Shown: positions 1 through 64,000, counted from the stretch's first letter. The stretch: 64,000 bases of DNA from Terriglobia bacterium (GCA_041481635.1 JBGPCF010000001.1:18044-82043), one strand, 5' to 3'. The notes: generated from the letters alone by a model not told the origin. Translations and numbers: made by a program.

Positions 1-158
1 GCTTGGATTGGCTATCCACCGCTTTGGCCGGCGCGACCTTTAGCATCGTCCGGCATTTGCCTCCATACGAGCATACGTGGCCGCCTTAGTTTCTTTTGTA
101 GCTGAGCTCTGGCTCACCAAAGCTCTGCCACTTTCAGACCTGCTGATTATAGTTGCAT

Positions 159-187
159 TTGTATTTCTTCTATACTTGGTTTAGAAT
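159..187 (+). promoter_or_regulatory. candidate sigma70-type promoter upstream of the antitoxin-like/PIN gene pair
   Basis: TTGTAT (159-164), 17-nt spacer, TAGAAT (182-187), about 25 nt upstream of ATG 213. Consensus match by eye only. Confidence 0.3.
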
Positions 188-212
188 TTAAAATGTAGGG
201 TTGAGGTGCAGG

Positions 213-710
213 ATGACTGTATTATCCAAACCCGGCGTCAAGGTGGCTGACGAAGTATGGATTACCGCCGCCCTGCTGCATCGCGAGCAGCCTGGCCGGC
301 CGGACTTTACAATCGAGGAGATTCTCGAACGGGCAACGAGGGAACAAATCGCCGGGCCGGTTCGGCCGGGCGTGTACGTTCATGTCGTGCAGCATTGCGT
401 CGCGAATCGGCCACCCAATCCGGGACGTTACCGAATGCTTTATGAGACGGCTCCCGGCCGGCGACGTCTCTTCCGCCCTGGCGACGCGTACCATCCAGAG
501 CGCGAAGGCGCCAAGATTACCCCGAGTTCGGAAGACATTTTCCACGCTTACGCCGGCCTGCTGGCTTGGTATCGTGACTGGTGCGCGAGCGCTGCCAAGA
601 CCGCTCCTGAGGCGGATCCCTTGCTGGAATTGCTCGGCTCGGGAAAACATCTTTGGGCCGGGGAACACGCTGATGATTACGTCAGTCGCCTCCGCGAGGG
701 TTGGGAATGA
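213..710 (+). CDS. antitoxin-like partner of the PIN toxin, with an uncharacterised N-terminal domain
   Basis: Within ORF 201..710. ATG 213 is preceded by GAGGTG. Its stop overlaps the PIN start (ATGA at 707-710). The C-terminal tail ...LLGSGKHLWAGEHADDYVSRLREGWE resembles the toxin-binding tails of VapB-type antitoxins (recollection). I recognise no motif in the N-terminal ~120 aa. Confidence 0.5.
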   Translation: MTVLSKPGVKVADEVWITAALLHREQPGRPDFTIEEILERATREQIAGPVRPGVYVHVVQHCVANRPPNPGRYRMLYETAPGRRRLFRPGDAYHPEREGAKITPSSEDIFHAYAGLLAWYRDWCASAAKTAPEADPLLELLGSGKHLWAGEHADDYVSRLREGWE

Positions 711-1129
711 GCCGGGTCTTTTGGGACACCAACCTATTCATCTATCTGTTTGAGGACTACGGAAGCCTGGGTCAGCGGGTGAAAGAACTGAGAAGCGCCA
801 TGCTGGCCCGAGGCGATCAACTAATCACTTCGACATTTACACTGGGTGAGGTCCTAGTGAAACCCGTTGAAGCTGGTAACGACGAGCTCATGGAAAAGTA
901 TGAACGGGCCATCACAGCGGTCTCGGTAATGCGCCCCTTCGACTTGAAGGCGGCAAGAATCTACGCCAAACTCCGCTGTGATAGATCCCTGCGCGCGCCC
1001 GACGCCATTCAGTTGGCATGCGCCGCAAGCGCAGGCGTGGACCTCTTCATCACCAATGACTCGCGCCTTCAGGCCAAGCATGTGGACGGCATTCAATTCA
1101 TCGTCCCCTTAGACCGGGCGCCGTTTTGA
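707..1129 (+). CDS. vapC: PIN-domain ribonuclease toxin (VapC family)
   Basis: MSRVFWDTNLFIYLFED... with the conserved PIN acidic residues (D in WDTN, E in LGEVL, D in FITNDSRL). 4-nt overlap with the upstream gene. Confidence 0.8.
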   Translation: MSRVFWDTNLFIYLFEDYGSLGQRVKELRSAMLARGDQLITSTFTLGEVLVKPVEAGNDELMEKYERAITAVSVMRPFDLKAARIYAKLRCDRSLRAPDAIQLACAASAGVDLFITNDSRLQAKHVDGIQFIVPLDRAPF

Positions 1130-1266
1130 AAGTTCCAACTGATCCCCAGGAACTCCAGGCCTCCAACCCCTATGCCGAATGGAGGAAGATTCCGAAGATT
1201 GACGACTGCCATCAGCCTCATGTTTGACACCACGTCCACCGTTGGATAGGCTATTTATGCTAACCA

Positions 1267-3264
1267 ATGAAAGCGCATTCACCCTTTAGCCGGATAGCGC
1301 AAGCTCTGCCACTCTTGTTGCCGATCATCTTCGCATCACAGTTGACGGCAAGGGACAAGCCTGAACGCTGGCTGGAGGTTCTCAGCCCGCACTTCCGGGT
1401 GATTGGCAACGGCAGCGAAAAGCAGGCGCGCAAGGTAGCTGACCAATTTGAGCGCATCCGTGCGGCCTTTCAGAAAGCTTTTCCGGGGTTGCGGGTCGAC
1501 CCCAGCGCGCCCATCATCGTTCTGGCGGCCAAAGATGAGAAGACATTCAACGCCCTCACGCCCGCCTCCTGGAAGCAGAAAGGGCAATTGATGCGTACCG
1601 GGCTCTTTTTGCGCAGCCAGGAAAAGAATTACGTATTGCTCCGCTTGAACGCAGGCGACGATGACCCCTACCACGTCCTCTATCATGAATACACCCACCT
1701 GCTGATGAACGAAAGCTTTCCCCAAATCCCGCTTTGGCTGGACGAAGGCCTGGCGGAGTTCTACGGCAATTCAGAAATCCAGGAGAAGGACGTACTTTTG
1801 GGGAAGCCCAGCGCCGGCGATATCGCACTGCTGCGCGAGAATAAGCTTCTCCCCCTCACGACGCTTTTTGCCGTGGACCATTCATCACCCTATTATAACG
1901 AACAGACTAAAGGGTCGATTTTTTACGCCGAGTCGTGGGCTCTCGCACATTATTTGATGTTGGGAGCGGACCAGGAGGGCAAGAAACCCTTGAACGATTT
2001 TATTGGCCTCCTCCGGCAAAGCGTGGATTCCCAAACCGCCGCGCATCGCGCTTTTGGTGATCTAACACAACTACAGAATCAGCTCGCGGAATACGTTCAA
2101 CAGTCAAGATTCAGATACGCCATCGTGAAGGGCTCCACCGAGATGGACGAGGACGAATTCAAGGAGCGCGAGCTTTCGCCCGCCGATGCGGCGGCGCTGC
2201 GCGGGGACTTCATGATTTACAACCAGCGCCTTGCCGACGCGCGCACCCTGCTCCAGGAGGCGCTCTCCGAAGACCCGAGCAACGCCCAGGCAGCGGAGAG
2301 CATGGGCTTTCTGGAATTCCGGCAGGGCCACCAAGCCGAGGGCAAGAAGTGGTTCACCCTGGCTGTTAAGCTCAATTCGCAAAGTTATCTGGCCCACTAT
2401 TATTTCGCCGTCCTGACCATGCAGGAATCATCCCAAGGGCCGGATGCAACACAAGTGGAATCGAGCCTGCGCACGGTGACTAAGATCAATCCGAACTTTG
2501 CTCCCGCCTATGACGCGCTGGGAGGCTATTACGGCATTCGTGGCGAGCGCCTGGAGGAAGCCCGCATGTTGGAGCTGCAGGCGATTGAGCTGGAGCCTAA
2601 CAATGTCCGATTCCGAGTGAACGCTGGCAACATCCTGCTTAGGATGCAGCGTGCGGATGACGCGCTGCACGTCGGCAAGGTCGCGCTTTCAATGGCGAAG
2701 ACGCCTGAAGAGACAGCCATGGTCCGGACTTTTCTTGAGTCCGCACAGAAATACCAGGAATACCTGGCTTCAGTGAAACAGTTCCATGATCGCTCTCAGG
2801 CAGCCCAGAAAGAAGCGACTGAAATTGGGCAAAACACGGACTCGGTCCACGAGGATAACTCCGCAGGTTCCATGACCAGCGACAAGAACAGTCCGCCCCG
2901 GCTTCAGCATCGCCAGGAAGTGACCGCCAGCACCGTTGCCTCAAGCACTGAAGAAAGCGCTCCCGCCCTCGCGCGCCGCGATGATCGACCCCACGGGCCA
3001 CGCGAAGAGGCGGAGGGAAAGATCGTCACCGTGAAGTGTTCCCCGCCCGCCTCGATGGATCTCACCTTCGCGTCCGCCGGCCACACCCTGCTTCTCCATA
3101 GCGAAAATTATTTTCAACTAGCGTACAGTGCCTTGAACTTTAAACCCTCCGAAGAATTGCAGCCCTGCCGGCAAATCCAAGGCTTTCAAGCGCGCATTCG
3201 TTTTTACCGAATCAAGGGTCAATCATACGTAGGCGAGCTGATTGCCATTGAGCTCAGGAAGTGA
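1267..3264 (+). CDS. secreted peptidase MA-like (DUF1570-type) protein with TPR repeats
   Basis: N-terminal hydrophobic signal-like segment. HEYTHLL followed by WLDEGLAEFY (HExxH...E metallopeptidase-like). TPR-like repeats in the C-terminal half. Confidence 0.65.
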   Translation: MKAHSPFSRIAQALPLLLPIIFASQLTARDKPERWLEVLSPHFRVIGNGSEKQARKVADQFERIRAAFQKAFPGLRVDPSAPIIVLAAKDEKTFNALTPASWKQKGQLMRTGLFLRSQEKNYVLLRLNAGDDDPYHVLYHEYTHLLMNESFPQIPLWLDEGLAEFYGNSEIQEKDVLLGKPSAGDIALLRENKLLPLTTLFAVDHSSPYYNEQTKGSIFYAESWALAHYLMLGADQEGKKPLNDFIGLLRQSVDSQTAAHRAFGDLTQLQNQLAEYVQQSRFRYAIVKGSTEMDEDEFKERELSPADAAALRGDFMIYNQRLADARTLLQEALSEDPSNAQAAESMGFLEFRQGHQAEGKKWFTLAVKLNSQSYLAHYYFAVLTMQESSQGPDATQVESSLRTVTKINPNFAPAYDALGGYYGIRGERLEEARMLELQAIELEPNNVRFRVNAGNILLRMQRADDALHVGKVALSMAKTPEETAMVRTFLESAQKYQEYLASVKQFHDRSQAAQKEATEIGQNTDSVHEDNSAGSMTSDKNSPPRLQHRQEVTASTVASSTEESAPALARRDDRPHGPREEAEGKIVTVKCSPPASMDLTFASAGHTLLLHSENYFQLAYSALNFKPSEELQPCRQIQGFQARIRFYRIKGQSYVGELIAIELRK

Positions 3265-3969
3265 CCGGGCATTCCCTCCGAGGCGAAGCTACCAAGGCAA
3301 ACAGTTCTGATGGAACCCATCCCACGAGTTGTACGTCTTATCAACTGAGGCGTGAATTTGTGTTATCCTAAGGCCGACTAAGGGGGTTGGGTCCCCCACG
3401 ACTCGGGCATTTCAGGCGGACAGACTATGTTTTCGCTTAAGACGAGCGGAAATGCGGGCGCCGGAGCATTTTCGGGCTCTGGCCAGAGAACCCACCACCA
3501 ACATCGCCGAGTTGTGATCGCTTTAACCAAGTTCCTCCTCTGCGCACTCGTTTTACTCTCCACCGCTGCACGGCAACCCTGCTCCAGTCGCACAGGAAAC
3601 AAGTGGCACACCTGCAAGGCCAGCAAGATGGTGGAGCGTGGCCGCAAACTGGTCCTCGAAGTACCCAAGAACAACGTGCCTTGCAACCTCGATCAGTCAC
3701 ATCAAGTTGAGATCATTTGCCCGATTCCGGAAAGCTCGTTCCATCAATCTCCCAAATCATTTCCCATTTTCACCTTGCGCTCTCCTCCTCAGGCCTAGTT
3801 CAATTCATCCTGTGTATTATCTGAATTGGGTCCGCAACGATAGCCATTTGAATCACCTGACCGACGATGTCCCTCAACGACTCGTGGGACTTGGGAGCTA
3901 AGAAATAGCGAAGACATCCGATGAACTCTCACATGGGGCCGGTCCTTCGCTGACGGGGAGGCAAATTCA

Positions 3970-4626
3970 ATGAACGAACGACTCTCTCAGCCAGCTTCGA
4001 ATTCCAGTGAACTGGCAAGACGCACGGCGGCAATCCCCCGCTCCGGTGATGGAGTCGACTTTGAGCGCCTCTACCAACTTTATGGACGGCGCGTTTACTC
4101 CTGGTGCGCAAACATGACCGGAGATGCGGAGGAAGCTAAGGATCTCACCCAGGACTCCTTCCTTCAGTTGTTTCGCAGTATTGACACCTTCCGGGGCGAA
4201 TCGGGATTTCTCACGTGGCTTTATCGTGTGGTGGCCAATGTGGTGCAGGGACGATTTCGGAAGAAGTCAATTCCTACGATTTCCCTCCACGCTCTCGATA
4301 AGGCCGGGCGCGAGACGCTTGATCTTACCGACCCCTCGGCGGCTGACGAGGTCGATCGCTTAAGCGTGGAAAAGTTGATGGCAAGGCTGCCGTCTATTTA
4401 TCGAACGATTCTGGTGTTACACGATATCCGAGGCTTCCGGCACGTGGAAATCGCCAAGATGCTGGGCATGCCCATCGGCACCACCAAGGCTTACCTGCAC
4501 AGGGCGCGGAGGCAACTGCGCGATTTGTTCCTGGAGAGCCTGGCCAGGCAAAAGAAACCCCTCCCTCGCCGCCCGTCACGCGGCCGGAAGAAATTGGCCT
4601 GCACGCCGGAACTCTTAGGTGCTTGA
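3970..4626 (+). CDS. ECF-type RNA polymerase sigma-70 family factor
   Basis: Region 2 (DLTQDSFLQLF...FLTWLYRVVANV) and region 4 HTH (FRHVEIAKMLGMPIGTTKAYLHRARRQLR). Confidence 0.85.
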   Translation: MNERLSQPASNSSELARRTAAIPRSGDGVDFERLYQLYGRRVYSWCANMTGDAEEAKDLTQDSFLQLFRSIDTFRGESGFLTWLYRVVANVVQGRFRKKSIPTISLHALDKAGRETLDLTDPSAADEVDRLSVEKLMARLPSIYRTILVLHDIRGFRHVEIAKMLGMPIGTTKAYLHRARRQLRDLFLESLARQKKPLPRRPSRGRKKLACTPELLGA

Positions 4627-4882
4627 AATGCGCCTCAAATTTCATGGAACTCTTCGCGAAACCTATTGGAACCACTGAGTAGAGCCCATTGCACGTCTAT
4701 AGGAAAACGCGCGCGAGGGCGGGCCTCAAAAGAAAGTCCTCGCGTCGAGGCATCGCGGTTGGAATCCGCGGCATCTTGAGATAATAGGCGCACAGGAGTA
4801 GTCTTAGTGTGATCGCTTTCCAAGTGCAAGAGCACGGCACCCCTGCAGCCAGGGACGCCGGCGCGCAGGGGAGGGTAGTAAA

Positions 4883-5653
4883 ATGGTTCGCAGACTTCTT
4901 CAATCGGGAATCGTCATAGGGGTCATCGCCGCTTGCATCGCCTCGGCTCTGGGGGTGGACAAGCCTCTGTCCATCCCGGCCGGAACCTCTCTTCGCGTCA
5001 AGTTAAGCACCTTGCTCTCGGACAAGACCAACAAGGCTGGAGATCCTTTCACCGCCGAAGTGGCCGAGCCGATTATAGTGGATGGCCAGGAAGTGATTCC
5101 CGCTCACAGCACGGTGGATGGCCACGTAGCGTTCGTGAAACAATCAGGCCGCTTCAAGGACAAGGCGGAGATGCGGCTGGTGGTCGACAAAGTCACCACA
5201 CCGGATGAAGTCGTCTTCCCGTTGTCCAGCACGCTCCAGGAAGCGCATGATGTGAATTGTACTAACTCGACCGTTGGCTCCAAGGCGAATGGCAAGCCCA
5301 GTGAGGAAGGCACCATCACCGGGTGCGGCAAAAGCGTGAAAGACGCGGCCAAGTCCGCCGCGATCGTCGGAGCAATGGGCGCCGCCGGGGGCGCGACCGT
5401 GGGCGTGTTGAGCCGGGGGGGCTGCGATTATTACGGCAACTGCTACCCCAGCAGTGGTCCGGGCTTGGGAGCGGACATCGGCATCGGCGCGGGCATCGGA
5501 GTAGGTACCGTCTTGGCCTATCACCTTTTTCAGCACGAAAAGCACATCATCCTGATCTACGGCACCGCGCTGACGTTTGTCGTCAGCCGGACCACCTCAG
5601 CCGATGCAATCCCTGTTACCCCTGCTTCCGACATGCAACCCGAGAGCCAATAG
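4883..5653 (+). CDS. secreted/membrane-anchored glycine-zipper protein (hypothetical)
   Basis: N-terminal hydrophobic segment, beta-rich core (IPAGTSLRVKL...GDPFTAEV...VIPAHSTVDGHV) and Gly-rich C-terminal region (GAMGAAGGATVG, GIGAGIGVG). Same architecture as 37170..37928. Confidence 0.5.
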   Translation: MVRRLLQSGIVIGVIAACIASALGVDKPLSIPAGTSLRVKLSTLLSDKTNKAGDPFTAEVAEPIIVDGQEVIPAHSTVDGHVAFVKQSGRFKDKAEMRLVVDKVTTPDEVVFPLSSTLQEAHDVNCTNSTVGSKANGKPSEEGTITGCGKSVKDAAKSAAIVGAMGAAGGATVGVLSRGGCDYYGNCYPSSGPGLGADIGIGAGIGVGTVLAYHLFQHEKHIILIYGTALTFVVSRTTSADAIPVTPASDMQPESQ

Positions 5654-5837
5654 GCTGCGTCGGCTGCCTCAAAAGGAGGAGCCGTCAATTTCCACCTTTC
5701 GTGCCAGACTCATACAACGATGGCAAGGTACTTTCTAAATTGAAAAGAACAGAATTCATCTGGCGGGTATCAGCGACGACTTGTTTAGATTCCCCACCTG
5801 CACTCGCGTTTGTTCCCCCCCAAAAAACTCTCGCCGC

Positions 5838-6668
5838 TTAGCTACGTTTGATTTTCTTCAGGAGTTGGGTAAGGGCTTTGCGCGACACCGAACTGCGCGA
5901 GCGGGTCGAGGGATCGTACAGGTTGATTTCGAGGTGCAAATGCTGGCCATGCCCCTTGAGAGAGGCGTTTTTGCCGCTGTGCCCCACGGTGCCAATCGCC
6001 ATGCCTGCGGGAATGATGTCCCGCGTCTGGACAAAGACCGTGTCCAGGTGACAGTACCTGTAAAATCGGTTGGTCTCCGGATTGAAAACAATGACCTCGT
6101 TCCCACCCTTCTGGGACACGGTGGCCAAGGGTCGATTGGGTTGCCAACCGTCTTCCGCCAGCACCACCACTCCGCTCGCCATGGTTCGGACCAGGGAACC
6201 TTCGGCGGTAAACAGGTCGATAGCATCGTCATGACACCGCGAGGAACACTTCCGGAATTCGTAATTGTCGAGCGGCGCGACGATGACCTCCCCTTCTCCA
6301 CCATCTGTCGCATCCGCGAATAATTCCCGAAGCTGACCCAGATAGTGATTTTCAATTTCCGGCAGCAGCAATGGCTTGATAGCCAGAACAATCTCATCCT
6401 GAGGGGTTGGGGCAGATTTGCTCTTTTTCCTACTCGTGCCCTCCTGCAGTTTCGCGAAAAAAGAATCGGAATAGTAAAGGGCGGAAACTTGATAGGGATC
6501 GTCGAGTATTTGATCGGGGTCGCTGCTCGCAAGTGTGCTTTTGGCGCGCTCGATCTCCTCGCGCATGAACTCCAGCGTTCGTTGATCTGGCTCTTTTTGG
6601 CGCGCTCCCCAAACCGGTCCCTGGACGCACATCAACCCGCACACGAAAACCATAATGGCACGGCGCAT
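5838..6668 (-). CDS. M23 family metallopeptidase
   Basis: Signal peptide. M23 motifs YCHLD, GTVGHSG and HLHLEI. Confidence 0.8.
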   Translation of the reverse strand: MRRAIMVFVCGLMCVQGPVWGARQKEPDQRTLEFMREEIERAKSTLASSDPDQILDDPYQVSALYYSDSFFAKLQEGTSRKKSKSAPTPQDEIVLAIKPLLLPEIENHYLGQLRELFADATDGGEGEVIVAPLDNYEFRKCSSRCHDDAIDLFTAEGSLVRTMASGVVVLAEDGWQPNRPLATVSQKGGNEVIVFNPETNRFYRYCHLDTVFVQTRDIIPAGMAIGTVGHSGKNASLKGHGQHLHLEINLYDPSTRSRSSVSRKALTQLLKKIKRS

Positions 6669-6867
6669 CCTGTCGCTTCCTTGTCAGCAACGAAATCAGT
6701 TGAGATCAGTGTATCGAAATTGCGGTCTGTTTTCAACGCGGGTGTGGGGCAAGGTGTGCAGAGTCTAGTTTCTCCGAATTGGGACGGTGACTCCTCCCGG
6801 AGCCCGGGGGTTTGCTCTTTTTTGACTTGCCTGTCCGCATATGTGAAGATAACGGCGGAGAAACTCT

Positions 6868-9612
6868 ATGAAATCAGAACGTCTTGCCCGCGTGTTGGTG
6901 GGCGCCTTCTTATTCCTGCTGATCATCGGCCCCCTCTTGGCCAACGGCGTCGACCTACTGGTGGATTGGCTCTGGTTCAATCAGGAAGGCTACCGTATTA
7001 TCTATATTAATATATTAAAGAAACAGATTACCCTGAGCGGTTATGCCGGGATGGGGTTCATCGCGGCGGTGGGGCTGAACCTGCTGATTGCCCGCGGCTT
7101 ATCGCGACGCAGCGGGTTTCGCGTCTATCACGAGGTGATCGAATTCCCTGCCCTCGACCGCTTCAGCTCGGTCTTCCGCTGGGCCATCTGGGTGGGCGTG
7201 CTGGTGATCGGCCTATTCGTGAGCGAGTGGGCCGCCACTCACTGGATGGACTTTGCCCTTGCTCAGCGTGCAGTGCCCATGGGGCAAGCCGACCCGCTCT
7301 TCGGCCTCGATTTGAGCTATTACCTGTTTAGTTTGCCCTTTATCTGGTTCGTCTACCACCTGGTCTTTTTCACTCTGGTCATCTGTGTCCTGAGCGCTGT
7401 ATTTCTCTATCTCGTGGAGGGGGGCGTCACCGTCTCGCCGCGCGGGCCCGTGATTTCGGCATACGCGCGCGCCCACTTGATGGCGTTGGGCGCAATGGTC
7501 TTTCTCGTCGTAGCTTACCGCTGCCGCCTGGCCATGTACGGCCTGCTCTACTCGGAGCGCGGCCTGATTTATGGCGCGGGCTATACGGACATCGCCGCCA
7601 CCCTGCCCGTGCTGAAGATTCTCCTCTTTCTGTGCGTGCTCACCGCGGTGATGTTCGTGGTGGGCGCGCTGCGCGGCAGCCTGCGGCCTGTCCTCCTGTC
7701 GCTCGTGGCACTGGCCGCGGTCTGGCTGGTGGGCGGATCGGTGTATCCGGAGATTATCCAGCGCTTCGTGGTGGCGCCCAACGAAATCGAAAAAGAGCAG
7801 CCCTATATCGCCAACGCCATCAAATTCACACGCCAGGCCTACGCCCTGGATCGCTTCGAGACGCGGGAGTTTTCCGCCGTTGAGGATCTCAGCCTGGCCA
7901 ATATCCGAGAGAACGAGGCCACCATGCGCAATGTGCGCCTTTGGGACCACGAGCCGCTGAAAACCACTTTCCGCCAGCTCCAGGAAATCCGCACTTACTA
8001 CGATTTTGAAAACGTGGATAACGACCGCTACATGGTCAACGGCGTTTACCGCCAACTCTCGCTCTCGGCGCGCGAGTTGAACACCGCCAGCCTGTCCAGC
8101 CGCGGATGGATCAACGAGCACCTGAGTTACACCCACGGGTACGGCCTGTGCCTGAGCCCGGTGAACGAATCCACCAACGAGGGATTGCCCCAATTCTTTA
8201 TCAAGAACATCCCGCCCGCTTCCACCATCCCGATGTCCGTGAAGCGTCCGGAACTTTATTACGGGGAGATGACCAACGACTATTGCTTTGTGAAAACGCA
8301 CGCCAAGGAATTCGATTATCCCTCCGGCGCCGAGGACGTTTACACCACCTACCAGGGCTCGGGTGGCCTGCCCGTGGGTAGTTTCTGGCGCCGCCTCCTT
8401 TTCACGCTGAAATTCGGGGAGAAAAATATTTTGTTTTCCAGCGACATCGGTGATGAGAGCCGCCTGATGATTTACCGCCAGGTTCGTCAGCGCGCCAGCC
8501 GCCTCACGCCATTTTTGACTTTTGATTCCGACCCTTACATCGTGATTGCCGACGATGGCTCGCTCACCTGGATGCTGGACGGCTACACGACGTCCGACCA
8601 GTACCCCTACTCCGAACCCACCGAAGATTTGGGGAACTACATTCGCAATTCCGTGAAGGTGACCGTGAACGCTTACACCGGCCAGGTGCGCTATTACATC
8701 AGCGATCCCACCGACCCCATCATCAAGGCCTACGCCGATATCTTTCCCAACATCTTCCAGCCGCTGGACGCCATGCCGCAAGACCTGCGCGCCCACATTC
8801 GCTATCCGGAAGGCTTCTTTTCCATCCAAGCCAGCAAGTACGCCGAATATCACATGACCGACCCGCGCGTGTTTTACAACAAGGAGGATTTGTGGCGTGT
8901 GGCGCAGAGCGCGGCGCGCGGCTCCAACTCACCCATGACGCCTTACTACACCATCATGAAGCTGGCCGAAGTGGGCAAGAAAGAAGAGTTCATCCTGATG
9001 GTGCCTTTCACACCATCTCGCAAGGATAATATGATTGCCTGGATGGCGGCGCGCTGCGACGAGCCCAATTACGGCAAAGTCCTGGTGTTCACTTTCCCCA
9101 AGCAGAAACTGATTTACGGTCCGCAGCAGATTGAAGCGCGCATCGATCAGGAACCCACCATCTCGCAGCAACTCACCTTGTGGGACCAGCACGGCTCGAG
9201 CGTGATCCGCGGCACGCTCCTGGTGATTCCCGTTTTGAATTCGGTGCTCTACGTGGAGCCCATCTACCTCGCCGCCCAAACTGGCGGTGGACTGCCCCAG
9301 ATGCAGCGCGTAATCGTTTCCTACTCGGACCACGTGGTGATGGAGCCCACTTTTGACGCGGCGCTCAGCAAGGTCTTTGGGGGCGAAGTCGAGTCGGCAG
9401 GCTCCACGGCGGCCCAAGTCAAAGAGGGCCCGACCGGCGCTACTCCAACTCCGAACGCGACTCCGGCAGCAGACCTCGCCTCGCTGATCCGTGAGGCTAA
9501 CCAGCACTATGAGCGCGCCCAGCAGCTCCTGCGCCAGGGCGATTGGAACGGCTACGGAGAGGAAATCAAAAAGCTTGGCGAAGTGTTGAAGAAAATGCCG
9601 GCGCCAAAATAA
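6868..9612 (+). CDS. UPF0182 (COG1615) family integral membrane protein
   Basis: About 7 hydrophobic helices in the first ~300 aa, then a large soluble domain. Overall resemblance to the UPF0182 family (recollection, not searched). Confidence 0.7.
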   Translation: MKSERLARVLVGAFLFLLIIGPLLANGVDLLVDWLWFNQEGYRIIYINILKKQITLSGYAGMGFIAAVGLNLLIARGLSRRSGFRVYHEVIEFPALDRFSSVFRWAIWVGVLVIGLFVSEWAATHWMDFALAQRAVPMGQADPLFGLDLSYYLFSLPFIWFVYHLVFFTLVICVLSAVFLYLVEGGVTVSPRGPVISAYARAHLMALGAMVFLVVAYRCRLAMYGLLYSERGLIYGAGYTDIAATLPVLKILLFLCVLTAVMFVVGALRGSLRPVLLSLVALAAVWLVGGSVYPEIIQRFVVAPNEIEKEQPYIANAIKFTRQAYALDRFETREFSAVEDLSLANIRENEATMRNVRLWDHEPLKTTFRQLQEIRTYYDFENVDNDRYMVNGVYRQLSLSARELNTASLSSRGWINEHLSYTHGYGLCLSPVNESTNEGLPQFFIKNIPPASTIPMSVKRPELYYGEMTNDYCFVKTHAKEFDYPSGAEDVYTTYQGSGGLPVGSFWRRLLFTLKFGEKNILFSSDIGDESRLMIYRQVRQRASRLTPFLTFDSDPYIVIADDGSLTWMLDGYTTSDQYPYSEPTEDLGNYIRNSVKVTVNAYTGQVRYYISDPTDPIIKAYADIFPNIFQPLDAMPQDLRAHIRYPEGFFSIQASKYAEYHMTDPRVFYNKEDLWRVAQSAARGSNSPMTPYYTIMKLAEVGKKEEFILMVPFTPSRKDNMIAWMAARCDEPNYGKVLVFTFPKQKLIYGPQQIEARIDQEPTISQQLTLWDQHGSSVIRGTLLVIPVLNSVLYVEPIYLAAQTGGGLPQMQRVIVSYSDHVVMEPTFDAALSKVFGGEVESAGSTAAQVKEGPTGATPTPNATPAADLASLIREANQHYERAQQLLRQGDWNGYGEEIKKLGEVLKKMPAPK

Positions 9613-9699
9613 AAGACGCCGGTTGTCCGTTGCACGTTGTTTGTGGTCTGCATAATATGAAGCTCAGAGCATAGAACCTCTGAGACCTTCCCATGGTTG

Positions 9700-9705
9700 T
9701 ATAAT
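9700..9705 (+). promoter_or_regulatory. candidate -10 box placing the transcription start at the kinase start codon (possible leaderless mRNA)
   Basis: Perfect TATAAT at 9700-9705. 7 nt (CGCGCCC) separate it from ATG 9713. No Shine-Dalgarno sequence in between. The -35 region is poor. Confidence 0.3.
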
Positions 9706-9712
9706 CGCGCCC

Positions 9713-12187
9713 ATGATGAGCCTTGCCTCCGGCACCCGCCTCGGGCCTTACGAAGTCCTCTCGCCGCTCGGCGCCGGTGGGATGGGCCAGGTGTATCGCG
9801 CCCGGGACACGCGGCTGGCGCGCGATGTGGCGCTTAAGTTTTTGCTAGGGGAGGGTGGAGACCTCCCCTACGATGTTCAAGCCTTGGAGCGTTTCAAGCG
9901 GGAGGCGCGCGCCGCCGCCGCGCTGAATCATCCGAACATCTGCACCATTTACGAAATCGGTGATCACAATGGCCGTCCATTCATCGCCATGGAACTCATG
10001 GAGGGCCAGACGCTCAAACAGGTGATTGGCAGGGGGGCGCTTCGCGCCCCCGCAGGAAGCCAAAACCCTCCCCTATCCGTCGACGGGCTGCTCGATTTGG
10101 CCGTTCAAATTGCCGATGCCCTGGACGCCGCGCACCAGAAGGGAATCGTTCATCGCGATATCAAGCCGGCCAACATTTTCGTCACTGCGCGCGGGCATGC
10201 GAAGATTCTCGATTTTGGTTTGGCGAAATTGACCGGGCCGCCGGGGTCCGCGACAGTCGGCGACGGGGACACCGCCGCTACTGCACCCATCGACGAGGCG
10301 CATCTGACAAGGCCCGGCGTGGCGATGGGTACGATCGCTTACATGTCACCTGAGCAGGCACAGGGCGAAGCGCTTGACGCCCGCTCGGATCTCTTCAGTT
10401 TCGGGTGCGTGCTCTACGAGATGGCGACGGGCCGCCAGGCGTTCGCGGGTGGGACGACGGCAACGGTTCTCGCGCAGATTCTCAGGGACCCGCCGCCACC
10501 ATCGAGGCAGTTGAACCCGGGGATACCGGCCAAGCTCGATGAGATCATCCTGAAGGCCCTCGAGAAGGATCGGAATCTACGTTACCAGACGGCGTCCGAC
10601 CTGAGGGCCGATCTCTCCCGACTGTGCCGTGACACGAGATCGGCAAGTGCGCCAAGTGCCCAAGCGCCCACGAAGCGGCCTGCACGAGCCGGCAGGGGAA
10701 GGCGATGGGCGGCCGTGGCAGCTTCGGCCTTCCTAAGCCTCGTCCTCATCGCTTTTGGGCTGAACCTCGGCGGCCTCCGGGAGCGGTTACGAACCGCGCC
10801 CCAACCCGCGACAATCCGCTCCCTGGCGGTCCTGCCGCTTCAAAACCTTTCCGGTGATCCACAACAGGAGTACTTTGCCGACGGCATGACCGAAGAGTTG
10901 ATCACGGATCTCGCGAAGATCAGTGCCCTGCGGGTGATCTCGCGCACGTCTGTGATGCAATATAAGGGGTCCAAGAAGTCGGCGCCCGAAGTTGCTCGGG
11001 AGCTGAATGTGGACGCGCTGGTGGAGGGTTCAGTCGAGCGTGCGGAAAATCGGGTGCGGATCAATGCGCAGTTGATCGACGCCATGAGCGACCGGCATCT
11101 GTGGGCAGATAGCTACGAGCGCGAACTGAAGGACGTCCTGGCATTACAGAGCAGCGTGGCGCGAGCGATTGCCGGAGAGATTCGGATCAAGGTCACGCCT
11201 GCTGAACGGAGGCTTCTGGAGGCGGTTCCCGCTGTCAACGCCGAAGCCCACGACGCCTGGGCAAGAGGAAATTATCACTTTAACAAAGCCACCGAGGAAG
11301 ATCTGAAAAAAGCTATCGAGTACTTCAACCAAGCGCTCGAAAAGGAGCCCGGTTACGCGCGGGCTTATGTTGGCCTGGGTGCATCCTATGCAGCGTTGTG
11401 TCCGTCCTACCGTTCACCACACCAAGTCATTCCCCAGGCTCGCGTGGCGGCGATGAAGGCTCTGGAATTGGACGATAGCCTGGCCGAAGCGCACGCCCTG
11501 CTGGGTGGGATTCAGCTCGTGTACGACTGGGATTGGTCCAGCGCAGAGAAAGAGTTTAGGCGGGCTATCGAGCTGGATGCAAGCTCGGCGAGTGCCCATG
11601 AAGGTTACGCCACCTATTACAGTGCGCTGGGAAAAAGTCGGGATGCCGTTGGGGAGATGAAACGGGCGCAGGAACTGGATCCGCTGTCAATGGGGGCCAT
11701 CATGGACCGCGCCTGGACCTTATACATTGCGCAGGCATACGACGAGGCGACGGAACAATGTAAACGAGACTTGGATACTAGCCCCTCCTATGGCTTTGCT
11801 CACAGCGTCCTGGGCATGATTGCGCTGGAGCACGGTCAACGAGAATTGGCTCTATCGGAAACACGGAAAGGGGTCGAGGTGGACCCAAGCCCGTTCAACC
11901 TTGAAATGCTTGGGACAGCCGAGGCTGTGCTGGGGATGCGAGCCGAGGCCCTCGGCGTGGTGGAAACACTCAAGAAGCGGTCCGCCAAGGAGTACATCTG
12001 CATCTACGAGTTGGGAGCGATATATGCCTGCCTGGGAGAGAGGGACCTGGCATTTCAGTCGCTGAATCGCGCTTGTGATGATCACGACGTTTGCATGATG
12101 TGGCTTCAAGTTGACCCGCGATTGAAATCTCTTCATTCCGACCCTCGCTTTCGTGACTTGCTGCGCCGCATCAGCCTAACGCCCTAA
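9713..12187 (+). CDS. Ser/Thr protein kinase with TM segment, TolB_N-like module and C-terminal TPR repeats
   Basis: Hanks motifs [35 protein letters not shown]. Hydrophobic segment [21 protein letters not shown]-like repeats to the C-terminus. Confidence 0.9.
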
Positions 12188-12252
12188 GCATTGAGTGGGA
12201 TGGCCGACATCACCGGGATTTCCGATATTGGGTTGCGGATTTTGGACGCGAA

Positions 12253-14958
12253 ATGACGCATTCGGCAGGCACCAAGCTCGGGCCGTATGAAATTCTCGCG
12301 CCGTTAGGCGCGGGCGGAATGGGTGAGGTGTATCGCGCGCGCGACACGAAGCTGGGGCGCGAGGTGGCCCTGAAAGTCCTGCCCGCCGCAATGGCGAATG
12401 ATGCCGAACTCATGGCGCGATTCCATCGGGAGGCCCGCGCTGCCTCATCCTTGAACCATCCCAACATCTGCACAATCTACGAATTTGATGAGCACGAGGG
12501 CCGGCCATTCATAGTGATGGAGATGCTGGAAGGACAGACGCTGAAGGACCGTGTTGCTCGGGGCACAGGAGCGGTTCGAGAATTAGGCCTCCGAATCGAC
12601 ATTCTGCTGGACCTTGCTATCCAAATTGCCGAAGCGCTGGACGCCGCACATCAGAAAGGGATCGTCCACCGCGACATCAAGCCGGCAAACATCTTTGTAA
12701 CCAGCCGCGGCCAAGCGAAGATTTTGGATTTCGGATTGGCGAAATTGGGTGTTGGGGCACCCCGTGGCGTGCCCCAACATGACGGCCCCACAGCGGCCAT
12801 GGAAGATGACCCCCTCACCTCTCCAGGCGTCGCGATGGGCACCGTGGCTTACATGTCGCCCGAGCAGGCACGAGGCGAAGAACTCGACGCGCGCACAGAC
12901 CTCTTTAGTTTCGGGGCGGTGCTCTATGAGATGGCTACGGGCAAGCGGGCCTTTTCCGGAACTACTTCAGCCGTAGTTTTCAACGCGATTCTCAGTGGAG
13001 CGCCTGACCCGCCGGTTAGCTTGAATCCGCAGTTGCCGGCCAAGCTTGGAGAAATCATCAACCGCCTGCTTGAGAAAGATTGCGACCTGCGCTACCAAAG
13101 TGCAGCGGACTTGCGCAGCGACCTCAAGCGCCTCAAACGCGACATGGATTCCGGGCGCGCCCCTGCTACATCAGGAATAACCGCCGGGAGTGGAATCGCT
13201 CCAGCGACGGCCCCCGAATTGGTGGGCGTCGCGCGCCGGGTCAAGCGATGGACTTTGGTAGGAACGATTTCCATAGTCACAGTCGCAGCGGCGGTCGTCC
13301 TGTATCTCATGGCGCGCCCGCTTCCCCCACCCCGGGTGCTGGGCTTCACACAAATCACCACCGATGGAATCACCAAAGGTTTTCTGAAAACCGATGGCGA
13401 AAGAATTTACTTCGATGAGGAAATGGCAGGCCACCCCACATTGCATCAGATCTCAGTCGTCGGGGGAGAGGCCGCAATTATTCCTACTCCATTCAAGGAT
13501 GCCTGGTTATGGGGAATCTCTCCCGATCACTCAAAGCTGCTGGTGCTGGAAGGTGATGAAGGGGGTGATGAGGGTCCGGTTTGGGAAGTTCCTTTGCCGG
13601 CTGGAACTCCGCGCCGAATCGGCGGCCTGCTCGCCCATGCCGCAGCCTGGTCTCCTGATGGAAGCCAACTCGCATACGCGAATGGGCGCTCTCTTTTCGT
13701 TATCCCCAGCCGAGGCGGTGAACCTCGAAAAATCGTTGACTTGCCAGGATTGGCTCACCCTCTTCGCTGGTCGCCTGACTCGACGACATTACGTTTTGGC
13801 CTCGAGGGTAATGGCCCTCAACCCGGCCCCCCCACTGTCTGGGAAGTTAAAATCGGCGGAACTGGGCTTCGCAGCGTGCTCCCAGGCTGGAATAACTTTC
13901 CGGGCTGGAACTATGGGGAGTGGACCCTTGACGGGAAATACTATGTTTTTGTGTCCGTCGGAAAGGAACGAAAAGGAATTTGGGCGCTCCGCGAACAACA
14001 CGGAATCTTTCAAAGGGCAAACCAGGAACCGTTTGAGCTAAGCAAAGGCCCCATCGATTTTACGGAAGCGGTTCCCAGCCCTGATGGCAAAAAGCTATAT
14101 GCGCTCGAGGAACAGGACCGGGGCGAATTAGTAAAATACGACTCCAACGCGCGCGAATTCGTGCCCTACCTTTCGGGAATCTCGGTTGTGTTCACCCAAG
14201 TCTCTAAAGATGGTCAGTGGTTAATCTACGTTGAGTATCCGCAAGGGACGCTGTGGCGAAGCAAGCCGGATGGTAGCGAGCGCCTTCAACTGACATTCCC
14301 ACCCATGAATGTCCTGGCTCCTTGCTGGTCAGCCGACGGAAAAACTATTGCTTTCGAGGGACAACAACAGGGCAAGCCCTCCAAGATTTACCTGGTTTCC
14401 TCGGAGGGCGGCAGTCCGCGCCAACTTTTCCCGGATGGACAAGGTGAGGGACGCCCGAGTTGCTCTCCACAAGGAAACTCGCTGGTGTATGCAAGCTATC
14501 CGGCTTCCCGCGCGGGTGACCTGAGCGCTTTGACAACGCATATATTCAACCTGGAGACCAAACAGATTTCCAACCTGGAAGGGTCAGAGGGCATGGGAGG
14601 CCCTCGCTGGTCGCCCGACGCCCGCTACCTGATCGCCATGCAGGACCCGCGCAGGATGATGCTCTTTGATTTCAAAACTCGAAAATGGAAGAAATTGGCC
14701 GATTCCGATGCGGATTTCCCCGAGTGGTCGCACGACGGAAAGTACATCTACTTTATCGGCCGTACAGGTAAGGCTGCGGCTGTGGTCCGGGTGCGCACCG
14801 TGGACGGCAAAATCGAACGGGTGATCGATCTCAAGGATGTCCACCAGGAGTGGGGTAATTTCGGACTCTGGTTCGGCCTCACTCCGGAGGACGCCCCCTT
14901 GATTTTACGCAGCAGAGGGTCCATCGATATTTACGCACTTGATGTGGACCTGCCGTGA
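12253..14958 (+). CDS. Ser/Thr protein kinase with TM segment and TolB-like beta-propeller domain
   Basis: Same kinase motifs ([25 protein letters not shown]). TM segment. Repeated WSPDG/SPDG motifs typical of TolB/PD40 propellers. Confidence 0.9.
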
Positions 14959-15028
14959 TGGGAAATGTTGAGCACTACGTGCGGCGTCCGAGCCGCCCGC
15001 CGAAATCCCGAGCGCGACGAAGGATCTT

Positions 15029-17674
15029 ATGCTAAACCCTGGAACTAAACTCGGACCTAACGAGATCATCGGAGCTCTGGGCGCGGGGGGAATGGGCGAG
15101 GTCTATCGCGCCCGCGACTCGCGCCTTGACCGCACTGTGGCCATCAAGGTCCTGCCTTCGCATCTTTCAGCCGATGCGGAGCGGCGCCAGAGATTGGAGC
15201 GCGAAGCGCGCGCCGTCTCGAGCCTGAATCACCCCCATATCTGCACCCTTTATGACATCGGTCAGTACGACGGGACGGACTACCTGGTGCTTGAATATTT
15301 GGAAGGCGAAACATTGGCCGACCGCCTCGGACGCGGGCCACTGCCCACCGACCAACTCCTGCGAATCGCGATTGAAATTACCGACGCACTCGAAAAAGCG
15401 CACCACCAGGGCGTAATTCATCGCGATCTGAAGCCCGGCAACATTATGCTGACGAAAGCGGGATCAAAACTCCTGGACTTCGGTCTGGCGAAGCCGGCGC
15501 TGCGCCAGGAGTCGACGCTGCAATCCTCGTTGCCGACCGCCGCCAAGCCCCTTACTGCGGAAGGCGCGCTTGTCGGGACTTTCCACTATATGGCCCCGGA
15601 ACAATTCGAAGGCAAAGACGCCGATGCGCGATCCGACCTGTTTGCCCTCGGCTCCGTGCTTTATGAGATGGCGACAGGCAAGCGGGCGTTCGAGGGAAAG
15701 ACAACAGCCAGTGTGATTGCTGCCGTTCTGGAGCGCCAACCCGCGCCCATCACGTCCGTACAGCCCATGACGCCGCCCGCGCTTGAGCGCGTTGTCATGA
15801 CTTGCCTGGAAAAAGATCCCGAAGAACGCTATCAGTCCGCCCACGATTTGAAGTTGCAGTTGCAGTGGATTGCCGAGGCAGGCTCGCAGGCGGGCGTGCC
15901 CGCTCCGGTTGTGGCGCGACGAAAGAATCGCGAGCGAGTCACCTGGGCGATCATTGGAGTGCTGGCGGTTCTTTCAGTACTGCTCGCTGTTGGGTTCATC
16001 CTCCGCGCGCCCAAGGCTCAACCTTTGATCCGTGCCTCCATCAGCCTTCCTCCCCAGGCAATGACGCCGCCGCTGGGCTTTTTCTCCATATCACCCGACG
16101 GGCGCCGTCTGGTGTTTGTTGCCGCCGCAGCCGGAGGACAGCCTCAGCTCTGGGTGCGTCCTCTCGATTCACTCGCCGCTCAACCCCTCGCTGGAACGGA
16201 GCAAGCGATGTATCCCTTCTGGTCGCCGGACAGCCATTACGTAGGATTTTTCGCCGAAGGAAAGCTGAAGAAAATTGACCCCTCGGGCGGCCCCGCCCAG
16301 TCCCTCTGTAATGCTCCCGATGGCCGCGGCGGCGCCTGGGGCGGTGATGACGTGATCGCCTTTGCCCCCGGTGTATTCTCAGGGATCTTCCGGGTTCCGG
16401 CCATTGGCGGAACTCCGGTGGAGGTAACCTCTCCGGCAAATCCGGGAGATTCGTACCGCTTCCCAAGTTTCCTGCCAGACGGACGACATGTTTTGTTTCT
16501 ATCTCAGACCGGCTCAGGTAAAAAGGACCTTCTTCAAGTAGTGTCGCTGGAGTCCAAGGAGGTTAAGACCATTGCGGAGATCAGCAGTAACGCGGTTTAC
16601 GATTCTTCCGGCTACCTGCTCTATCAACGCGAGGGGAATCTGGTGGCGCAACGTTTCGATGCGGGGAAATTCGTTCTGAGTGGCGATGCGTTTCCGGTTA
16701 TCGAACATGTCCCGACCGATGCGGACCGCGGAAACGTGTTGTTCTCAGTCTCTTCGCAAGGCATCCTGGTTTATCCTGGCGGTGAAAACTCGAGCAAGGC
16801 TCAACTGACCTGGTTTGACCGCGACGGTAAGCAGCTCGGAACCTTGGGTGAGCCAGAGGACCTCGGGGGCCCAGCTCTTTCGCCCGACGGAAAGAAAGTG
16901 GTCGCATCGATCTCCGGGGCAAACGGAAAATTCAGCCTTTGGATGTTCGATGTGACGCGCGGGATTTCCAGCCGCTTTACCTTTACGGATTCTTCGGATT
17001 TTTTTTCTGTGTGGTCGCCCGACGGGAAGCAAGTGGCTTATTCAAGCAACCGGGCAGGCCGGCTGGAGCTTTACGTCAAGCCCGCGAGCGGTGTGGAAAG
17101 CGAGCAGTTGCTTGTAACGGGCGAGGGCGAGAGTATGCCCATGGACTGGTCGCGCGATGGCCGCTACCTGGCCTACCAGACCCAGAGCCGGACTACGAAG
17201 AAGTTTGACCTTTGGATTCTGCCCATAACCGGAGACCGAAAGCCCTTTCCATTTATTGGCACAGACGCCAGTGAAGAGGCGGGAACATTTTCCCCGGATG
17301 GCCGGTGGTTTGCGTATATGTCCGACGAGTCCGGGCGATATGAAATCTACGTTGTCCCCTTCCCGGGCCATGGAGGCAAGTGGCAGGTCTCGAGTTCAGG
17401 CGGGGGATTTCCGTCCTGGGTGGCGAACGGAACCGAGCTCGATTACTTTACAAACGACCGAAAGTGGATGGCCGTGGAAGTGAATGGGAAAGGAAACGAT
17501 TTTTCCATCGGGACAAGCAAAACACTCTTTGGCGGAAAACCGATCCCCGTATTTCCTCAGCGTGGTGCGTTTGTGACCCGCGACGGAAAAAAGCTGCTGA
17601 CGCCGGTGCAGGGGGACACTGGCTCCGTCCCCTTTACCCTGGTCACCAACTGGGGCGCAGCAATCAAGAAATAG
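15029..17674 (+). CDS. Ser/Thr protein kinase with TM segment and TolB-like beta-propeller domain
   Basis: [33 protein letters not shown] segment WAIIGVLAVLSVLLAVGF. Repeated (W)SPDG propeller motifs. Confidence 0.9.
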   Translation: MLNPGTKLGPNEIIGALGAGGMGEVYRARDSRLDRTVAIKVLPSHLSADAERRQRLEREARAVSSLNHPHICTLYDIGQYDGTDYLVLEYLEGETLADRLGRGPLPTDQLLRIAIEITDALEKAHHQGVIHRDLKPGNIMLTKAGSKLLDFGLAKPALRQESTLQSSLPTAAKPLTAEGALVGTFHYMAPEQFEGKDADARSDLFALGSVLYEMATGKRAFEGKTTASVIAAVLERQPAPITSVQPMTPPALERVVMTCLEKDPEERYQSAHDLKLQLQWIAEAGSQAGVPAPVVARRKNRERVTWAIIGVLAVLSVLLAVGFILRAPKAQPLIRASISLPPQAMTPPLGFFSISPDGRRLVFVAAAAGGQPQLWVRPLDSLAAQPLAGTEQAMYPFWSPDSHYVGFFAEGKLKKIDPSGGPAQSLCNAPDGRGGAWGGDDVIAFAPGVFSGIFRVPAIGGTPVEVTSPANPGDSYRFPSFLPDGRHVLFLSQTGSGKKDLLQVVSLESKEVKTIAEISSNAVYDSSGYLLYQREGNLVAQRFDAGKFVLSGDAFPVIEHVPTDADRGNVLFSVSSQGILVYPGGENSSKAQLTWFDRDGKQLGTLGEPEDLGGPALSPDGKKVVASISGANGKFSLWMFDVTRGISSRFTFTDSSDFFSVWSPDGKQVAYSSNRAGRLELYVKPASGVESEQLLVTGEGESMPMDWSRDGRYLAYQTQSRTTKKFDLWILPITGDRKPFPFIGTDASEEAGTFSPDGRWFAYMSDESGRYEIYVVPFPGHGGKWQVSSSGGGFPSWVANGTELDYFTNDRKWMAVEVNGKGNDFSIGTSKTLFGGKPIPVFPQRGAFVTRDGKKLLTPVQGDTGSVPFTLVTNWGAAIKK

Positions 17675-17690
17675 AGCCGGCAAAACAACC

Positions 17691-17746
17691 TGATGAACGA
17701 AAACGGATTCGTGACGCCGAGAAGGCTCAGCCGTCATCGTTCATCA
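17691..17746. terminator. candidate bidirectional terminator hairpin between the convergent kinase and peroxiredoxin genes
   Basis: TGATGAACGAAAACGG (17691-17706) pairs imperfectly with CCGTCATCGTTCATCA (17731-17746): 10 bp plus 4 bp with an internal mismatch. A T-rich run follows on the + strand. Confidence 0.4.
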
Positions 17747-17762
17747 TTTATCATTTCTTCAG

Positions 17763-18305
17763 CTACTTGGTGCCGCTCTTCTTGTGCTCCATCACATCGC
17801 AAGCCGCCCCGGCGCCGCTGGGGTCAATGGCTTCCTTGTCGACGTCGATGTGCTGGATGATTCCCTGCTTGTCGATCACAAAAGTGGTGCGATTGGCAAA
17901 ACCGTGTTCCTCGTTGTAAATCCCGTAATCCTTGGAAACGGTTCGCATGAAGTCGCTCAAAAGCGGAAACTTCACTCCAATTTGCTCGGCGAATGCTTTG
18001 TTGGCCGCCGGACTGTCTACGCTCACTCCCAGGACTTGCGTGCCGTTCGCTTCAAATTTGGCGATATCAGCCTGATACGCCTTGAGCTCTTTCGTTCAAC
18101 CCCCGGTGAAAGCGAGCACGTAAAAAGCCAGCACCAGATTCTTCTTACCCAGGAAATCGCTCAGCTTCACCGGCTTCCAGTCGGTGCCAAGCAGAGTGAA
18201 GTCCGGAGCCTTGTCCCCCACTTTGAGTGTTGCCGCTTGAGCCGCCAATGGACTGGCAAGGGCCAAAACCACTAGGACGGCAGCGGCGCGCAGTTTGTGC
18301 TTCAC
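17763..18305 (-). CDS. exported BCP/PrxQ-like peroxiredoxin with in-frame TGA (18096-18098) at the peroxidatic position; candidate selenoprotein
   Basis: Track fragments 18096..18365 and 17763..18026 share a frame and are joined by one TGA. Read-through gives ...[14 protein letters not shown]...RTTFVID.... GTG start at 18303-18305 lies 7 nt after AGGAGG. Signal peptide [24 protein letters not shown]. Confidence 0.75.
18060..18081 (-). promoter_or_regulatory. candidate bacterial SECIS hairpin of peroxiredoxin A
   Basis: mRNA 5'-GGCGUAUCAGGCUGAUAUCGCC-3' begins 14 nt after the UGA. It forms 4+4 bp with one bulged U and an AGGCU loop. The sequence is identical to the element in the paralog. Confidence 0.55.
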
Positions 18306-18383
18306 AGAATAGCCTCCTCTTAGAACATGCTTCATTGCGTTATAGCAGGCCGGATTATATCCCAAAAAACGGGAGACAGAGAG

Positions 18384-18399
18384 TTTTACAAGTGTAAAA
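18384..18399. promoter_or_regulatory. 16-bp palindrome in the peroxiredoxin A upstream region (candidate operator)
   Basis: TTTTACA-AG-TGTAAAA is a perfect 7-bp inverted repeat. On the minus strand it lies between a TTGACA (18404-18409) and a perfect TATAAT (18354-18359). Confidence 0.3.
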
Positions 18400-18428
18400 G
18401 TTTTGTCAATTTGGAGAGCCCCACAAAC

Positions 18429-18962
<534 letters not shown>

Positions 18963-19219
18963 ATATAAATCCTGCCCGATCAGATCCAGCCCGTACCCTC
19001 GTTCGACGAAAGCCGATTATAGCCTGCCCTCCTTCTTTCAGTGCCAGGAATCTCATTTAATCCAATGGGGCGGGTTATAAGCCGCGCTCCGAGGATTTCC
19101 CGCTGAAAATGGTCCCCGTCTGTTTAGGAATGGCGATGATTTTGAAAAATGATGTTGATATCCAACCTAAGACCAGAAGTTTTTACATTAAGATATTGAA
19201 AATAAAAGGTAAAAAATAC

Positions 19220-19248
19220 TTGACAGTATTACACTCATATTTTATCAT
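19220..19248 (+). promoter_or_regulatory. sigma70-type promoter of hsp20
   Basis: TTGACA (19220-19225), 17-nt spacer, TATCAT (19243-19248), in a locally AT-rich stretch about 50 nt upstream of ATG 19299. Confidence 0.5.
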
Positions 19249-19269
19249 GTACATGTGCTAATGCACATG
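19246..19269 (+). promoter_or_regulatory. overlapping palindromes at the -10/+1 region of hsp20 (candidate operator or 5' RNA hairpin)
   Basis: CATGTACATG (19246-19255) and CATGTGC-TAAT-GCACATG (19252-19269) are both perfect inverted repeats. Confidence 0.3.
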
Positions 19270-19298
19270 AAAGCTCAATTCCAAGGAGGATCAAAGCA

Positions 19299-19751
19299 AT
19301 GGCGATAGTACGATGGGAACCTTTTCGGGATGTTTTTTCGACGCAGGACCGGTTCAACCGGCTGTTTAACCAGACCCTTACCCAGATGTTTGGGGAGGAT
19401 GAGGGAAAGCTGGGCACGTGGTCTCCAGCTGTGGACGTCTTCGAGACCGACCAGAATCTTGTGGTGAAGGCCGAACTTCCGGGCGTCGACCCCAAGGACG
19501 TGGAAATTCGGGTGGAGAACAACACCCTGTTCCTGAAGGGTCAGCGGAAGTTCGAGAACGAAGTTAAGGAAGAGAACTATCACCGGATCGAGCGGTCCTA
19601 CGGTTCATTCACGCGAACGTTTGAGTTGCCCGGCTCGATCGACGCTGAGAAAGTATCGGCTGAGTACAAGAGCGGGGTGTTGACCCTGACGCTGCCCAAG
19701 CGCGAAGAGGCCAAGCCAAAGACGATCAAGATCAACGTCAGCAACAATTAA
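19299..19751 (+). CDS. small heat-shock protein, Hsp20/alpha-crystallin family
   Basis: Alpha-crystallin domain (WSPAVDVFETDQNLVVKAELPGV...GVLTLTLPK). Strong SD AAGGAGGA. Confidence 0.9.
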   Translation: MAIVRWEPFRDVFSTQDRFNRLFNQTLTQMFGEDEGKLGTWSPAVDVFETDQNLVVKAELPGVDPKDVEIRVENNTLFLKGQRKFENEVKEENYHRIERSYGSFTRTFELPGSIDAEKVSAEYKSGVLTLTLPKREEAKPKTIKINVSNN

Positions 19752-19799
19752 GGCAAGCTTGTGAGGTTGGGCCCTGAAATGCCCCCTCAACATTAGCGA

Positions 19800-19862
19800 A
19801 ACCGCGCCGGTGGTTCCCTGAAGCGATCCAGCCAGGGCGACAATTGGCGCGGTTCATTTTTT
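19800..19862 (+). terminator. candidate rho-independent terminator after hsp20
   Basis: AACCGCGCC (19800-19808) pairs with GGCGCGGTT (19846-19854), with an inner CCCTG/CAGGG stem. CATTTTTT follows. The loop is unusually long. Confidence 0.4.
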
Positions 19863-19892
19863 GAACTAGAATTCGAGAGTTGAGAGTCAACT

Positions 19893-22532
19893 ATGGCGAC
19901 ACGATTTGACAAATTTACGGTTAAGGCTCAGGAAGCCCTGCAGGCCACGCAGGATGTAGCCGGGCGATATGGCAACCAGCAAATGGAGCCCGTTCATCTC
20001 CTGCGGGCGCTTGTCGAGCAACCGGAGGGAATTGTCCCGGCGATTCTGGCCCGGCTGGGCGTCACCCCGGCGATCGTCCTTCAAGAATCTGAGAAAGTCA
20101 TCGATGCTCTGCCCAAAGTGGGTGGCTCGACGGATCACTTCCTCTCCCCTGCCCTGAAAGAGATTTTTGACCAGGCGTCCAAGGAAATCGAACAGTTCAA
20201 GGACGAATTCGTTTCCACCGAACACTTGCTGCTGGCTCTGGCGCGGAAGCCCCGTGAAGCAGCGGGGAAAATTCTGGCGAAGTTGGGGGTAACGCACGAC
20301 GCCATTTTGAGAGCGCTGAAAGACGTGCGGGGCACGCAGCGCGTGACCGATCAAAATCCCGAAGCGAAATTCCAAGCACTGGAAAAATACGCGCGCGACC
20401 TCACCGAACTGGCCCGCCGCGGCAAGCTCGACCCAGTGATTGGCCGTGACGACGAAGTGCGACGGGTGATCCAGGTACTTTCCCGGCGCACCAAGAACAA
20501 TCCGGTCCTGATCGGCGAGCCGGGCGTGGGCAAGACGGCCATCGTGGAGGGCATCGCGCAGCGCATTGTAGCGGGCGACGTTCCGGAGTCGCTGAGATCC
20601 AAGCGCATCGTCGCGCTCGATTTGGGCGCGATGGTGGCGGGCTCAAAATATCGCGGCGAGTTCGAAGACCGTCTGAAAGCGGTACTGAAAGAAATTGAAG
20701 AGTCGAGCGGACAGGTCATTCTTTTTATTGACGAGCTCCACACGCTGGTGGGTGCGGGGGCCGCGGAAGGCGGCATTGACGCCTCCAACATGCTTAAGCC
20801 GGCGCTGGCGCGCGGCGAGTTGCGCTGCATCGGCGCCACCACGCTTAACGAGTACAAGAAATACATTGAAAAGGACGCGGCCCTCGAGCGGCGTTTCCAG
20901 CCCGTCCTAGTCGGCCAGCCGACGGTGGAAGACACCATCGCGATCTTGCGCGGGCTTAAAGAGAAGTACGAAGTCCACCACGGCGTGCGCATCAAGGACT
21001 CGGCGATCGTCGCCGCCGCCGTGCTTTCCAACCGCTACATCGCCGACCGATTCTTGCCCGACAAGGCCATCGATTTGATTGACGAAGCCGCCTCCAGCCT
21101 GCGCATTGAAATCGACTCGATGCCCGCCGAGGTCGACCAGATTCAGCGGCGCATCACTCCGCTTGAGATCGAGCGGCAGGCGCTTCGCAAAGAGGACGAC
21201 CCCGCCTCGGCCGAGCGCCTGAAGAAGCTGGAGCGCGAGCTCGCGGAGCTGACTGAGAAATCGAGCCAGCTGAAGTTGCGCTGGAATGCAGAAAAGGAAA
21301 TCATTGCCAGCATCCGCCAGCTCAAAAGCGAAATCGAGCAAGCCAAAATCGAGGAGCAGCGCGTGACGCGCGAGGGCGACCTGAACAAGGCCGCGGAAAT
21401 CCGCTATAGCAAAATGGTCGAACTGGAAAAGAATCTGGCTGCCGCCAACGCCAAGCTCGAACAGGCCCAGCAAGCGGGCCGCATGCTCAAGGAAGAAGTG
21501 GATGAAGAGGATGTGGCGCGCGTGGTTTCCAAGTGGACCGGCATTCCGGTATCCAAAATGCTCGAAGGCGAGATGTCCAAGCTGGTGAAGATGGAAGACC
21601 GCCTGCGCTTGCGCGTGGTGGGGCAGGACGAAGCGTTGCGCCTGGTGGCCAACGCGGTACGCCGCAGCCGCGCGGGACTTTCCGACCCCAACCGCCCCAT
21701 CGGTTCCTTCCTGTTTCTGGGGCCGACAGGCGTGGGCAAAACGGAGTTGGCACGCGCCCTCTCTGAATTCCTATTTGACGACGAGCACGCCCTGCTCCGA
21801 ATCGACATGTCCGAGTACATGGAGAAGCACTCCGTAGCTCGCCTGATCGGCGCGCCGCCCGGCTATGTCGGATACGACGAGGGCGGACAGTTGACCGAAC
21901 TAGTACGGCGGCGCCCCTACTCAGTAATCCTGTTTGACGAAATCGAGAAAGCGCATCCCGACGTCTTTAACATCCTGCTGCAAATCCTCGACGACGGCCG
22001 GCTGACCGACGGCAAAGGTCGCACCGTGGATTTCAAAAATGCCGTGGTCATCATGACTTCGAATATTGCCAGCCACGAGATTCGCGAGAGCATGAGCGGT
22101 GGCGCCGATCTTAGGGTCGGCACGGTCTCTGAAGAATTACGGCGAACAATTCATTCGACGCTGCTTCAACATTTCCGGCCGGAATTCATCAACCGAATTG
22201 ACGAGATTGTGATCTTCAACGCCCTGGGCAAGGAGCAAATAACCAAGATCGTTGAGCTCCAGCTCAACCATCTCAAGCGCCTGCTGGCGGAGCGCAAGAT
22301 CCAGATTGACCTGACGGACAAGGCACGCGAGTTGCTGTTTCGCGAGGGGTACGATCCGCAATTTGGCGCACGCCCTCTGAAGCGAGCCATCCAGCGGCTG
22401 ATCCAGGACCCGCTGGCGCTGAAGCTCCTGGATGGCGAAGTTCACGCAGGCGACACGCTAGCCGTCGACAGCGACTTGAAAAAGGGAGAAATGAAATTCG
22501 AGCGCGTGGCTGCCAAGGCGGCCAACAGGTGA
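19893..22532 (+). CDS. clpB: ATP-dependent chaperone/disaggregase ClpB
   Basis: Clp N-domain, two AAA+ modules ([16 protein letters not shown]) and a long coiled-coil middle domain. 879 aa. Confidence 0.97.
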
Positions 22533-22634
22533 AGATCCATGTGGCGCTGGCACCACGGGGTGACTGCTTGCTGCTTAACTTTGGGCGGTCCAACTGCATC
22601 TAATGGATGTGAAGGGAATTTGGGAGATTAATTT

Positions 22635-23486
22635 ATGTGGAACAATTTGAAGACAACGGTATTGCTGGCCGGCATGACCGGGCTGTTTTTGGCTATGGGT
22701 GAGCTATGGCGCGGACAGAGCGGCATGATTTTTGCCCTCGTACTAGCCGGAGTTATGAACCTGGGCGCGTATTTCTTTTCCGATAAGATCGCCCTGGCAT
22801 CGAGTGGCGCCCAACCCATTTCGCGCGAGGATGGCCCGCGCATTTACCAGATCGTGGAGCGCCTGGCCGGCAAGGCCAACATTCCCGTGCCCAAGATTTA
22901 CATGATTCCCACCGACTCGCCCAACGCGTTTGCGACCGGCCGCAACCCCAGCCACGCCTCGGTGGCGGTGACCCGCGGGATTCTCGAGATTTGCACGGAC
23001 GAAGAAATTGAAGGCGTGTTGGCCCATGAGTTGGGTCACGTAAAGAACCGCGACATTCTCACTAGCGCCGTAGTGGCGACCCTCGCCGGCGCGATCACCT
23101 TGATCGCCCGAATGATTTACTGGGGTGAACTCTTTACTGGTTACGGAAGCAGTGACAGCCGGCGGGGCGGAATTTTCTCGGCCCTGGCTATGATTATTGT
23201 GGCGCCCCTGGCCGCCACGCTCATCCAGTTGGCGATTTCCCGCTCGCGGGAATACGAAGCCGACCATACGGGTGCGGAAATTACCGGCAACCCTCGCGGC
23301 CTTGCTTCCGCGCTGCAGAAGATCGACCAGTGGTCCAAGCGGGTGCCCATGCAGGTTTCACCTTCCATGGCGCACATGTATATAGCTCAGCCGCTGACCT
23401 CCGGCGAAATTTTCAGCAGCCTCTTTTCCACTCACCCGCCGATCCCCAAGAGGATTGAGCGGTTGATTGGAAGGGACTTTGTCTAA
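22635..23486 (+). CDS. htpX: membrane zinc metalloprotease HtpX (M48 family)
   Basis: N-terminal TM helices, HELGHVKNRD motif, downstream EYEAD. Confidence 0.9.
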   Translation: MWNNLKTTVLLAGMTGLFLAMGELWRGQSGMIFALVLAGVMNLGAYFFSDKIALASSGAQPISREDGPRIYQIVERLAGKANIPVPKIYMIPTDSPNAFATGRNPSHASVAVTRGILEICTDEEIEGVLAHELGHVKNRDILTSAVVATLAGAITLIARMIYWGELFTGYGSSDSRRGGIFSALAMIIVAPLAATLIQLAISRSREYEADHTGAEITGNPRGLASALQKIDQWSKRVPMQVSPSMAHMYIAQPLTSGEIFSSLFSTHPPIPKRIERLIGRDFV

Positions 23487-23715
23487 GACTTCGCCCCATC
23501 GTCCGTAATCGGAGAAATGAAAGCCGGGCGCGAAAATCACGCAATCACCTGCGGCGATGTGTGCTCTCTCTGGTTTCCACCCGCATGTCTCACTAAGGCT
23601 CGGACCCAGTTGACACTCGCTTTGTCATAACGCAGAATCGTTTCTCCCACACTGCATCGGGCTTGGAACTCCCGGATGAAGTGTCGGAAAATCTTATCCT
23701 GCATGGGGGTTAGAA

Positions 23716-24195
23716 ATGGCAGCTAAAGTAAAGCCGATTCCCGACGGATTCCATTCCATCACTCCAGGCCTGGTCTGCAAGGACGCGGCGCGCGCGATCG
23801 AGTTTTATAAGAAGGCCTTCGGGGCCAAGGAGCGGATGCGCATGCCCACTCCCGACGGCAAGATTGGCCACGCGGAATTGCAGATCGGCGACTCCATCTT
23901 TTTCTTGGGAGATGAATTTCCCCAGATGGGCACGGTCGCGCCCACAGGGCCACAAAGCGTCTCCCTCTTCGTTTACGTTGAGGATGTCGACGCTGTTTTC
24001 AAGCGCGCCGTAGCAGCCGGCGCGCGAGTGGATATGCCAGTCACCGACCAATTCTGGGGCGATCGCTATGGAAAACTTACCGACCCGTTCGGCCATCACT
24101 GGGGAATCGCGACGCACACGGAAGATGTATCCCCGGAGGAGATGGATCGTCGCGCCAAGGAATTCGCCAAGAAAATGGCCGTCGCGAAAGCCTGA
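23716..24195 (+). CDS. VOC/glyoxalase-family protein (PhnB-like)
   Basis: Size and sequence (AIEFYKKAFGA...HAELQIGDS...FWGDRYGKLTDPFGHHWGI) typical of the PhnB-like VOC family. Confidence 0.75.
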   Translation: MAAKVKPIPDGFHSITPGLVCKDAARAIEFYKKAFGAKERMRMPTPDGKIGHAELQIGDSIFFLGDEFPQMGTVAPTGPQSVSLFVYVEDVDAVFKRAVAAGARVDMPVTDQFWGDRYGKLTDPFGHHWGIATHTEDVSPEEMDRRAKEFAKKMAVAKA

Positions 24196-24347
24196 TTGGC
24201 AGTCTTTTTACTGCTCTACGTTTTGTGTGTTGATTGGGGCGCCGGGTGAATTCAATCTCCTCCGCTGCGCCCCATCCCTCCTTGCTTCTCATTCTGCAGA
24301 CGGTGGGTTTCCGTACGCCTTGACTTCGCCTTGTCTGGAATGCCACA

Positions 24348-25274
24348 GTGATTGACGGAAAGGGAACGAGTCCGCGTTCCGCTGGTCTACCGGGCTCGCG
24401 CCTCCCCGCGATCATGGCCGGCATAACCTTTGAAGAGTTCTTCGCGAAGAACCGCCAGCAGGTTGCTGACCTTTATCAATCGTCCGGCGCCGCTCGTTGG
24501 TCTGTCCCTATCGAAGATTTTGCGCAGGCCACGTGGAAGGGCATCGCTTCAGCGGCGCTTGCCGAGCCCGGCGAGATTCCCCGCCTGCTCTCGGCTTTGC
24601 GCTCTGAAGACCTGGCCCTGGCGCTCGGTTGCGTTCGCGGCGATGAACGGGCTTGGGATACTTTTTGTTCGCAATTTCGCTCCTCCCTTTACGAATCCGC
24701 ATATGCCGTAGCGCACGAAGAAACTCAAGCGCGCGACCTCGCCGACTCGCTCTTGGCCGAACTCTTTGGACTGGATGCCACCGTCCCCGGCAGGAACTCC
24801 CGCTTCGCTTATTTTCACGGCCGGAGCAGTTTGAAAACCTGGCTGCGCGCGGTGCTCTACCAGAGGTTTGTAGACGAATACCGCCGCCACAGCCGACTGG
24901 TTCCTCTGGCTGAAGATCCACCCGAAGTTGCAGCCACCGGAACTTCGGTTGAGGAGCAGGACGATCGCCGGTACGCGGAGTGCCTTGGTGATGCAGTGGA
25001 GGCCGCACTCGGCGAGCTCCCTCCGTCCGAGAAGCTCTTGCTCAGCTATTATTACGTTCAGGAATTAACTCTCAAACAGATTGGGCGGCTCTCAGGGGAA
25101 CACGAGGCGACGATTTCACGGCACCTCGAGTCCCTCAGGAAAAAGCTGCGCAAGCGCATTGAAACTTACTTGCGCAGCGTCAGAAAACTCAGTGCATTGG
25201 AGGTCGACCGCTGCCTTGACTTTGGCTCGCGCGGAGTCATCATGAATATGGAGAGGGTTTTGAAGCCAAAATAA
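24348..25274 (+). CDS. ECF-like sigma factor with an N-terminal extension
   Basis: Region 2-like segment (DLADSLLAELFG...LKTWLRAVLYQRFVDEYRR) and region 4 HTH (ELTLKQIGRLSGEHEATISRHLESLRKKLRKR). About 100 aa precede region 2. The start is uncertain (GTG 24348 or ATG 24414). Confidence 0.7.
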   Translation: MIDGKGTSPRSAGLPGSRLPAIMAGITFEEFFAKNRQQVADLYQSSGAARWSVPIEDFAQATWKGIASAALAEPGEIPRLLSALRSEDLALALGCVRGDERAWDTFCSQFRSSLYESAYAVAHEETQARDLADSLLAELFGLDATVPGRNSRFAYFHGRSSLKTWLRAVLYQRFVDEYRRHSRLVPLAEDPPEVAATGTSVEEQDDRRYAECLGDAVEAALGELPPSEKLLLSYYYVQELTLKQIGRLSGEHEATISRHLESLRKKLRKRIETYLRSVRKLSALEVDRCLDFGSRGVIMNMERVLKPK

Positions 25275-25401
25275 TATTTGCAATGGTGGAGGAATCGCAC
25301 GTTCTAATCATTGGGAAGGTTTAAGAAGGCTGATGGGCAGGAGGGCCGATCGCTGACTGGCAGCCGCTCGAGTTGTCCAAGGGCGGCGAAATGAGCGCTT
25401 T

Positions 25402-26886
25402 ATGAAGGACGACTCGGTTCGAGACAAAGCGATGGAAAAACTGGTGGAGAGGGGGCTGCGCGCCGGCCTCAAACCGGCAAGCTCGAGCTGCCTGGATGCT
25501 GAGATCATGGCGGCGTACGTTGAGCACGCCCTGTCTCCACGGGAACGCGCCAACTGTGAAGGACACCTTGTATCCTGCGCACGCTGCCAGGAGCACGTTG
25601 CCGCGCTGGTTCGATTGAGTGAATCCGATGAACCCGCACAAGTCCGGGTTGCCGCGGCGCCGGCGCGTGCCCTGCGACCAAGCTGGTTCCGCATGGCCTT
25701 TGCCGGCCCGGTTTTGGCCGCTGTGCTGGTTGGCGGGATTTATTTCATGGGCCCGTTCAGAGACGTCATTAAAGAGCCACCAGAAACCAGTCACCCAGTT
25801 CAGCACCCGTCAACTCCCCCACCGCCTCCACCACAAAATTATGATCAAGATAAAGGTGAGCCTAACAGCGCAGCCAAGCGGACCCAAGTCGCATCCGGGG
25901 ACAAGAAAGCTTCAGATGATAATTCGCAGCCGTTAAAGCTGGTTGAGAAGAAGGCCACCACTCAACCTCCAACCACGCCGACACGAAGCGAGGGTGGAAC
26001 GCCAGCATCGATCACCACGACCGTCGGGCGGAATACGCAACCTGCACCGCCGTCGCCTCAGCAGACAAGTTCTTCGCTCACGGATGCCCAGAGTATGCCG
26101 AGAAACCTTCCTAAGCCGGAGCCCACGACGACCGAGCGTGGCTCACCCGTTCGGTCCCAGGAAATCGCAACGCCGTCGGTTCGGGCCAAGATTGCGCAAG
26201 CTGGCCCGGGAGAAAACGGAGAGGCAGGCGGCGGCAAAGGCATGGAGACATCAATCGGCGGTACGGGGGGAAGGGCTGCGGGAGGACTCGCCAATAACCT
26301 ATACAGAAAAAATTCAAAGGACGAAGACAAAGTCAGACCCGCACAAAGGCAAGGCGATGCAACGGGAACAATCGCCAAAGAAGAGGCTGATGTTGCAAAA
26401 GCCAAAACGCAGAACGAAGCCATAGCCAAGACGGATTCCAGGACCACGACCCCGCCTTCCACGGAACCCCGTGACCGAGAGCAAAGAAAACAAGAAGTTA
26501 CTCCTTCGGTTGAAATCAGTGCCGCAAGCCACTCTGGAAAAACGGAATTGGTGGTTTCATCACCAATTTGGAGAGTCGGCCGGCACGGATTGATCGCGCA
26601 AAGGGATCAAAACGGTAATTGGAAGAAGCGCAAAAGCGGCGTTAAGGCCGATCTCAATGAAATTTCGTTTGCCAGCCCTGAAGTCGGCTGGGCGGTGGGC
26701 CAGGCCGGGTCCATCCTGCGATCGACGGACGGAGGAAAGGTATGGATCCAAGTGCCCAGCCCCAGCAATGAAGATATTGTCCACGTCACTGCCATAAGCG
26801 AATGGGCAGCCAGCATCGTCACTCGTAGCGGCGACACCCTGAACACAGCCGACGGAGGCAAGACGTGGAGCCCTAAATCACAATAA
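25402..26886 (+). CDS. anti-sigma factor (zf-HC2) with TM segment, Pro/Thr-rich linker and BNR/Ycf48-like C-terminal domain
   Basis: HLVSCARCQEHV (H-x3-C-x2-C). TM segment AGPVLAAVLVGGIYF. Low-complexity linker. Two S/T-x-D-G-G-K-x-W repeats (STDGGKVW, TADGGKTW). Confidence 0.7.
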   Translation: MKDDSVRDKAMEKLVERGLRAGLKPASSSCLDAEIMAAYVEHALSPRERANCEGHLVSCARCQEHVAALVRLSESDEPAQVRVAAAPARALRPSWFRMAFAGPVLAAVLVGGIYFMGPFRDVIKEPPETSHPVQHPSTPPPPPPQNYDQDKGEPNSAAKRTQVASGDKKASDDNSQPLKLVEKKATTQPPTTPTRSEGGTPASITTTVGRNTQPAPPSPQQTSSSLTDAQSMPRNLPKPEPTTTERGSPVRSQEIATPSVRAKIAQAGPGENGEAGGGKGMETSIGGTGGRAAGGLANNLYRKNSKDEDKVRPAQRQGDATGTIAKEEADVAKAKTQNEAIAKTDSRTTTPPSTEPRDREQRKQEVTPSVEISAASHSGKTELVVSSPIWRVGRHGLIAQRDQNGNWKKRKSGVKADLNEISFASPEVGWAVGQAGSILRSTDGGKVWIQVPSPSNEDIVHVTAISEWAASIVTRSGDTLNTADGGKTWSPKSQ

Positions 26887-26988
26887 ATAAACTCCGATTC
26901 ACATATTCAACCGTTGGACCAGATTGACGCATTCTCTACCTCCCAGCATTTCCGATGTTAAAATGGAAAAGGATTTGATCCTCTCGTC

Positions 26989-28404
26989 ATGGCTCGAACG
27001 CGCGACCTTTACTCTCGGTGGGCGCTTGAAATGCGGCGCAGCGGGTTTTTCAAGGCCGGCGACCGCATCGGAGTGGCCGTTTCTGGCGGGCCTGACTCGA
27101 TCCTCCTGCTTGCCTTCATGAAACAGCTTGCCCGTGAAATGGGGCTCACGCCAGTCGCCGTCCATTTCAATCACCGCCTGCGTGGGGCGGAGGCAGATGC
27201 CGATGAGCGTTTCGTTTGTGAACAAGCTCGCCGGCTCGGGATCGATTGGATGCGAGGCGAAGGTGATGTGTCCAAGGTGGCGCGCGAAAGGCATAGAAAT
27301 ATCGAAGCGACGGCTCGTAACCTCCGCTACCAATTTTTCTTTTCTCTGGTCAACCAGGGACGCGTGGACAAAATCGTCACCGCGCACACGGCAAACGACC
27401 AGGCCGAGACCGTTCTTTTGAAACTCCTGCGTGGCGCAGGCACTCGCGGGCTGGGAGGGATATTCCCTGTGCTCGAAACCAAAGTCGTTCGTCCGTTTCT
27501 GAGCGTCACCCGGGCCGAGGTCGAACAGGAAATGAAGAAGCTGAAACTGGAATCGCGCCAGGATTCCTCCAATGAAAACCTGAATCTTCGCCGCAATAAG
27601 ATCCGAAAGGAACTTCTGCCGCTCCTTCAAAGAGAGTTTAATCCGGAAGTGATCAACCTGCTCAAAGACCTTGCCGAGCGAGCCAGAGACGACGAAGATT
27701 GTTTGGAAAGCCTGGCCCACGAGCGGGCTCGGCCGTGGCGGGTTCAGGAAGGGTCGGAGCAAAAGATTCCCGCCCGCTCCCTGAGCGAATTTCCCGTGGC
27801 CATTGGCCGGAGAGTATTGCGACAAATGATCCAGGCAGTCAGGGGAAATCTTCGCGGAGTAACTTATCGGCAAATCGAAGCGCTCCGCCGGTTCGCCGTC
27901 GAGGCCCAGAGTGGCCGCCGGCTGATGTTGCCTGGAGCCGTGGAGGCTCGTAGAGAGTTTGACTGGTTGGTCCTTGCGCCTTCGCTCGCACCCCAAAGGA
28001 GTCTGGAATATTGCCACCCTGTCGTTATTCCTGGGGGGGTGTCCGTCCCCCAAATTGGCCTCACCTTCCAGTTTAAAATTATTGGCCCGGAGGACGGCCC
28101 AAGGGCGTATAATGCCTCAGGGGCGGTGGGCCTAGACCCACTGAAATTATCCGGTCCACTGGTCTTGAGGAATTGGCGCGCGGGCGACAAGTTTTGGGCT
28201 TCGGGGAGTCGAGAGGCCCGGAATCTGAAGGGTTTTTTCGCACGGCGTAAAATTCCGCAAGCTGAGAGAAGGGTGTGGCCCGTTCTCGCCGCGGGAGACG
28301 AGATTGTCTGGGCACGGGATTTTCCTCCCGCGAACCATAAGATCGCTTCTCCCAACGCAAAGTGGCTACTGGTTAGAGTGGACAAAACTGAAACTAACGG
28401 TTAG
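26989..28404 (+). CDS. tilS: tRNA(Ile)-lysidine synthase
   Basis: PP-loop VAVSGGPDS. Conserved position upstream of hpt-ftsH. Confidence 0.85.
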   Translation: MARTRDLYSRWALEMRRSGFFKAGDRIGVAVSGGPDSILLLAFMKQLAREMGLTPVAVHFNHRLRGAEADADERFVCEQARRLGIDWMRGEGDVSKVARERHRNIEATARNLRYQFFFSLVNQGRVDKIVTAHTANDQAETVLLKLLRGAGTRGLGGIFPVLETKVVRPFLSVTRAEVEQEMKKLKLESRQDSSNENLNLRRNKIRKELLPLLQREFNPEVINLLKDLAERARDDEDCLESLAHERARPWRVQEGSEQKIPARSLSEFPVAIGRRVLRQMIQAVRGNLRGVTYRQIEALRRFAVEAQSGRRLMLPGAVEARREFDWLVLAPSLAPQRSLEYCHPVVIPGGVSVPQIGLTFQFKIIGPEDGPRAYNASGAVGLDPLKLSGPLVLRNWRAGDKFWASGSREARNLKGFFARRKIPQAERRVWPVLAAGDEIVWARDFPPANHKIASPNAKWLLVRVDKTETNG

Positions 28405-28422
28405 GGCCCGAGTAAAGCCAAA

Positions 28423-29031
28423 ATGAAAAAACGTTCTAAGAAACCAGCGAAGAAATCTAGAGCTTCCAAATCGCCTAAGAAGCCGGCGTCAACAAAGGCT
28501 CAAGGGGTTCTTCCCGGCGATCATCTCCGTGTAATTTTCACCCAAAAGCAAATCGAGAAGCGTGTGCACGACTTGGCCGCACAGGTCAACCGTGACTTCC
28601 AAGGCAAGACGCTGCACGTGATCGGGATACTGGAGAACTGCTTCCTGTTCATGGCGGACCTGGTGCGCGAAATTAAGATTCCGGTTATCTGTCATTTCCT
28701 CAAGGCGGAAATCAAGGATGATTCCTCGGGCAAAGTTGCCGTGCGAGAGATTGTGTATACCCCTCGAGTCGATGTGGCCGGAAAGGACGTCCTCCTGGTG
28801 GACGGCATTTTGCAGTCCGGAGTCACCATCGACCATCTAGTTCGTGTAATGCAGGTGCAGCAGGTAAACTCCATCAACGTCGCCGAATTAATTGAGAAGA
28901 CGGAAGAACTCAAGGTGGACCTGGCCACCCGATACGTCGGCTTCAAAACCCAGGAAAAATTCCTGGTTGGCTACGGACTGGGATTCCAAGAAAAGTACCG
29001 GAACCTTCCCTACGTGGCCAGCCTAAGTTAA
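28423..29031 (+). CDS. hpt: hypoxanthine phosphoribosyltransferase with Lys-rich N-terminal extension
   Basis: PRT fold and PRPP loop (KDVLLVDGILQSGVT). tilS-hpt-ftsH synteny. The first ~30 aa are KKxxK-rich. Confidence 0.8.
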   Translation: MKKRSKKPAKKSRASKSPKKPASTKAQGVLPGDHLRVIFTQKQIEKRVHDLAAQVNRDFQGKTLHVIGILENCFLFMADLVREIKIPVICHFLKAEIKDDSSGKVAVREIVYTPRVDVAGKDVLLVDGILQSGVTIDHLVRVMQVQQVNSINVAELIEKTEELKVDLATRYVGFKTQEKFLVGYGLGFQEKYRNLPYVASLS

Positions 29032-29143
29032 TTTTGGTGAGAGTCGGGACGAAATAGCGCGTTGAGGCATCTAATATACTGAGGAAGAAAAGGACAAAAG
29101 GTAAAGCCGGGGTCTTTGTGGAAAGGCCAGAGGAGAAAACGAC

Positions 29144-31039
29144 GTGAACTCCGCAGTCAAAAACATTATCTTCTGGGTTCTGATGGTAGCCCTCACTGTC
29201 CTGGTGTGGGCGGTGGTCAAGAATAATTCTCCCCAAACCACCAGGGAATTAACCTTTACGGAGTTCATGACTGAGCTGAACAACAGCAACATCAAAGACG
29301 TGACCATCGTCGGAACCGACGCCAATGGAACGTTCAAGAAGGACGGCGGCAAGTTCAAAACCACCATCCCGACGAATTACCCTGACCTTTATAAGACCCT
29401 GCAGGAGAAGAGCGCCAACGTCACTGTGAAAGATAGTTCGGGCAGCAATTGGATAACGTGGGTGGCCAACGGCCTGCCCATCCTCCTCCTGTTCGGCCTG
29501 TGGATTTTCTTCATGCGCCAGATGCAAAGTGGCGGGAATAAAGCTCTCTCTTTTGGCAAGAGCCGCGCGAAACTGCTTTCCAGCCAACAAAAGAAAGTCA
29601 CTTTTAAAGACGTGGCAGGCGTCGACGAAGCCAAGGAAGAGTTGCACGAAATAATCGACTTCCTGCGCGAGCCGCAAAAATTCCAGAAACTGGGCGGGCG
29701 CATTCCCAAAGGCGTCTTGCTGGTGGGGCCTCCAGGGACGGGCAAAACCCTCCTGGCCCGGGCTATCGCCGGTGAGGCGAATGTTCCTTTCTTTTCGATT
29801 TCCGGCTCGGATTTTGTGGAGATGTTTGTCGGCGTGGGCGCTTCCCGCGTTCGGGATCTTTTCGAACAAGGCAAAAAGAATGCGCCCTGCATTGTCTTCA
29901 TTGACGAGATTGACGCGGTGGGACGCCATCGAGGCGCGGGGCTGGGTGGCGGCCACGACGAGCGAGAGCAAACTTTGAATCAATTGCTGGTGGAGATGGA
30001 CGGCTTTGAATCGAACGAAGGCGTCATCCTGATTGCCGCCAGCAACCGCCCCGACGTGCTGGACCCCGCGCTCCTTCGCCCCGGCCGCTTTGACCGCCGG
30101 GTGGTGGTCCCCCTCCCCGATGTGGGTGGCCGCGAAGGCATCCTGAAAGTGCATAGCAAGAAGATTCCACTCGCCGAAGACGTGGAGCTCTCCGTCCTGG
30201 CCCGAGGCACACCGGGGTTCTCGGGAGCTGATTTGGCCAATCTCGTCAATGAGGCCGCGTTGCTGGCTGCGGGACAGGGCCGGAAGCAAGTGGTGATGGC
30301 TGATTTTGAGTCGTCCAAAGACAAAGTGATGATGGGGAAAGAACGCCGGTCGCTCATTCTTTCCGAAGACGAGAAGAAGACAACGGCGTATCACGAGGCT
30401 GGACACGCGTTGGTGGCCGCTATGGTGCCCTATGCCGACCCTCTCCACAAGGTCACCATCATCCCACGCGGGATGGCCCTCGGCATCACCATGCAGTTGC
30501 CGTTGGATGATAAGCACAACTATTCCAAAGACTACCTCGAGTCGCGCCTTGCCATTTCAATGGGTGGCCGCGCGGCGGAGGAAATCTTCCTGAATCAGGT
30601 AACCACGGGAGCCAGCAACGACATCGAGCGCGCCACGGAAATCGCGCGGCGCATGGTCTGCGAGTTTGGCATGTCTGACCTCGGGCCGCTGGCTTTCGGC
30701 AAGAACGAACAGGAAATCTTTCTCGGACGAGACCTCGCTACGCACCGCGATTTCAGCGAAGACACCGCCATTAAGATCGATCAGGAAGTGAAGAAGTTCA
30801 TGATGACGGCATACCAGCGCGCCAAGGATGCAATCGAGACCAACCGCGACTCGCTAATCCGGATCGCCGAGGCACTCTTGATTCGCGAAGTCCTGGACGC
30901 CGCCGACGTGAAGTTGCTGTTGGAAGGGAAACCGTTGCCTGAAAAGATTCGGCCGGAGCCGCCCATCGAAACCACGCAAGTCCTCAAGCCGCAGCCCGCA
31001 ACCAAAGTTCCGGGCCGCGAACGCCCACAGCCGGCGTAA
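29144..31039 (+). CDS. ftsH: ATP-dependent zinc metalloprotease FtsH
   Basis: Two N-terminal TM segments, AAA+ Walker A GPPGTGKT, Walker [16 protein letters not shown] zinc motif. Confidence 0.97.
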
Positions 31040-31270
31040 GAGAAAGAATTGGGGCTTAGGGATTGGGGATCAAGGGAAAAACTCCTGGTCCCCCTACCCG
31101 CCGCAAACCCACCCTCCTGGATTTATCGTCGAACGCCTACCCCTTTGGTGCATGCATTTAACGACTTTGTCGTTTTAATCGAACACTCTTAGAGTCATAA
31201 TGGTTTAATCGTCGCTCGCTTGGTCGTCTGCTGTGGAGCCAAGCGCGGCGTCGGCTGGGGAAGAGCCTTA

Positions 31271-31564
31271 ATGGTCGAACTCGGGTCCGGACTCGCATTG
31301 TTGTTCGTTGGCCTGGTGGTATACGTCATCATCGTCCATTTCATTTTCTTCCTGCGAAGGTATGGATGGCTTCCAGGAGGCCGTCCGGCTCACCACGGCT
31401 TGGGCAATGCCTATTTGGGACTTCAGTCCCTTGCTGAGCCGGAGAAAAGGTACATCCTGGAGGAAAGACTCAAGGAAGAAAAAGAAGAGGACTACGAGGG
31501 TGGTCCTGACGATCCAACCGCCCACCTCGGAAATCGCAAAACGCAACAGAGCGCCAGCCGTTAG
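31271..31564 (+). CDS. hypothetical single-pass membrane protein
   Basis: Inside ORF 31220..31564. ATG 31271 precedes one hydrophobic helix (LALLFVGLVVYVIIVHFIFF) and an acidic tail. No recognisable family. Confidence 0.3.
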   Translation: MVELGSGLALLFVGLVVYVIIVHFIFFLRRYGWLPGGRPAHHGLGNAYLGLQSLAEPEKRYILEERLKEEKEEDYEGGPDDPTAHLGNRKTQQSASR

Positions 31565-31755
31565 CGCGCAACGCAAACCCCACCGACCATTTCCGCGTCT
31601 CGTCGTGTTCCCAAAGGCCCCCCAGCGCGCCGCGCGAGATTCGCCTCCATGTCAATTGGACAACACCAGGTGACAGGTGGGCAGAGGACAATGGTGTTCG
31701 AAAAGATCGCCCCACAGGTGTGGGCGATGGAGAGCTGGAAGCTTACGGCGGCTCA

Positions 31756-31980
31756 TCAATGTTGAATGGTGATGCCTGATAGATCCGCCTCGTAGCCTTC
31801 GTCCTTCGCGAGTGTCTGGGCAGCAAGACGGAGAGCCTGTTCGTCTGCATTCTTGGGCAGGTCGCGATGACGGCGAATTACCTCTTCTCCTGATTGAATC
31901 CGAACCACCCAGTCGTTCTTGCTCTTATCGAAGGAAACTTCCACACGGTCCGCGCGCATAAACCCCTCCGTGCATAGCAC
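31756..31980 (-). CDS. hypothetical small protein
   Basis: ORF only (74 aa; possibly starts at the internal MRADRVEV...). No recognisable motif. Confidence 0.3.
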   Translation of the reverse strand: MLCTEGFMRADRVEVSFDKSKNDWVVRIQSGEEVIRRHRDLPKNADEQALRLAAQTLAKDEGYEADLSGITIQH

Positions 31981-32244
31981 TATTTCTAATCCTGGGTAAA
32001 GTCTAGTAGGTTAAATGTAAAAAAGAAAGGGGGCCGTCTCAAATCACCCCTGACCCGGCCGAGGGTATGATAACTATAGTGTTATACCACTGCACTATAC
32101 AGGCTCGGGGAGGGCGCATGTCATTCGACAAGATTCATCCTCTCGCGTCCCACGAAAAGCTCCTTGGAGCGCACGGCCTTCATCATTCATAATGCCATCC
32201 GCAATTATCGAGCACAGCTTGCAAAATGAAAATGGAGGGGGCGC

Positions 32245-32961
32245 ATGAAACTCTTTATAGCGGAGGTTGTGGGGACCATGCTTTTGGTCCTGCTTGGTGA
32301 CGGAGTGGTGGCGGGCGTGGTGTTGAACAAATCGAAAGCGGAAAAGTCCGGATGGATTGTGATCACCACGGGGTGGGCGCTCGCCGTGGCCATGGCGGTG
32401 TACACCGTCGGGCGGATTAGCGGCGCGCACCTGAACCCTGCCGTGACTTTGGGCCTCGCCGTCACCGGACGGCTGCCGTGGGCCGACGTCCCCCAATACA
32501 TCGGCGGCCAAATGTTGGGGGCTTTCCTGGGCGCCACCCTCGTTTGGCTGGCTTATCTGGCGCACTGGCGCGAAACTCCCGACCACGAACTGAAGCTTGG
32601 CGTTTTTTCCACCATTCCCGCGATTCGAAACGCGCCGGCGAACCTCATGACCGAAGTGATTGGAACTTTTGTGCTGGTTTTCGGGGTCCTGGCGATTGGC
32701 GCCAACAACGCGCCCACGCAGACCGGCCTCACGCCGCTTCTGGTCGGCTTTTTGGTTTGGGGGATTGGACTCTCGCTGGGCGGGCCAACCGGTTACGCCA
32801 TCAATCCGGCGCGCGATTTGGCGCCCCGCATCGCGCACGCGCTTTTGCCCATTCCCAACAAAGGAGGATCGGATTGGGGGTATTCGTGGGTGCCGGTCAT
32901 CGGCCCGGTGGTCGGCGGCATTCTCGGTGCCTTGACGTACGGCTGGTTGCTTGCTGCTTAA
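32245..32961 (+). CDS. glpF: MIP-family channel, aquaglyceroporin (GlpF-like)
   Basis: Two NPA boxes (SGAHLNPAVT, GYAINPARDLAPR). Six hydrophobic segments. SD GGAGGGGG. Confidence 0.8.
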   Translation: MKLFIAEVVGTMLLVLLGDGVVAGVVLNKSKAEKSGWIVITTGWALAVAMAVYTVGRISGAHLNPAVTLGLAVTGRLPWADVPQYIGGQMLGAFLGATLVWLAYLAHWRETPDHELKLGVFSTIPAIRNAPANLMTEVIGTFVLVFGVLAIGANNAPTQTGLTPLLVGFLVWGIGLSLGGPTGYAINPARDLAPRIAHALLPIPNKGGSDWGYSWVPVIGPVVGGILGALTYGWLLAA

Positions 32962-33023
32962 ACGGGGGGCGATTTCTTCGCGCAGAGAACTCCTTCACGG
33001 CCGATGCGCATCACTTGAAATGC

Positions 33024-34034
33024 ATGATCTCTAGAAGCAAATTCGACTTGAAGATTGGCGATCGTAAAATTCGCCTTGGCGAGCGCACGCTCGTCATGGG
33101 TGTGCTGAACGTAACGCCTGATTCTTTCTCAGACGGCGGACGCTATTTCTCCACCGAGCGCGCGATTGCACATGGTCTCGAAATGGCCCGGCTGGGAGCC
33201 GATTGGATCGACGTGGGCGGAGAGTCTACTCGGCCAGATTCAAAGCCAGTCTCTGCAAATGAAGAACTGCGCCGCGTCCTCCCCGTGATTCGGGGTCTAA
33301 ATCGCAAGTTGCCTTCCCTGCCGATTTCCATCGACACCACAAAGTCCGTGGTCGCGGAAGAGGCCGTCCGCGCTGGCGCGACCATCCTGAACGATGTGAG
33401 TGGTTTGCGTTTTGACCCAAAACTAGCCGAGGTGGCGCGGCGACACCGCACAGCCCTCGTCCTCATGCACATGCGCGGGCGGCCTGAAACCATGCAGCAA
33501 ATACCCTTTGCCAAGTCGGTGTGGCGTTCGGTTCGCGATGGCTTGGCGTGGTCCATCCAAGCAGCTCTCCGGGCGGGCGTTCAACGCTCGCAGTTGATTG
33601 TCGACCCAGGTCTGGGATTTGGCAAGACACGCCGTCAGAATTTCGAAATCCTCGCACACCTCGAACGCCTGACGGAATTTCGCCTGCCCATTCTGGTCGG
33701 AACCTCACGAAAGTCATTCGTCCAAGCCGTTGTTGCAGGGGAAGGCTTGGCGCCTTCGAAGTCGAAAAGACGGGCCTCCGGCGCCGGCCAATTGACCTTG
33801 AAGGCGGGCCAGGTACTCCCGTCAAATTATTGGGCCCTCATGACAAAGGCTGCAGGGTCTGGCCCGGCGAGGGAGGGCGAGGCAAATCAATACTTGAATC
33901 CCGGCGATGCTGCCGCTGTCGCGGCCAGCGTTCTGGGCGGCGCGCACATCGTCCGCGTCCATGATGTGTCGACGATCATTCCTGCTGTACGAATTGCAGA
34001 CGCCATTCTGAGCGCAAGTGCGGGAAGGGAGTAA
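33024..34034 (+). CDS. folP: dihydropteroate synthase
   Basis: Starts at ATG 33024 inside ORF 32478..34034. Motifs GVLNVTPDSFSDGG, DVGGESTRP, GTSRKSF, HIVRVHDV. The upstream part of the ORF overlaps glpF and is Arg/Gly-rich junk. Confidence 0.85.
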   Translation: MISRSKFDLKIGDRKIRLGERTLVMGVLNVTPDSFSDGGRYFSTERAIAHGLEMARLGADWIDVGGESTRPDSKPVSANEELRRVLPVIRGLNRKLPSLPISIDTTKSVVAEEAVRAGATILNDVSGLRFDPKLAEVARRHRTALVLMHMRGRPETMQQIPFAKSVWRSVRDGLAWSIQAALRAGVQRSQLIVDPGLGFGKTRRQNFEILAHLERLTEFRLPILVGTSRKSFVQAVVAGEGLAPSKSKRRASGAGQLTLKAGQVLPSNYWALMTKAAGSGPAREGEANQYLNPGDAAAVAASVLGGAHIVRVHDVSTIIPAVRIADAILSASAGRE

Positions 34035-34047
34035 GACAAATCCGAGG

Positions 34048-34842
34048 TCAAAGTAATTTGTAGCCGAGGAATAAGAGGGTTGTCGCCAGTACGGGTCGTA
34101 ACACTTTTTCAGGAAAGTGAGCGCTCATTTTGCTGCCCAGCCAAACGCCGGGAATGGAACCAATCAAAAGCCCTCCCAGCAGCGGAGCATTGATGCTCCC
34201 GATCCCCAAGTGACCCAGAGCTGAAACTCCCACTAGAAAAAGAGCGTGTACTATATCTGACCCAACGATTCGCCTCAATGGGGTGTTGGGATAAATGACC
34301 ACAAGGCACGCGATGATAAGACTTCCGCTTCCCACCGAAGTCAGGCTCACCAGAAAGCCGACAACGGCGCCGAGGACGGACGTGACCCACCAGGGACCCT
34401 TAAAAGCAGCAAGGTCGTTCCCCGGTTTGGTGCGGGAGCCGCGAAAGGTGCGGAACAACAAAGTCAGGGCCACGCACATCAGGGCGATTCCCAACATGCG
34501 GACCACGACCTTATCCATGGCATCCCCGCCCTGAGTTCGCAGATAAGCCAACAGCGCCAATCCCAGCAGGGCGCCGGGAATACTGCCGAGAGCCAGGCGT
34601 TTGACGATCTTGAAGTCGACTGTTTGCTGGCGATAGTGGACGAAGGCCCCGAAAGCTTTGGTCAGCGATCCCCAAACGAGGTCCGTGCCCACGGCAATGA
34701 CAGGCCTGGCCCACCCCAACAGGATCAACATGGGAGTCATGACGGCCCCGCCGCCCATCCCAGTGAGGCCCACCAGAACTCCGACCACAAAACCCAGGAG
34801 TGAAACTTTAAAATCCATTCCGACTCTCCACTGCGCCAGCAC
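34048..34842 (-). CDS. TauE/SafE family sulfite/anion exporter-like membrane protein
   Basis: Polytopic membrane protein with Gly-rich helices (GVLVGLTGMGGGAVMTP) typical of TauE/SafE. The true start is possibly MDFKV (34818). Confidence 0.75.
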   Translation of the reverse strand: MLAQWRVGMDFKVSLLGFVVGVLVGLTGMGGGAVMTPMLILLGWARPVIAVGTDLVWGSLTKAFGAFVHYRQQTVDFKIVKRLALGSIPGALLGLALLAYLRTQGGDAMDKVVVRMLGIALMCVALTLLFRTFRGSRTKPGNDLAAFKGPWWVTSVLGAVVGFLVSLTSVGSGSLIIACLVVIYPNTPLRRIVGSDIVHALFLVGVSALGHLGIGSINAPLLGGLLIGSIPGVWLGSKMSAHFPEKVLRPVLATTLLFLGYKLL

Positions 34843-35047
34843 CTTTGTTACCGCTCATTCGAATCTTTTCAATCTTCTGGATTTCCACCAGGCGCCCATC
34901 GTGCACTGTCAGGTTCACCGAGCCGTATCGAAGATTTCTGAGAGCGTGAATCACGTTGCGCAGGAGGGCAAGTTCATCCACCGAAAATTCGGCTTCTCTG
35001 GTTTCCATTTGAAGCCCGTTCTCGCCTTTTGGATCCGAGAAACTCAT
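34808..35047 (-). CDS. YezD/DUF2292 family small protein
   Basis: ELALLRNVIHALRNLRYGSVNLTVHDGRLVEIQKIEKIRM closely matches the YezD core as I recall it. ATG at 35045-35047. Confidence 0.6.
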   Translation of the reverse strand: MSFSDPKGENGLQMETREAEFSVDELALLRNVIHALRNLRYGSVNLTVHDGRLVEIQKIEKIRMSGNKGAGAVESRNGF

Positions 35048-35064
35048 AATCCATCCCCCACCAC

Positions 35065-35490
35065 TCACTTGCGCCCTTTACCCGGACTGTGAGCAAGGTC
35101 CGCCAGGGAGGTATGGTCGAGAATTCCCGCGGCGGCATTTCGGACATCCAGCAACACCTGGTAGAGAGCGCTGTGCCTCTTGTCGCGCTTGACCAGATCC
35201 CTCAAGGATTTGGCGTCGCCCATAGGCGCCAGAGGGCCATCGATGGTGCGGATGATTTCACCCAGAAATAATTTGGACGGTGCGCGCCTCAGCAGATAGC
35301 CACCGCACGCTCCGCGAACGCTGTCCACCAACCGCGCAGTCTTGAGGTCCAACAAGATCGCTTCCAGGAACTTTTCTGGAATCCGGTCAGACACCGCAAT
35401 CTCATGAATCTTGGTGGGCCGCCCATGGTAATTCTTCGCAAGAGCGACCATGGCCTCCAACGCGTACAGCCCCTTTTTTGAAATCCTCAC
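35065..35490 (-). CDS. Rrf2 family transcriptional regulator
   Basis: MRISKKGLYALEAMVALA... winged-helix N-terminus typical of Rrf2/IscR/CymR. 141 aa. Confidence 0.85.
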   Translation of the reverse strand: MRISKKGLYALEAMVALAKNYHGRPTKIHEIAVSDRIPEKFLEAILLDLKTARLVDSVRGACGGYLLRRAPSKLFLGEIIRTIDGPLAPMGDAKSLRDLVKRDKRHSALYQVLLDVRNAAAGILDHTSLADLAHSPGKGRK

Positions 35491-35672
35491 GATATCCTCA
35501 TTAACTCTATAAGATTAATAGACTATAAGCTGAAGGTCTGGCAGTCAAGGGTAAAAATAAGAGGGACCAAGAAACCCTATCGGAAAGGTAGACTAACCGC
35601 CCACCACAAGGCTCCATGTCTTTTTTCGCTACACAAAAAATGAACCTGAAAGTATCCTGTAAGACAGGCCTT

Positions 35673-37040
35673 ATGTCTGACAAACCAAAACTCTTTGGGA
35701 CCGATGGCGTGCGGGGCGTGGCAGGAGAACACCCGCTGGACCGGGACACTGTTTTCAAAGTAGGCCGGGCGTATGGGCAGGTTCTCGCAGGGCATTTTCC
35801 AGGGCAGCCGCTTCGGGTGGTTCTTGGAGAAGACACACGCGAGTCCAGCGCCTGGATTTCCGCCATGCTGGCCGCAGGACTTCAATCGAGCGGCGTGGGG
35901 GTGTCCTATGCAGGGGTCATTACTACTCCCGGAATCGCCTTCCTTTCACGGCATCACGGCTTCGCCGGTGGCGTCATGGTTTCCGCCTCGCACAATCCCT
36001 ACCAGGACAACGGAATCAAGCTACTTTCGAATGCCGGAACTAAACTTGGGGAATCAGTGGAGCTTGAGATCGAGAGTCTCCTTGATGCCCTCCCTGCCCA
36101 GGCGTCAGCAGCTTCATCAGGTGCCACTCTGGAACCTGAGGTGGAGCTGCTTGAGGACTACGTAGGGTTCCTCGCGAGCCTCGCTTCCTCTTCCCACAAG
36201 CTCTCGAGCATTCGTGTCGTGGCTGATTTCGCCAACGGCTCCGCGACGCGTGTCGTCCCTCCGCTTCTGCAGCGGCTGGGAATTGAATCGCGGGCGCTCA
36301 ATTCAACCCCGACCGGTCGCAATATCAACTTGGGTTGCGGGTCACTCCACCCGGAGACAATGGCGGACGAGACCAAGGGAATCGGCGCCGACCTAGGTGT
36401 GGCATTCGACGGTGACGCGGACCGGGCCATTTTTGCCCTTCCCGATGGGCGAATTGCTGATGGGGACCATGTCCTTTATGCCGCCGCAACATCACTCCAC
36501 GAGCACGGGATGCTCAAGGGCAACTCGGTAGTCGGCACGCTGATGACCAACCTGGGACTCGAGCTTGCCTTGGGCCGGCACGGCATCGGCTTGAGGAGAA
36601 CGCCCGTGGGGGACAAATACGTTCTCGAAGAAATGCTGCGATCAGGGATCAACCTGGGCGGCGAACCTTCCGGGCACATTATCTTCTCAGACATCTCTCT
36701 GGCTGGCGACGGAATCATCACCCTTCTACAAATTTTGCACTTGCTCGACGAGACGGGAAAGTCTTTGAGCGAGCTGGTCAGGCCTCTCAGACAATTTCCA
36801 CAAATCATACGCAATGTGCGAGTGCACGAAAGAATACCCCTGGATTCCATAGTGCAGGTCAACCACGCGGTTTCTGAGTTCCGGCGCGAGGTTGGCGACC
36901 GCGGCCGTGTGGTGGTTCGATATTCGGGCACAGAGCCCCTTGCCCGCGTCATGGTGGAAGCGGAGGAAGCCGAATTGGTCGAGCGCCACGCGGGACTGAT
37001 TGCCGGGGCGATTGAATTGGTTCTCGGCTCCCCGAAGTGA
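35673..37040 (+). CDS. glmM: phosphoglucosamine mutase
   Basis: KLFGTDGVRG, phosphoserine loop SASHNPYQDNGIK, DGDADR. ATG 35673 lies inside ORF 35616..37040. Confidence 0.92.
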   Translation: MSDKPKLFGTDGVRGVAGEHPLDRDTVFKVGRAYGQVLAGHFPGQPLRVVLGEDTRESSAWISAMLAAGLQSSGVGVSYAGVITTPGIAFLSRHHGFAGGVMVSASHNPYQDNGIKLLSNAGTKLGESVELEIESLLDALPAQASAASSGATLEPEVELLEDYVGFLASLASSSHKLSSIRVVADFANGSATRVVPPLLQRLGIESRALNSTPTGRNINLGCGSLHPETMADETKGIGADLGVAFDGDADRAIFALPDGRIADGDHVLYAAATSLHEHGMLKGNSVVGTLMTNLGLELALGRHGIGLRRTPVGDKYVLEEMLRSGINLGGEPSGHIIFSDISLAGDGIITLLQILHLLDETGKSLSELVRPLRQFPQIIRNVRVHERIPLDSIVQVNHAVSEFRREVGDRGRVVVRYSGTEPLARVMVEAEEAELVERHAGLIAGAIELVLGSPK

Positions 37041-37169
37041 CGTGGAGCACACTGGAACCGAGACCGGTGCAATCGTCTGAGAGGCACCGCCTGCAGCGTG
37101 TTGCTCCGAGCAACCCATCGTTTCAACAGGCCATCCTAACTGTAGGTCCCTTGGAAATTATGTAGGGGG

Positions 37170-37928
37170 GTGGAGATGAAGCGCCAGCAGATTATCCTAT
37201 TATCTTCTTGTCTCTCTTTGGCATTCTACCTTCAGACCGCAATAGCCCAGGAAAATCAGCCTGGGACGGGAACGAATGACAGCTCCCCCAGCAAGAGAAT
37301 TGTTGTGCCCCGAGATACGACCATTCCGCTGGCACTCAAGAACTCAGTCAGCACGCGAACCGCCTCCGTCGGCCAGTCGATATATTGCGAAACAATTTAT
37401 CCAATTACGGTTGGTAATCGCATCGTGATTCCCGCGGGCAGTTACGTGAAGGGCTCTGTCACGCAAGTAGTCCGGCCCGGACACGTAAAAGGAAGAGCCC
37501 AGCTTGGTTTGAGATTTGACTCGATTACTCTCGCCAACGGAACCACTCGTCCTCTGCGCGCCACCCTTTCCGGATTTGCAGGCAACGGGAATGAGGGTTT
37601 TCACAAGCAGGAGTCAAAAATTGAGGGCGAATCCTCAAAGGGATCTGACGCGGGCAAAGTGGCTCAAACCACAGTTACAGGCGCAGAAATTGGCACGATC
37701 GCAGGAGCAGCAGGTCACAGTGTCGGAAAAGGACTGGGGATTGGAAGCGCCGCCGGAGCAGCTGGAGGACTAATCTGGGCCCTTGCATCACGGGGGAAAG
37801 ATCTCGTGTTGCCTTCGGGAACCAACCTGGAACTACAACTATCAGCCCCACTGACCTTTGATGAAAGCGAAATCGATTCACCTTCGCAATATCAAAATGG
37901 CCCCGAACTTCCGCGCAGGATCCCGTAA
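37170..37928 (+). CDS. secreted glycine-zipper protein (hypothetical), same architecture as 4883..5653
   Basis: Signal peptide (LSLAFYLQTAIAQE), beta-rich core (VIPAGSYVKGSVTQV...GRAQLGLRFDSI), Gly-rich segment (GTIAGAAGHSVGKGLGIGSAAGAAGG). Confidence 0.5.
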   Translation: MEMKRQQIILLSSCLSLAFYLQTAIAQENQPGTGTNDSSPSKRIVVPRDTTIPLALKNSVSTRTASVGQSIYCETIYPITVGNRIVIPAGSYVKGSVTQVVRPGHVKGRAQLGLRFDSITLANGTTRPLRATLSGFAGNGNEGFHKQESKIEGESSKGSDAGKVAQTTVTGAEIGTIAGAAGHSVGKGLGIGSAAGAAGGLIWALASRGKDLVLPSGTNLELQLSAPLTFDESEIDSPSQYQNGPELPRRIP

Positions 37929-38010
37929 CCCGACCCTTGATTTGAACGGCCTTCCAATCAACAGGCCCCATCGCCACGCTTCCAGGCGCCGCATCCGCAG
38001 TCGTTCGGCA

Positions 38011-38289
38011 TCACGCTTGGAGGAAGACGACGGATTGAAGGCCGGAAATCTCAAATCTTTTCCGGCAACGCAAATTCTTACACTGAACGAAATCGTCGCG
38101 TCGCAACATATATGACTGAGCCTTGGCGAATCGCGCCCGGTCCCGCTCATCGGCACGACCGGGGAGTGATTTCTTCTTCGTGCGTACCAGCCAGCGAATA
38201 TCGTAAGTGTCCGCTTGATGGCAAAAGAGGCATGAAAGATTGGCCGGCTTTGAGCTTTCATTTTCGTCGAAGAAATCTCTCTCTTCCAT
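38011..38289 (-). CDS. hypothetical Cys-containing (zinc-ribbon-like) small protein
   Basis: ORF of 92 aa with CLFC ... CKNLRC (CxxC ... Cx4C) spacing. No family recognised. Confidence 0.3.
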   Translation of the reverse strand: MEERDFFDENESSKPANLSCLFCHQADTYDIRWLVRTKKKSLPGRADERDRARFAKAQSYMLRRDDFVQCKNLRCRKRFEISGLQSVVFLQA

Positions 38290-38728
38290 AGGGGACTATT
38301 CTATCCCGGAATGTCCAATTTCGCCATGGCCCATTTCCCAGGTGTTCGGACGCTTGCGGCACGGTTTTTCGTGAAGCGAATATCCCGAGAATGAACCGCC
38401 AACTCAGGGGTATAATACTTGTTTGGAGCACAAGTTAGAAAGTGGGAGGGATTGCCCCATGGCGCGCAGTTTCACCGAACAGGAGCTCGCGGAATTCCTG
38501 ATAGACCGATTGACTGTCCACGGCCCGACGGGGCCGGACACGGCGTGGCTGCGGCCCGCGTGTCAGATCGTCGCCTCAGACTTACTCGACCAAGCCGAAA
38601 TCCTGCATAAGACCGAACCCGTCTCTGATGGCGGCGCCTGATTGGGGGACATGCCGCTCTTGATTCAAGGGTTTGCGCGGCTGGCCAGCGTGTATTTCCT
38701 GACCATCAAGAACTTGGACTGGCATCGC

Positions 38729-40081
38729 TCATCGGGCATCGTTCCTCACGATTTCCCCACCCTTCATCACAAACTTTACGCGTTCAAGCTCGGTGATATC
38801 GGTGAGCGGGTCGCCCGACACGGCGATGAGGTCGGCGTATTTTCCTTTCTCGATTGAGCCCACACGGTCCTGCCAGTTCATCAACTCCGCGGCCGCGTCG
38901 GTGGCCGCGCGCAGAGCTTGCGCGTTGGTCATTCCAAACCGGGTCATGTATTCAAATTCCTTCGCCTGGGTGCCGTGGGGAAACGGCCCCACATCGGTGC
39001 CAAACACTATTTTCACCCCGGCGGCCAGCGCCTTGCGGAAGCTGGTCTCATGAATTCGTGCCCGGCTGGTCTTACCGCCGGTGGCCTCGAGATCCTCCTC
39101 AGGTTCGAATTCGTAAACGTAGAGTGTCGGCACTAGAGTAATGCCTTTCTTCACCATTTTCGCGATCGATTCGTCATCCAGGTCCAGCCCGTGCTCGATG
39201 GTATCCACCCCCGCATCGATGCAATTGTGCAGGCCTTCGCCTCCGTAAGCGTGGCACGCCACCTTGACCCGCTCACGGTGCGCCTCATCAACGATAGCGC
39301 TCACCTCCTCCAGCGTAAAAGTGGGAATGGCGTCGAGTTTGCCGTCGGGGGTGAAACTAAAACGGTGGGTTCCGTATATCTTAATGAGGTCGGCGCCGTA
39401 CTTGATCTGCTCGCGCACGGCCTGCCGTGTGGCTTCCGGCGTATCGACGATTTGCGCCCCAAATGGCACGGTTACCTCCGGCGAATAACCTTCGAGCGGG
39501 TAGCCGCCAGTGGTGGAGAGGGCGCGCGTCACCACCTGCAACCGTGGGCCGGGAATCAGTCCTCGGTTGATGGCTTTCTTCACGTCAACATCGCTGTACA
39601 TCGCGCCTTCGGTCTCCACGTCTCGCATCGTGGTGAACCCTGCCTCGAGATCTTTCCTGGCATTCACCACCGCCTCGATGGTCCGGTACTGCCAACTCTC
39701 CTTTAAGAGTTGCTCTTCGTAACGCCCATGCGATTCCCCAGTGAGAAACAAGTGCGTGTGGGCGTCGATCAGACCTGGCAGGACAGTTTCCTTTGTCAGG
39801 TCAATAACCTGCGCCCCGGAGGGAATTTTGACTTGCCCGGCCGGACCCACTTCCTCAATTTTCTCTCCACGGATGAGTACCACTTGATTGACAGAAACCT
39901 GGCCGGTTTTTGAGTCCACCAGCCGCCCCGCCTTAACTGCAACAATCCTGCTGGAGCCTCCTTGAGACGGAGTGGGCCGGTCGGCCCCGAATTGCCCGGG
40001 AGCTGCCCCTGCAAATGCCGCAGCGCCAAGAAGACAAATCAATGCCAGGGTCGTAAGCTTGAATCTGGCTTTGTTTCGCAT
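38729..40081 (-). CDS. secreted amidohydrolase-family metallohydrolase
   Basis: Signal peptide. GLIDAHTHL metal-binding motif. Later H and D motifs (ACHAYG, GTD) typical of the amidohydrolase superfamily. Confidence 0.8.
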   Translation of the reverse strand: MRNKARFKLTTLALICLLGAAAFAGAAPGQFGADRPTPSQGGSSRIVAVKAGRLVDSKTGQVSVNQVVLIRGEKIEEVGPAGQVKIPSGAQVIDLTKETVLPGLIDAHTHLFLTGESHGRYEEQLLKESWQYRTIEAVVNARKDLEAGFTTMRDVETEGAMYSDVDVKKAINRGLIPGPRLQVVTRALSTTGGYPLEGYSPEVTVPFGAQIVDTPEATRQAVREQIKYGADLIKIYGTHRFSFTPDGKLDAIPTFTLEEVSAIVDEAHRERVKVACHAYGGEGLHNCIDAGVDTIEHGLDLDDESIAKMVKKGITLVPTLYVYEFEPEEDLEATGGKTSRARIHETSFRKALAAGVKIVFGTDVGPFPHGTQAKEFEYMTRFGMTNAQALRAATDAAAELMNWQDRVGSIEKGKYADLIAVSGDPLTDITELERVKFVMKGGEIVRNDAR

Positions 40082-40167
40082 ATCGAAACCTCCAGGAAAT
40101 TGGTTGAAGTGGATACTCAGGCATTTAAGCTCAGGCTGTTCAATCTACCTCTGCCCATTCCCTGCCA

Positions 40168-40860
40168 TCAAATATTGGGAGGTGATTTTCCAGGCATTCT
40201 CGGCCCCAGCCAAACGAGTGCCACTGCGTCAATCAGGAAATGCGAAGCCATCGAGGGGAAAATCGTTCCCACCCGAATCACCGGAATTGAAAGCAGTGCT
40301 CCCAGAAGCGCTGCCCGCACAATCCCGCTTAAACCCTGGTATGCATGGGCCATTCCGAACACGACCGATGAAATTGCCGTAGCCAGAATGAAAGAATGGA
40401 ACCATATGGAAAGTTCGGTCTGAAGGAATCCGCGGTACAAAAACTCCTCGCACACCGCGGCCGTGGGAGAAATCACGAGGGCGGCCCAGACCTTTTCCTT
40501 CAGTGTCTGGGGGATCAACGCATAAACTAAATCTGATTCCCGGGCGAACCATCCCCGTTGTTCGAACCAAACGACCAGGCCAAGCGACCCGAGTGAAACT
40601 CCGGAGAGCACTGCCATCCAGAAAACCATTGCCAGCATAGGAGCGGCTCGGAATCCGATGGCTGAAAAGGTGAGCGAAGATACCCAAACGACAACCCCGC
40701 CCAAGGCCGCGAGCATCCATTGCGAAAGCGCGGCAGAATAATAGAGCTGCAAGCGCGGCAGGGCAAGGATTTCGAGTTGTCGTGAAGTACGGTAGGAGAG
40801 CAGAGGGACCACCACTGCTAGAACGAACACAAAACCAGCTTCAACTATCTTTGTGATCAT
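40168..40860 (-). CDS. CPBP family intramembrane glutamic endopeptidase (CAAX protease-like)
   Basis: Polytopic. EEFLYRGF and FGMAH motifs. Confidence 0.8.
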   Translation of the reverse strand: MITKIVEAGFVFVLAVVVPLLSYRTSRQLEILALPRLQLYYSAALSQWMLAALGGVVVWVSSLTFSAIGFRAAPMLAMVFWMAVLSGVSLGSLGLVVWFEQRGWFARESDLVYALIPQTLKEKVWAALVISPTAAVCEEFLYRGFLQTELSIWFHSFILATAISSVVFGMAHAYQGLSGIVRAALLGALLSIPVIRVGTIFPSMASHFLIDAVALVWLGPRMPGKSPPNI

Positions 40861-40893
40861 TCATTGCCCTTCGTTCCGGCCCGGGCGCGCGAA

Positions 40894-41502
40894 TCAATGG
40901 ACCAACAAGTATGCTCCCAGAACGGCGCGACATCGATCCCGGAAAATCTCCACTGGGGCGGCCTCCGGCCCCATCAGCCACTGGAGACAGTACCCATCCA
41001 CCAGCGCACGAATGGTGACTGCTGCGTCCTCGGTCTTGACGCGGCGGAATTGCCTTTGCTTGATACCCTCTTCCACAATCGCCTGGTCCCGCTTTCTGCA
41101 GTTCTCAAAAAAGGCCGCGAAGAGAGATCGAAACCTTTCCTCGCGCACCCCCAGCGGCACGAAATCAAACATCACCACGTAGAGCTTGCGATTAACCTCT
41201 GCACTGTGAAAAAGGACCTCCAGCTCCGCCGCCAGCTTTGCGCGTGGCGCCGCATCGCTTTCGGTCACCTCGTCCAGCGTGTGATTCAACTGGGTCAGCA
41301 GCCACTTGAAAACAGCATACAAAAGGTCTTCTTTGGTCGGAAAATAGTAGAGCGCGCCCCCCTTACTTGAGTTGGCTCGTGCTACCACTGAATCAATCGT
41401 CGTGGCGTGAATTCCCTTTTCGAGTATTTCCGCGTAGCCCGCCTTAACGAGGTTTTCCATCGCGCGGTCGCGGCGAACGGGATCGATTGGGCGTGCACAC
41501 AT
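40894..41502 (-). CDS. TetR/AcrR family transcriptional regulator
   Basis: N-terminal HTH (AGYAEILEKGIHATTIDSVVARANSSKGGALYYFPTKEDLL). The start may be the internal MENLV (41458-41460). Confidence 0.85.
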   Translation of the reverse strand: MCARPIDPVRRDRAMENLVKAGYAEILEKGIHATTIDSVVARANSSKGGALYYFPTKEDLLYAVFKWLLTQLNHTLDEVTESDAAPRAKLAAELEVLFHSAEVNRKLYVVMFDFVPLGVREERFRSLFAAFFENCRKRDQAIVEEGIKQRQFRRVKTEDAAVTIRALVDGYCLQWLMGPEAAPVEIFRDRCRAVLGAYLLVH

Positions 41503-41714
41503 AAGCAGGGCCTGAATTCAATAAGGGTCTGGACGGATTTTGAATGTTCCTGGTTTTTTGTCAACATGTTTCGGCGAGGGTGGATTCTTGCGCGCATGAT
41601 CGCCAACAAATCCCGCAAAACCATTGGTCAGCAGTCGCCGCACTGCGGGAGGTTGTGGTACTGTATTTAATTCAGCTAGGAATGCACACGCGAACGAAGA
41701 AGGATTAACTTTCT

Positions 41715-42179
41715 ATGTTGAGACCCGCAGTCGTTTCCATACATATCGCACCCGCCGCCAAGGAGTCGACTACTTCGGTAAATGAGGTGCATGCCGTCCC
41801 CGGCAAAGGCCTCGAGGGCGACCGGTATTTCACACTGACCGGAACCTTCTGCGACAATCCCGGTCCGTCTTACGAAGTAACTTTGATCGAGTCTGAAGCA
41901 GTGGAGGCACTGAAGCGCGATTGTGGGCTGGAGCTGAGAGCGGGTGAGATTCGCCGTAATATCGTGACTCGCGGTGTGGCCCTGAATCACCTTGTGGGGC
42001 GCGAATTCAAGGTTGGAGGCGTATCCCTCCGGGGAATCCGCCTATGCGAACCTTGCGCGCACCTGGAAAAGCTGACGCGCCCTGGGATTATTTCCGGCCT
42101 CGCTCACCGCGGCGGACTTCGCGCACAGGTTCTCACCGAAGGCACCATTCGGGTGGGAGACCCGGTGAGTGAAGCATAG
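41715..42179 (+). CDS. MOSC domain-containing protein
   Basis: GLEGDRY and the conserved Cys context IRLCEPCAHLE. 154 aa. Confidence 0.8.
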   Translation: MLRPAVVSIHIAPAAKESTTSVNEVHAVPGKGLEGDRYFTLTGTFCDNPGPSYEVTLIESEAVEALKRDCGLELRAGEIRRNIVTRGVALNHLVGREFKVGGVSLRGIRLCEPCAHLEKLTRPGIISGLAHRGGLRAQVLTEGTIRVGDPVSEA

Positions 42180-42203
42180 TTATAAGTCGCACCCATTCTG
42201 ATT

Positions 42204-43148
42204 ATGCCTGAGTTGAATCCATCCGAAGCATTGAGGGGCCGCGAGCGCCGGTTAAGTGGGTCGATTATCCTCGGAGTCCCAATCGTCCTCATCATTATAA
42301 CTTTCCTCTTCTGGTACCAAACGTGGTTTGGGCGGCAGCTCTCTGAGTCAGATCTCCGCGAGTATTTGCAGGACACCTCCGTCCCGCACAAGACCCAACA
42401 CGCCCTGACTCAGGTGGCCGCTGAAATCCTGAGACATGACCCGTCGGTCGAGGGGGTATATCCCCTGGTTGTCTCGCTGGCTGGCAACAATGAGGCGGGC
42501 CTTCGCTCCATGACGGCGTGGGTGATGGGCCAGGACAACAAATCGGCGGCATTTCACCAAGCGTTGCTGAAACTCGTGAACGACCCCGAGCCCTCTGTGC
42601 GCTGGAATGCCGCGCTGGCCCTGGCCAGGTTCGGCGACCCTGCGGGAGAACCTCAGCTCAAGTTAATGCTCCGCCCTTATAGCCTCGCAGCCCCGACGGC
42701 GGGTGCGATCACTTTCCGTGTAAGCACCGCAGATGCCGTTCGCAATGGGACCGTCGTGGCACACGTCAAGACTCAAGTTTCGAACTCCGTGGATGCCCGC
42801 TCCCCTGTGGCGGGGATATTGGAAAAGCGCATGGTTGCTGACGGGGCTACGATTGCCGCGGGTGATCCGATTGCCGTGATTTCCCCGGATGATCAGCAGG
42901 TGTGGGAAGCGCTCAGAGCGCTCTACCTTGTTGGCCAGCCCGAGGATCTTGTGGATGTGGATCGATACTCGCGGCCGGTGGCGGGGATGACCGACCGGGT
43001 GCGCCAGCAAGCCGTCTTGACTGCCGAAGCGATTCGGAAGCGTGCGGTCGGAACAACAGAGAAGCCTGACAAGCAGGGTCAAATGGAGGAAGCCAACCGT
43101 GAAAGACGGGTGGCGCCGGGCAGAGGGCAAACGCGGAAAGATCCCTAG
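42204..43148 (+). CDS. membrane-anchored HEAT-repeat protein with a barrel-sandwich (lipoyl-like) segment
   Basis: One TM segment (IILGVPIVLIIITFLFW). HEAT-like DPEPSVRWNAALALARFGDP. The segment SPVAGILEKRMVADGATIAAGDPIAVI resembles a biotinyl/lipoyl-like hybrid motif. Confidence 0.55.
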   Translation: MPELNPSEALRGRERRLSGSIILGVPIVLIIITFLFWYQTWFGRQLSESDLREYLQDTSVPHKTQHALTQVAAEILRHDPSVEGVYPLVVSLAGNNEAGLRSMTAWVMGQDNKSAAFHQALLKLVNDPEPSVRWNAALALARFGDPAGEPQLKLMLRPYSLAAPTAGAITFRVSTADAVRNGTVVAHVKTQVSNSVDARSPVAGILEKRMVADGATIAAGDPIAVISPDDQQVWEALRALYLVGQPEDLVDVDRYSRPVAGMTDRVRQQAVLTAEAIRKRAVGTTEKPDKQGQMEEANRERRVAPGRGQTRKDP

Positions 43149-43182
43149 CTGCGGATTTTCGCCGTTTAGCTTTGGACTCTAT

Positions 43183-43548
43183 TCAGATTTGGAATCTGAT
43201 GCCAAGTGTCTGTTCAACAGTTTCGATGGGGATCATCTCGATGGCATCCCAGGGACAGCCATCCAGAAACGCTCCGTCCGGCCCTTTGCTGGTGCACTTT
43301 TTGCACCCGATGCAAAGCGCGGGGTCAACTTCGATGCGGCCAAAGGGAGGATGGTCCTCGTCTTCAACCCAGTACATGCAGTCCTGGACGGGACAATATG
43401 GCACGCACGCCGGAGAGCCCGCACATCCAGTGCAGCATTCAGTAATCACAGCAAGCTCTCGGGGCTTTTTCTTGCGCGGGGTGTCAATGCCCTCGGACTT
43501 CGGATCGGACTTGACGACTTCGCCGGTCGGTATGAAGTAATGAGCCAA
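43183..43548 (-). CDS. 4Fe-4S ferredoxin-domain protein
   Basis: CTGCAGSPACVPYCP and CIGCKKC...C cluster motifs. Confidence 0.7.
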   Translation of the reverse strand: MAHYFIPTGEVVKSDPKSEGIDTPRKKKPRELAVITECCTGCAGSPACVPYCPVQDCMYWVEDEDHPPFGRIEVDPALCIGCKKCTSKGPDGAFLDGCPWDAIEMIPIETVEQTLGIRFQI

Positions 43549-43714
43549 ATGGTGCTCCCCTCGTCTCGAGTTTTGTCATTTTTGCAGACAGGGTAGGTTT
43601 ATGTCAAGGAATTGCAGTAGGAGGCGAGGGCGTAATTTGCGGAGCGTCCATGACTGCCGCCGGCGTGAGGCAAGACGGCCTCAGCGAGGCGAAACTTTTC
43701 GGAGGTAAAGCCAA

Positions 43715-44152
43715 TTGAATAGTCCGATTGCCTGGGTCCTCGTATTCCACATTCTGGGGTTTGTATTTTGGATGGCCGGCCTCTTGATGACCACTCTGGT
43801 GCTTGCGTCACACGCCGAAGAGAAGTCGCCGGAAGCTCGCCGTGTGCTCGAGCGTCTGGAAGTGAAATTACTGAAAGGGTTTGCCCACCCCGGCGCCGCC
43901 ATCGCGATCCTTGCGGGCATTATCGTCATTTGGATCCAGCCCTCCTACATCCATCAGTCTTGGCTGCACGCCAAACTTTCCCTGGTTGCAATTATGATTG
44001 GCCTGGACTTTGTGGTGTATTGGCGCACCAGGGAATTTCATTCCGGACGAATCGAGCTAAAGCGCTCGGAGTGTATGATGTTGCATGGCATTATTTCTGT
44101 GGTTTTTCTTGGGATCTTGATTTTGGTCATGATTAAACCTTTTTCGCCGTAA
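43715..44152 (+). CDS. hemJ: HemJ-like (UPF0093/CopD-like) membrane protein, possible protoporphyrinogen IX oxidase
   Basis: FHILGFVFWMAGL and SWLHAKLSLVAIMI resemble the HemJ signature regions as I recall them. TTG start 8 nt after GGAGGT. Confidence 0.6.
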   Translation: MNSPIAWVLVFHILGFVFWMAGLLMTTLVLASHAEEKSPEARRVLERLEVKLLKGFAHPGAAIAILAGIIVIWIQPSYIHQSWLHAKLSLVAIMIGLDFVVYWRTREFHSGRIELKRSECMMLHGIISVVFLGILILVMIKPFSP

Positions 44153-44237
44153 GATTGAGCGTTAGGATTCGCCAACCAAGAAAAATGAGGAGGCGGAGAG
44201 TTGATTCGGCTTCCAGCTTTTCCAGAAGGAGAACACA

Positions 44238-44480
44238 TTGGCCACGCCAAAAATAACGGTTAAAAACAACGGATCACTTCGAATCGAGGGTGAGGTTACG
44301 ATTTGCGATATGCAAGGAGGCACGTTTGGCCTGGGAGGCCGTACGGTCATCAGCCTTTGCCGTTGCGGGCACTCGGAGAACAAGCCTTTCTGTGACGGAA
44401 GCCATAAGCGAGTCGGGTTTCAATCCGAAGTCCAGGCGCGCGAGCTTCCACCACCCGTACCCAAGTCCCCTACGGCGTAA
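44238..44480 (+). CDS. CDGSH iron-sulfur domain protein
   Basis: CRCGHSENKPFCDGSH motif. Confidence 0.8.
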   Translation: MATPKITVKNNGSLRIEGEVTICDMQGGTFGLGGRTVISLCRCGHSENKPFCDGSHKRVGFQSEVQARELPPPVPKSPTA

Positions 44481-44579
44481 CCGACGCCTCATCCAGGCTC
44501 GGCGGATCGTGCTTTTACAGCGGCGTGAGCATTCGTTATCACGTACCCTAATTTTTCCAAAGGGACAGGTTTCACCAAA

Positions 44580-46334
44580 ATGAATTCAAAATCCGGCAAG
44601 GACGCTCCCAAACTCCGCAGTCGGGATTGGTTTGGCAAAAATGACAGGTGGGGAATGGCTCATCGGGCGTGGCTGCGCGCCGAGGGCTTTAGTCAACGTG
44701 TGTTCGATGGCAAGCCGGTGATCGGAATCTGCAATTCGTGGAGCGAGTTGAATAACTGCAACGCGCACCTTCGGCAGGTGGCGGAAGCCGTCAAGCGCGG
44801 TGTATGGGAAGCGGGGGGATTTCCGTTGGAGTTTCCCACGATCTCACTGGGCGAGATGTTGATGAAGCCCACCACCATGCTCTTTCGCAATCTGATGGCG
44901 ATGGACGTGGAGGAATCCATTCGCGCCCATCCCCTGGACGGCGTTGTGCTTCTTTGCGGTTGCGATAAAACAACGCCCGCACAACTCATGGGAGCGGCGA
45001 GTGCCGACATTCCCGCCCTCATGGTTCCGGGCGGACCAATGCTGCGGGGAATGTGGCAAGGCAAGGAACTCGGTTCAGGGACCGATACCCGCCGCCTGTG
45101 GGAGGAAGTTCGCGCCGGGCGTCTCAGCGAAGAAGCCTGGTGCGAAGTGGAAAGCTGCATTTCGCGCAGCGCGGGCCACTGCACGGTGATGGGCACCGCC
45201 TCCACGATGGCCAGCACGGCAGAGGCCCTGGGCATGACGCTCAGCGGGTCTGCCCACATCCCTGCCGCGGACTCCCGCCGCCTCGCCATCGCGGAGGAAA
45301 GCGGGCGGCGCATCGTCGAAGTGGTAAATGAAGATCTTCGACCCAGTCAAATTCTCACGTCCGAGGCTTTTGAAAATGCCATTCGAGTGTTGATGGCCAT
45401 TGGTGGGTCGACCAACGCGGTGATCCATTTGGTGGCTATCGCCGGTCGTCTGGGAATGAATCTGCCCCTGACGAAATTCGACGAACTTTCCCGGTCGACG
45501 CCGATGGTGGCCAACGTCAAGCCCTCCGGGCAATTCCTGATGGAGGACCTTTTCTTCGCAGGTGGTCTGCCGGCGGTCATGAAGGAAATCGGCCCTCTGC
45601 TGCATTTGAATGCACGTACGGTGACAGGAAAAACGTTGGGCGAAGATATCAATCGCGCCGCTTGCTACAACCGCGAGGTCATCAAGACGCTGGACCAGCC
45701 GCTCCAAAAAGAGGGCGGCACAGTAATCCTGCAGGGTAATCTCGCGCCCCATGGCGCGGTGATCAAGCAATCCGCGGCTTCGCCCCAATTGCTTAAACAC
45801 AAAGGTCGCACAGTGGTGTTTGAAAATAACGAAGATCTATTGGCGCGCCTCGACGACCCCAATTTGAAAGTTGATGAAGGCAGCGTTTTGGTCCTCAAAA
45901 ACGCAGGCCCCAAGGGAGCGCCAGGCATGCCGGAGTGGGGCCATTTGCCAATCCCAGCCAAGTTGCTTCAAGCCGGCGTGCGCGACATGGTGCGCCTCAG
46001 CGACGCCCGAATCAGCGGGACGAGCTTTGGTACAATCGTTGTTCATATTTGTCCGGAATCGGCGGTAGGCGGACCCTTCGCAATCGTCCGGGAGGGTGAC
46101 GAAATTGAGCTGGATGTATCCGGGCGCCACCTGGAGCTGCGCGTGCCTGAGGCCGAAATCAAGAAGCGCCTGGAAGAGTGGCGACCCAGGGAGCCTCACT
46201 ACACGCGCGGGTACGGGAAGATGTATTTGGACCACATCCTTCAGGCGCATGAAGGGTGCGACTTCGACTTTCTGCGCGGCCGAGACGAGAAATCCGGAGA
46301 CGTTCTCGAGCGATTCCGCAATCCCGGCTTGTAA
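44580..46334 (+). CDS. IlvD/Edd family dehydratase (sugar-acid dehydratase-like)
   Basis: Family motifs GICNSW..., LLCGCDKTTPAQLMGA, SDARISG. N-terminal LRSRDWFG resembles arabonate/xylonate dehydratase-type members (recollection). Confidence 0.88.
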   Translation: MNSKSGKDAPKLRSRDWFGKNDRWGMAHRAWLRAEGFSQRVFDGKPVIGICNSWSELNNCNAHLRQVAEAVKRGVWEAGGFPLEFPTISLGEMLMKPTTMLFRNLMAMDVEESIRAHPLDGVVLLCGCDKTTPAQLMGAASADIPALMVPGGPMLRGMWQGKELGSGTDTRRLWEEVRAGRLSEEAWCEVESCISRSAGHCTVMGTASTMASTAEALGMTLSGSAHIPAADSRRLAIAEESGRRIVEVVNEDLRPSQILTSEAFENAIRVLMAIGGSTNAVIHLVAIAGRLGMNLPLTKFDELSRSTPMVANVKPSGQFLMEDLFFAGGLPAVMKEIGPLLHLNARTVTGKTLGEDINRAACYNREVIKTLDQPLQKEGGTVILQGNLAPHGAVIKQSAASPQLLKHKGRTVVFENNEDLLARLDDPNLKVDEGSVLVLKNAGPKGAPGMPEWGHLPIPAKLLQAGVRDMVRLSDARISGTSFGTIVVHICPESAVGGPFAIVREGDEIELDVSGRHLELRVPEAEIKKRLEEWRPREPHYTRGYGKMYLDHILQAHEGCDFDFLRGRDEKSGDVLERFRNPGL

Positions 46335-46456
46335 TCGATGTCCGCTTGAAATATTTCAGGTATATAATCGCTCCATCCAACAGGATTGAGCCATTCTTGA
46401 TTCCCAGTTCCTGATACCAGCCCGTGGCCCACTAATCCTGGTCGAGGAGGAATCGA

Positions 46457-46630
46457 ATGCGCGCACCAAAATGTCAGTATTGCGGGTCCTCGGAAACAAT
46501 CACGTCACCCAGCGGACATCATTTGATTTGCGCTGGATGCAACCGGATAATCATAAAGTCGTGTCCCCACAAGCGCCCTGGTGGGGGGCGGAAGACCAAA
46601 CCAGCTCGCGCAGGCGCTGAAGCGAACTAG
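46457..46630 (+). CDS. 57-aa zinc-ribbon protein (below the ORF-track size cutoff)
   Basis: ATG 46457 lies 7 nt after GAGGAGG. MRAPKCQYCGSSETITSPSGHHLICAGCNRIIIKSCPHKRPGGGRKTKPARAGAEAN has CxxC-N15-CxxC and a basic tail. Confidence 0.4.
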   Translation: MRAPKCQYCGSSETITSPSGHHLICAGCNRIIIKSCPHKRPGGGRKTKPARAGAEAN

Positions 46631-46709
46631 ATCTCAAGCCCGAAGTAAGCGGAGTGAGTTATCCGGAACTTATTTGCTCCTGATCCAGGGAGCGCCAATT
46701 TCCAGCACC

Positions 46710-47726
46710 ATGATGAACTCCGCTCCGCATGACGGACTGAAGCCGGGGCGATGGCCGTATTGCGGCCTGTTCCATATCCTCATTCTGTTCGCTGGCCTGC
46801 CGGGCCGACATATATCGGCAACTGAAAACCTGCAACCTTATGTGAACTCTGTGATGCGCGGACATCCCGGTGCGGCGATAGTCTCCAATCCTGCCACGGG
46901 CGAGATTCTCGCTGTGTGGAACCCCTCGGAGGCGTTCGATAAAGCATATCCGCCCGGCTCCACGGCGAAATTAGTGGCCAGCGCCGCCGCCCTCGAGGAA
47001 GGTGTCATATCACCCACCGAGCGTAACTTCTGTCATCGTACGCCTGAGCTCTTGGGAGAGGCCTACCACTGCTCCCATCCTCCACCTCACGCGCCATACA
47101 CGCTAGGCTCCGCGATTTCAAATTCCTGTAATTATTTCTTTTCAGCCTTGAGTCTGCGCCTGACCTCTGTTCAGCTCGCCCATTGGTATGCGGTGTTCGG
47201 ATTTGGCACCCCGGTGGAGGGCGCGGGCTCCGCGTCCAATGCCGGGTTGGCTCGAGTCGGGGATAGCCCTGTGGAAAAGGCTCTTGCGACACTAGGCGAG
47301 AAATCCATCCTCGCGACCCCGGCACAACTACTGCAGGCATATTCAGCTGTAGCCAATCGGGGGCCGGTCTATCGTCTGTGGAATCCCGGAGTGGGCGGGA
47401 GCGGACCGCCTCGAGTTGTTCGCAATGTGAAACTGCAGCCCCAAACATTTGACCTTTTGAACTCTGCGTTCATCCAATGCGTGAAATCTGGAACCGGCCA
47501 AGAGGCAGGTGTACCGGAAGTTCACGTGGCCGGTAAAACAGGAACAGCAACAAACGCTCATGGGAGCAGAACGACGCACGCCTGGTTCGTGGGATATGCT
47601 CCGGCGGAGGATCCGGAAATTATCCTTGTCATTTTTCTCGAGCGGGGCACGGGCGCCCGCGATGCATCTCCCCTGGCGGGAAAGATTCTCAAGCATTATT
47701 TCTTGTCCAAGGGTCAAAAGCAATGA
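46710..47726 (+). CDS. penicillin-binding protein transpeptidase-domain protein
   Basis: SxxK (GSTAK), SxN (SNS) and KTG (GKTGTA) motifs in the correct order. The start is uncertain (ATG 46710 within ORF 46581..47726). Confidence 0.75.
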   Translation: MMNSAPHDGLKPGRWPYCGLFHILILFAGLPGRHISATENLQPYVNSVMRGHPGAAIVSNPATGEILAVWNPSEAFDKAYPPGSTAKLVASAAALEEGVISPTERNFCHRTPELLGEAYHCSHPPPHAPYTLGSAISNSCNYFFSALSLRLTSVQLAHWYAVFGFGTPVEGAGSASNAGLARVGDSPVEKALATLGEKSILATPAQLLQAYSAVANRGPVYRLWNPGVGGSGPPRVVRNVKLQPQTFDLLNSAFIQCVKSGTGQEAGVPEVHVAGKTGTATNAHGSRTTHAWFVGYAPAEDPEIILVIFLERGTGARDASPLAGKILKHYFLSKGQKQ

Positions 47727-49516
47727 AACAGGTCTTTACCATCCTGAGCTTGCTGATTCTTGCCGGCGGGCCGACGCCGCTCCGGGGTGAAGACTTCCGC
47801 ATCGAATGGCTTTCCGGCAGATCCGTCCAGTCCCTGAAATTCGTGGCGGGCGCGGATACTGTCCAGCTTTGCCCAATCGGACAAAAGAAACGCTGCCTCG
47901 CGCTCCCCCGCGGTGCGACTGCATCCTGCGCTCGTTCGGGAACTTCTCTTCTGTGCAAAGCCACGAACACGATTCGACAGTTCCAAAACTTCACCGCCAC
48001 CTCCCCAACTCTGTTTCAGGTCGAAGCTGCATCATCAAAATCCGGGAAAAGTGAAGCCCGACGCGCGGGTCAGGCTCGAAATGCTGAAATACGCTCCACC
48101 GTAGCGGGCACCCGCATTGTCCTGGTGCTCGACCTGGAAAATTACGTGGCCGGCGTACTGACGGGTGAGGCAGGAATCCTTAGAAGTCCGCCGGCACTTG
48201 AAGCAATGGCCATTGTAGCTCGCACCTGGGCGCTGAGGTCTCGCGGGCGGCACAGGCTCACGGGATTTGATTTCTGCTCCTTAACTCACTGCCAGGTTTT
48301 CAGTTTCCCATCGGATTCCGGAGGAACTCTCCCCGCCTCAATCGCGCTCGCGCTTCACCAAACGCGTGGAAAGGTTTTGAAATACAGCGGCCAATTGATT
48401 GACGTTTATTTCAGCGCGGACTGCGGCGGCATGACGGAAGCAGCCGGGGAGATTTGGTCCGACCGGGATGCGCCTTATCTCATCAGCATCCGGGATCCTT
48501 ATTGCGCCGGCAGCGAACATTCGTCGTGGCGGCAAATCCTCGCCTTAGCAACCGTCGGCAAAATTGTGCGCACCGAAATTGGCTTGCCCATGCGAGCCCC
48601 TCTTCGCGATTTGAGGATCGACACTCAGGACGCTTCAGGCCGCGCTCGCACCTTGCTTTTGGAAGGTGGCTCCCCGCAACGCATCGATGCGAATGAATTT
48701 CGTTATGCCGTGAACAGACGGCTGGGATGGAATACGCTGAAGAGCAATCTCTACACGGTGGAGCGGAGCGGCGAGTCATTGATTTTTACTGGACGTGGCC
48801 TGGGGCACGGAGTTGGCCTTTGCCAGGCCGGGGCGGAACGGATGGGGCAGTTAAACATGGATAGCGAAAAAATCCTAGCGGCCTATTTTCCCGGGACGAC
48901 GCTTGGGGATACAGCGCCCCTAAAATCCAGTGACCCCATCCTATCGAGCGAGCATTTCGAGTTGGTCTTCCCGGAAGGGCAGCAAGGCTTGGTGGATGAA
49001 TCGCTCCATGCCCTCGAATCCGCTCGCAGCCAATTCGAAGGCCAATTGGGCCCCCTCCCCGCCAAGATTCGAGTGGAAACTTTCGCGACTATGACCGATT
49101 TTATTCGTGCCTCCGGCCAACCAGGCTGGGTGGCGGCATCCACCGACGGAGTTTCCATTTCGCTTCAGCCTTTGAGCACACTCAAGCGCAAAGGCATTCT
49201 CACTTCAACTCTACGTCACGAACTGGCTCACCTGGCCATCCACCGCCAGCGCTCGCCGAAAGTTCCACGTTGGTTTGAAGAAGGGATGGTGGTCTATCTG
49301 ACCAAAGAGCCTGTGACTTACAAGAGCGGTTTCGACTTTCGCGGCCGGTCGTTGGAAGAGTGCATTTCAAAACCCCGCTCGGAAGCTGAGATGAAAGCCG
49401 CATACGCGCGGGCGCTGGACCGGATCCGCACTCTCGCACGCGAGCGGGGCGAGGCCGCCATCTGGCAAATTCTCAGGCAGCCCTCCGAGGACGACATTCG
49501 CCGGATCAAGAACTAA
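47723..49516 (+). CDS. SpoIID/LytB domain protein fused to a peptidase MA-like C-terminal domain
   Basis: SpoIID-like EAMAIVARTWAL...FCSLTHCQVF...YFSADCGG. C-terminal HELAHLAIH...WFEEGMVVYL. ATGA overlap with the upstream PBP gene. Confidence 0.75.
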   Translation: MKQVFTILSLLILAGGPTPLRGEDFRIEWLSGRSVQSLKFVAGADTVQLCPIGQKKRCLALPRGATASCARSGTSLLCKATNTIRQFQNFTATSPTLFQVEAASSKSGKSEARRAGQARNAEIRSTVAGTRIVLVLDLENYVAGVLTGEAGILRSPPALEAMAIVARTWALRSRGRHRLTGFDFCSLTHCQVFSFPSDSGGTLPASIALALHQTRGKVLKYSGQLIDVYFSADCGGMTEAAGEIWSDRDAPYLISIRDPYCAGSEHSSWRQILALATVGKIVRTEIGLPMRAPLRDLRIDTQDASGRARTLLLEGGSPQRIDANEFRYAVNRRLGWNTLKSNLYTVERSGESLIFTGRGLGHGVGLCQAGAERMGQLNMDSEKILAAYFPGTTLGDTAPLKSSDPILSSEHFELVFPEGQQGLVDESLHALESARSQFEGQLGPLPAKIRVETFATMTDFIRASGQPGWVAASTDGVSISLQPLSTLKRKGILTSTLRHELAHLAIHRQRSPKVPRWFEEGMVVYLTKEPVTYKSGFDFRGRSLEECISKPRSEAEMKAAYARALDRIRTLARERGEAAIWQILRQPSEDDIRRIKN

Positions 49517-49534
49517 TTAGGAAGAATATCGGGA

Positions 49535-50338
49535 TTAAGTTTGGGTGCTCGAGTCTTGTCGGGGATTCAATCGCGCCAGCGAGAGCAGAGTGAAAAACCA
49601 GCCTGCGACGAGGAGCAGGAGCCCAAAACCCAATCGCAAGGCCGCTTCGGTGTAGTCCCAAAACCCGGGCGTAACTTGGGGATGCCAGCCAAAGAGAAAG
49701 CTCGCAAGCCAGCCAAATACCAGCACGCCGGCAACGCTCGTGAGAAACGAACCACGGTATAGGCAGTTACCGAATATATGTTTACTCTGCCGAAAGGCTT
49801 CCCCCCAACCCGACCGCAAGAGTGTCATAAGGAAAGTCAGCAGGAATCCACAGACCACAACCCACACCGCCGACTCAATCCACCAGATGATTTTTTCGAT
49901 GACGATATGGCTGGTGGGTTTCTGGGAATGGAATGTCAGGAACGACGCGATCTCCACCGTGTGCTCATCCACCCAGCCCAAAACCAAAGAAACCAGATAA
50001 GTCAAAACCGCCGCCCCCAATGCCAACCAGACAGTCCGCGCCAGGAGTCTCCGATTGAAAGTGACAAACGTGAGGCCACTGCTCGGCGGGCCGCCGAATC
50101 CGGCAGCTTCAACGGCGCTTGCAACCGTACCGGCCAGAACACTAATCGCGATCAGAACTTGCGCCAGCCCCCAGACGAAGGTCAGCACCAACATCAGCGC
50201 GGAGGATTCAGGCAGCGACAGCCATTGATAAGCCGCCAACACCCACAAAGCAGAAAGCACGCCCAGCCCCAGAAGCGCGAATGGACTGCGCGCGACCAAC
50301 CTCAAACTCCATAGCCAAGCTTCAAGAGTCTTCTTCAT
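49535..50338 (-). CDS. hypothetical polytopic membrane protein (last gene of the A2M cluster)
   Basis: About 6 hydrophobic helices. Starts 28 nt after the A2M stop on the same strand. No family recognised. Confidence 0.45.
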   Translation of the reverse strand: MKKTLEAWLWSLRLVARSPFALLGLGVLSALWVLAAYQWLSLPESSALMLVLTFVWGLAQVLIAISVLAGTVASAVEAAGFGGPPSSGLTFVTFNRRLLARTVWLALGAAVLTYLVSLVLGWVDEHTVEIASFLTFHSQKPTSHIVIEKIIWWIESAVWVVVCGFLLTFLMTLLRSGWGEAFRQSKHIFGNCLYRGSFLTSVAGVLVFGWLASFLFGWHPQVTPGFWDYTEAALRLGFGLLLLVAGWFFTLLSLARLNPRQDSSTQT

Positions 50339-50366
50339 TTTTCAAGTGCCCGTAGTCTTCCTAACG

Positions 50367-53300
50367 CTATCTCGGCTTCACCGTTACAGTAAGGCTCCGC
50401 GTTGAGCTTTGCCGGGCCGGTTCGTACATGGGCAGTACTCTCGCAGGGTTGGCCTGGAACGTCCCCGGAGTCACGGCTTTCAGCAAGTAATGGAACTGTC
50501 CCTGCCCCCGCTGGAACCGGGTGGAGAACAATGCCGCGCGGTCATCATGGAATTCCCGTTGCGTATAGTAGTAATCCCACCACGGCGGCCTGGATTTTAG
50601 TTCATACAAGTTCTCCTGCTCGATGAAATCAAACCCGGCAGGAATGGGATCTTCAATTTGCAGGTATTTTTCGTCGGCTGTCGCGCTCACCGTCAATCTC
50701 ACCACCACAATGTCTCCGCTTTGGACATCGCCAGTCAGCGGCTGCTCGTCATATACAAAGCGATCTTTCAGCTTTTCAGGAACGAGCTTGAAATACTCGC
50801 GAACGACATTCAGCGCCGTACTCCCGGTCGGCGCAGGTTTGGGCTCGCGCGTAAAATATGTGGCAAACGCGGACCAGTAAAGGACCCCCGGCCCGCTTTT
50901 CTCCACTCGAACCTCATTGGGGCCCGCGTGAATGTCCGGCGGATTAAAAGTGACGACAAACGGCTGCGGATTGCTGACATCTTTTTCCGTGATACGCCGG
51001 TCAGCAACCTTCTTCCCGTTCACGAAAAGGGTCAATGAGTAATTCGGTTTCAACTCGCCCGAAACTTTCAAATAGTCGATCAACCCATAGACCGCCGTCG
51101 CGGTTTGTTCCGTGGATTGCCAGAAATAGCCGTCGGAACGATGGTCAATCAGCCAGCGCGCAGCTTTGGGCAACAGCTCGCTCTTCGGGTCAAGGTCGGC
51201 AAGGACTTTGACGGCGTACGCTGTGGTCTCAAAAGAATTGTCGGAAGAAAAATCAATCATCACCTGACGCTCCGACTGCCACCAGGCATAGGGCTCGCCA
51301 ATCTTCACGGATTGTTCGAGCTTCTTGACGAACACCTGTGCGCGAGGATCCTTCTGATGGGCCAGCAGCAAAGCCATCAACGCATCCCCGTGCGATGAGA
51401 GTTTGTTTCGCGTTTCGTAAAGCCCGTTGAAGAGCTGCGGGTCCACCGGGCCACTGATCGCCAGCGCGTATACCATGTAGGCGCGAATGTCCGCGATCGC
51501 CTCAGGATTTTCATTAATTTGCTTCAACAGCGACTCCCGGCCACGCCTCAATCGATCTTCATTGATTGAATAGCCAGCTTCCTTCGCCTGGGTGAATCCG
51601 GCCACTACGTAGGCAGTCATAAAGGGATGGGTTTCGTCGGTTTGCCACCAGCCCCAACCACCGTCCTCATGCTGGAATCGATAGAGCCTATCGAGTCCCG
51701 CTGCGATTTTCTTGTCCAATTCAATCGACGCTCCCGGCGGGGTCAGGCCCAGGTCCTTCACGGCGCGCGTCACGATAATGTTGGGCAGGAAGCTTGACAT
51801 GGTCTGCTCCACGCACCCGTAAGGATAGCTGGACAGGAATTCGAGCGCGGAGAAGATGGTCCCCGCCATGGATGGCGCCATATCTATGCGCAACGAGGAG
51901 GCGTCTGGGTTGATATCTGCAGGCAGAGTCACTTGGTTCTTGGACTCCGTCCCATCCGACATCAGCGTGGAAGAGAATGAGTTGTTTAGTTTCAAGCCCC
52001 ACGGCTCCACCGGAGCCGTAAGTTCCACAGCGTCCGACTCTTCGTCGGTCAGCGCCTTGGCGAGGAATTTGGCTTGCCCGATCTTCGTTGCGTGGACCGT
52101 CCACGTGACCACAGCCTCGCCGTTCTTCGGGACCACGAGGGGGCTTGGAGCGCTTTCAGCCAATTCAACCCCTGTCGCCTCCAGAGACATCTGAGCCGTT
52201 TTGTCAGACTCCAGGTAGTTGTGGACAATCCCCGTCACCGTGACCGTATCTCCCTGGGTAAAGAACCTCGGAAGCTCCAAACGCAAGATCAGGTCTTTAC
52301 GCGTAATCGCCTTCTGCGTCACCTGGCCCACCAGCGTGTCTCGGCTGATGGCCCGCACCGTCGCCCGCCAGGTGGTGAGCGAGTCGGGGAAATTGAATGT
52401 GGCGCGCGCGCGCCCGGAGGAGTCCGTCACCACGGACGGCATCCAATAAATCGTATCGGGAAAATACTTTCGGATTTTCGGCTGAACAACCTGGCCGGCA
52501 TTCTTGAAATCCGCGAGTTGGGTGGGGGCTCGCAACCGCGTCAGGTCCATTTTCTTGTCGCCCGAATAGCCACTGAACCAATACGCAGTTGAAAGTTCCG
52601 TGTACACCCTGTCCCAATTCTTGCCGTAGAAGGTTTTTTCGGGCGCCTGGACAGTGTCCGGTTGGATCGCATAAATAGCCTCGTCGACCACGCCCAGGCT
52701 CACTTCGGTGCTTACCGGCTTGCCGCTCGCATCGACAGTCCGGATGGTATAGGTAACCTTGTCATTGGGCCTGTACTTGTCCTTATCGGTTTCAACCGTC
52801 ACCTTCAAGACTTTTTCAGCGGCGGGAACTGCAACGTCCTTGGTCACCTCCGACAGTTGCTCATCCTTTACGTAAGCAACGCCGACGAAGAAGTTGGGCT
52901 CATAACGTTCTTCGATGGGAATATCAACCTTCAGCGAATTCCCCGTTACGGCGCGCACCGCCCAGGTGTAAACTTGCCGGCCTTCAGTCGTCACCAGAAC
53001 CTGCGCGTTGGGCTGGTTGGTCACAATCAAGACATGGGCGGTATCGCCTGGCTTATAACTGTGCTTGTCCAGATAAATCTCCGGCCGCCGGTTGCGCAAA
53101 TATTCGTCGGGGTATGTGACGTCGGAAATCCACAAGTAGGAATCGAATCTTGCCTCGCGGCCGTTGGAATCAGTGGCGCCCGCCCGTATGGAGACATAAG
53201 GAATCTTGGGCACCTTGTATTCAAAACGTCCCGCACCGTTCTGATCTGTCTTGACGGTCGCCTGGGTCGAGGGGCCTACCGCATTCTCCTCACCCCAATA

Positions 53301-55160
53301 GTTGCGCCGTTCAAATGTCAAATTGACATTCATCGACACGGGCTGTGAGTCATAGTCGAAAGTTCGAACTGTAACCCTAGCCTGGTCGCCCGGCGCATAA
53401 ACGTAGCGATCGGTGTCGAGCATGACGACCACGGTGGAGTAAGTGGCCAGTGCGGCTCGGCCTCCCACAATTTCGTGATTGCTCGCGTCAGTAACATGCG
53501 CTTCCACTCGGTAGGTGTAATCGGTGTGGTGTTCCTCATCCACTTCAGTAGGCACCGAAATTGTCAACAGCCCATTCGCATCCAATTGTCCTGTGCCCTG
53601 GCTGATTTCATCGCCAATGTACCCGCCCCGGTTTGGTCCTTCGCTCCCACCTTCGTCCTCTCCGCCTGATCCGCCGCCTTCGCCTTCAAAGTCGGAAACG
53701 CCCCATAAAATCTGCCAATAGGGGAAATAGTAAGTGGACCTGTAGACGGAGTATTTCACCTGACCATTCGCCACTGGGGCGCCAAAGTAATACTTTCCGC
53801 TGATGGTGGCCCTGATAGAATCGCCCTCAAGGTACCGCTTTTTATCCGTTGAGACGGTCACTTCAAACTCAGGTTTCTGGTATTCCTTGACCTCGAAGGA
53901 TCCATAAACGGTCTTATCGCCGATGTGCGCGACAATCGAGTAAGTCCCAATCGAAGCCAGTGGTCCCAAAACCAGCTTGCCGCTGAAAGAGCCGAAGCTG
54001 GAGAGGGGCAACTTCTGCTGGTAAAGGGATTTTTGATTGGCGTCGGTAATCTCCACCGTCACCGGACTGGGCACATCCGTGCTGTATTTTCCGGCGACGC
54101 GGGCTCTCAGGATCCCCTTGAATCCCACCTCGTGCGTGGGCCGGTAAACCGGCCGGTCCGTATAGATGTACCCGACGTACTCGGTTGCCGACGTATCGTA
54201 GAAGAAAAAGGGTTCGACGCTGGAGGCGACAAAATCCTGATCCGTTTTCGCCAGCATGATGGCGTTTTCGATTTTAACGTCTTTGAGCTTCGCCTCCGAA
54301 ATCCCCTGGGCGTCGGTTATGCCGAGAGCCACCTGTTCATGGTTGTTAATCACCACGGTTTGCGCGCCCTCGACGGGGGCGCCTGAATCGCGATGGACGA
54401 CGAAAAGAAGAACCTGGCCGGGCGCACTCTTGGAGACCAACGCCATGTCTGTGATCATCAGGAGCGTGTAAGCTCGAAGGCCGGCGCTCGTGACTTCAAT
54501 CAGATAAAGGCCCTTAGTGTGGAGGTCGACGGGGATTTCCTGCCATTCCGTGTCGCGGGTGCGCGGCAATAGTTCACGCCAGGACAGGACGAGTTGCTGC
54601 CGGTTGAGCAGGGGCATTTGGGCGTAAGCCGTCACGTCGAGAGGAATTCGAGTGACTGGTTTCGAAGCGAGTTGGGCGGCGTGGCGTTGAGCACGGGTTT
54701 CGTAACTGACTTGTTCGCGAAAGAAATCACGGATCCACTCCCGCCAGTTGCGTTTCCAATCGTGGAAGCGCTCCAGCCACGTTTTCTCGCGGGCCAGCTC
54801 TTGCTTCATGCTGCCGAAGGAATGGGCGTCCTTCAGCTTGGCAAAAAACTGGATGGGATCGTTCACATGATAAATCCGAAAATCCAGGTGATCGACCCGC
54901 CGGAATTCAATCGAGACATTGGGCTTCTGGGAAGGCGCGTAGGTTTGCCGCGAGGACACGGAGAAATACGGCTCGGTGGATTCCGGCGTGTCTCCCTGAC
55001 CCTCTTGAGCACGGGCCAGGGACGGCGTGAGCAGTGCGCTCATCAAGAAGATGAGGCCAAGCGCGGCCGCAAATTGCCAAACGCGGCCGACGGAGGTACC
55101 GCCCAGAGAGGACAAGCACTCTCTATTCTGCCTTCGCGAAATTGGTTGTCCCAAACTCAT
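50367..55160 (-). CDS. bacterial alpha-2-macroglobulin family protein with thioester motif
   Basis: 1597 aa with a signal peptide and repeated beta-sandwich (MG-like) regions. YPYGCVEQTMSSF (CVEQ encoded at 51804-51815). Confidence 0.9.
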   Translation of the reverse strand: MSLGQPISRRQNRECLSSLGGTSVGRVWQFAAALGLIFLMSALLTPSLARAQEGQGDTPESTEPYFSVSSRQTYAPSQKPNVSIEFRRVDHLDFRIYHVNDPIQFFAKLKDAHSFGSMKQELAREKTWLERFHDWKRNWREWIRDFFREQVSYETRAQRHAAQLASKPVTRIPLDVTAYAQMPLLNRQQLVLSWRELLPRTRDTEWQEIPVDLHTKGLYLIEVTSAGLRAYTLLMITDMALVSKSAPGQVLLFVVHRDSGAPVEGAQTVVINNHEQVALGITDAQGISEAKLKDVKIENAIMLAKTDQDFVASSVEPFFFYDTSATEYVGYIYTDRPVYRPTHEVGFKGILRARVAGKYSTDVPSPVTVEITDANQKSLYQQKLPLSSFGSFSGKLVLGPLASIGTYSIVAHIGDKTVYGSFEVKEYQKPEFEVTVSTDKKRYLEGDSIRATISGKYYFGAPVANGQVKYSVYRSTYYFPYWQILWGVSDFEGEGGGSGGEDEGGSEGPNRGGYIGDEISQGTGQLDANGLLTISVPTEVDEEHHTDYTYRVEAHVTDASNHEIVGGRAALATYSTVVVMLDTDRYVYAPGDQARVTVRTFDYDSQPVSMNVNLTFERRNYWGEENAVGPSTQATVKTDQNGAGRFEYKVPKIPYVSIRAGATDSNGREARFDSYLWISDVTYPDEYLRNRRPEIYLDKHSYKPGDTAHVLIVTNQPNAQVLVTTEGRQVYTWAVRAVTGNSLKVDIPIEERYEPNFFVGVAYVKDEQLSEVTKDVAVPAAEKVLKVTVETDKDKYRPNDKVTYTIRTVDASGKPVSTEVSLGVVDEAIYAIQPDTVQAPEKTFYGKNWDRVYTELSTAYWFSGYSGDKKMDLTRLRAPTQLADFKNAGQVVQPKIRKYFPDTIYWMPSVVTDSSGRARATFNFPDSLTTWRATVRAISRDTLVGQVTQKAITRKDLILRLELPRFFTQGDTVTVTGIVHNYLESDKTAQMSLEATGVELAESAPSPLVVPKNGEAVVTWTVHATKIGQAKFLAKALTDEESDAVELTAPVEPWGLKLNNSFSSTLMSDGTESKNQVTLPADINPDASSLRIDMAPSMAGTIFSALEFLSSYPYGCVEQTMSSFLPNIIVTRAVKDLGLTPPGASIELDKKIAAGLDRLYRFQHEDGGWGWWQTDETHPFMTAYVVAGFTQAKEAGYSINEDRLRRGRESLLKQINENPEAIADIRAYMVYALAISGPVDPQLFNGLYETRNKLSSHGDALMALLLAHQKDPRAQVFVKKLEQSVKIGEPYAWWQSERQVMIDFSSDNSFETTAYAVKVLADLDPKSELLPKAARWLIDHRSDGYFWQSTEQTATAVYGLIDYLKVSGELKPNYSLTLFVNGKKVADRRITEKDVSNPQPFVVTFNPPDIHAGPNEVRVEKSGPGVLYWSAFATYFTREPKPAPTGSTALNVVREYFKLVPEKLKDRFVYDEQPLTGDVQSGDIVVVRLTVSATADEKYLQIEDPIPAGFDFIEQENLYELKSRPPWWDYYYTQREFHDDRAALFSTRFQRGQGQFHYLLKAVTPGTFQANPARVLPMYEPARQSSTRSLTVTVKPR

Positions 55161-55166
55161 GGCCGC

Positions 55167-56108
55167 CTATCGCAATAATTCAAATCGATACACACCCAAG
55201 AAGCGGGGATTCGCTTCTATCGGACGCCAATGGGCGTCCGGATGGCGCGCCAATAAATTCACTTCCACTTCGCGTATTTCCCCCCGGTGACCGTTCAGGT
55301 CGCCCGTATGATAAACAATCCACTCCAGCCCGCGCGGCTGGAAGTACGACGGGCCGATAAAAATCATGGAGTGAAAAGGCTGCCGCTCGCCCGGCTGATG
55401 GTAGAAAAGCAAATCCCCGGGCCTGGCTGCGCGAATATTTCTGGAAATAAAAAATGAATTGTAATGCAACAGCGTTCCGGCGTCGGCAAACTCCCCGAAA
55501 GCGCCGCGATCGATGTCGTAAGGCACAAAGGGTCCCGGCTGGACGCGAAACAATCCGCGGCCCAGTGGCCATTCCGGGTAGACAAATTTCATGATGTCCT
55601 TAAAGCCGGGATCATATGAAAGGTTCATGGAATGGCGCCATGCCGCAGTGTGCGGCGCCAGCGCATTGCGGTAAGCGAATCTCACCAGCGCCGCGCAGTC
55701 GTCAATTTCCTCGTGCGCTTCTGGCGCCGGCCGGTAATACTGCAACTCGGCCAAATACGTGACCCAACGAACAAAATCCTCGCGGTCTTGCTCGCTGTCA
55801 AGCCGGGCTGTGTCCGGAAGACCGTCGCCCCATCGGTCGGTCCAAGTCCCTGTCTGGGCAATCGAAGGGGCAGGGTGATTTGGCCGGGAGGGCATGGCAG
55901 GGACGCTTCGCGCGATTCGACTCAATCCCAGACTTCCCGCTATCAGTCCAATGAGGAATGCGGCACTGAGGAAAATCGAAGAGGGTGAGTTCAAACCGTG
56001 CCGCACTTTGATCTCTCGAATGTAAATGAAATCTGAAACTGGGGGGATTCTAAGGCCATCCATGCAGGAGCGCAAGCGCATTTTCGGATTGATAAATATT
56101 GCGCTCAA
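55167..56108 (-). CDS. DUF1175 family protein (YfaT-like)
   Basis: DCAALVRFAYRNAL...PGDLLFYHQ...FHSMIFIG resembles DUF1175 (recollection). 6-nt gap to the A2M start. Confidence 0.65.
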   Translation of the reverse strand: MSAIFINPKMRLRSCMDGLRIPPVSDFIYIREIKVRHGLNSPSSIFLSAAFLIGLIAGSLGLSRIARSVPAMPSRPNHPAPSIAQTGTWTDRWGDGLPDTARLDSEQDREDFVRWVTYLAELQYYRPAPEAHEEIDDCAALVRFAYRNALAPHTAAWRHSMNLSYDPGFKDIMKFVYPEWPLGRGLFRVQPGPFVPYDIDRGAFGEFADAGTLLHYNSFFISRNIRAARPGDLLFYHQPGERQPFHSMIFIGPSYFQPRGLEWIVYHTGDLNGHRGEIREVEVNLLARHPDAHWRPIEANPRFLGVYRFELLR

Positions 56109-56246
56109 ACTGGAGTGCGATACAATACTCGCACGGACAGGGCATTGGAATCTATATTCTCAAGCACTCTTTCGAATGGTAAGCCAGTTTCGAACAGGTC
56201 AAGCACTGACGGTCCCAATGGGCTGCCCCAGCATGGAGGTCTTCCA

Positions 56247-56855
56247 ATGACCAAAGCAGAAGGGCTACAAGTCTCCGCGGACGAACAGGCAAAGCTTTCA
56301 TTGAAGGAAGAAGGGGCATCTTCCGCGATCGAACAGCGCCTGACGGCGATCGAGGCGCGCCTGCTCAATTTGGAGCGTCGCGCGCCAGAGGATCGGGTCT
56401 CCATGGTAGTGTTCAGTGGTGAAATGGACCGCGTGTTGGCCGCCTTTGTGATCGCAACGGGCGCCGCTTCCATGGGGATGGAAGTTTCAATGTTCTTCAC
56501 CTTTTGGGGGCTGAGCGCATTGCGAAAGAAATGAAGTTACCGAGGCAAGCGTTGGAATGAGAAGATGATGGCCCTGATGACGCCCGGGAACACGCGCGGC
56601 CTTCCTGTTTCCAAGCTGAACTTTTTTGGAATAGGCTCCAAGCTCCTGCGAAAAATGATGAGGGATAAAAATGTGGCCAGCCTGGAAGAATTGATCGCCA
56701 TGAGTCGCGAATTTGGCGTGAATGTAGTCGCATGCCAGATGTCCATGGACGTGATGGGTGTGGGCCGTGATGAGTTGGCCGATGGGATCGAGGTGGGAGG
56801 AGCGGCCACTTTCCTTGGAGACGCAGCACGGTCAAGAATCTCGTTGTTTATCTGA
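56247..56855 (+). CDS. DsrE/DsrF-like (COG2210-type) sulfur-relay protein interrupted by one in-frame TGA (56532-56534): recoded (Sec?) or split/pseudogene
   Basis: Track ORFs 56115..56534 and 56565..56855 share a frame. Read-through gives ...MFFTFWGLSALRKK-[TGA]-SYRGKRWNEKMMALMTPGNTRGLPVSKLNFFG...VVACQMSMDVMG.... Homologs are a single polypeptide as I recall. ATG 56247 lies 6 nt after GGAGGT. Confidence 0.5.
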
Positions 56856-56962
56856 TAGACCCGAAAAATGCGTTCGACAAAACTCCGGAGAACAAAACCA
56901 TCGAACAGATTCCCGAAATTACAGCGGCCGAGCTGAAACAGAAGCTGGACGACAAGGAAAAC

Positions 56963-58051
56963 TTGTTTCTACTCGATGCCCGCAACGAAGACGAATTCAA
57001 CCACTGGCGAGTTGAGAGCCGTCATCCGCTGCCCACCGCCAACGTGCCTTACTTCGCCTTTATCGAGGACGAGGAGAACAGCATAAAGAAAGTTCCGCGC
57101 GGTTCACAGGTTGTGGTCCTCTGCGCCAAGGGAGGCTCGTCCGATTATGTCGCGCAACTTCTCCGCGACCACGGCTACGAGGCTATGAACGTCGCGGGTG
57201 GCATGATTGCCTGGGGGAACCTTCACGAAATTCGCTCTGTCGTCCGGGAAAGGAACCTGGAAATCCACCAAGTCGATCGAGTCGGCAAAGGGTGCCTTTC
57301 CTATATCGTTTTGACTTCCGCGGGAAGCATCGTGATTGATCCCTCCCGGCACGTGAAAGACTATTTGGAATTCACGGGCGCCCGTGGCAGTGAAATCCGC
57401 ATGGTGATTGATACGCACGCTCACGCCGATCACATCAGCGGGGGCGCTACGCTTTCCCAGGCCGCCCAGGCACGTTATTTCTTGCACCCGTTCGATGCTA
57501 TTCATCAGATGGATGCCTTGCGCGCGCGCTTTCAGTTCGAGCCCCTCTGGGACGGTAAAGAACTTGAACTCGGTGGCGTCACCATCCGGACCATCCACAC
57601 GCCCGGGCATACCTTGGGCGAAATCAGCCTGCTGCTTAACGAAAAATATTTGCTCACCGGAGATACGCTCTTCATTCGCTCCGCCGGGCGGCCAGACCTG
57701 GGGGGCAAGGGAGAGTCATGGAGCCACGATATGTACGCGACCGTTTTTCATCGCCTCCTGTCCGTCCCGGCAACCGCGACGGTGTTGCCCGGTCACTACA
57801 GTGATCTTGCAGAGGCGAACGACGATGGGACTTTTGCTGCCCGGCTCGACGAGGTCCTGAAAACAAATGACCTGTTGCGTCCCCGAACTGAACAGGAATT
57901 TGTTCAGCACATCATGTCCAGCCTTCCGGAATTTCCCAAACAATACGTGGACATCAAGCGGATCAATCTGGGGCTGCATCCGGCGGATGAAGAAAAGCAA
58001 AGCGAACTCGAGTTGGACAAAAACGCATGCGCCCTGGCCAAGCATAATTGA
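56963..58051 (+). CDS. rhodanese domain fused to MBL-fold persulfide dioxygenase-like domain
   Basis: Rhodanese active-site loop VVLCAKGGSS. MBL motif IDTHAHADHISGG. The coding frame clearly continues upstream of the TTG at 56963 (see findings), so the 5' end is uncertain. Confidence 0.8.
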   Translation: MFLLDARNEDEFNHWRVESRHPLPTANVPYFAFIEDEENSIKKVPRGSQVVVLCAKGGSSDYVAQLLRDHGYEAMNVAGGMIAWGNLHEIRSVVRERNLEIHQVDRVGKGCLSYIVLTSAGSIVIDPSRHVKDYLEFTGARGSEIRMVIDTHAHADHISGGATLSQAAQARYFLHPFDAIHQMDALRARFQFEPLWDGKELELGGVTIRTIHTPGHTLGEISLLLNEKYLLTGDTLFIRSAGRPDLGGKGESWSHDMYATVFHRLLSVPATATVLPGHYSDLAEANDDGTFAARLDEVLKTNDLLRPRTEQEFVQHIMSSLPEFPKQYVDIKRINLGLHPADEEKQSELELDKNACALAKHN

Positions 58052-58087
58052 GAAAATTTAGGACAATCCACAAGTCAAGGAGTGCCT

Positions 58088-58345
58088 GTGACCAGCGTTT
58101 CTTTTGACAAAGAACTTGATGTACGTGGGGCCAAGTGCCCCATGCCGATTGTTAAAGCGCGGAAGGAAGTCCTCGGGCTCACTACCGGCCAAGTTCTGAA
58201 GGTCATCAGCACTGACCCCGGATCGATGTTGGATTTTCAGGGCTGGGCCAAGATGGCGCAGAACATCGAGTTGGTCAATCAGGAAATCTCGCGTGACGAT
58301 GGAGGGAAAGACCTGTACATCCACTTTGTGCGCCGAAGTGCATGA
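58088..58345 (+). CDS. TusA/SirA family sulfurtransferase
   Basis: DVRGAKCPMPIVKARKE (CPxP motif). GTG 58088 lies 5 nt after AAGGAG. Confidence 0.85.
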   Translation: MTSVSFDKELDVRGAKCPMPIVKARKEVLGLTTGQVLKVISTDPGSMLDFQGWAKMAQNIELVNQEISRDDGGKDLYIHFVRRSA

Positions 58346-58409
58346 TGCGCGGAGTGGAGCACCATGCGCCGATCCCGTACCCACAATGCCCCCGATCCCG
58401 CTGCAATCT

Positions 58410-60080
58410 TCACCCCTTTAGGTTGAGCGTGGGGAGAAACTGCGGCGCCTTGCGCAGCTTCGTGGCTTGCTCGAATGCGTAGGCCAGCTTGATCAACACC
58501 GGCTCGCTGTAAGCCCTGCCGAAAAAAGAAATCCCAATCGGAAGACCAAAGACGAACCCAGCAGGAACGCAGATGTTGGGATAGCCCGCGACCGCGGCCG
58601 GGCTGGAGCTGCCTCCCGTATCGTGGTCACCGTTCACCAGGTCGGTGGTCCATGCAGGCCCGCCGGCCGGGGCCACGATGGCATTTAGATGGAATTCTTC
58701 CATCACCGCGTCAATCCCTTCCGTGCGCGACAGGCGGTGATTCTTCTCCAGCGCATCCAGATAGGCCTTGTCGGTGAGCGGCCCCTTTGCCTCCGCCTTG
58801 ATAAAGACATCCTGGCCAAAATAAGGCATCTCGCGTTCGCGATTTTTTTCGTTGAATTCGATGATCTCTTTCAGCGTATGGACGGGCGCGCCAGGTCCCA
58901 GCGTGGCGAGGTATGCATTGAGGTCAGTCTTGAGTTCGTAGAGGAGCACGTCAAACTCGGAATCACCGAATTTCTCCGCGGTCTCAATGTCCGCGGGATC
59001 GACGATTACCGCGCCTTCATGCTTCAATGCGTCCAGCGCCTTTTCCATGAGCTGGTTCACAGCATCATTGGCGCCAAAAAGTTTTCGCGCCACGCCAATG
59101 CGCGCGCCTTTTAATCCCGCGGGATCCAAATAGGGCGTATAGTCCGATTGCGCCTTGCCGCGGCTCTCGGCGGTCGCGTTATCTTCAAGATCGAGTCCCG
59201 CCAACGCCCCCAATAAAATTGCGGCATCACTGACGCTTCTCGTCATCGGTCCGGAGGTGTCCTGGCTGTGCGCAATGGGAATGATGCCGGTGCGGCTCAC
59301 CAACCCCAACGTGGGTTTGATCCCAACCAGGCCGTTGACAGAGGACGGGCACACGATGGAGCCGTCCGTTTCCGTGCCGATCGCCACCGCCACGAGATTT
59401 GCCGACGCCGCAGCCCCTGAGCCCGAGCTTGATCCGCAGGGATTGCGGTCGAGCGCGTAAGGATTGCGCGTTAGTCCTCCGCGCCCGCTCCACCCGCTGG
59501 TGGAGTGGTTGGAGCGAATGTTGGCCCATTCGCTAAGATTTGTTTTCCCGAGTATTACCGCACCAGCTTCGCGCAGCCGTCTGGCCACGAACGAATCCTG
59601 GAGCGGGGCCGACCCTTGCAGCGCGAGCGAGCCGGCGGTGGTCGTCATGCGGTCGTGAGTTCCGATGTTGTCTTTGATGAGAACGGGGATGCCGTGCATG
59701 GGCCCGCGCGGCCCTTTGGCCTTGCGTTCCCGGTCCAGCTCGCCGGCAATGGCAAGCGCGTCGGGATTCAACTCAATGATGGAGTTGATCGCCGGCCCGC
59801 GCTTGTCGATGGCGTCAATCCTCGCCAGATATTTTTCTGCAATCGAGCGTGCCGTAAGCTGGCCGGATTTCATTTTCTCCTGAAGCGTCGCGATAGTCAC
59901 CTCGTCCAGCTCGAATGGCTTTACACGCTCGGGAGAACTCGCGCTTTCGCCCGGACGCCCAAGCGCCGCCATCCCCCGCCCCGCCGCGTTGGCCACCGCG
60001 GCTCCGAGCAATGTCGATTGGAGAAATCTCCTTCGGCTTTGGGATGAACTCCGTTGATTATCGTTTTTGCTTTTCTTCAA
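58410..60080 (-). CDS. Tat-exported amidase (amidase signature family)
   Basis: Twin-arginine signal SRRRFLQSTLLGAAVA. AS motif GSSSGSGAAASA. Catalytic Lys context PVLIKDNI. Confidence 0.9.
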   Translation of the reverse strand: MKKSKNDNQRSSSQSRRRFLQSTLLGAAVANAAGRGMAALGRPGESASSPERVKPFELDEVTIATLQEKMKSGQLTARSIAEKYLARIDAIDKRGPAINSIIELNPDALAIAGELDRERKAKGPRGPMHGIPVLIKDNIGTHDRMTTTAGSLALQGSAPLQDSFVARRLREAGAVILGKTNLSEWANIRSNHSTSGWSGRGGLTRNPYALDRNPCGSSSGSGAAASANLVAVAIGTETDGSIVCPSSVNGLVGIKPTLGLVSRTGIIPIAHSQDTSGPMTRSVSDAAILLGALAGLDLEDNATAESRGKAQSDYTPYLDPAGLKGARIGVARKLFGANDAVNQLMEKALDALKHEGAVIVDPADIETAEKFGDSEFDVLLYELKTDLNAYLATLGPGAPVHTLKEIIEFNEKNREREMPYFGQDVFIKAEAKGPLTDKAYLDALEKNHRLSRTEGIDAVMEEFHLNAIVAPAGGPAWTTDLVNGDHDTGGSSSPAAVAGYPNICVPAGFVFGLPIGISFFGRAYSEPVLIKLAYAFEQATKLRKAPQFLPTLNLKG

Positions 60081-60334
60081 GGCGCCACCTCAACTAGGTT
60101 GTTAAATATCCATGGCCAAGTCTTTCCAGCCCGTTTCCACGTAATGTCTCTGCCGGCAATTCTGTGCACTCTAGCACATTGTGGATGGGGAGCGACTTGG
60201 CTTTCGCAATCCTCCTCTCTGACGCCGCAAAAGGCAAAAAGGTAACTTGCAGCGGCCCCCGCTGAGATTGAGGTTGAACTTCGGCGCGCGAGCCGGAATA
60301 ATGAATGCCATTACTGAAGGCTAAGGGAGACTAC

Positions 60335-62431
60335 ATGACGCGCCAGAAGATTTCGTGGATGGTATTACCGGGTATTTTAATTCTCGCAGTCCAAGTTGCC
60401 GTCGGGCAAAAGATCTCGGTCGATGGCACTCCCGCGGATACGGGCTACAACGTCGGCTCGGTCGCCCTCATTCGTGCCACGCTGAAGGGAGTGTCGGGCG
60501 ATCCCAGCCGCTACGCGCTTTTCGCCAACATTCAGTATGTCGGCACCACGGCGGAGGCGAGCGTGCAGATGGATCAAAAATCGGAAGCAGCTCCGGGCGA
60601 GTGGCGCTACGAGGCCGAGTGGCCCATCCCCTCGGATGCACCCACCGGCGTCTACTCCGTGAATGTAAAGGTGGAAGACCGCAAGGCGCACAGCGTGGTG
60701 GCCACGGGCAATCTGCCCGGCTTTGCCGCCTACAAAAAATTGGTGCGCATTACGCGGGTCACTCTGAACAAGACTTTCTACGCTCCCGGGGAATCGATTG
60801 GGTGTGAAGTAGCCCTTGCGAACCTGACCGGAGCAGACCTGAAAAACCTGCGTGTCGAATTCTCCAACGCCAACTATCCATGGATATCCACCTTCTCCGG
60901 GGAAGCCAAACTTTCCGGCCAGAAGGTGGAGAACCCGGAACTGGGCTTGAAGGTGATGGTCGATCACCTGAATCTTGCGGCGCGCAACGAAGCGCTTATT
61001 CCCATGATGCCGGCGGGAACTGCGGCCTATCTCCAGGGCACTCAGGTGGCGGTGCTGGGCGCGGGCGGCCCGGCGCGAAGTTTCAAGCTTCCGCCTCCCG
61101 AGGTCGACACTTATACCATCGCCGTCTGGAATGAAGCGCGCACCATACTCTACGACATGCAGTTCTCACCGCAGGTGGTGGTGCGAGACCCCGCCCGCGT
61201 TTTGCCCAAGCCCTATAGCAGCCACAACTACACTCACGCCTACAACGATGAGATCGACTATAAGAAATATCGGGAATTCTACGCGCCCGGGGAAATGTCC
61301 TCAGCCATCACCGTGGACCACGCGCGGACACTCTTCCGGCCGGGCGACCAGACGACGGTCAAAGTAACTGTTAAGAACACCACGGCCGCGCCTTGGAGCG
61401 GAGTGGAGCTTCATGCTGAAATCGTAGATGGCCGCGGCAATCAACTCCACGTGGGCACGTTGGCGTCAGGGATGAATCTGGCTCCCCGGGAGTCCCGCAA
61501 CGTTGACGGCGATTTGGACAAAGTGCCCACCACCCTGCCTTCGGGAGACTACAAACTGTCATTGACGCTTGCTTCCGCCGATGCGAAACCTTTGGCGACC
61601 ACTACATCCGACCTAGCTGTAAATTCCCTGCCGGCATCCCTCCTCGTTTTCTGCCCGCACGAAGATGACGAGCACCCTTACGCGGGGCTGATACGCGCCG
61701 CGGTGGAAGCTGGAATCCCGGTGCGCGTGGTATTTTTCACGGGCGGTGATGTGGGCGAGTGCGAGCGCTACTTCAACAAACCCTGCGGGCCCAACGAAGC
61801 GCGCGAATTTGGGACGGTGCGCATGGAAGAGTCTACGGAGGCCCTCGAGCACATGGGCCTCACACGCGACCACGTGATGTTTCTAGGCTTGCCCGATGGC
61901 GGATCGGGTGCCATCTGGCGCGAAAACATTAAAGTATCGAATCCTTTTCTGGACATCTATCTTGCCACCAACCACGCGCCCTACGAAAACCTGGTAAAAC
62001 CCAATCTCCCGTATGCGCGCGACGCAGTGATTGACGTGGTGAAGCAAATCATCATGGATTTCCATCCCGCGATGATTGCTACTTCGCATCCCGACGAGCG
62101 GCACGTGGACCATCGCACGGCCAACTGGTTTGTGATTAAAGCCTGCCAGGAGCTGCTGCGTGACAAACGGATTGATCCACAAACCATTGTTCTGGCTGAT
62201 CAGTCCTATGGCGCCGGCGGGTTCAACCCCGCGCCATACAAATACGAAAAGTACACGGTCTATCTCAGCGGCGAGGCGGCGGCATTGAAACAGGAAATGA
62301 GTTGGATTTACCAATCACAGGACGGCAATCTCGCAGAGGGCGCGCGCCAGACCTTCGCCGAATTGCCTCGCGAGGAGGTTCACTACCGCATCCTCGATTG
62401 GCAGGAGCACGCCGGTTGGAATGAGCGATGA
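60335..62431 (+). CDS. secreted multidomain protein with C-terminal PIG-L/LmbE-family deacetylase domain
   Basis: ATG 60335 (after AAGGGAG) gives a signal peptide. Ig/CARDB-like N-terminal repeats. LmbE motifs VFCPHEDDEHPY and HPDERHVDHR. Confidence 0.7.
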   Translation: MTRQKISWMVLPGILILAVQVAVGQKISVDGTPADTGYNVGSVALIRATLKGVSGDPSRYALFANIQYVGTTAEASVQMDQKSEAAPGEWRYEAEWPIPSDAPTGVYSVNVKVEDRKAHSVVATGNLPGFAAYKKLVRITRVTLNKTFYAPGESIGCEVALANLTGADLKNLRVEFSNANYPWISTFSGEAKLSGQKVENPELGLKVMVDHLNLAARNEALIPMMPAGTAAYLQGTQVAVLGAGGPARSFKLPPPEVDTYTIAVWNEARTILYDMQFSPQVVVRDPARVLPKPYSSHNYTHAYNDEIDYKKYREFYAPGEMSSAITVDHARTLFRPGDQTTVKVTVKNTTAAPWSGVELHAEIVDGRGNQLHVGTLASGMNLAPRESRNVDGDLDKVPTTLPSGDYKLSLTLASADAKPLATTTSDLAVNSLPASLLVFCPHEDDEHPYAGLIRAAVEAGIPVRVVFFTGGDVGECERYFNKPCGPNEAREFGTVRMEESTEALEHMGLTRDHVMFLGLPDGGSGAIWRENIKVSNPFLDIYLATNHAPYENLVKPNLPYARDAVIDVVKQIIMDFHPAMIATSHPDERHVDHRTANWFVIKACQELLRDKRIDPQTIVLADQSYGAGGFNPAPYKYEKYTVYLSGEAAALKQEMSWIYQSQDGNLAEGARQTFAELPREEVHYRILDWQEHAGWNER

Positions 62432-62459
62432 ATTCCAGATGTGGGGGGCGTAAAGCTAA

Positions 62460-63923
62460 TCAGGTTTTCAAGCCGATTTCCGTTTTCATCCGGGAGATCA
62501 GCCATTCCGCTTCCAGTTTGTTGCGAATGGCGCTGGCCAGGACTACGTCCCTGCCATTTTGAAGCTTGAGTTTGATGTCGTAATACGGCGTGCCCGATCT
62601 CGACCCCGACTGCATGCCTATGGGCATGGAAATTCCGGCTATCTCCGAAAACGGCACGGTTCGGGTGGGCCCGATCCCCAGCAGCCCGCTGTGAACCCGC
62701 ACTTCACTCTGTCCAATGGTCACCTTTGAAGTCCCAAGCCAGAGCGAAAGAACCATCATCAGGAAGATCAAATCGAACAATCCGAAAAAGATGGGAAAGA
62801 TCAGCGGCGCCTTCATATGAATGATGAACCAAACCACTCCGGTCCACAGAAGAAAGAATACGGTAATACCGAATGCCACCCCTGCATTGCGCACCGCTGA
62901 GAAATCATATTCCGTTCCCCCAGATTCGCCGGGCCGCACCACAATTCCGGTATCAAGGGGTTTTTCGGCAGGAACGGGATCAATGACGGAAGAGAAAGAC
63001 GCCGCGGAAGCTTCCTCTGGCGCCGCGCTGGGGCTGTCTTTGGTGCGAAATACCGGCACTTCGAACAAGTCGTTGTAATCCACACCAGGCATTTGAGCGT
63101 CGGCCTGCAAACACCAAAGAATGGAATTCCTGGGATTCTCTGTGTAAGTGTCTACAGCGTCGATGGGAATTTTGAACGCGACGGGAACCACAGAGCCAAG
63201 CGGCCCGCCATGCACTTGTCCCGACGGCACAGAGGACTCCTCGCGCCAGAGAATCTTTTCATTGGTGCTCTGATTTTTTCCTGAACCGGATACTATCCGG
63301 TTGACGCACGACAGCTTTAATTGCACGCCACCCTCGGGCACCTCCGCAAAATTCACATGAATGGTCCCACGCAATTCCTTCCCAATTACGCCGGGAAGCG
63401 TGGTCAGGTCAAACCAGGTCTTGCCAAACTTCTCCCAGCGAATCGTCAGGCGCACAGCCAGGAAAAGCATGATCACGCCCACGAGCGGGAAAAGCATGGC
63501 CACCGCCATCGCTCCCGTTGAGGCTTCGGAGCGTGGCACGAGAAACAGAATGGGGCTTGAAACCAGGTTCCAAAGCAGGGCGAACACCCACATCGAGATC
63601 ATCGAGGTGCGTGTGGTGCTTTGAACCCGGCCTTGCGACCAATCCTCGCGCCACATCCAGGGCGACTCAGGGTAGAGTTGGCGTTTCAGGGCCAGCGCGG
63701 CCGCTTGTTTCTTGATTTTGGATTGCCCTTGCAACAATGCCGCGCCCGCCAACGAGAACGTCAGTCCGAACGCCGTCAGGCCAAAGACACTCAGCAAATT
63801 CACCGGGGAATTCAACGCCGTGCGCCCGGCGATCCCTAATACAAAAACACCGATGATTATGAACGGCGCGCAGAACAGAATGAGACATCCGGATTGGATT
63901 TTTGGATTAATGGTTGCAGGCAT
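62460..63923 (-). CDS. hypothetical multi-pass membrane protein with a C-terminal PH-like domain
   Basis: Long ORF (487 aa) with several hydrophobic helices, a central beta-rich soluble region and a C-terminal segment resembling bacterial PH domains. No family assignment possible by eye. Confidence 0.45.
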   Translation of the reverse strand: MPATINPKIQSGCLILFCAPFIIIGVFVLGIAGRTALNSPVNLLSVFGLTAFGLTFSLAGAALLQGQSKIKKQAAALALKRQLYPESPWMWREDWSQGRVQSTTRTSMISMWVFALLWNLVSSPILFLVPRSEASTGAMAVAMLFPLVGVIMLFLAVRLTIRWEKFGKTWFDLTTLPGVIGKELRGTIHVNFAEVPEGGVQLKLSCVNRIVSGSGKNQSTNEKILWREESSVPSGQVHGGPLGSVVPVAFKIPIDAVDTYTENPRNSILWCLQADAQMPGVDYNDLFEVPVFRTKDSPSAAPEEASAASFSSVIDPVPAEKPLDTGIVVRPGESGGTEYDFSAVRNAGVAFGITVFFLLWTGVVWFIIHMKAPLIFPIFFGLFDLIFLMMVLSLWLGTSKVTIGQSEVRVHSGLLGIGPTRTVPFSEIAGISMPIGMQSGSRSGTPYYDIKLKLQNGRDVVLASAIRNKLEAEWLISRMKTEIGLKT

Positions 63924-64000
63924 TGATGAAGGTAGTGTTCACAGGGCACTCGGCCTATTAGAGAATGTCCACCGTTCCTCGATCATGAAATGCAGCCTCG

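Follow-up and report, generated by a model that had tools for sequence, protein, structure and literature searches.

In E. coli, the SECIS of fdhF and fdnG is an experimentally characterised hairpin that binds SelB. The fdhF element has an 11-nt spacer after its UGA, a GGUC loop and a bulged U on the 5' strand. Selenocysteine (Sec) is also at home among the peroxiredoxins; Söhling and colleagues are said to have described, in 2001, PrxU of Eubacterium acidaminophilum as a Sec-containing peroxiredoxin. Among bacterial selenoproteins, the Sec-peroxiredoxins with a TxxU motif form an established family (PMC13188914, PMC1794560), and 12 Prx selenoproteins are entered in Table 1 of one of these works (PMC1794560). 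The consensus for a bacterial SECIS (bSECIS) is the bSECISearch model of Zhang & Gladyshev 2005, which is used here in the form in which a later paper summarises it (PMC13188914). According to that summary, the apical loop has 3-9 nt and the upper stem 4-16 bp (PMC13188914, Fig. 2 legend); one of the first two loop nucleotides is a G, usually in the arrangement N1-G-[G|U]-N-N2, where N1 and N2 can pair; and the loop lies 16-37 nt from the UGA in a structure with a minimum free energy (MFE) of -7.5 kcal/mol or lower (PMC13188914). Eukaryotic and archaeal SECIS elements are found in the 3' UTR and are recognised by kink-turn/GA-quartet or GAA_A motifs (PMC13188914).

The locus described here belongs with the bacterial systems. 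It was found in a 64-kb window (the whole stretch of DNA that was analysed, 64,000 nucleotides from a Terriglobia bacterium), and it holds two tandem peroxiredoxin genes, each with an in-frame UGA followed by one and the same 22-nt hairpin. Judged from the sequence and its relatives, the two hairpins very probably function as bSECIS elements within the ORFs of tandem Sec-peroxiredoxin genes. The mechanism is the known one and not a new one; the novelty is the member gene family in soil Acidobacteriota. In the literature searched, no paper describing this peroxiredoxin clade was found, and the peptide AYQADIAKF, which is encoded across the hairpin, is absent from the 2006 selenoproteome supplement.

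Both genes are on the minus strand and together they span 17763-18962, with prx2 running from 18962 to 18429 and prx1 from 18305 to 17763. Each ORF is interrupted by a single TGA, and once this is read through, the translation is that of a complete AhpC/TSA-family peroxiredoxin (Pfam PF00578, E=5.5e-41 for prx1 and 4e-41 for prx2; 140 bits in both proteins, against a gathering cutoff of 26). The two are paralogues, with 53% amino-acid identity in our alignment A2 and 66% nucleotide identity over the ungapped core. The active-site motif APDF…AFTxGU(T), which agrees with the PxxxTxxC/U pattern, is present in both. The TGAs themselves, at 18096-18098 in prx1 (FTGG-U-TKE) and 18753-18755 in prx2 (FTPG-U-TKE), sit in the motif AFT-x-G-[TGA]-T-K-E, and when 54 Cys homologues are aligned with them they fall opposite the peroxidatic Cys of the motif FTxGCT(K/R)E. 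Towards the C-terminus, a Cys codon at 17799-17801 in prx1 and at 18456-18458 in prx2 corresponds to the invariant column C169 of the 28-sequence alignment A2; it is a candidate for the resolving Cys. The start of prx1 is probably the GTG at 18305, with GAGGAGG ahead of it at 18313-18319; translation could instead begin at the in-frame ATG at 18335. The N-terminus that follows, judged by eye, looks like a cleavable signal peptide. The prx2 gene starts with the ATG at 18962, and its N-terminus is hydrophobic, either an anchor or a signal. An inverted repeat in the spacer between the two genes (18386-18401) was also considered and set aside, having no conservation in related loci.

The nearest solved structures by sequence are those of M. 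tuberculosis AhpE (Rv2238c) and BCP-type enzymes (E about 2e-28), and both genes probably encode exported, AhpE/BCP-like peroxiredoxins. They resemble AhpE and BCP-PrxQ in size and in the active-site motif, which there contains Cys; unlike those enzymes, which have neither UGA nor SECIS, the window proteins would have Sec together with the conserved C-terminal Cys. With PrxU and the 'Prx (TxxU)' family they share the AhpC/TSA fold, a Sec (predicted here) in place of the peroxidatic Cys, and the T-x-x-U motif, but they differ from PrxU in their N-terminal export or anchor sequences and in coming from Acidobacteriota and not from Clostridia. Against the PrxU equivalog model NF040737 they score 68.6 and 83.2 bits, far under the cutoff of 270. 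The window proteins are thus a Prx subfamily other than PrxU, probably with the same chemistry.

The hairpin was first noticed in a sequence-only reading of the stretch, which had placed identical 22-nt copies 14 nt downstream of both UGAs. An exact search of the 64 kb bears out the coordinates and the geometry: the 22-mer GGCGUAUCAGGCUGAUAUCGCC is found exactly twice, at 18060-18081 in prx1 and at 18717-18738 in prx2, both on the minus strand and each starting 14 nt 3' of its in-frame TGA. There are no further copies of GGCGTATCAGGCTGATATCGCC in the 64-kb window at two mismatches or fewer, and none in 100 shuffles. The fold proposed by eye, GGCG/CGCC plus UAUC/GAUA with a bulged U, is reproduced by ViennaRNA: two stem segments of 4 bp each, between which the U bulges out on the 3' side (18064 in prx1, 18721 in prx2), enclose the AGGCU loop (18069-18073 in prx1, 18726-18730 in prx2); the program adds an A-U pair which closes a GGC triloop. 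Thermodynamic folding had been put forward as a check on this reading, and it came out favourably. The 22-nt hairpin is stable on its own, with an MFE of -8.5 kcal/mol (z=-2.3; 6 of 200 shuffles fold equally well), but the 60-nt windows after the UGAs, at -13.0 kcal/mol for prx1 and -14.9 kcal/mol for prx2, are not outliers against their shuffles (z=-0.85 and -1.64). Since the folding energy of the 60-nt windows is unexceptional, the case is carried by the comparative data and not by thermodynamics.

A longer element is suggested, weakly, by some of the folds: an extra 4-bp lower helix UCAA/UUGA in prx1 (18052-18085; 41-nt window fold, -10.3 kcal/mol) and an extra 5-bp one, UUGAA/UUCGA, in prx2 (18709-18743, in the 60-nt window fold mentioned above). 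In the prx2 register (columns 13-17 with 43-47) this helix is 71.5% paired across homologues, and prx1 pairs one nucleotide further 3'. We do not claim the lower helix, because of the 71.5% pairing and because its register differs between the two window copies. A search of the whole window with Rfam at gathering thresholds gave no SECIS (SECIS_1-5) or other family; relaxing the threshold to E values up to 10 over 17700-19050 brought up chance snoRNA-type matches only (E>1), and no public bacterial SECIS covariance model was matched.

The hairpin is part of a 29-nt block that is the longest identical run between prx1 and prx2. The block had been reported as identical between the paralogues and flanked by the synonymous differences AAA/AAG, CTC/TTG and TTT/TTC, all of which we confirmed. 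Within it, the codons for amino acids that the two proteins share are identical in 9 of 9 cases, against 25 of 55 outside (Fisher p=0.002); runs of at least 29 nt arose in 39 of 20000 codon-column shuffles.

How well does this hairpin fit the bacterial consensus? In both copies the loop has 5 nt (3 with the A-U closing pair), and the stem, which includes one bulged U, counts 8 bp (or 9). The loop reads A-G-G-C-U, with a G at position 2 that is followed by another G. The distance from the UGA is 22 nt to the AGGCU loop and 23 nt to the GGC triloop, again in both copies, and the free energies given above, of the hairpin alone as well as of the 60-nt windows, all lie below the -7.5 kcal/mol limit. 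The suggestion that a G-containing apical loop at this distance fits the geometry of bacterial SECIS elements therefore stands, with the element in agreement with every published bSECIS rule. In our own rough re-implementation of the rule set, both window copies pass, and so do 124 of 144 UGA homologues. The consensus model is generic, and while no rule of it is violated, it is silent on the 3'-side bulged U and on the near-invariant sequence found here.

The likeness to the elements of fdhF and fdnG goes further than the general rules. In both cases the hairpin lies within the coding region at a fixed, short distance after the UGA, so that the RNA constrains the coding sequence, and in both cases one U bulges from the upper stem and the apical loop contains GG or GU. 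There are differences from fdhF as well: the spacer here is 14 nt (3 nt longer), the loop is A-GGC-U, the bulged U is on the 3' strand, the loop G is about 4 nt further from the UGA, and there is no sequence similarity. Because the spacer, the strand of the bulge, the position of the loop and the loop itself all differ, recognition by SelB and its contacts may differ from those in fdhF. The eukaryotic and archaeal elements do the same job of turning UGA into Sec; the window element lies in the ORF and is without their motifs.

To see how the element behaves in other genomes, homologues were collected in several ways. The protein search returned >2000 relatives, and three kinds are found among the best 120 of these: full-length proteins with an active-site Cys; full-length proteins with 'W' at the active site, on metagenome contigs of roughly 1-2 kb; and C-terminal fragments of 100-109 aa that start just after the UGA. 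The 'W' proteins are most simply explained as a gene-caller artefact, in which the UGA was called in genetic code 4. A genome scan with one genome per species, of which the best 80 loci were taken, led nearly always to Acidobacteriota titles (Terriglobia, Pyrinomonadaceae, Blastocatellia, Chloracidobacterium). One of the 80 titles reads 'uncultured Clostridia bacterium' and one reads only 'bacterium'. These best 80 loci contain 78 TGA sites (in 71 loci) against 2 Cys sites, and a metagenome scan gave solely UGA forms in 80 loci even though it was seeded with a Cys-only alignment. The Acidobacteriota genome and metagenome loci hold 152 UGA sites, and the comparative set comprises the 144 distinct 240-nt TGA-form segments from the genome loci, the metagenome loci and the window. 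Exact-protein look-ups contributed 3 extra Cys loci, and the Cys-form DNA comes to 5 distinct sequences (L012, L068, L081, L082/83 and L084, in our locus numbering). The tandem arrangement is not peculiar to the window: the prx pair adjoins in L001-L006, L018 and L085-L097.

The position of the element is fixed to the nucleotide. Its core, TAYCAGKMTGRTA, occurs 176 times in the window and all loci, and 176 times out of 176 it lies exactly 21 nt after a TGA. The entire 22-mer is identical in 70 of the 144 distinct UGA-form homologues, spread over Terriglobia, Pyrinomonadaceae and Blastocatellia and including loci with one copy seen. When the hairpin does vary, the pairing is largely kept. In the 80-sequence alignment, 95.5% of cells are standard pairs, against 13-70% in slid registers, and 4 of the 8 stem pairs change on both sides, with a covariation score that was reached in 0 of 500 shuffles. 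Three of the 8 pairs never vary and, being invariant, are uninformative either way. Pair 21/36 joins the third positions of the codons for Ala +6 and Ile +11: among the 144 segments it is GC in 91, CG in 19, AU in 9, GU in 6 and UG in 1, with 18 unpaired, and a C in column 21 always goes with a G in column 36. When the flanking sequences are arranged in a rough NJ tree, C-G and A-U each turn up in some 5-6 groups that are apart from one another. Pair 24/32 is UA in 140 of the 144 segments and CG in 3. Exceptions are found in the outer pair 18/39 and in pair 21/36, which are unpaired in about 13-16% of homologues (14 A·C cases, for example). Several changes of the peptide also leave pairing preserved or improved, as when Ile is replaced by Met or Arg, or A-D-I-A by D-G-T-S (L073, L162). 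The loop is AGGCU in 117 of the 144, AGUCU in 22 and AGGAU in 5, a variation that amounts to the consensus G[G|U]N between a pairable A and U.

At conserved residues, the codon entropy is 0.35 bits over codons +6 to +12; outside the hairpin, 38 conserved codons give 1.34 bits (Mann-Whitney p=9e-4). Inside the hairpin the codons are fixed as TAT (141 of 144), CAG (144 of 144), GCT (117 of 117 Ala) and GAT (140 of 140 Asp), whereas in the remainder of these genes TAT, GCT and GAT are in the minority, with frequencies of 0.41, 0.17 and 0.42. As the element is inside the ORF, about nine codons (K-A-Y-Q-A-D-I-A-K) are frozen at the level of the nucleotides as well as of the peptide. The earlier proposal of selection on the RNA beyond that on the peptide is thereby strengthened: in the 144 UGA-form homologues, the stem shows covariation and the nucleotides are more conserved than the peptide alone would demand.

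A control is provided by the Cys forms. L081 and L082/83 retain the peptide KAYQADI, but they use GAC at Asp +10, and L081 additionally has GCG at Ala +9; with these codons, the A23-U33 pair is broken. The 22-nt MFE in L081 and L082 lies between -2.2 and -3.7 kcal/mol. The remaining Cys forms (L012, L084, L068) are more diverged than these two. Being one T-to-C change away from a hairpin variant seen in five UGA forms, L082 looks like a recent Sec-to-Cys convert in which the SECIS may be starting to decay. At Asp +10 the ratio of GAT to GAC is 140:0 in the UGA forms and 1:3 in the Cys forms (Fisher p=8e-6), a contrast that rests on few lineages because there are 5 distinct Cys-form DNA sequences. 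The comparison of Sec with Cys orthologues, which the sequence-only reading had named as a test, thus goes in its favour, since the Cys-form relatives (again, 5 distinct sequences) lose the nucleotide conservation. At the protein level, 36 'W' (UGA) forms have an entropy of 0-0.6 bits over +8 to +12, and 54 Cys forms one of 0.9-2.3 bits.

UGA is the ordinary stop for 21 of the 46 long ORFs in the window; being a normal stop elsewhere, it indicates that the code is not reassigned (this is not a code-4 genome) and favours site-specific recoding. As to the decoding machinery, neither tRNA-Sec nor any of selA, selB and selD turned up in the 64-kb window, and a search of the 3-kb flanks of 60 related loci was equally negative. 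Eight mid-sized window ORFs, scanned with NCBIfam, gave TilS, GlmM, dihydroxy-acid dehydratase and others, with no SelA, SelB or SelD among them; ARAGORN found no tRNA-Sec in the window and no tRNA in the flanks of the 60 related loci. Its sole match in the window, a tRNA-Gly(ccc) at 14552-14634, is probably false, because it measures 83 nt, lacks Rfam support as a tRNA and lies antisense within a kinase ORF. When the window was scanned naively for other genes with in-frame UGA, 149 mostly meaningless candidates came up, and none like the prx pair was among the matches listed. Within the phylum, SelA, SelB and a Sec-containing FdhA are recorded for Solibacter usitatus (PMC1794560 supplements), and Occallatibacter riparius is a listed Sec-utilising bacterium (PMC12013277).

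Other explanations of the conserved hairpin deserve to be weighed together. The simplest would be that selection acts on the protein only, with constraint on the peptide and codon bias fixing the sequence and the hairpin arising by accident. That the peptide is highly conserved in the UGA forms, and that 3 of the 8 stem pairs are invariant, is what one would see in such a case. Yet the fixed codons are the non-preferred ones of the same genes, and the synonymous entropy falls inside the hairpin only. Where Cys homologues encode the very same peptide, they do so with GAC and GCG and the stem is broken, and among Cys homologues this peptide varies freely; moreover, when UGA forms do change an amino acid (ADIA to DGTS, or Ile to Met or Arg), it is precisely in ways that leave the base pairs intact. 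An explanation by the peptide alone is largely refuted by these observations, and we regard it as highly improbable. It is scarcely credible, too, that the 29-nt identity is the remnant of a recent duplication, or of local gene conversion between the tandem paralogues. The two genes are adjacent, in the same orientation and paralogous, as either event would have left them, but with 53% identity in protein and 66% in nucleotides they have diverged well beyond the block. The tandem pair is also old, with both types adjoining in the loci listed above, and the 22-mer, shared by 70 of the 144 homologues, is not confined to genomes with tandem copies.

It could also be argued that the UGA is not read as Sec at all: the genes might be pseudogenes or split genes, or the codon might be passed by near-cognate read-through (Trp or Cys), with a hairpin that serves read-through, pausing or mRNA stability. 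Downstream hairpins can stimulate stop-codon read-through in other systems; no Sec machinery was seen in the 64-kb window; and the public gene calls give either truncated products of 100-109 aa or a W. Against this, all 144 distinct sequences have the UGA at the catalytic residue, and the region downstream is under clear purifying selection with free synonymous change, which together exclude pseudogenes. Trp as the peroxidatic residue would inactivate a peroxiredoxin, and the W calls, coming as they do from metagenome contigs of roughly 1-2 kb, are most simply put down to the gene caller. The loop, furthermore, obeys the SelB-type G[G|U] rule, and the TxxU family of Sec-peroxiredoxins is an established one (PMC13188914, PMC1794560). 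On balance, a UGA with a meaning other than Sec seems quite improbable to us.

If the two hairpins are bSECIS elements, as we prefer to read them, decoding would proceed along the following lines. A ribosome translating prx1 or prx2 would arrive at the UGA that stands in for the peroxidatic Cys codon. As the UGA enters the A site, the hairpin, 14 nt downstream, would be just outside the mRNA entry channel, where it could display its apical A-G-G-C-U loop (the conserved G, then G or U) and the bulged U. By analogy with the E. coli pathway, SelB carrying Sec-tRNA(Sec) and GTP would bind the apical loop and the bulged U through its C-terminal domain and, in competition with release factor 2, would deliver the Sec-tRNA to the UGA. 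The outcome would be a selenoenzyme of full length whose active site has Sec in the peroxidatic position.

There are some practical uses for this element. The string 'TGA + 14 nt + GGCGTATCAGGCTGATATCGCC' is a simple and highly specific flag for the re-annotation of selenoproteins across Acidobacteriota. The family is a clean natural case of coding sequence, about nine codons, under constraint from an RNA element, a constraint that is relaxed in the Sec-to-Cys converts; it should serve to benchmark SECIS predictors, and work on the specificity of the acidobacterial SelB could begin from it. One may speculate further, and here we are tentative, that the hairpin is a SECIS 'cassette' peculiar to the phylum, consisting of a 22-mer that hardly varies, with its 3'-bulged U and an A-GGC-U loop about 4 nt further from the UGA than in E. 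coli, and that it has evolved together with an acidobacterial SelB of narrow specificity. Its carriers would be duplicated, exported, AhpE-like peroxiredoxins, which in soil Acidobacteriota are overwhelmingly of the Sec form. We think this cassette reading less probable than otherwise, but were it so, the extracytoplasmic peroxide defence of a very abundant soil phylum would depend on selenium, and a protein that is mostly mis-annotated could rank among the commonest selenoproteins in soil. Apart from the cassette, the finding indicates that many soil Acidobacteriota use selenium in peroxide detoxification, probably outside the cytoplasm.

The two selenocysteine-type peroxiredoxin genes, prx1 (17763..18305, minus strand) and prx2 (18429..18962, minus strand), lie in tandem. 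The same order, with a prx2-type gene followed by a prx1-type gene and each carrying its own UGA and hairpin, was found in the related loci L001-L006, L018 and L085-L097. The second gene comes within about 0.6-0.75 kb in most of these tandem loci, and about 2.3 kb in L004. Many Terriglobia loci thus share the arrangement, which makes the duplication an old one. In most Pyrinomonadaceae loci a single copy was seen within the 3-kb flanks.

The spacer between prx2 and prx1 contains a 7-2-7 inverted repeat, TTTTACA-CT-TGTAAAA (18386-18401). It shares bases with a TTGACA-like hexamer that precedes prx1, and it might act as an operator. The same pattern was found in none of the 164 related loci in which it was sought, so the repeat is either unconserved or a product of chance.

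Judged by eye only, both N-termini are of the export type: that of prx1 (18230-18305, minus strand) is a hydrophobic, signal-peptide-like stretch ending in AQA/A, and that of prx2 (18890-18962, minus strand) is a single hydrophobic anchor. Both selenoenzymes thus probably reside in the periplasm or are tethered to the membrane.

Transcribed divergently from the pair is a cluster of stress and proteostasis genes (19220-31039, plus strand). It opens with a sigma-70-like promoter matching at 11/12 positions (19220-19248) ahead of its first gene, Hsp20 (19299-19751), and continues on the same strand with ClpB (19893-22532), an M48/HtpX-like protease (22635-23486), a glyoxalase-fold protein (23716-24195), an ECF-type sigma factor (24348-25274), TilS (26989-28404) and FtsH (29144-31039). 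The position of the two Sec-peroxiredoxins beside heat-shock genes points to a shared stress island.

Immediately upstream of the pair lies a tandem array of three large, paralogous Ser/Thr protein kinase genes, all on the plus strand: 9713-12187 (824 aa), with TPR in its C-terminal part, and 12253-14958 (901 aa) and 15029-17674 (881 aa), both with PD40/TolB-like beta-propeller repeats in that part. The N-terminal kinase domains of all three begin with a near-identical stretch (…LGPYE…). ARAGORN called an 83-nt tRNA-Gly(ccc) at 14552-14634 (minus strand); it is probably a false positive, being antisense within the second kinase ORF, and Rfam at gathering thresholds gave no tRNA in the whole window.

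The peroxiredoxin family is stored in wrong forms in public protein collections. Among the best 120 of more than 2000 relatives in the protein search, 36 have Trp at the Sec position, apparently from UGA being read in code 4, and these come from metagenome contigs of about 1-2 kb; about a dozen others are fragments of 100-109 aa that begin at a spurious TTG or ATG directly after the UGA.

Variants of the SECIS hairpin itself occur in five related loci (L134 729-788, L142 730-789, L073 3127-3186, L162 745-804 and L015 3181-3240), where the bulge is either lost, leaving a perfect stem of at least 8 bp, or shifted. The substitutions responsible are non-synonymous (Ile to Arg, ADIA to DGTS, IA to MP). 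These are natural mutants with the structure preserved, and they may serve as a guide to mutagenesis.
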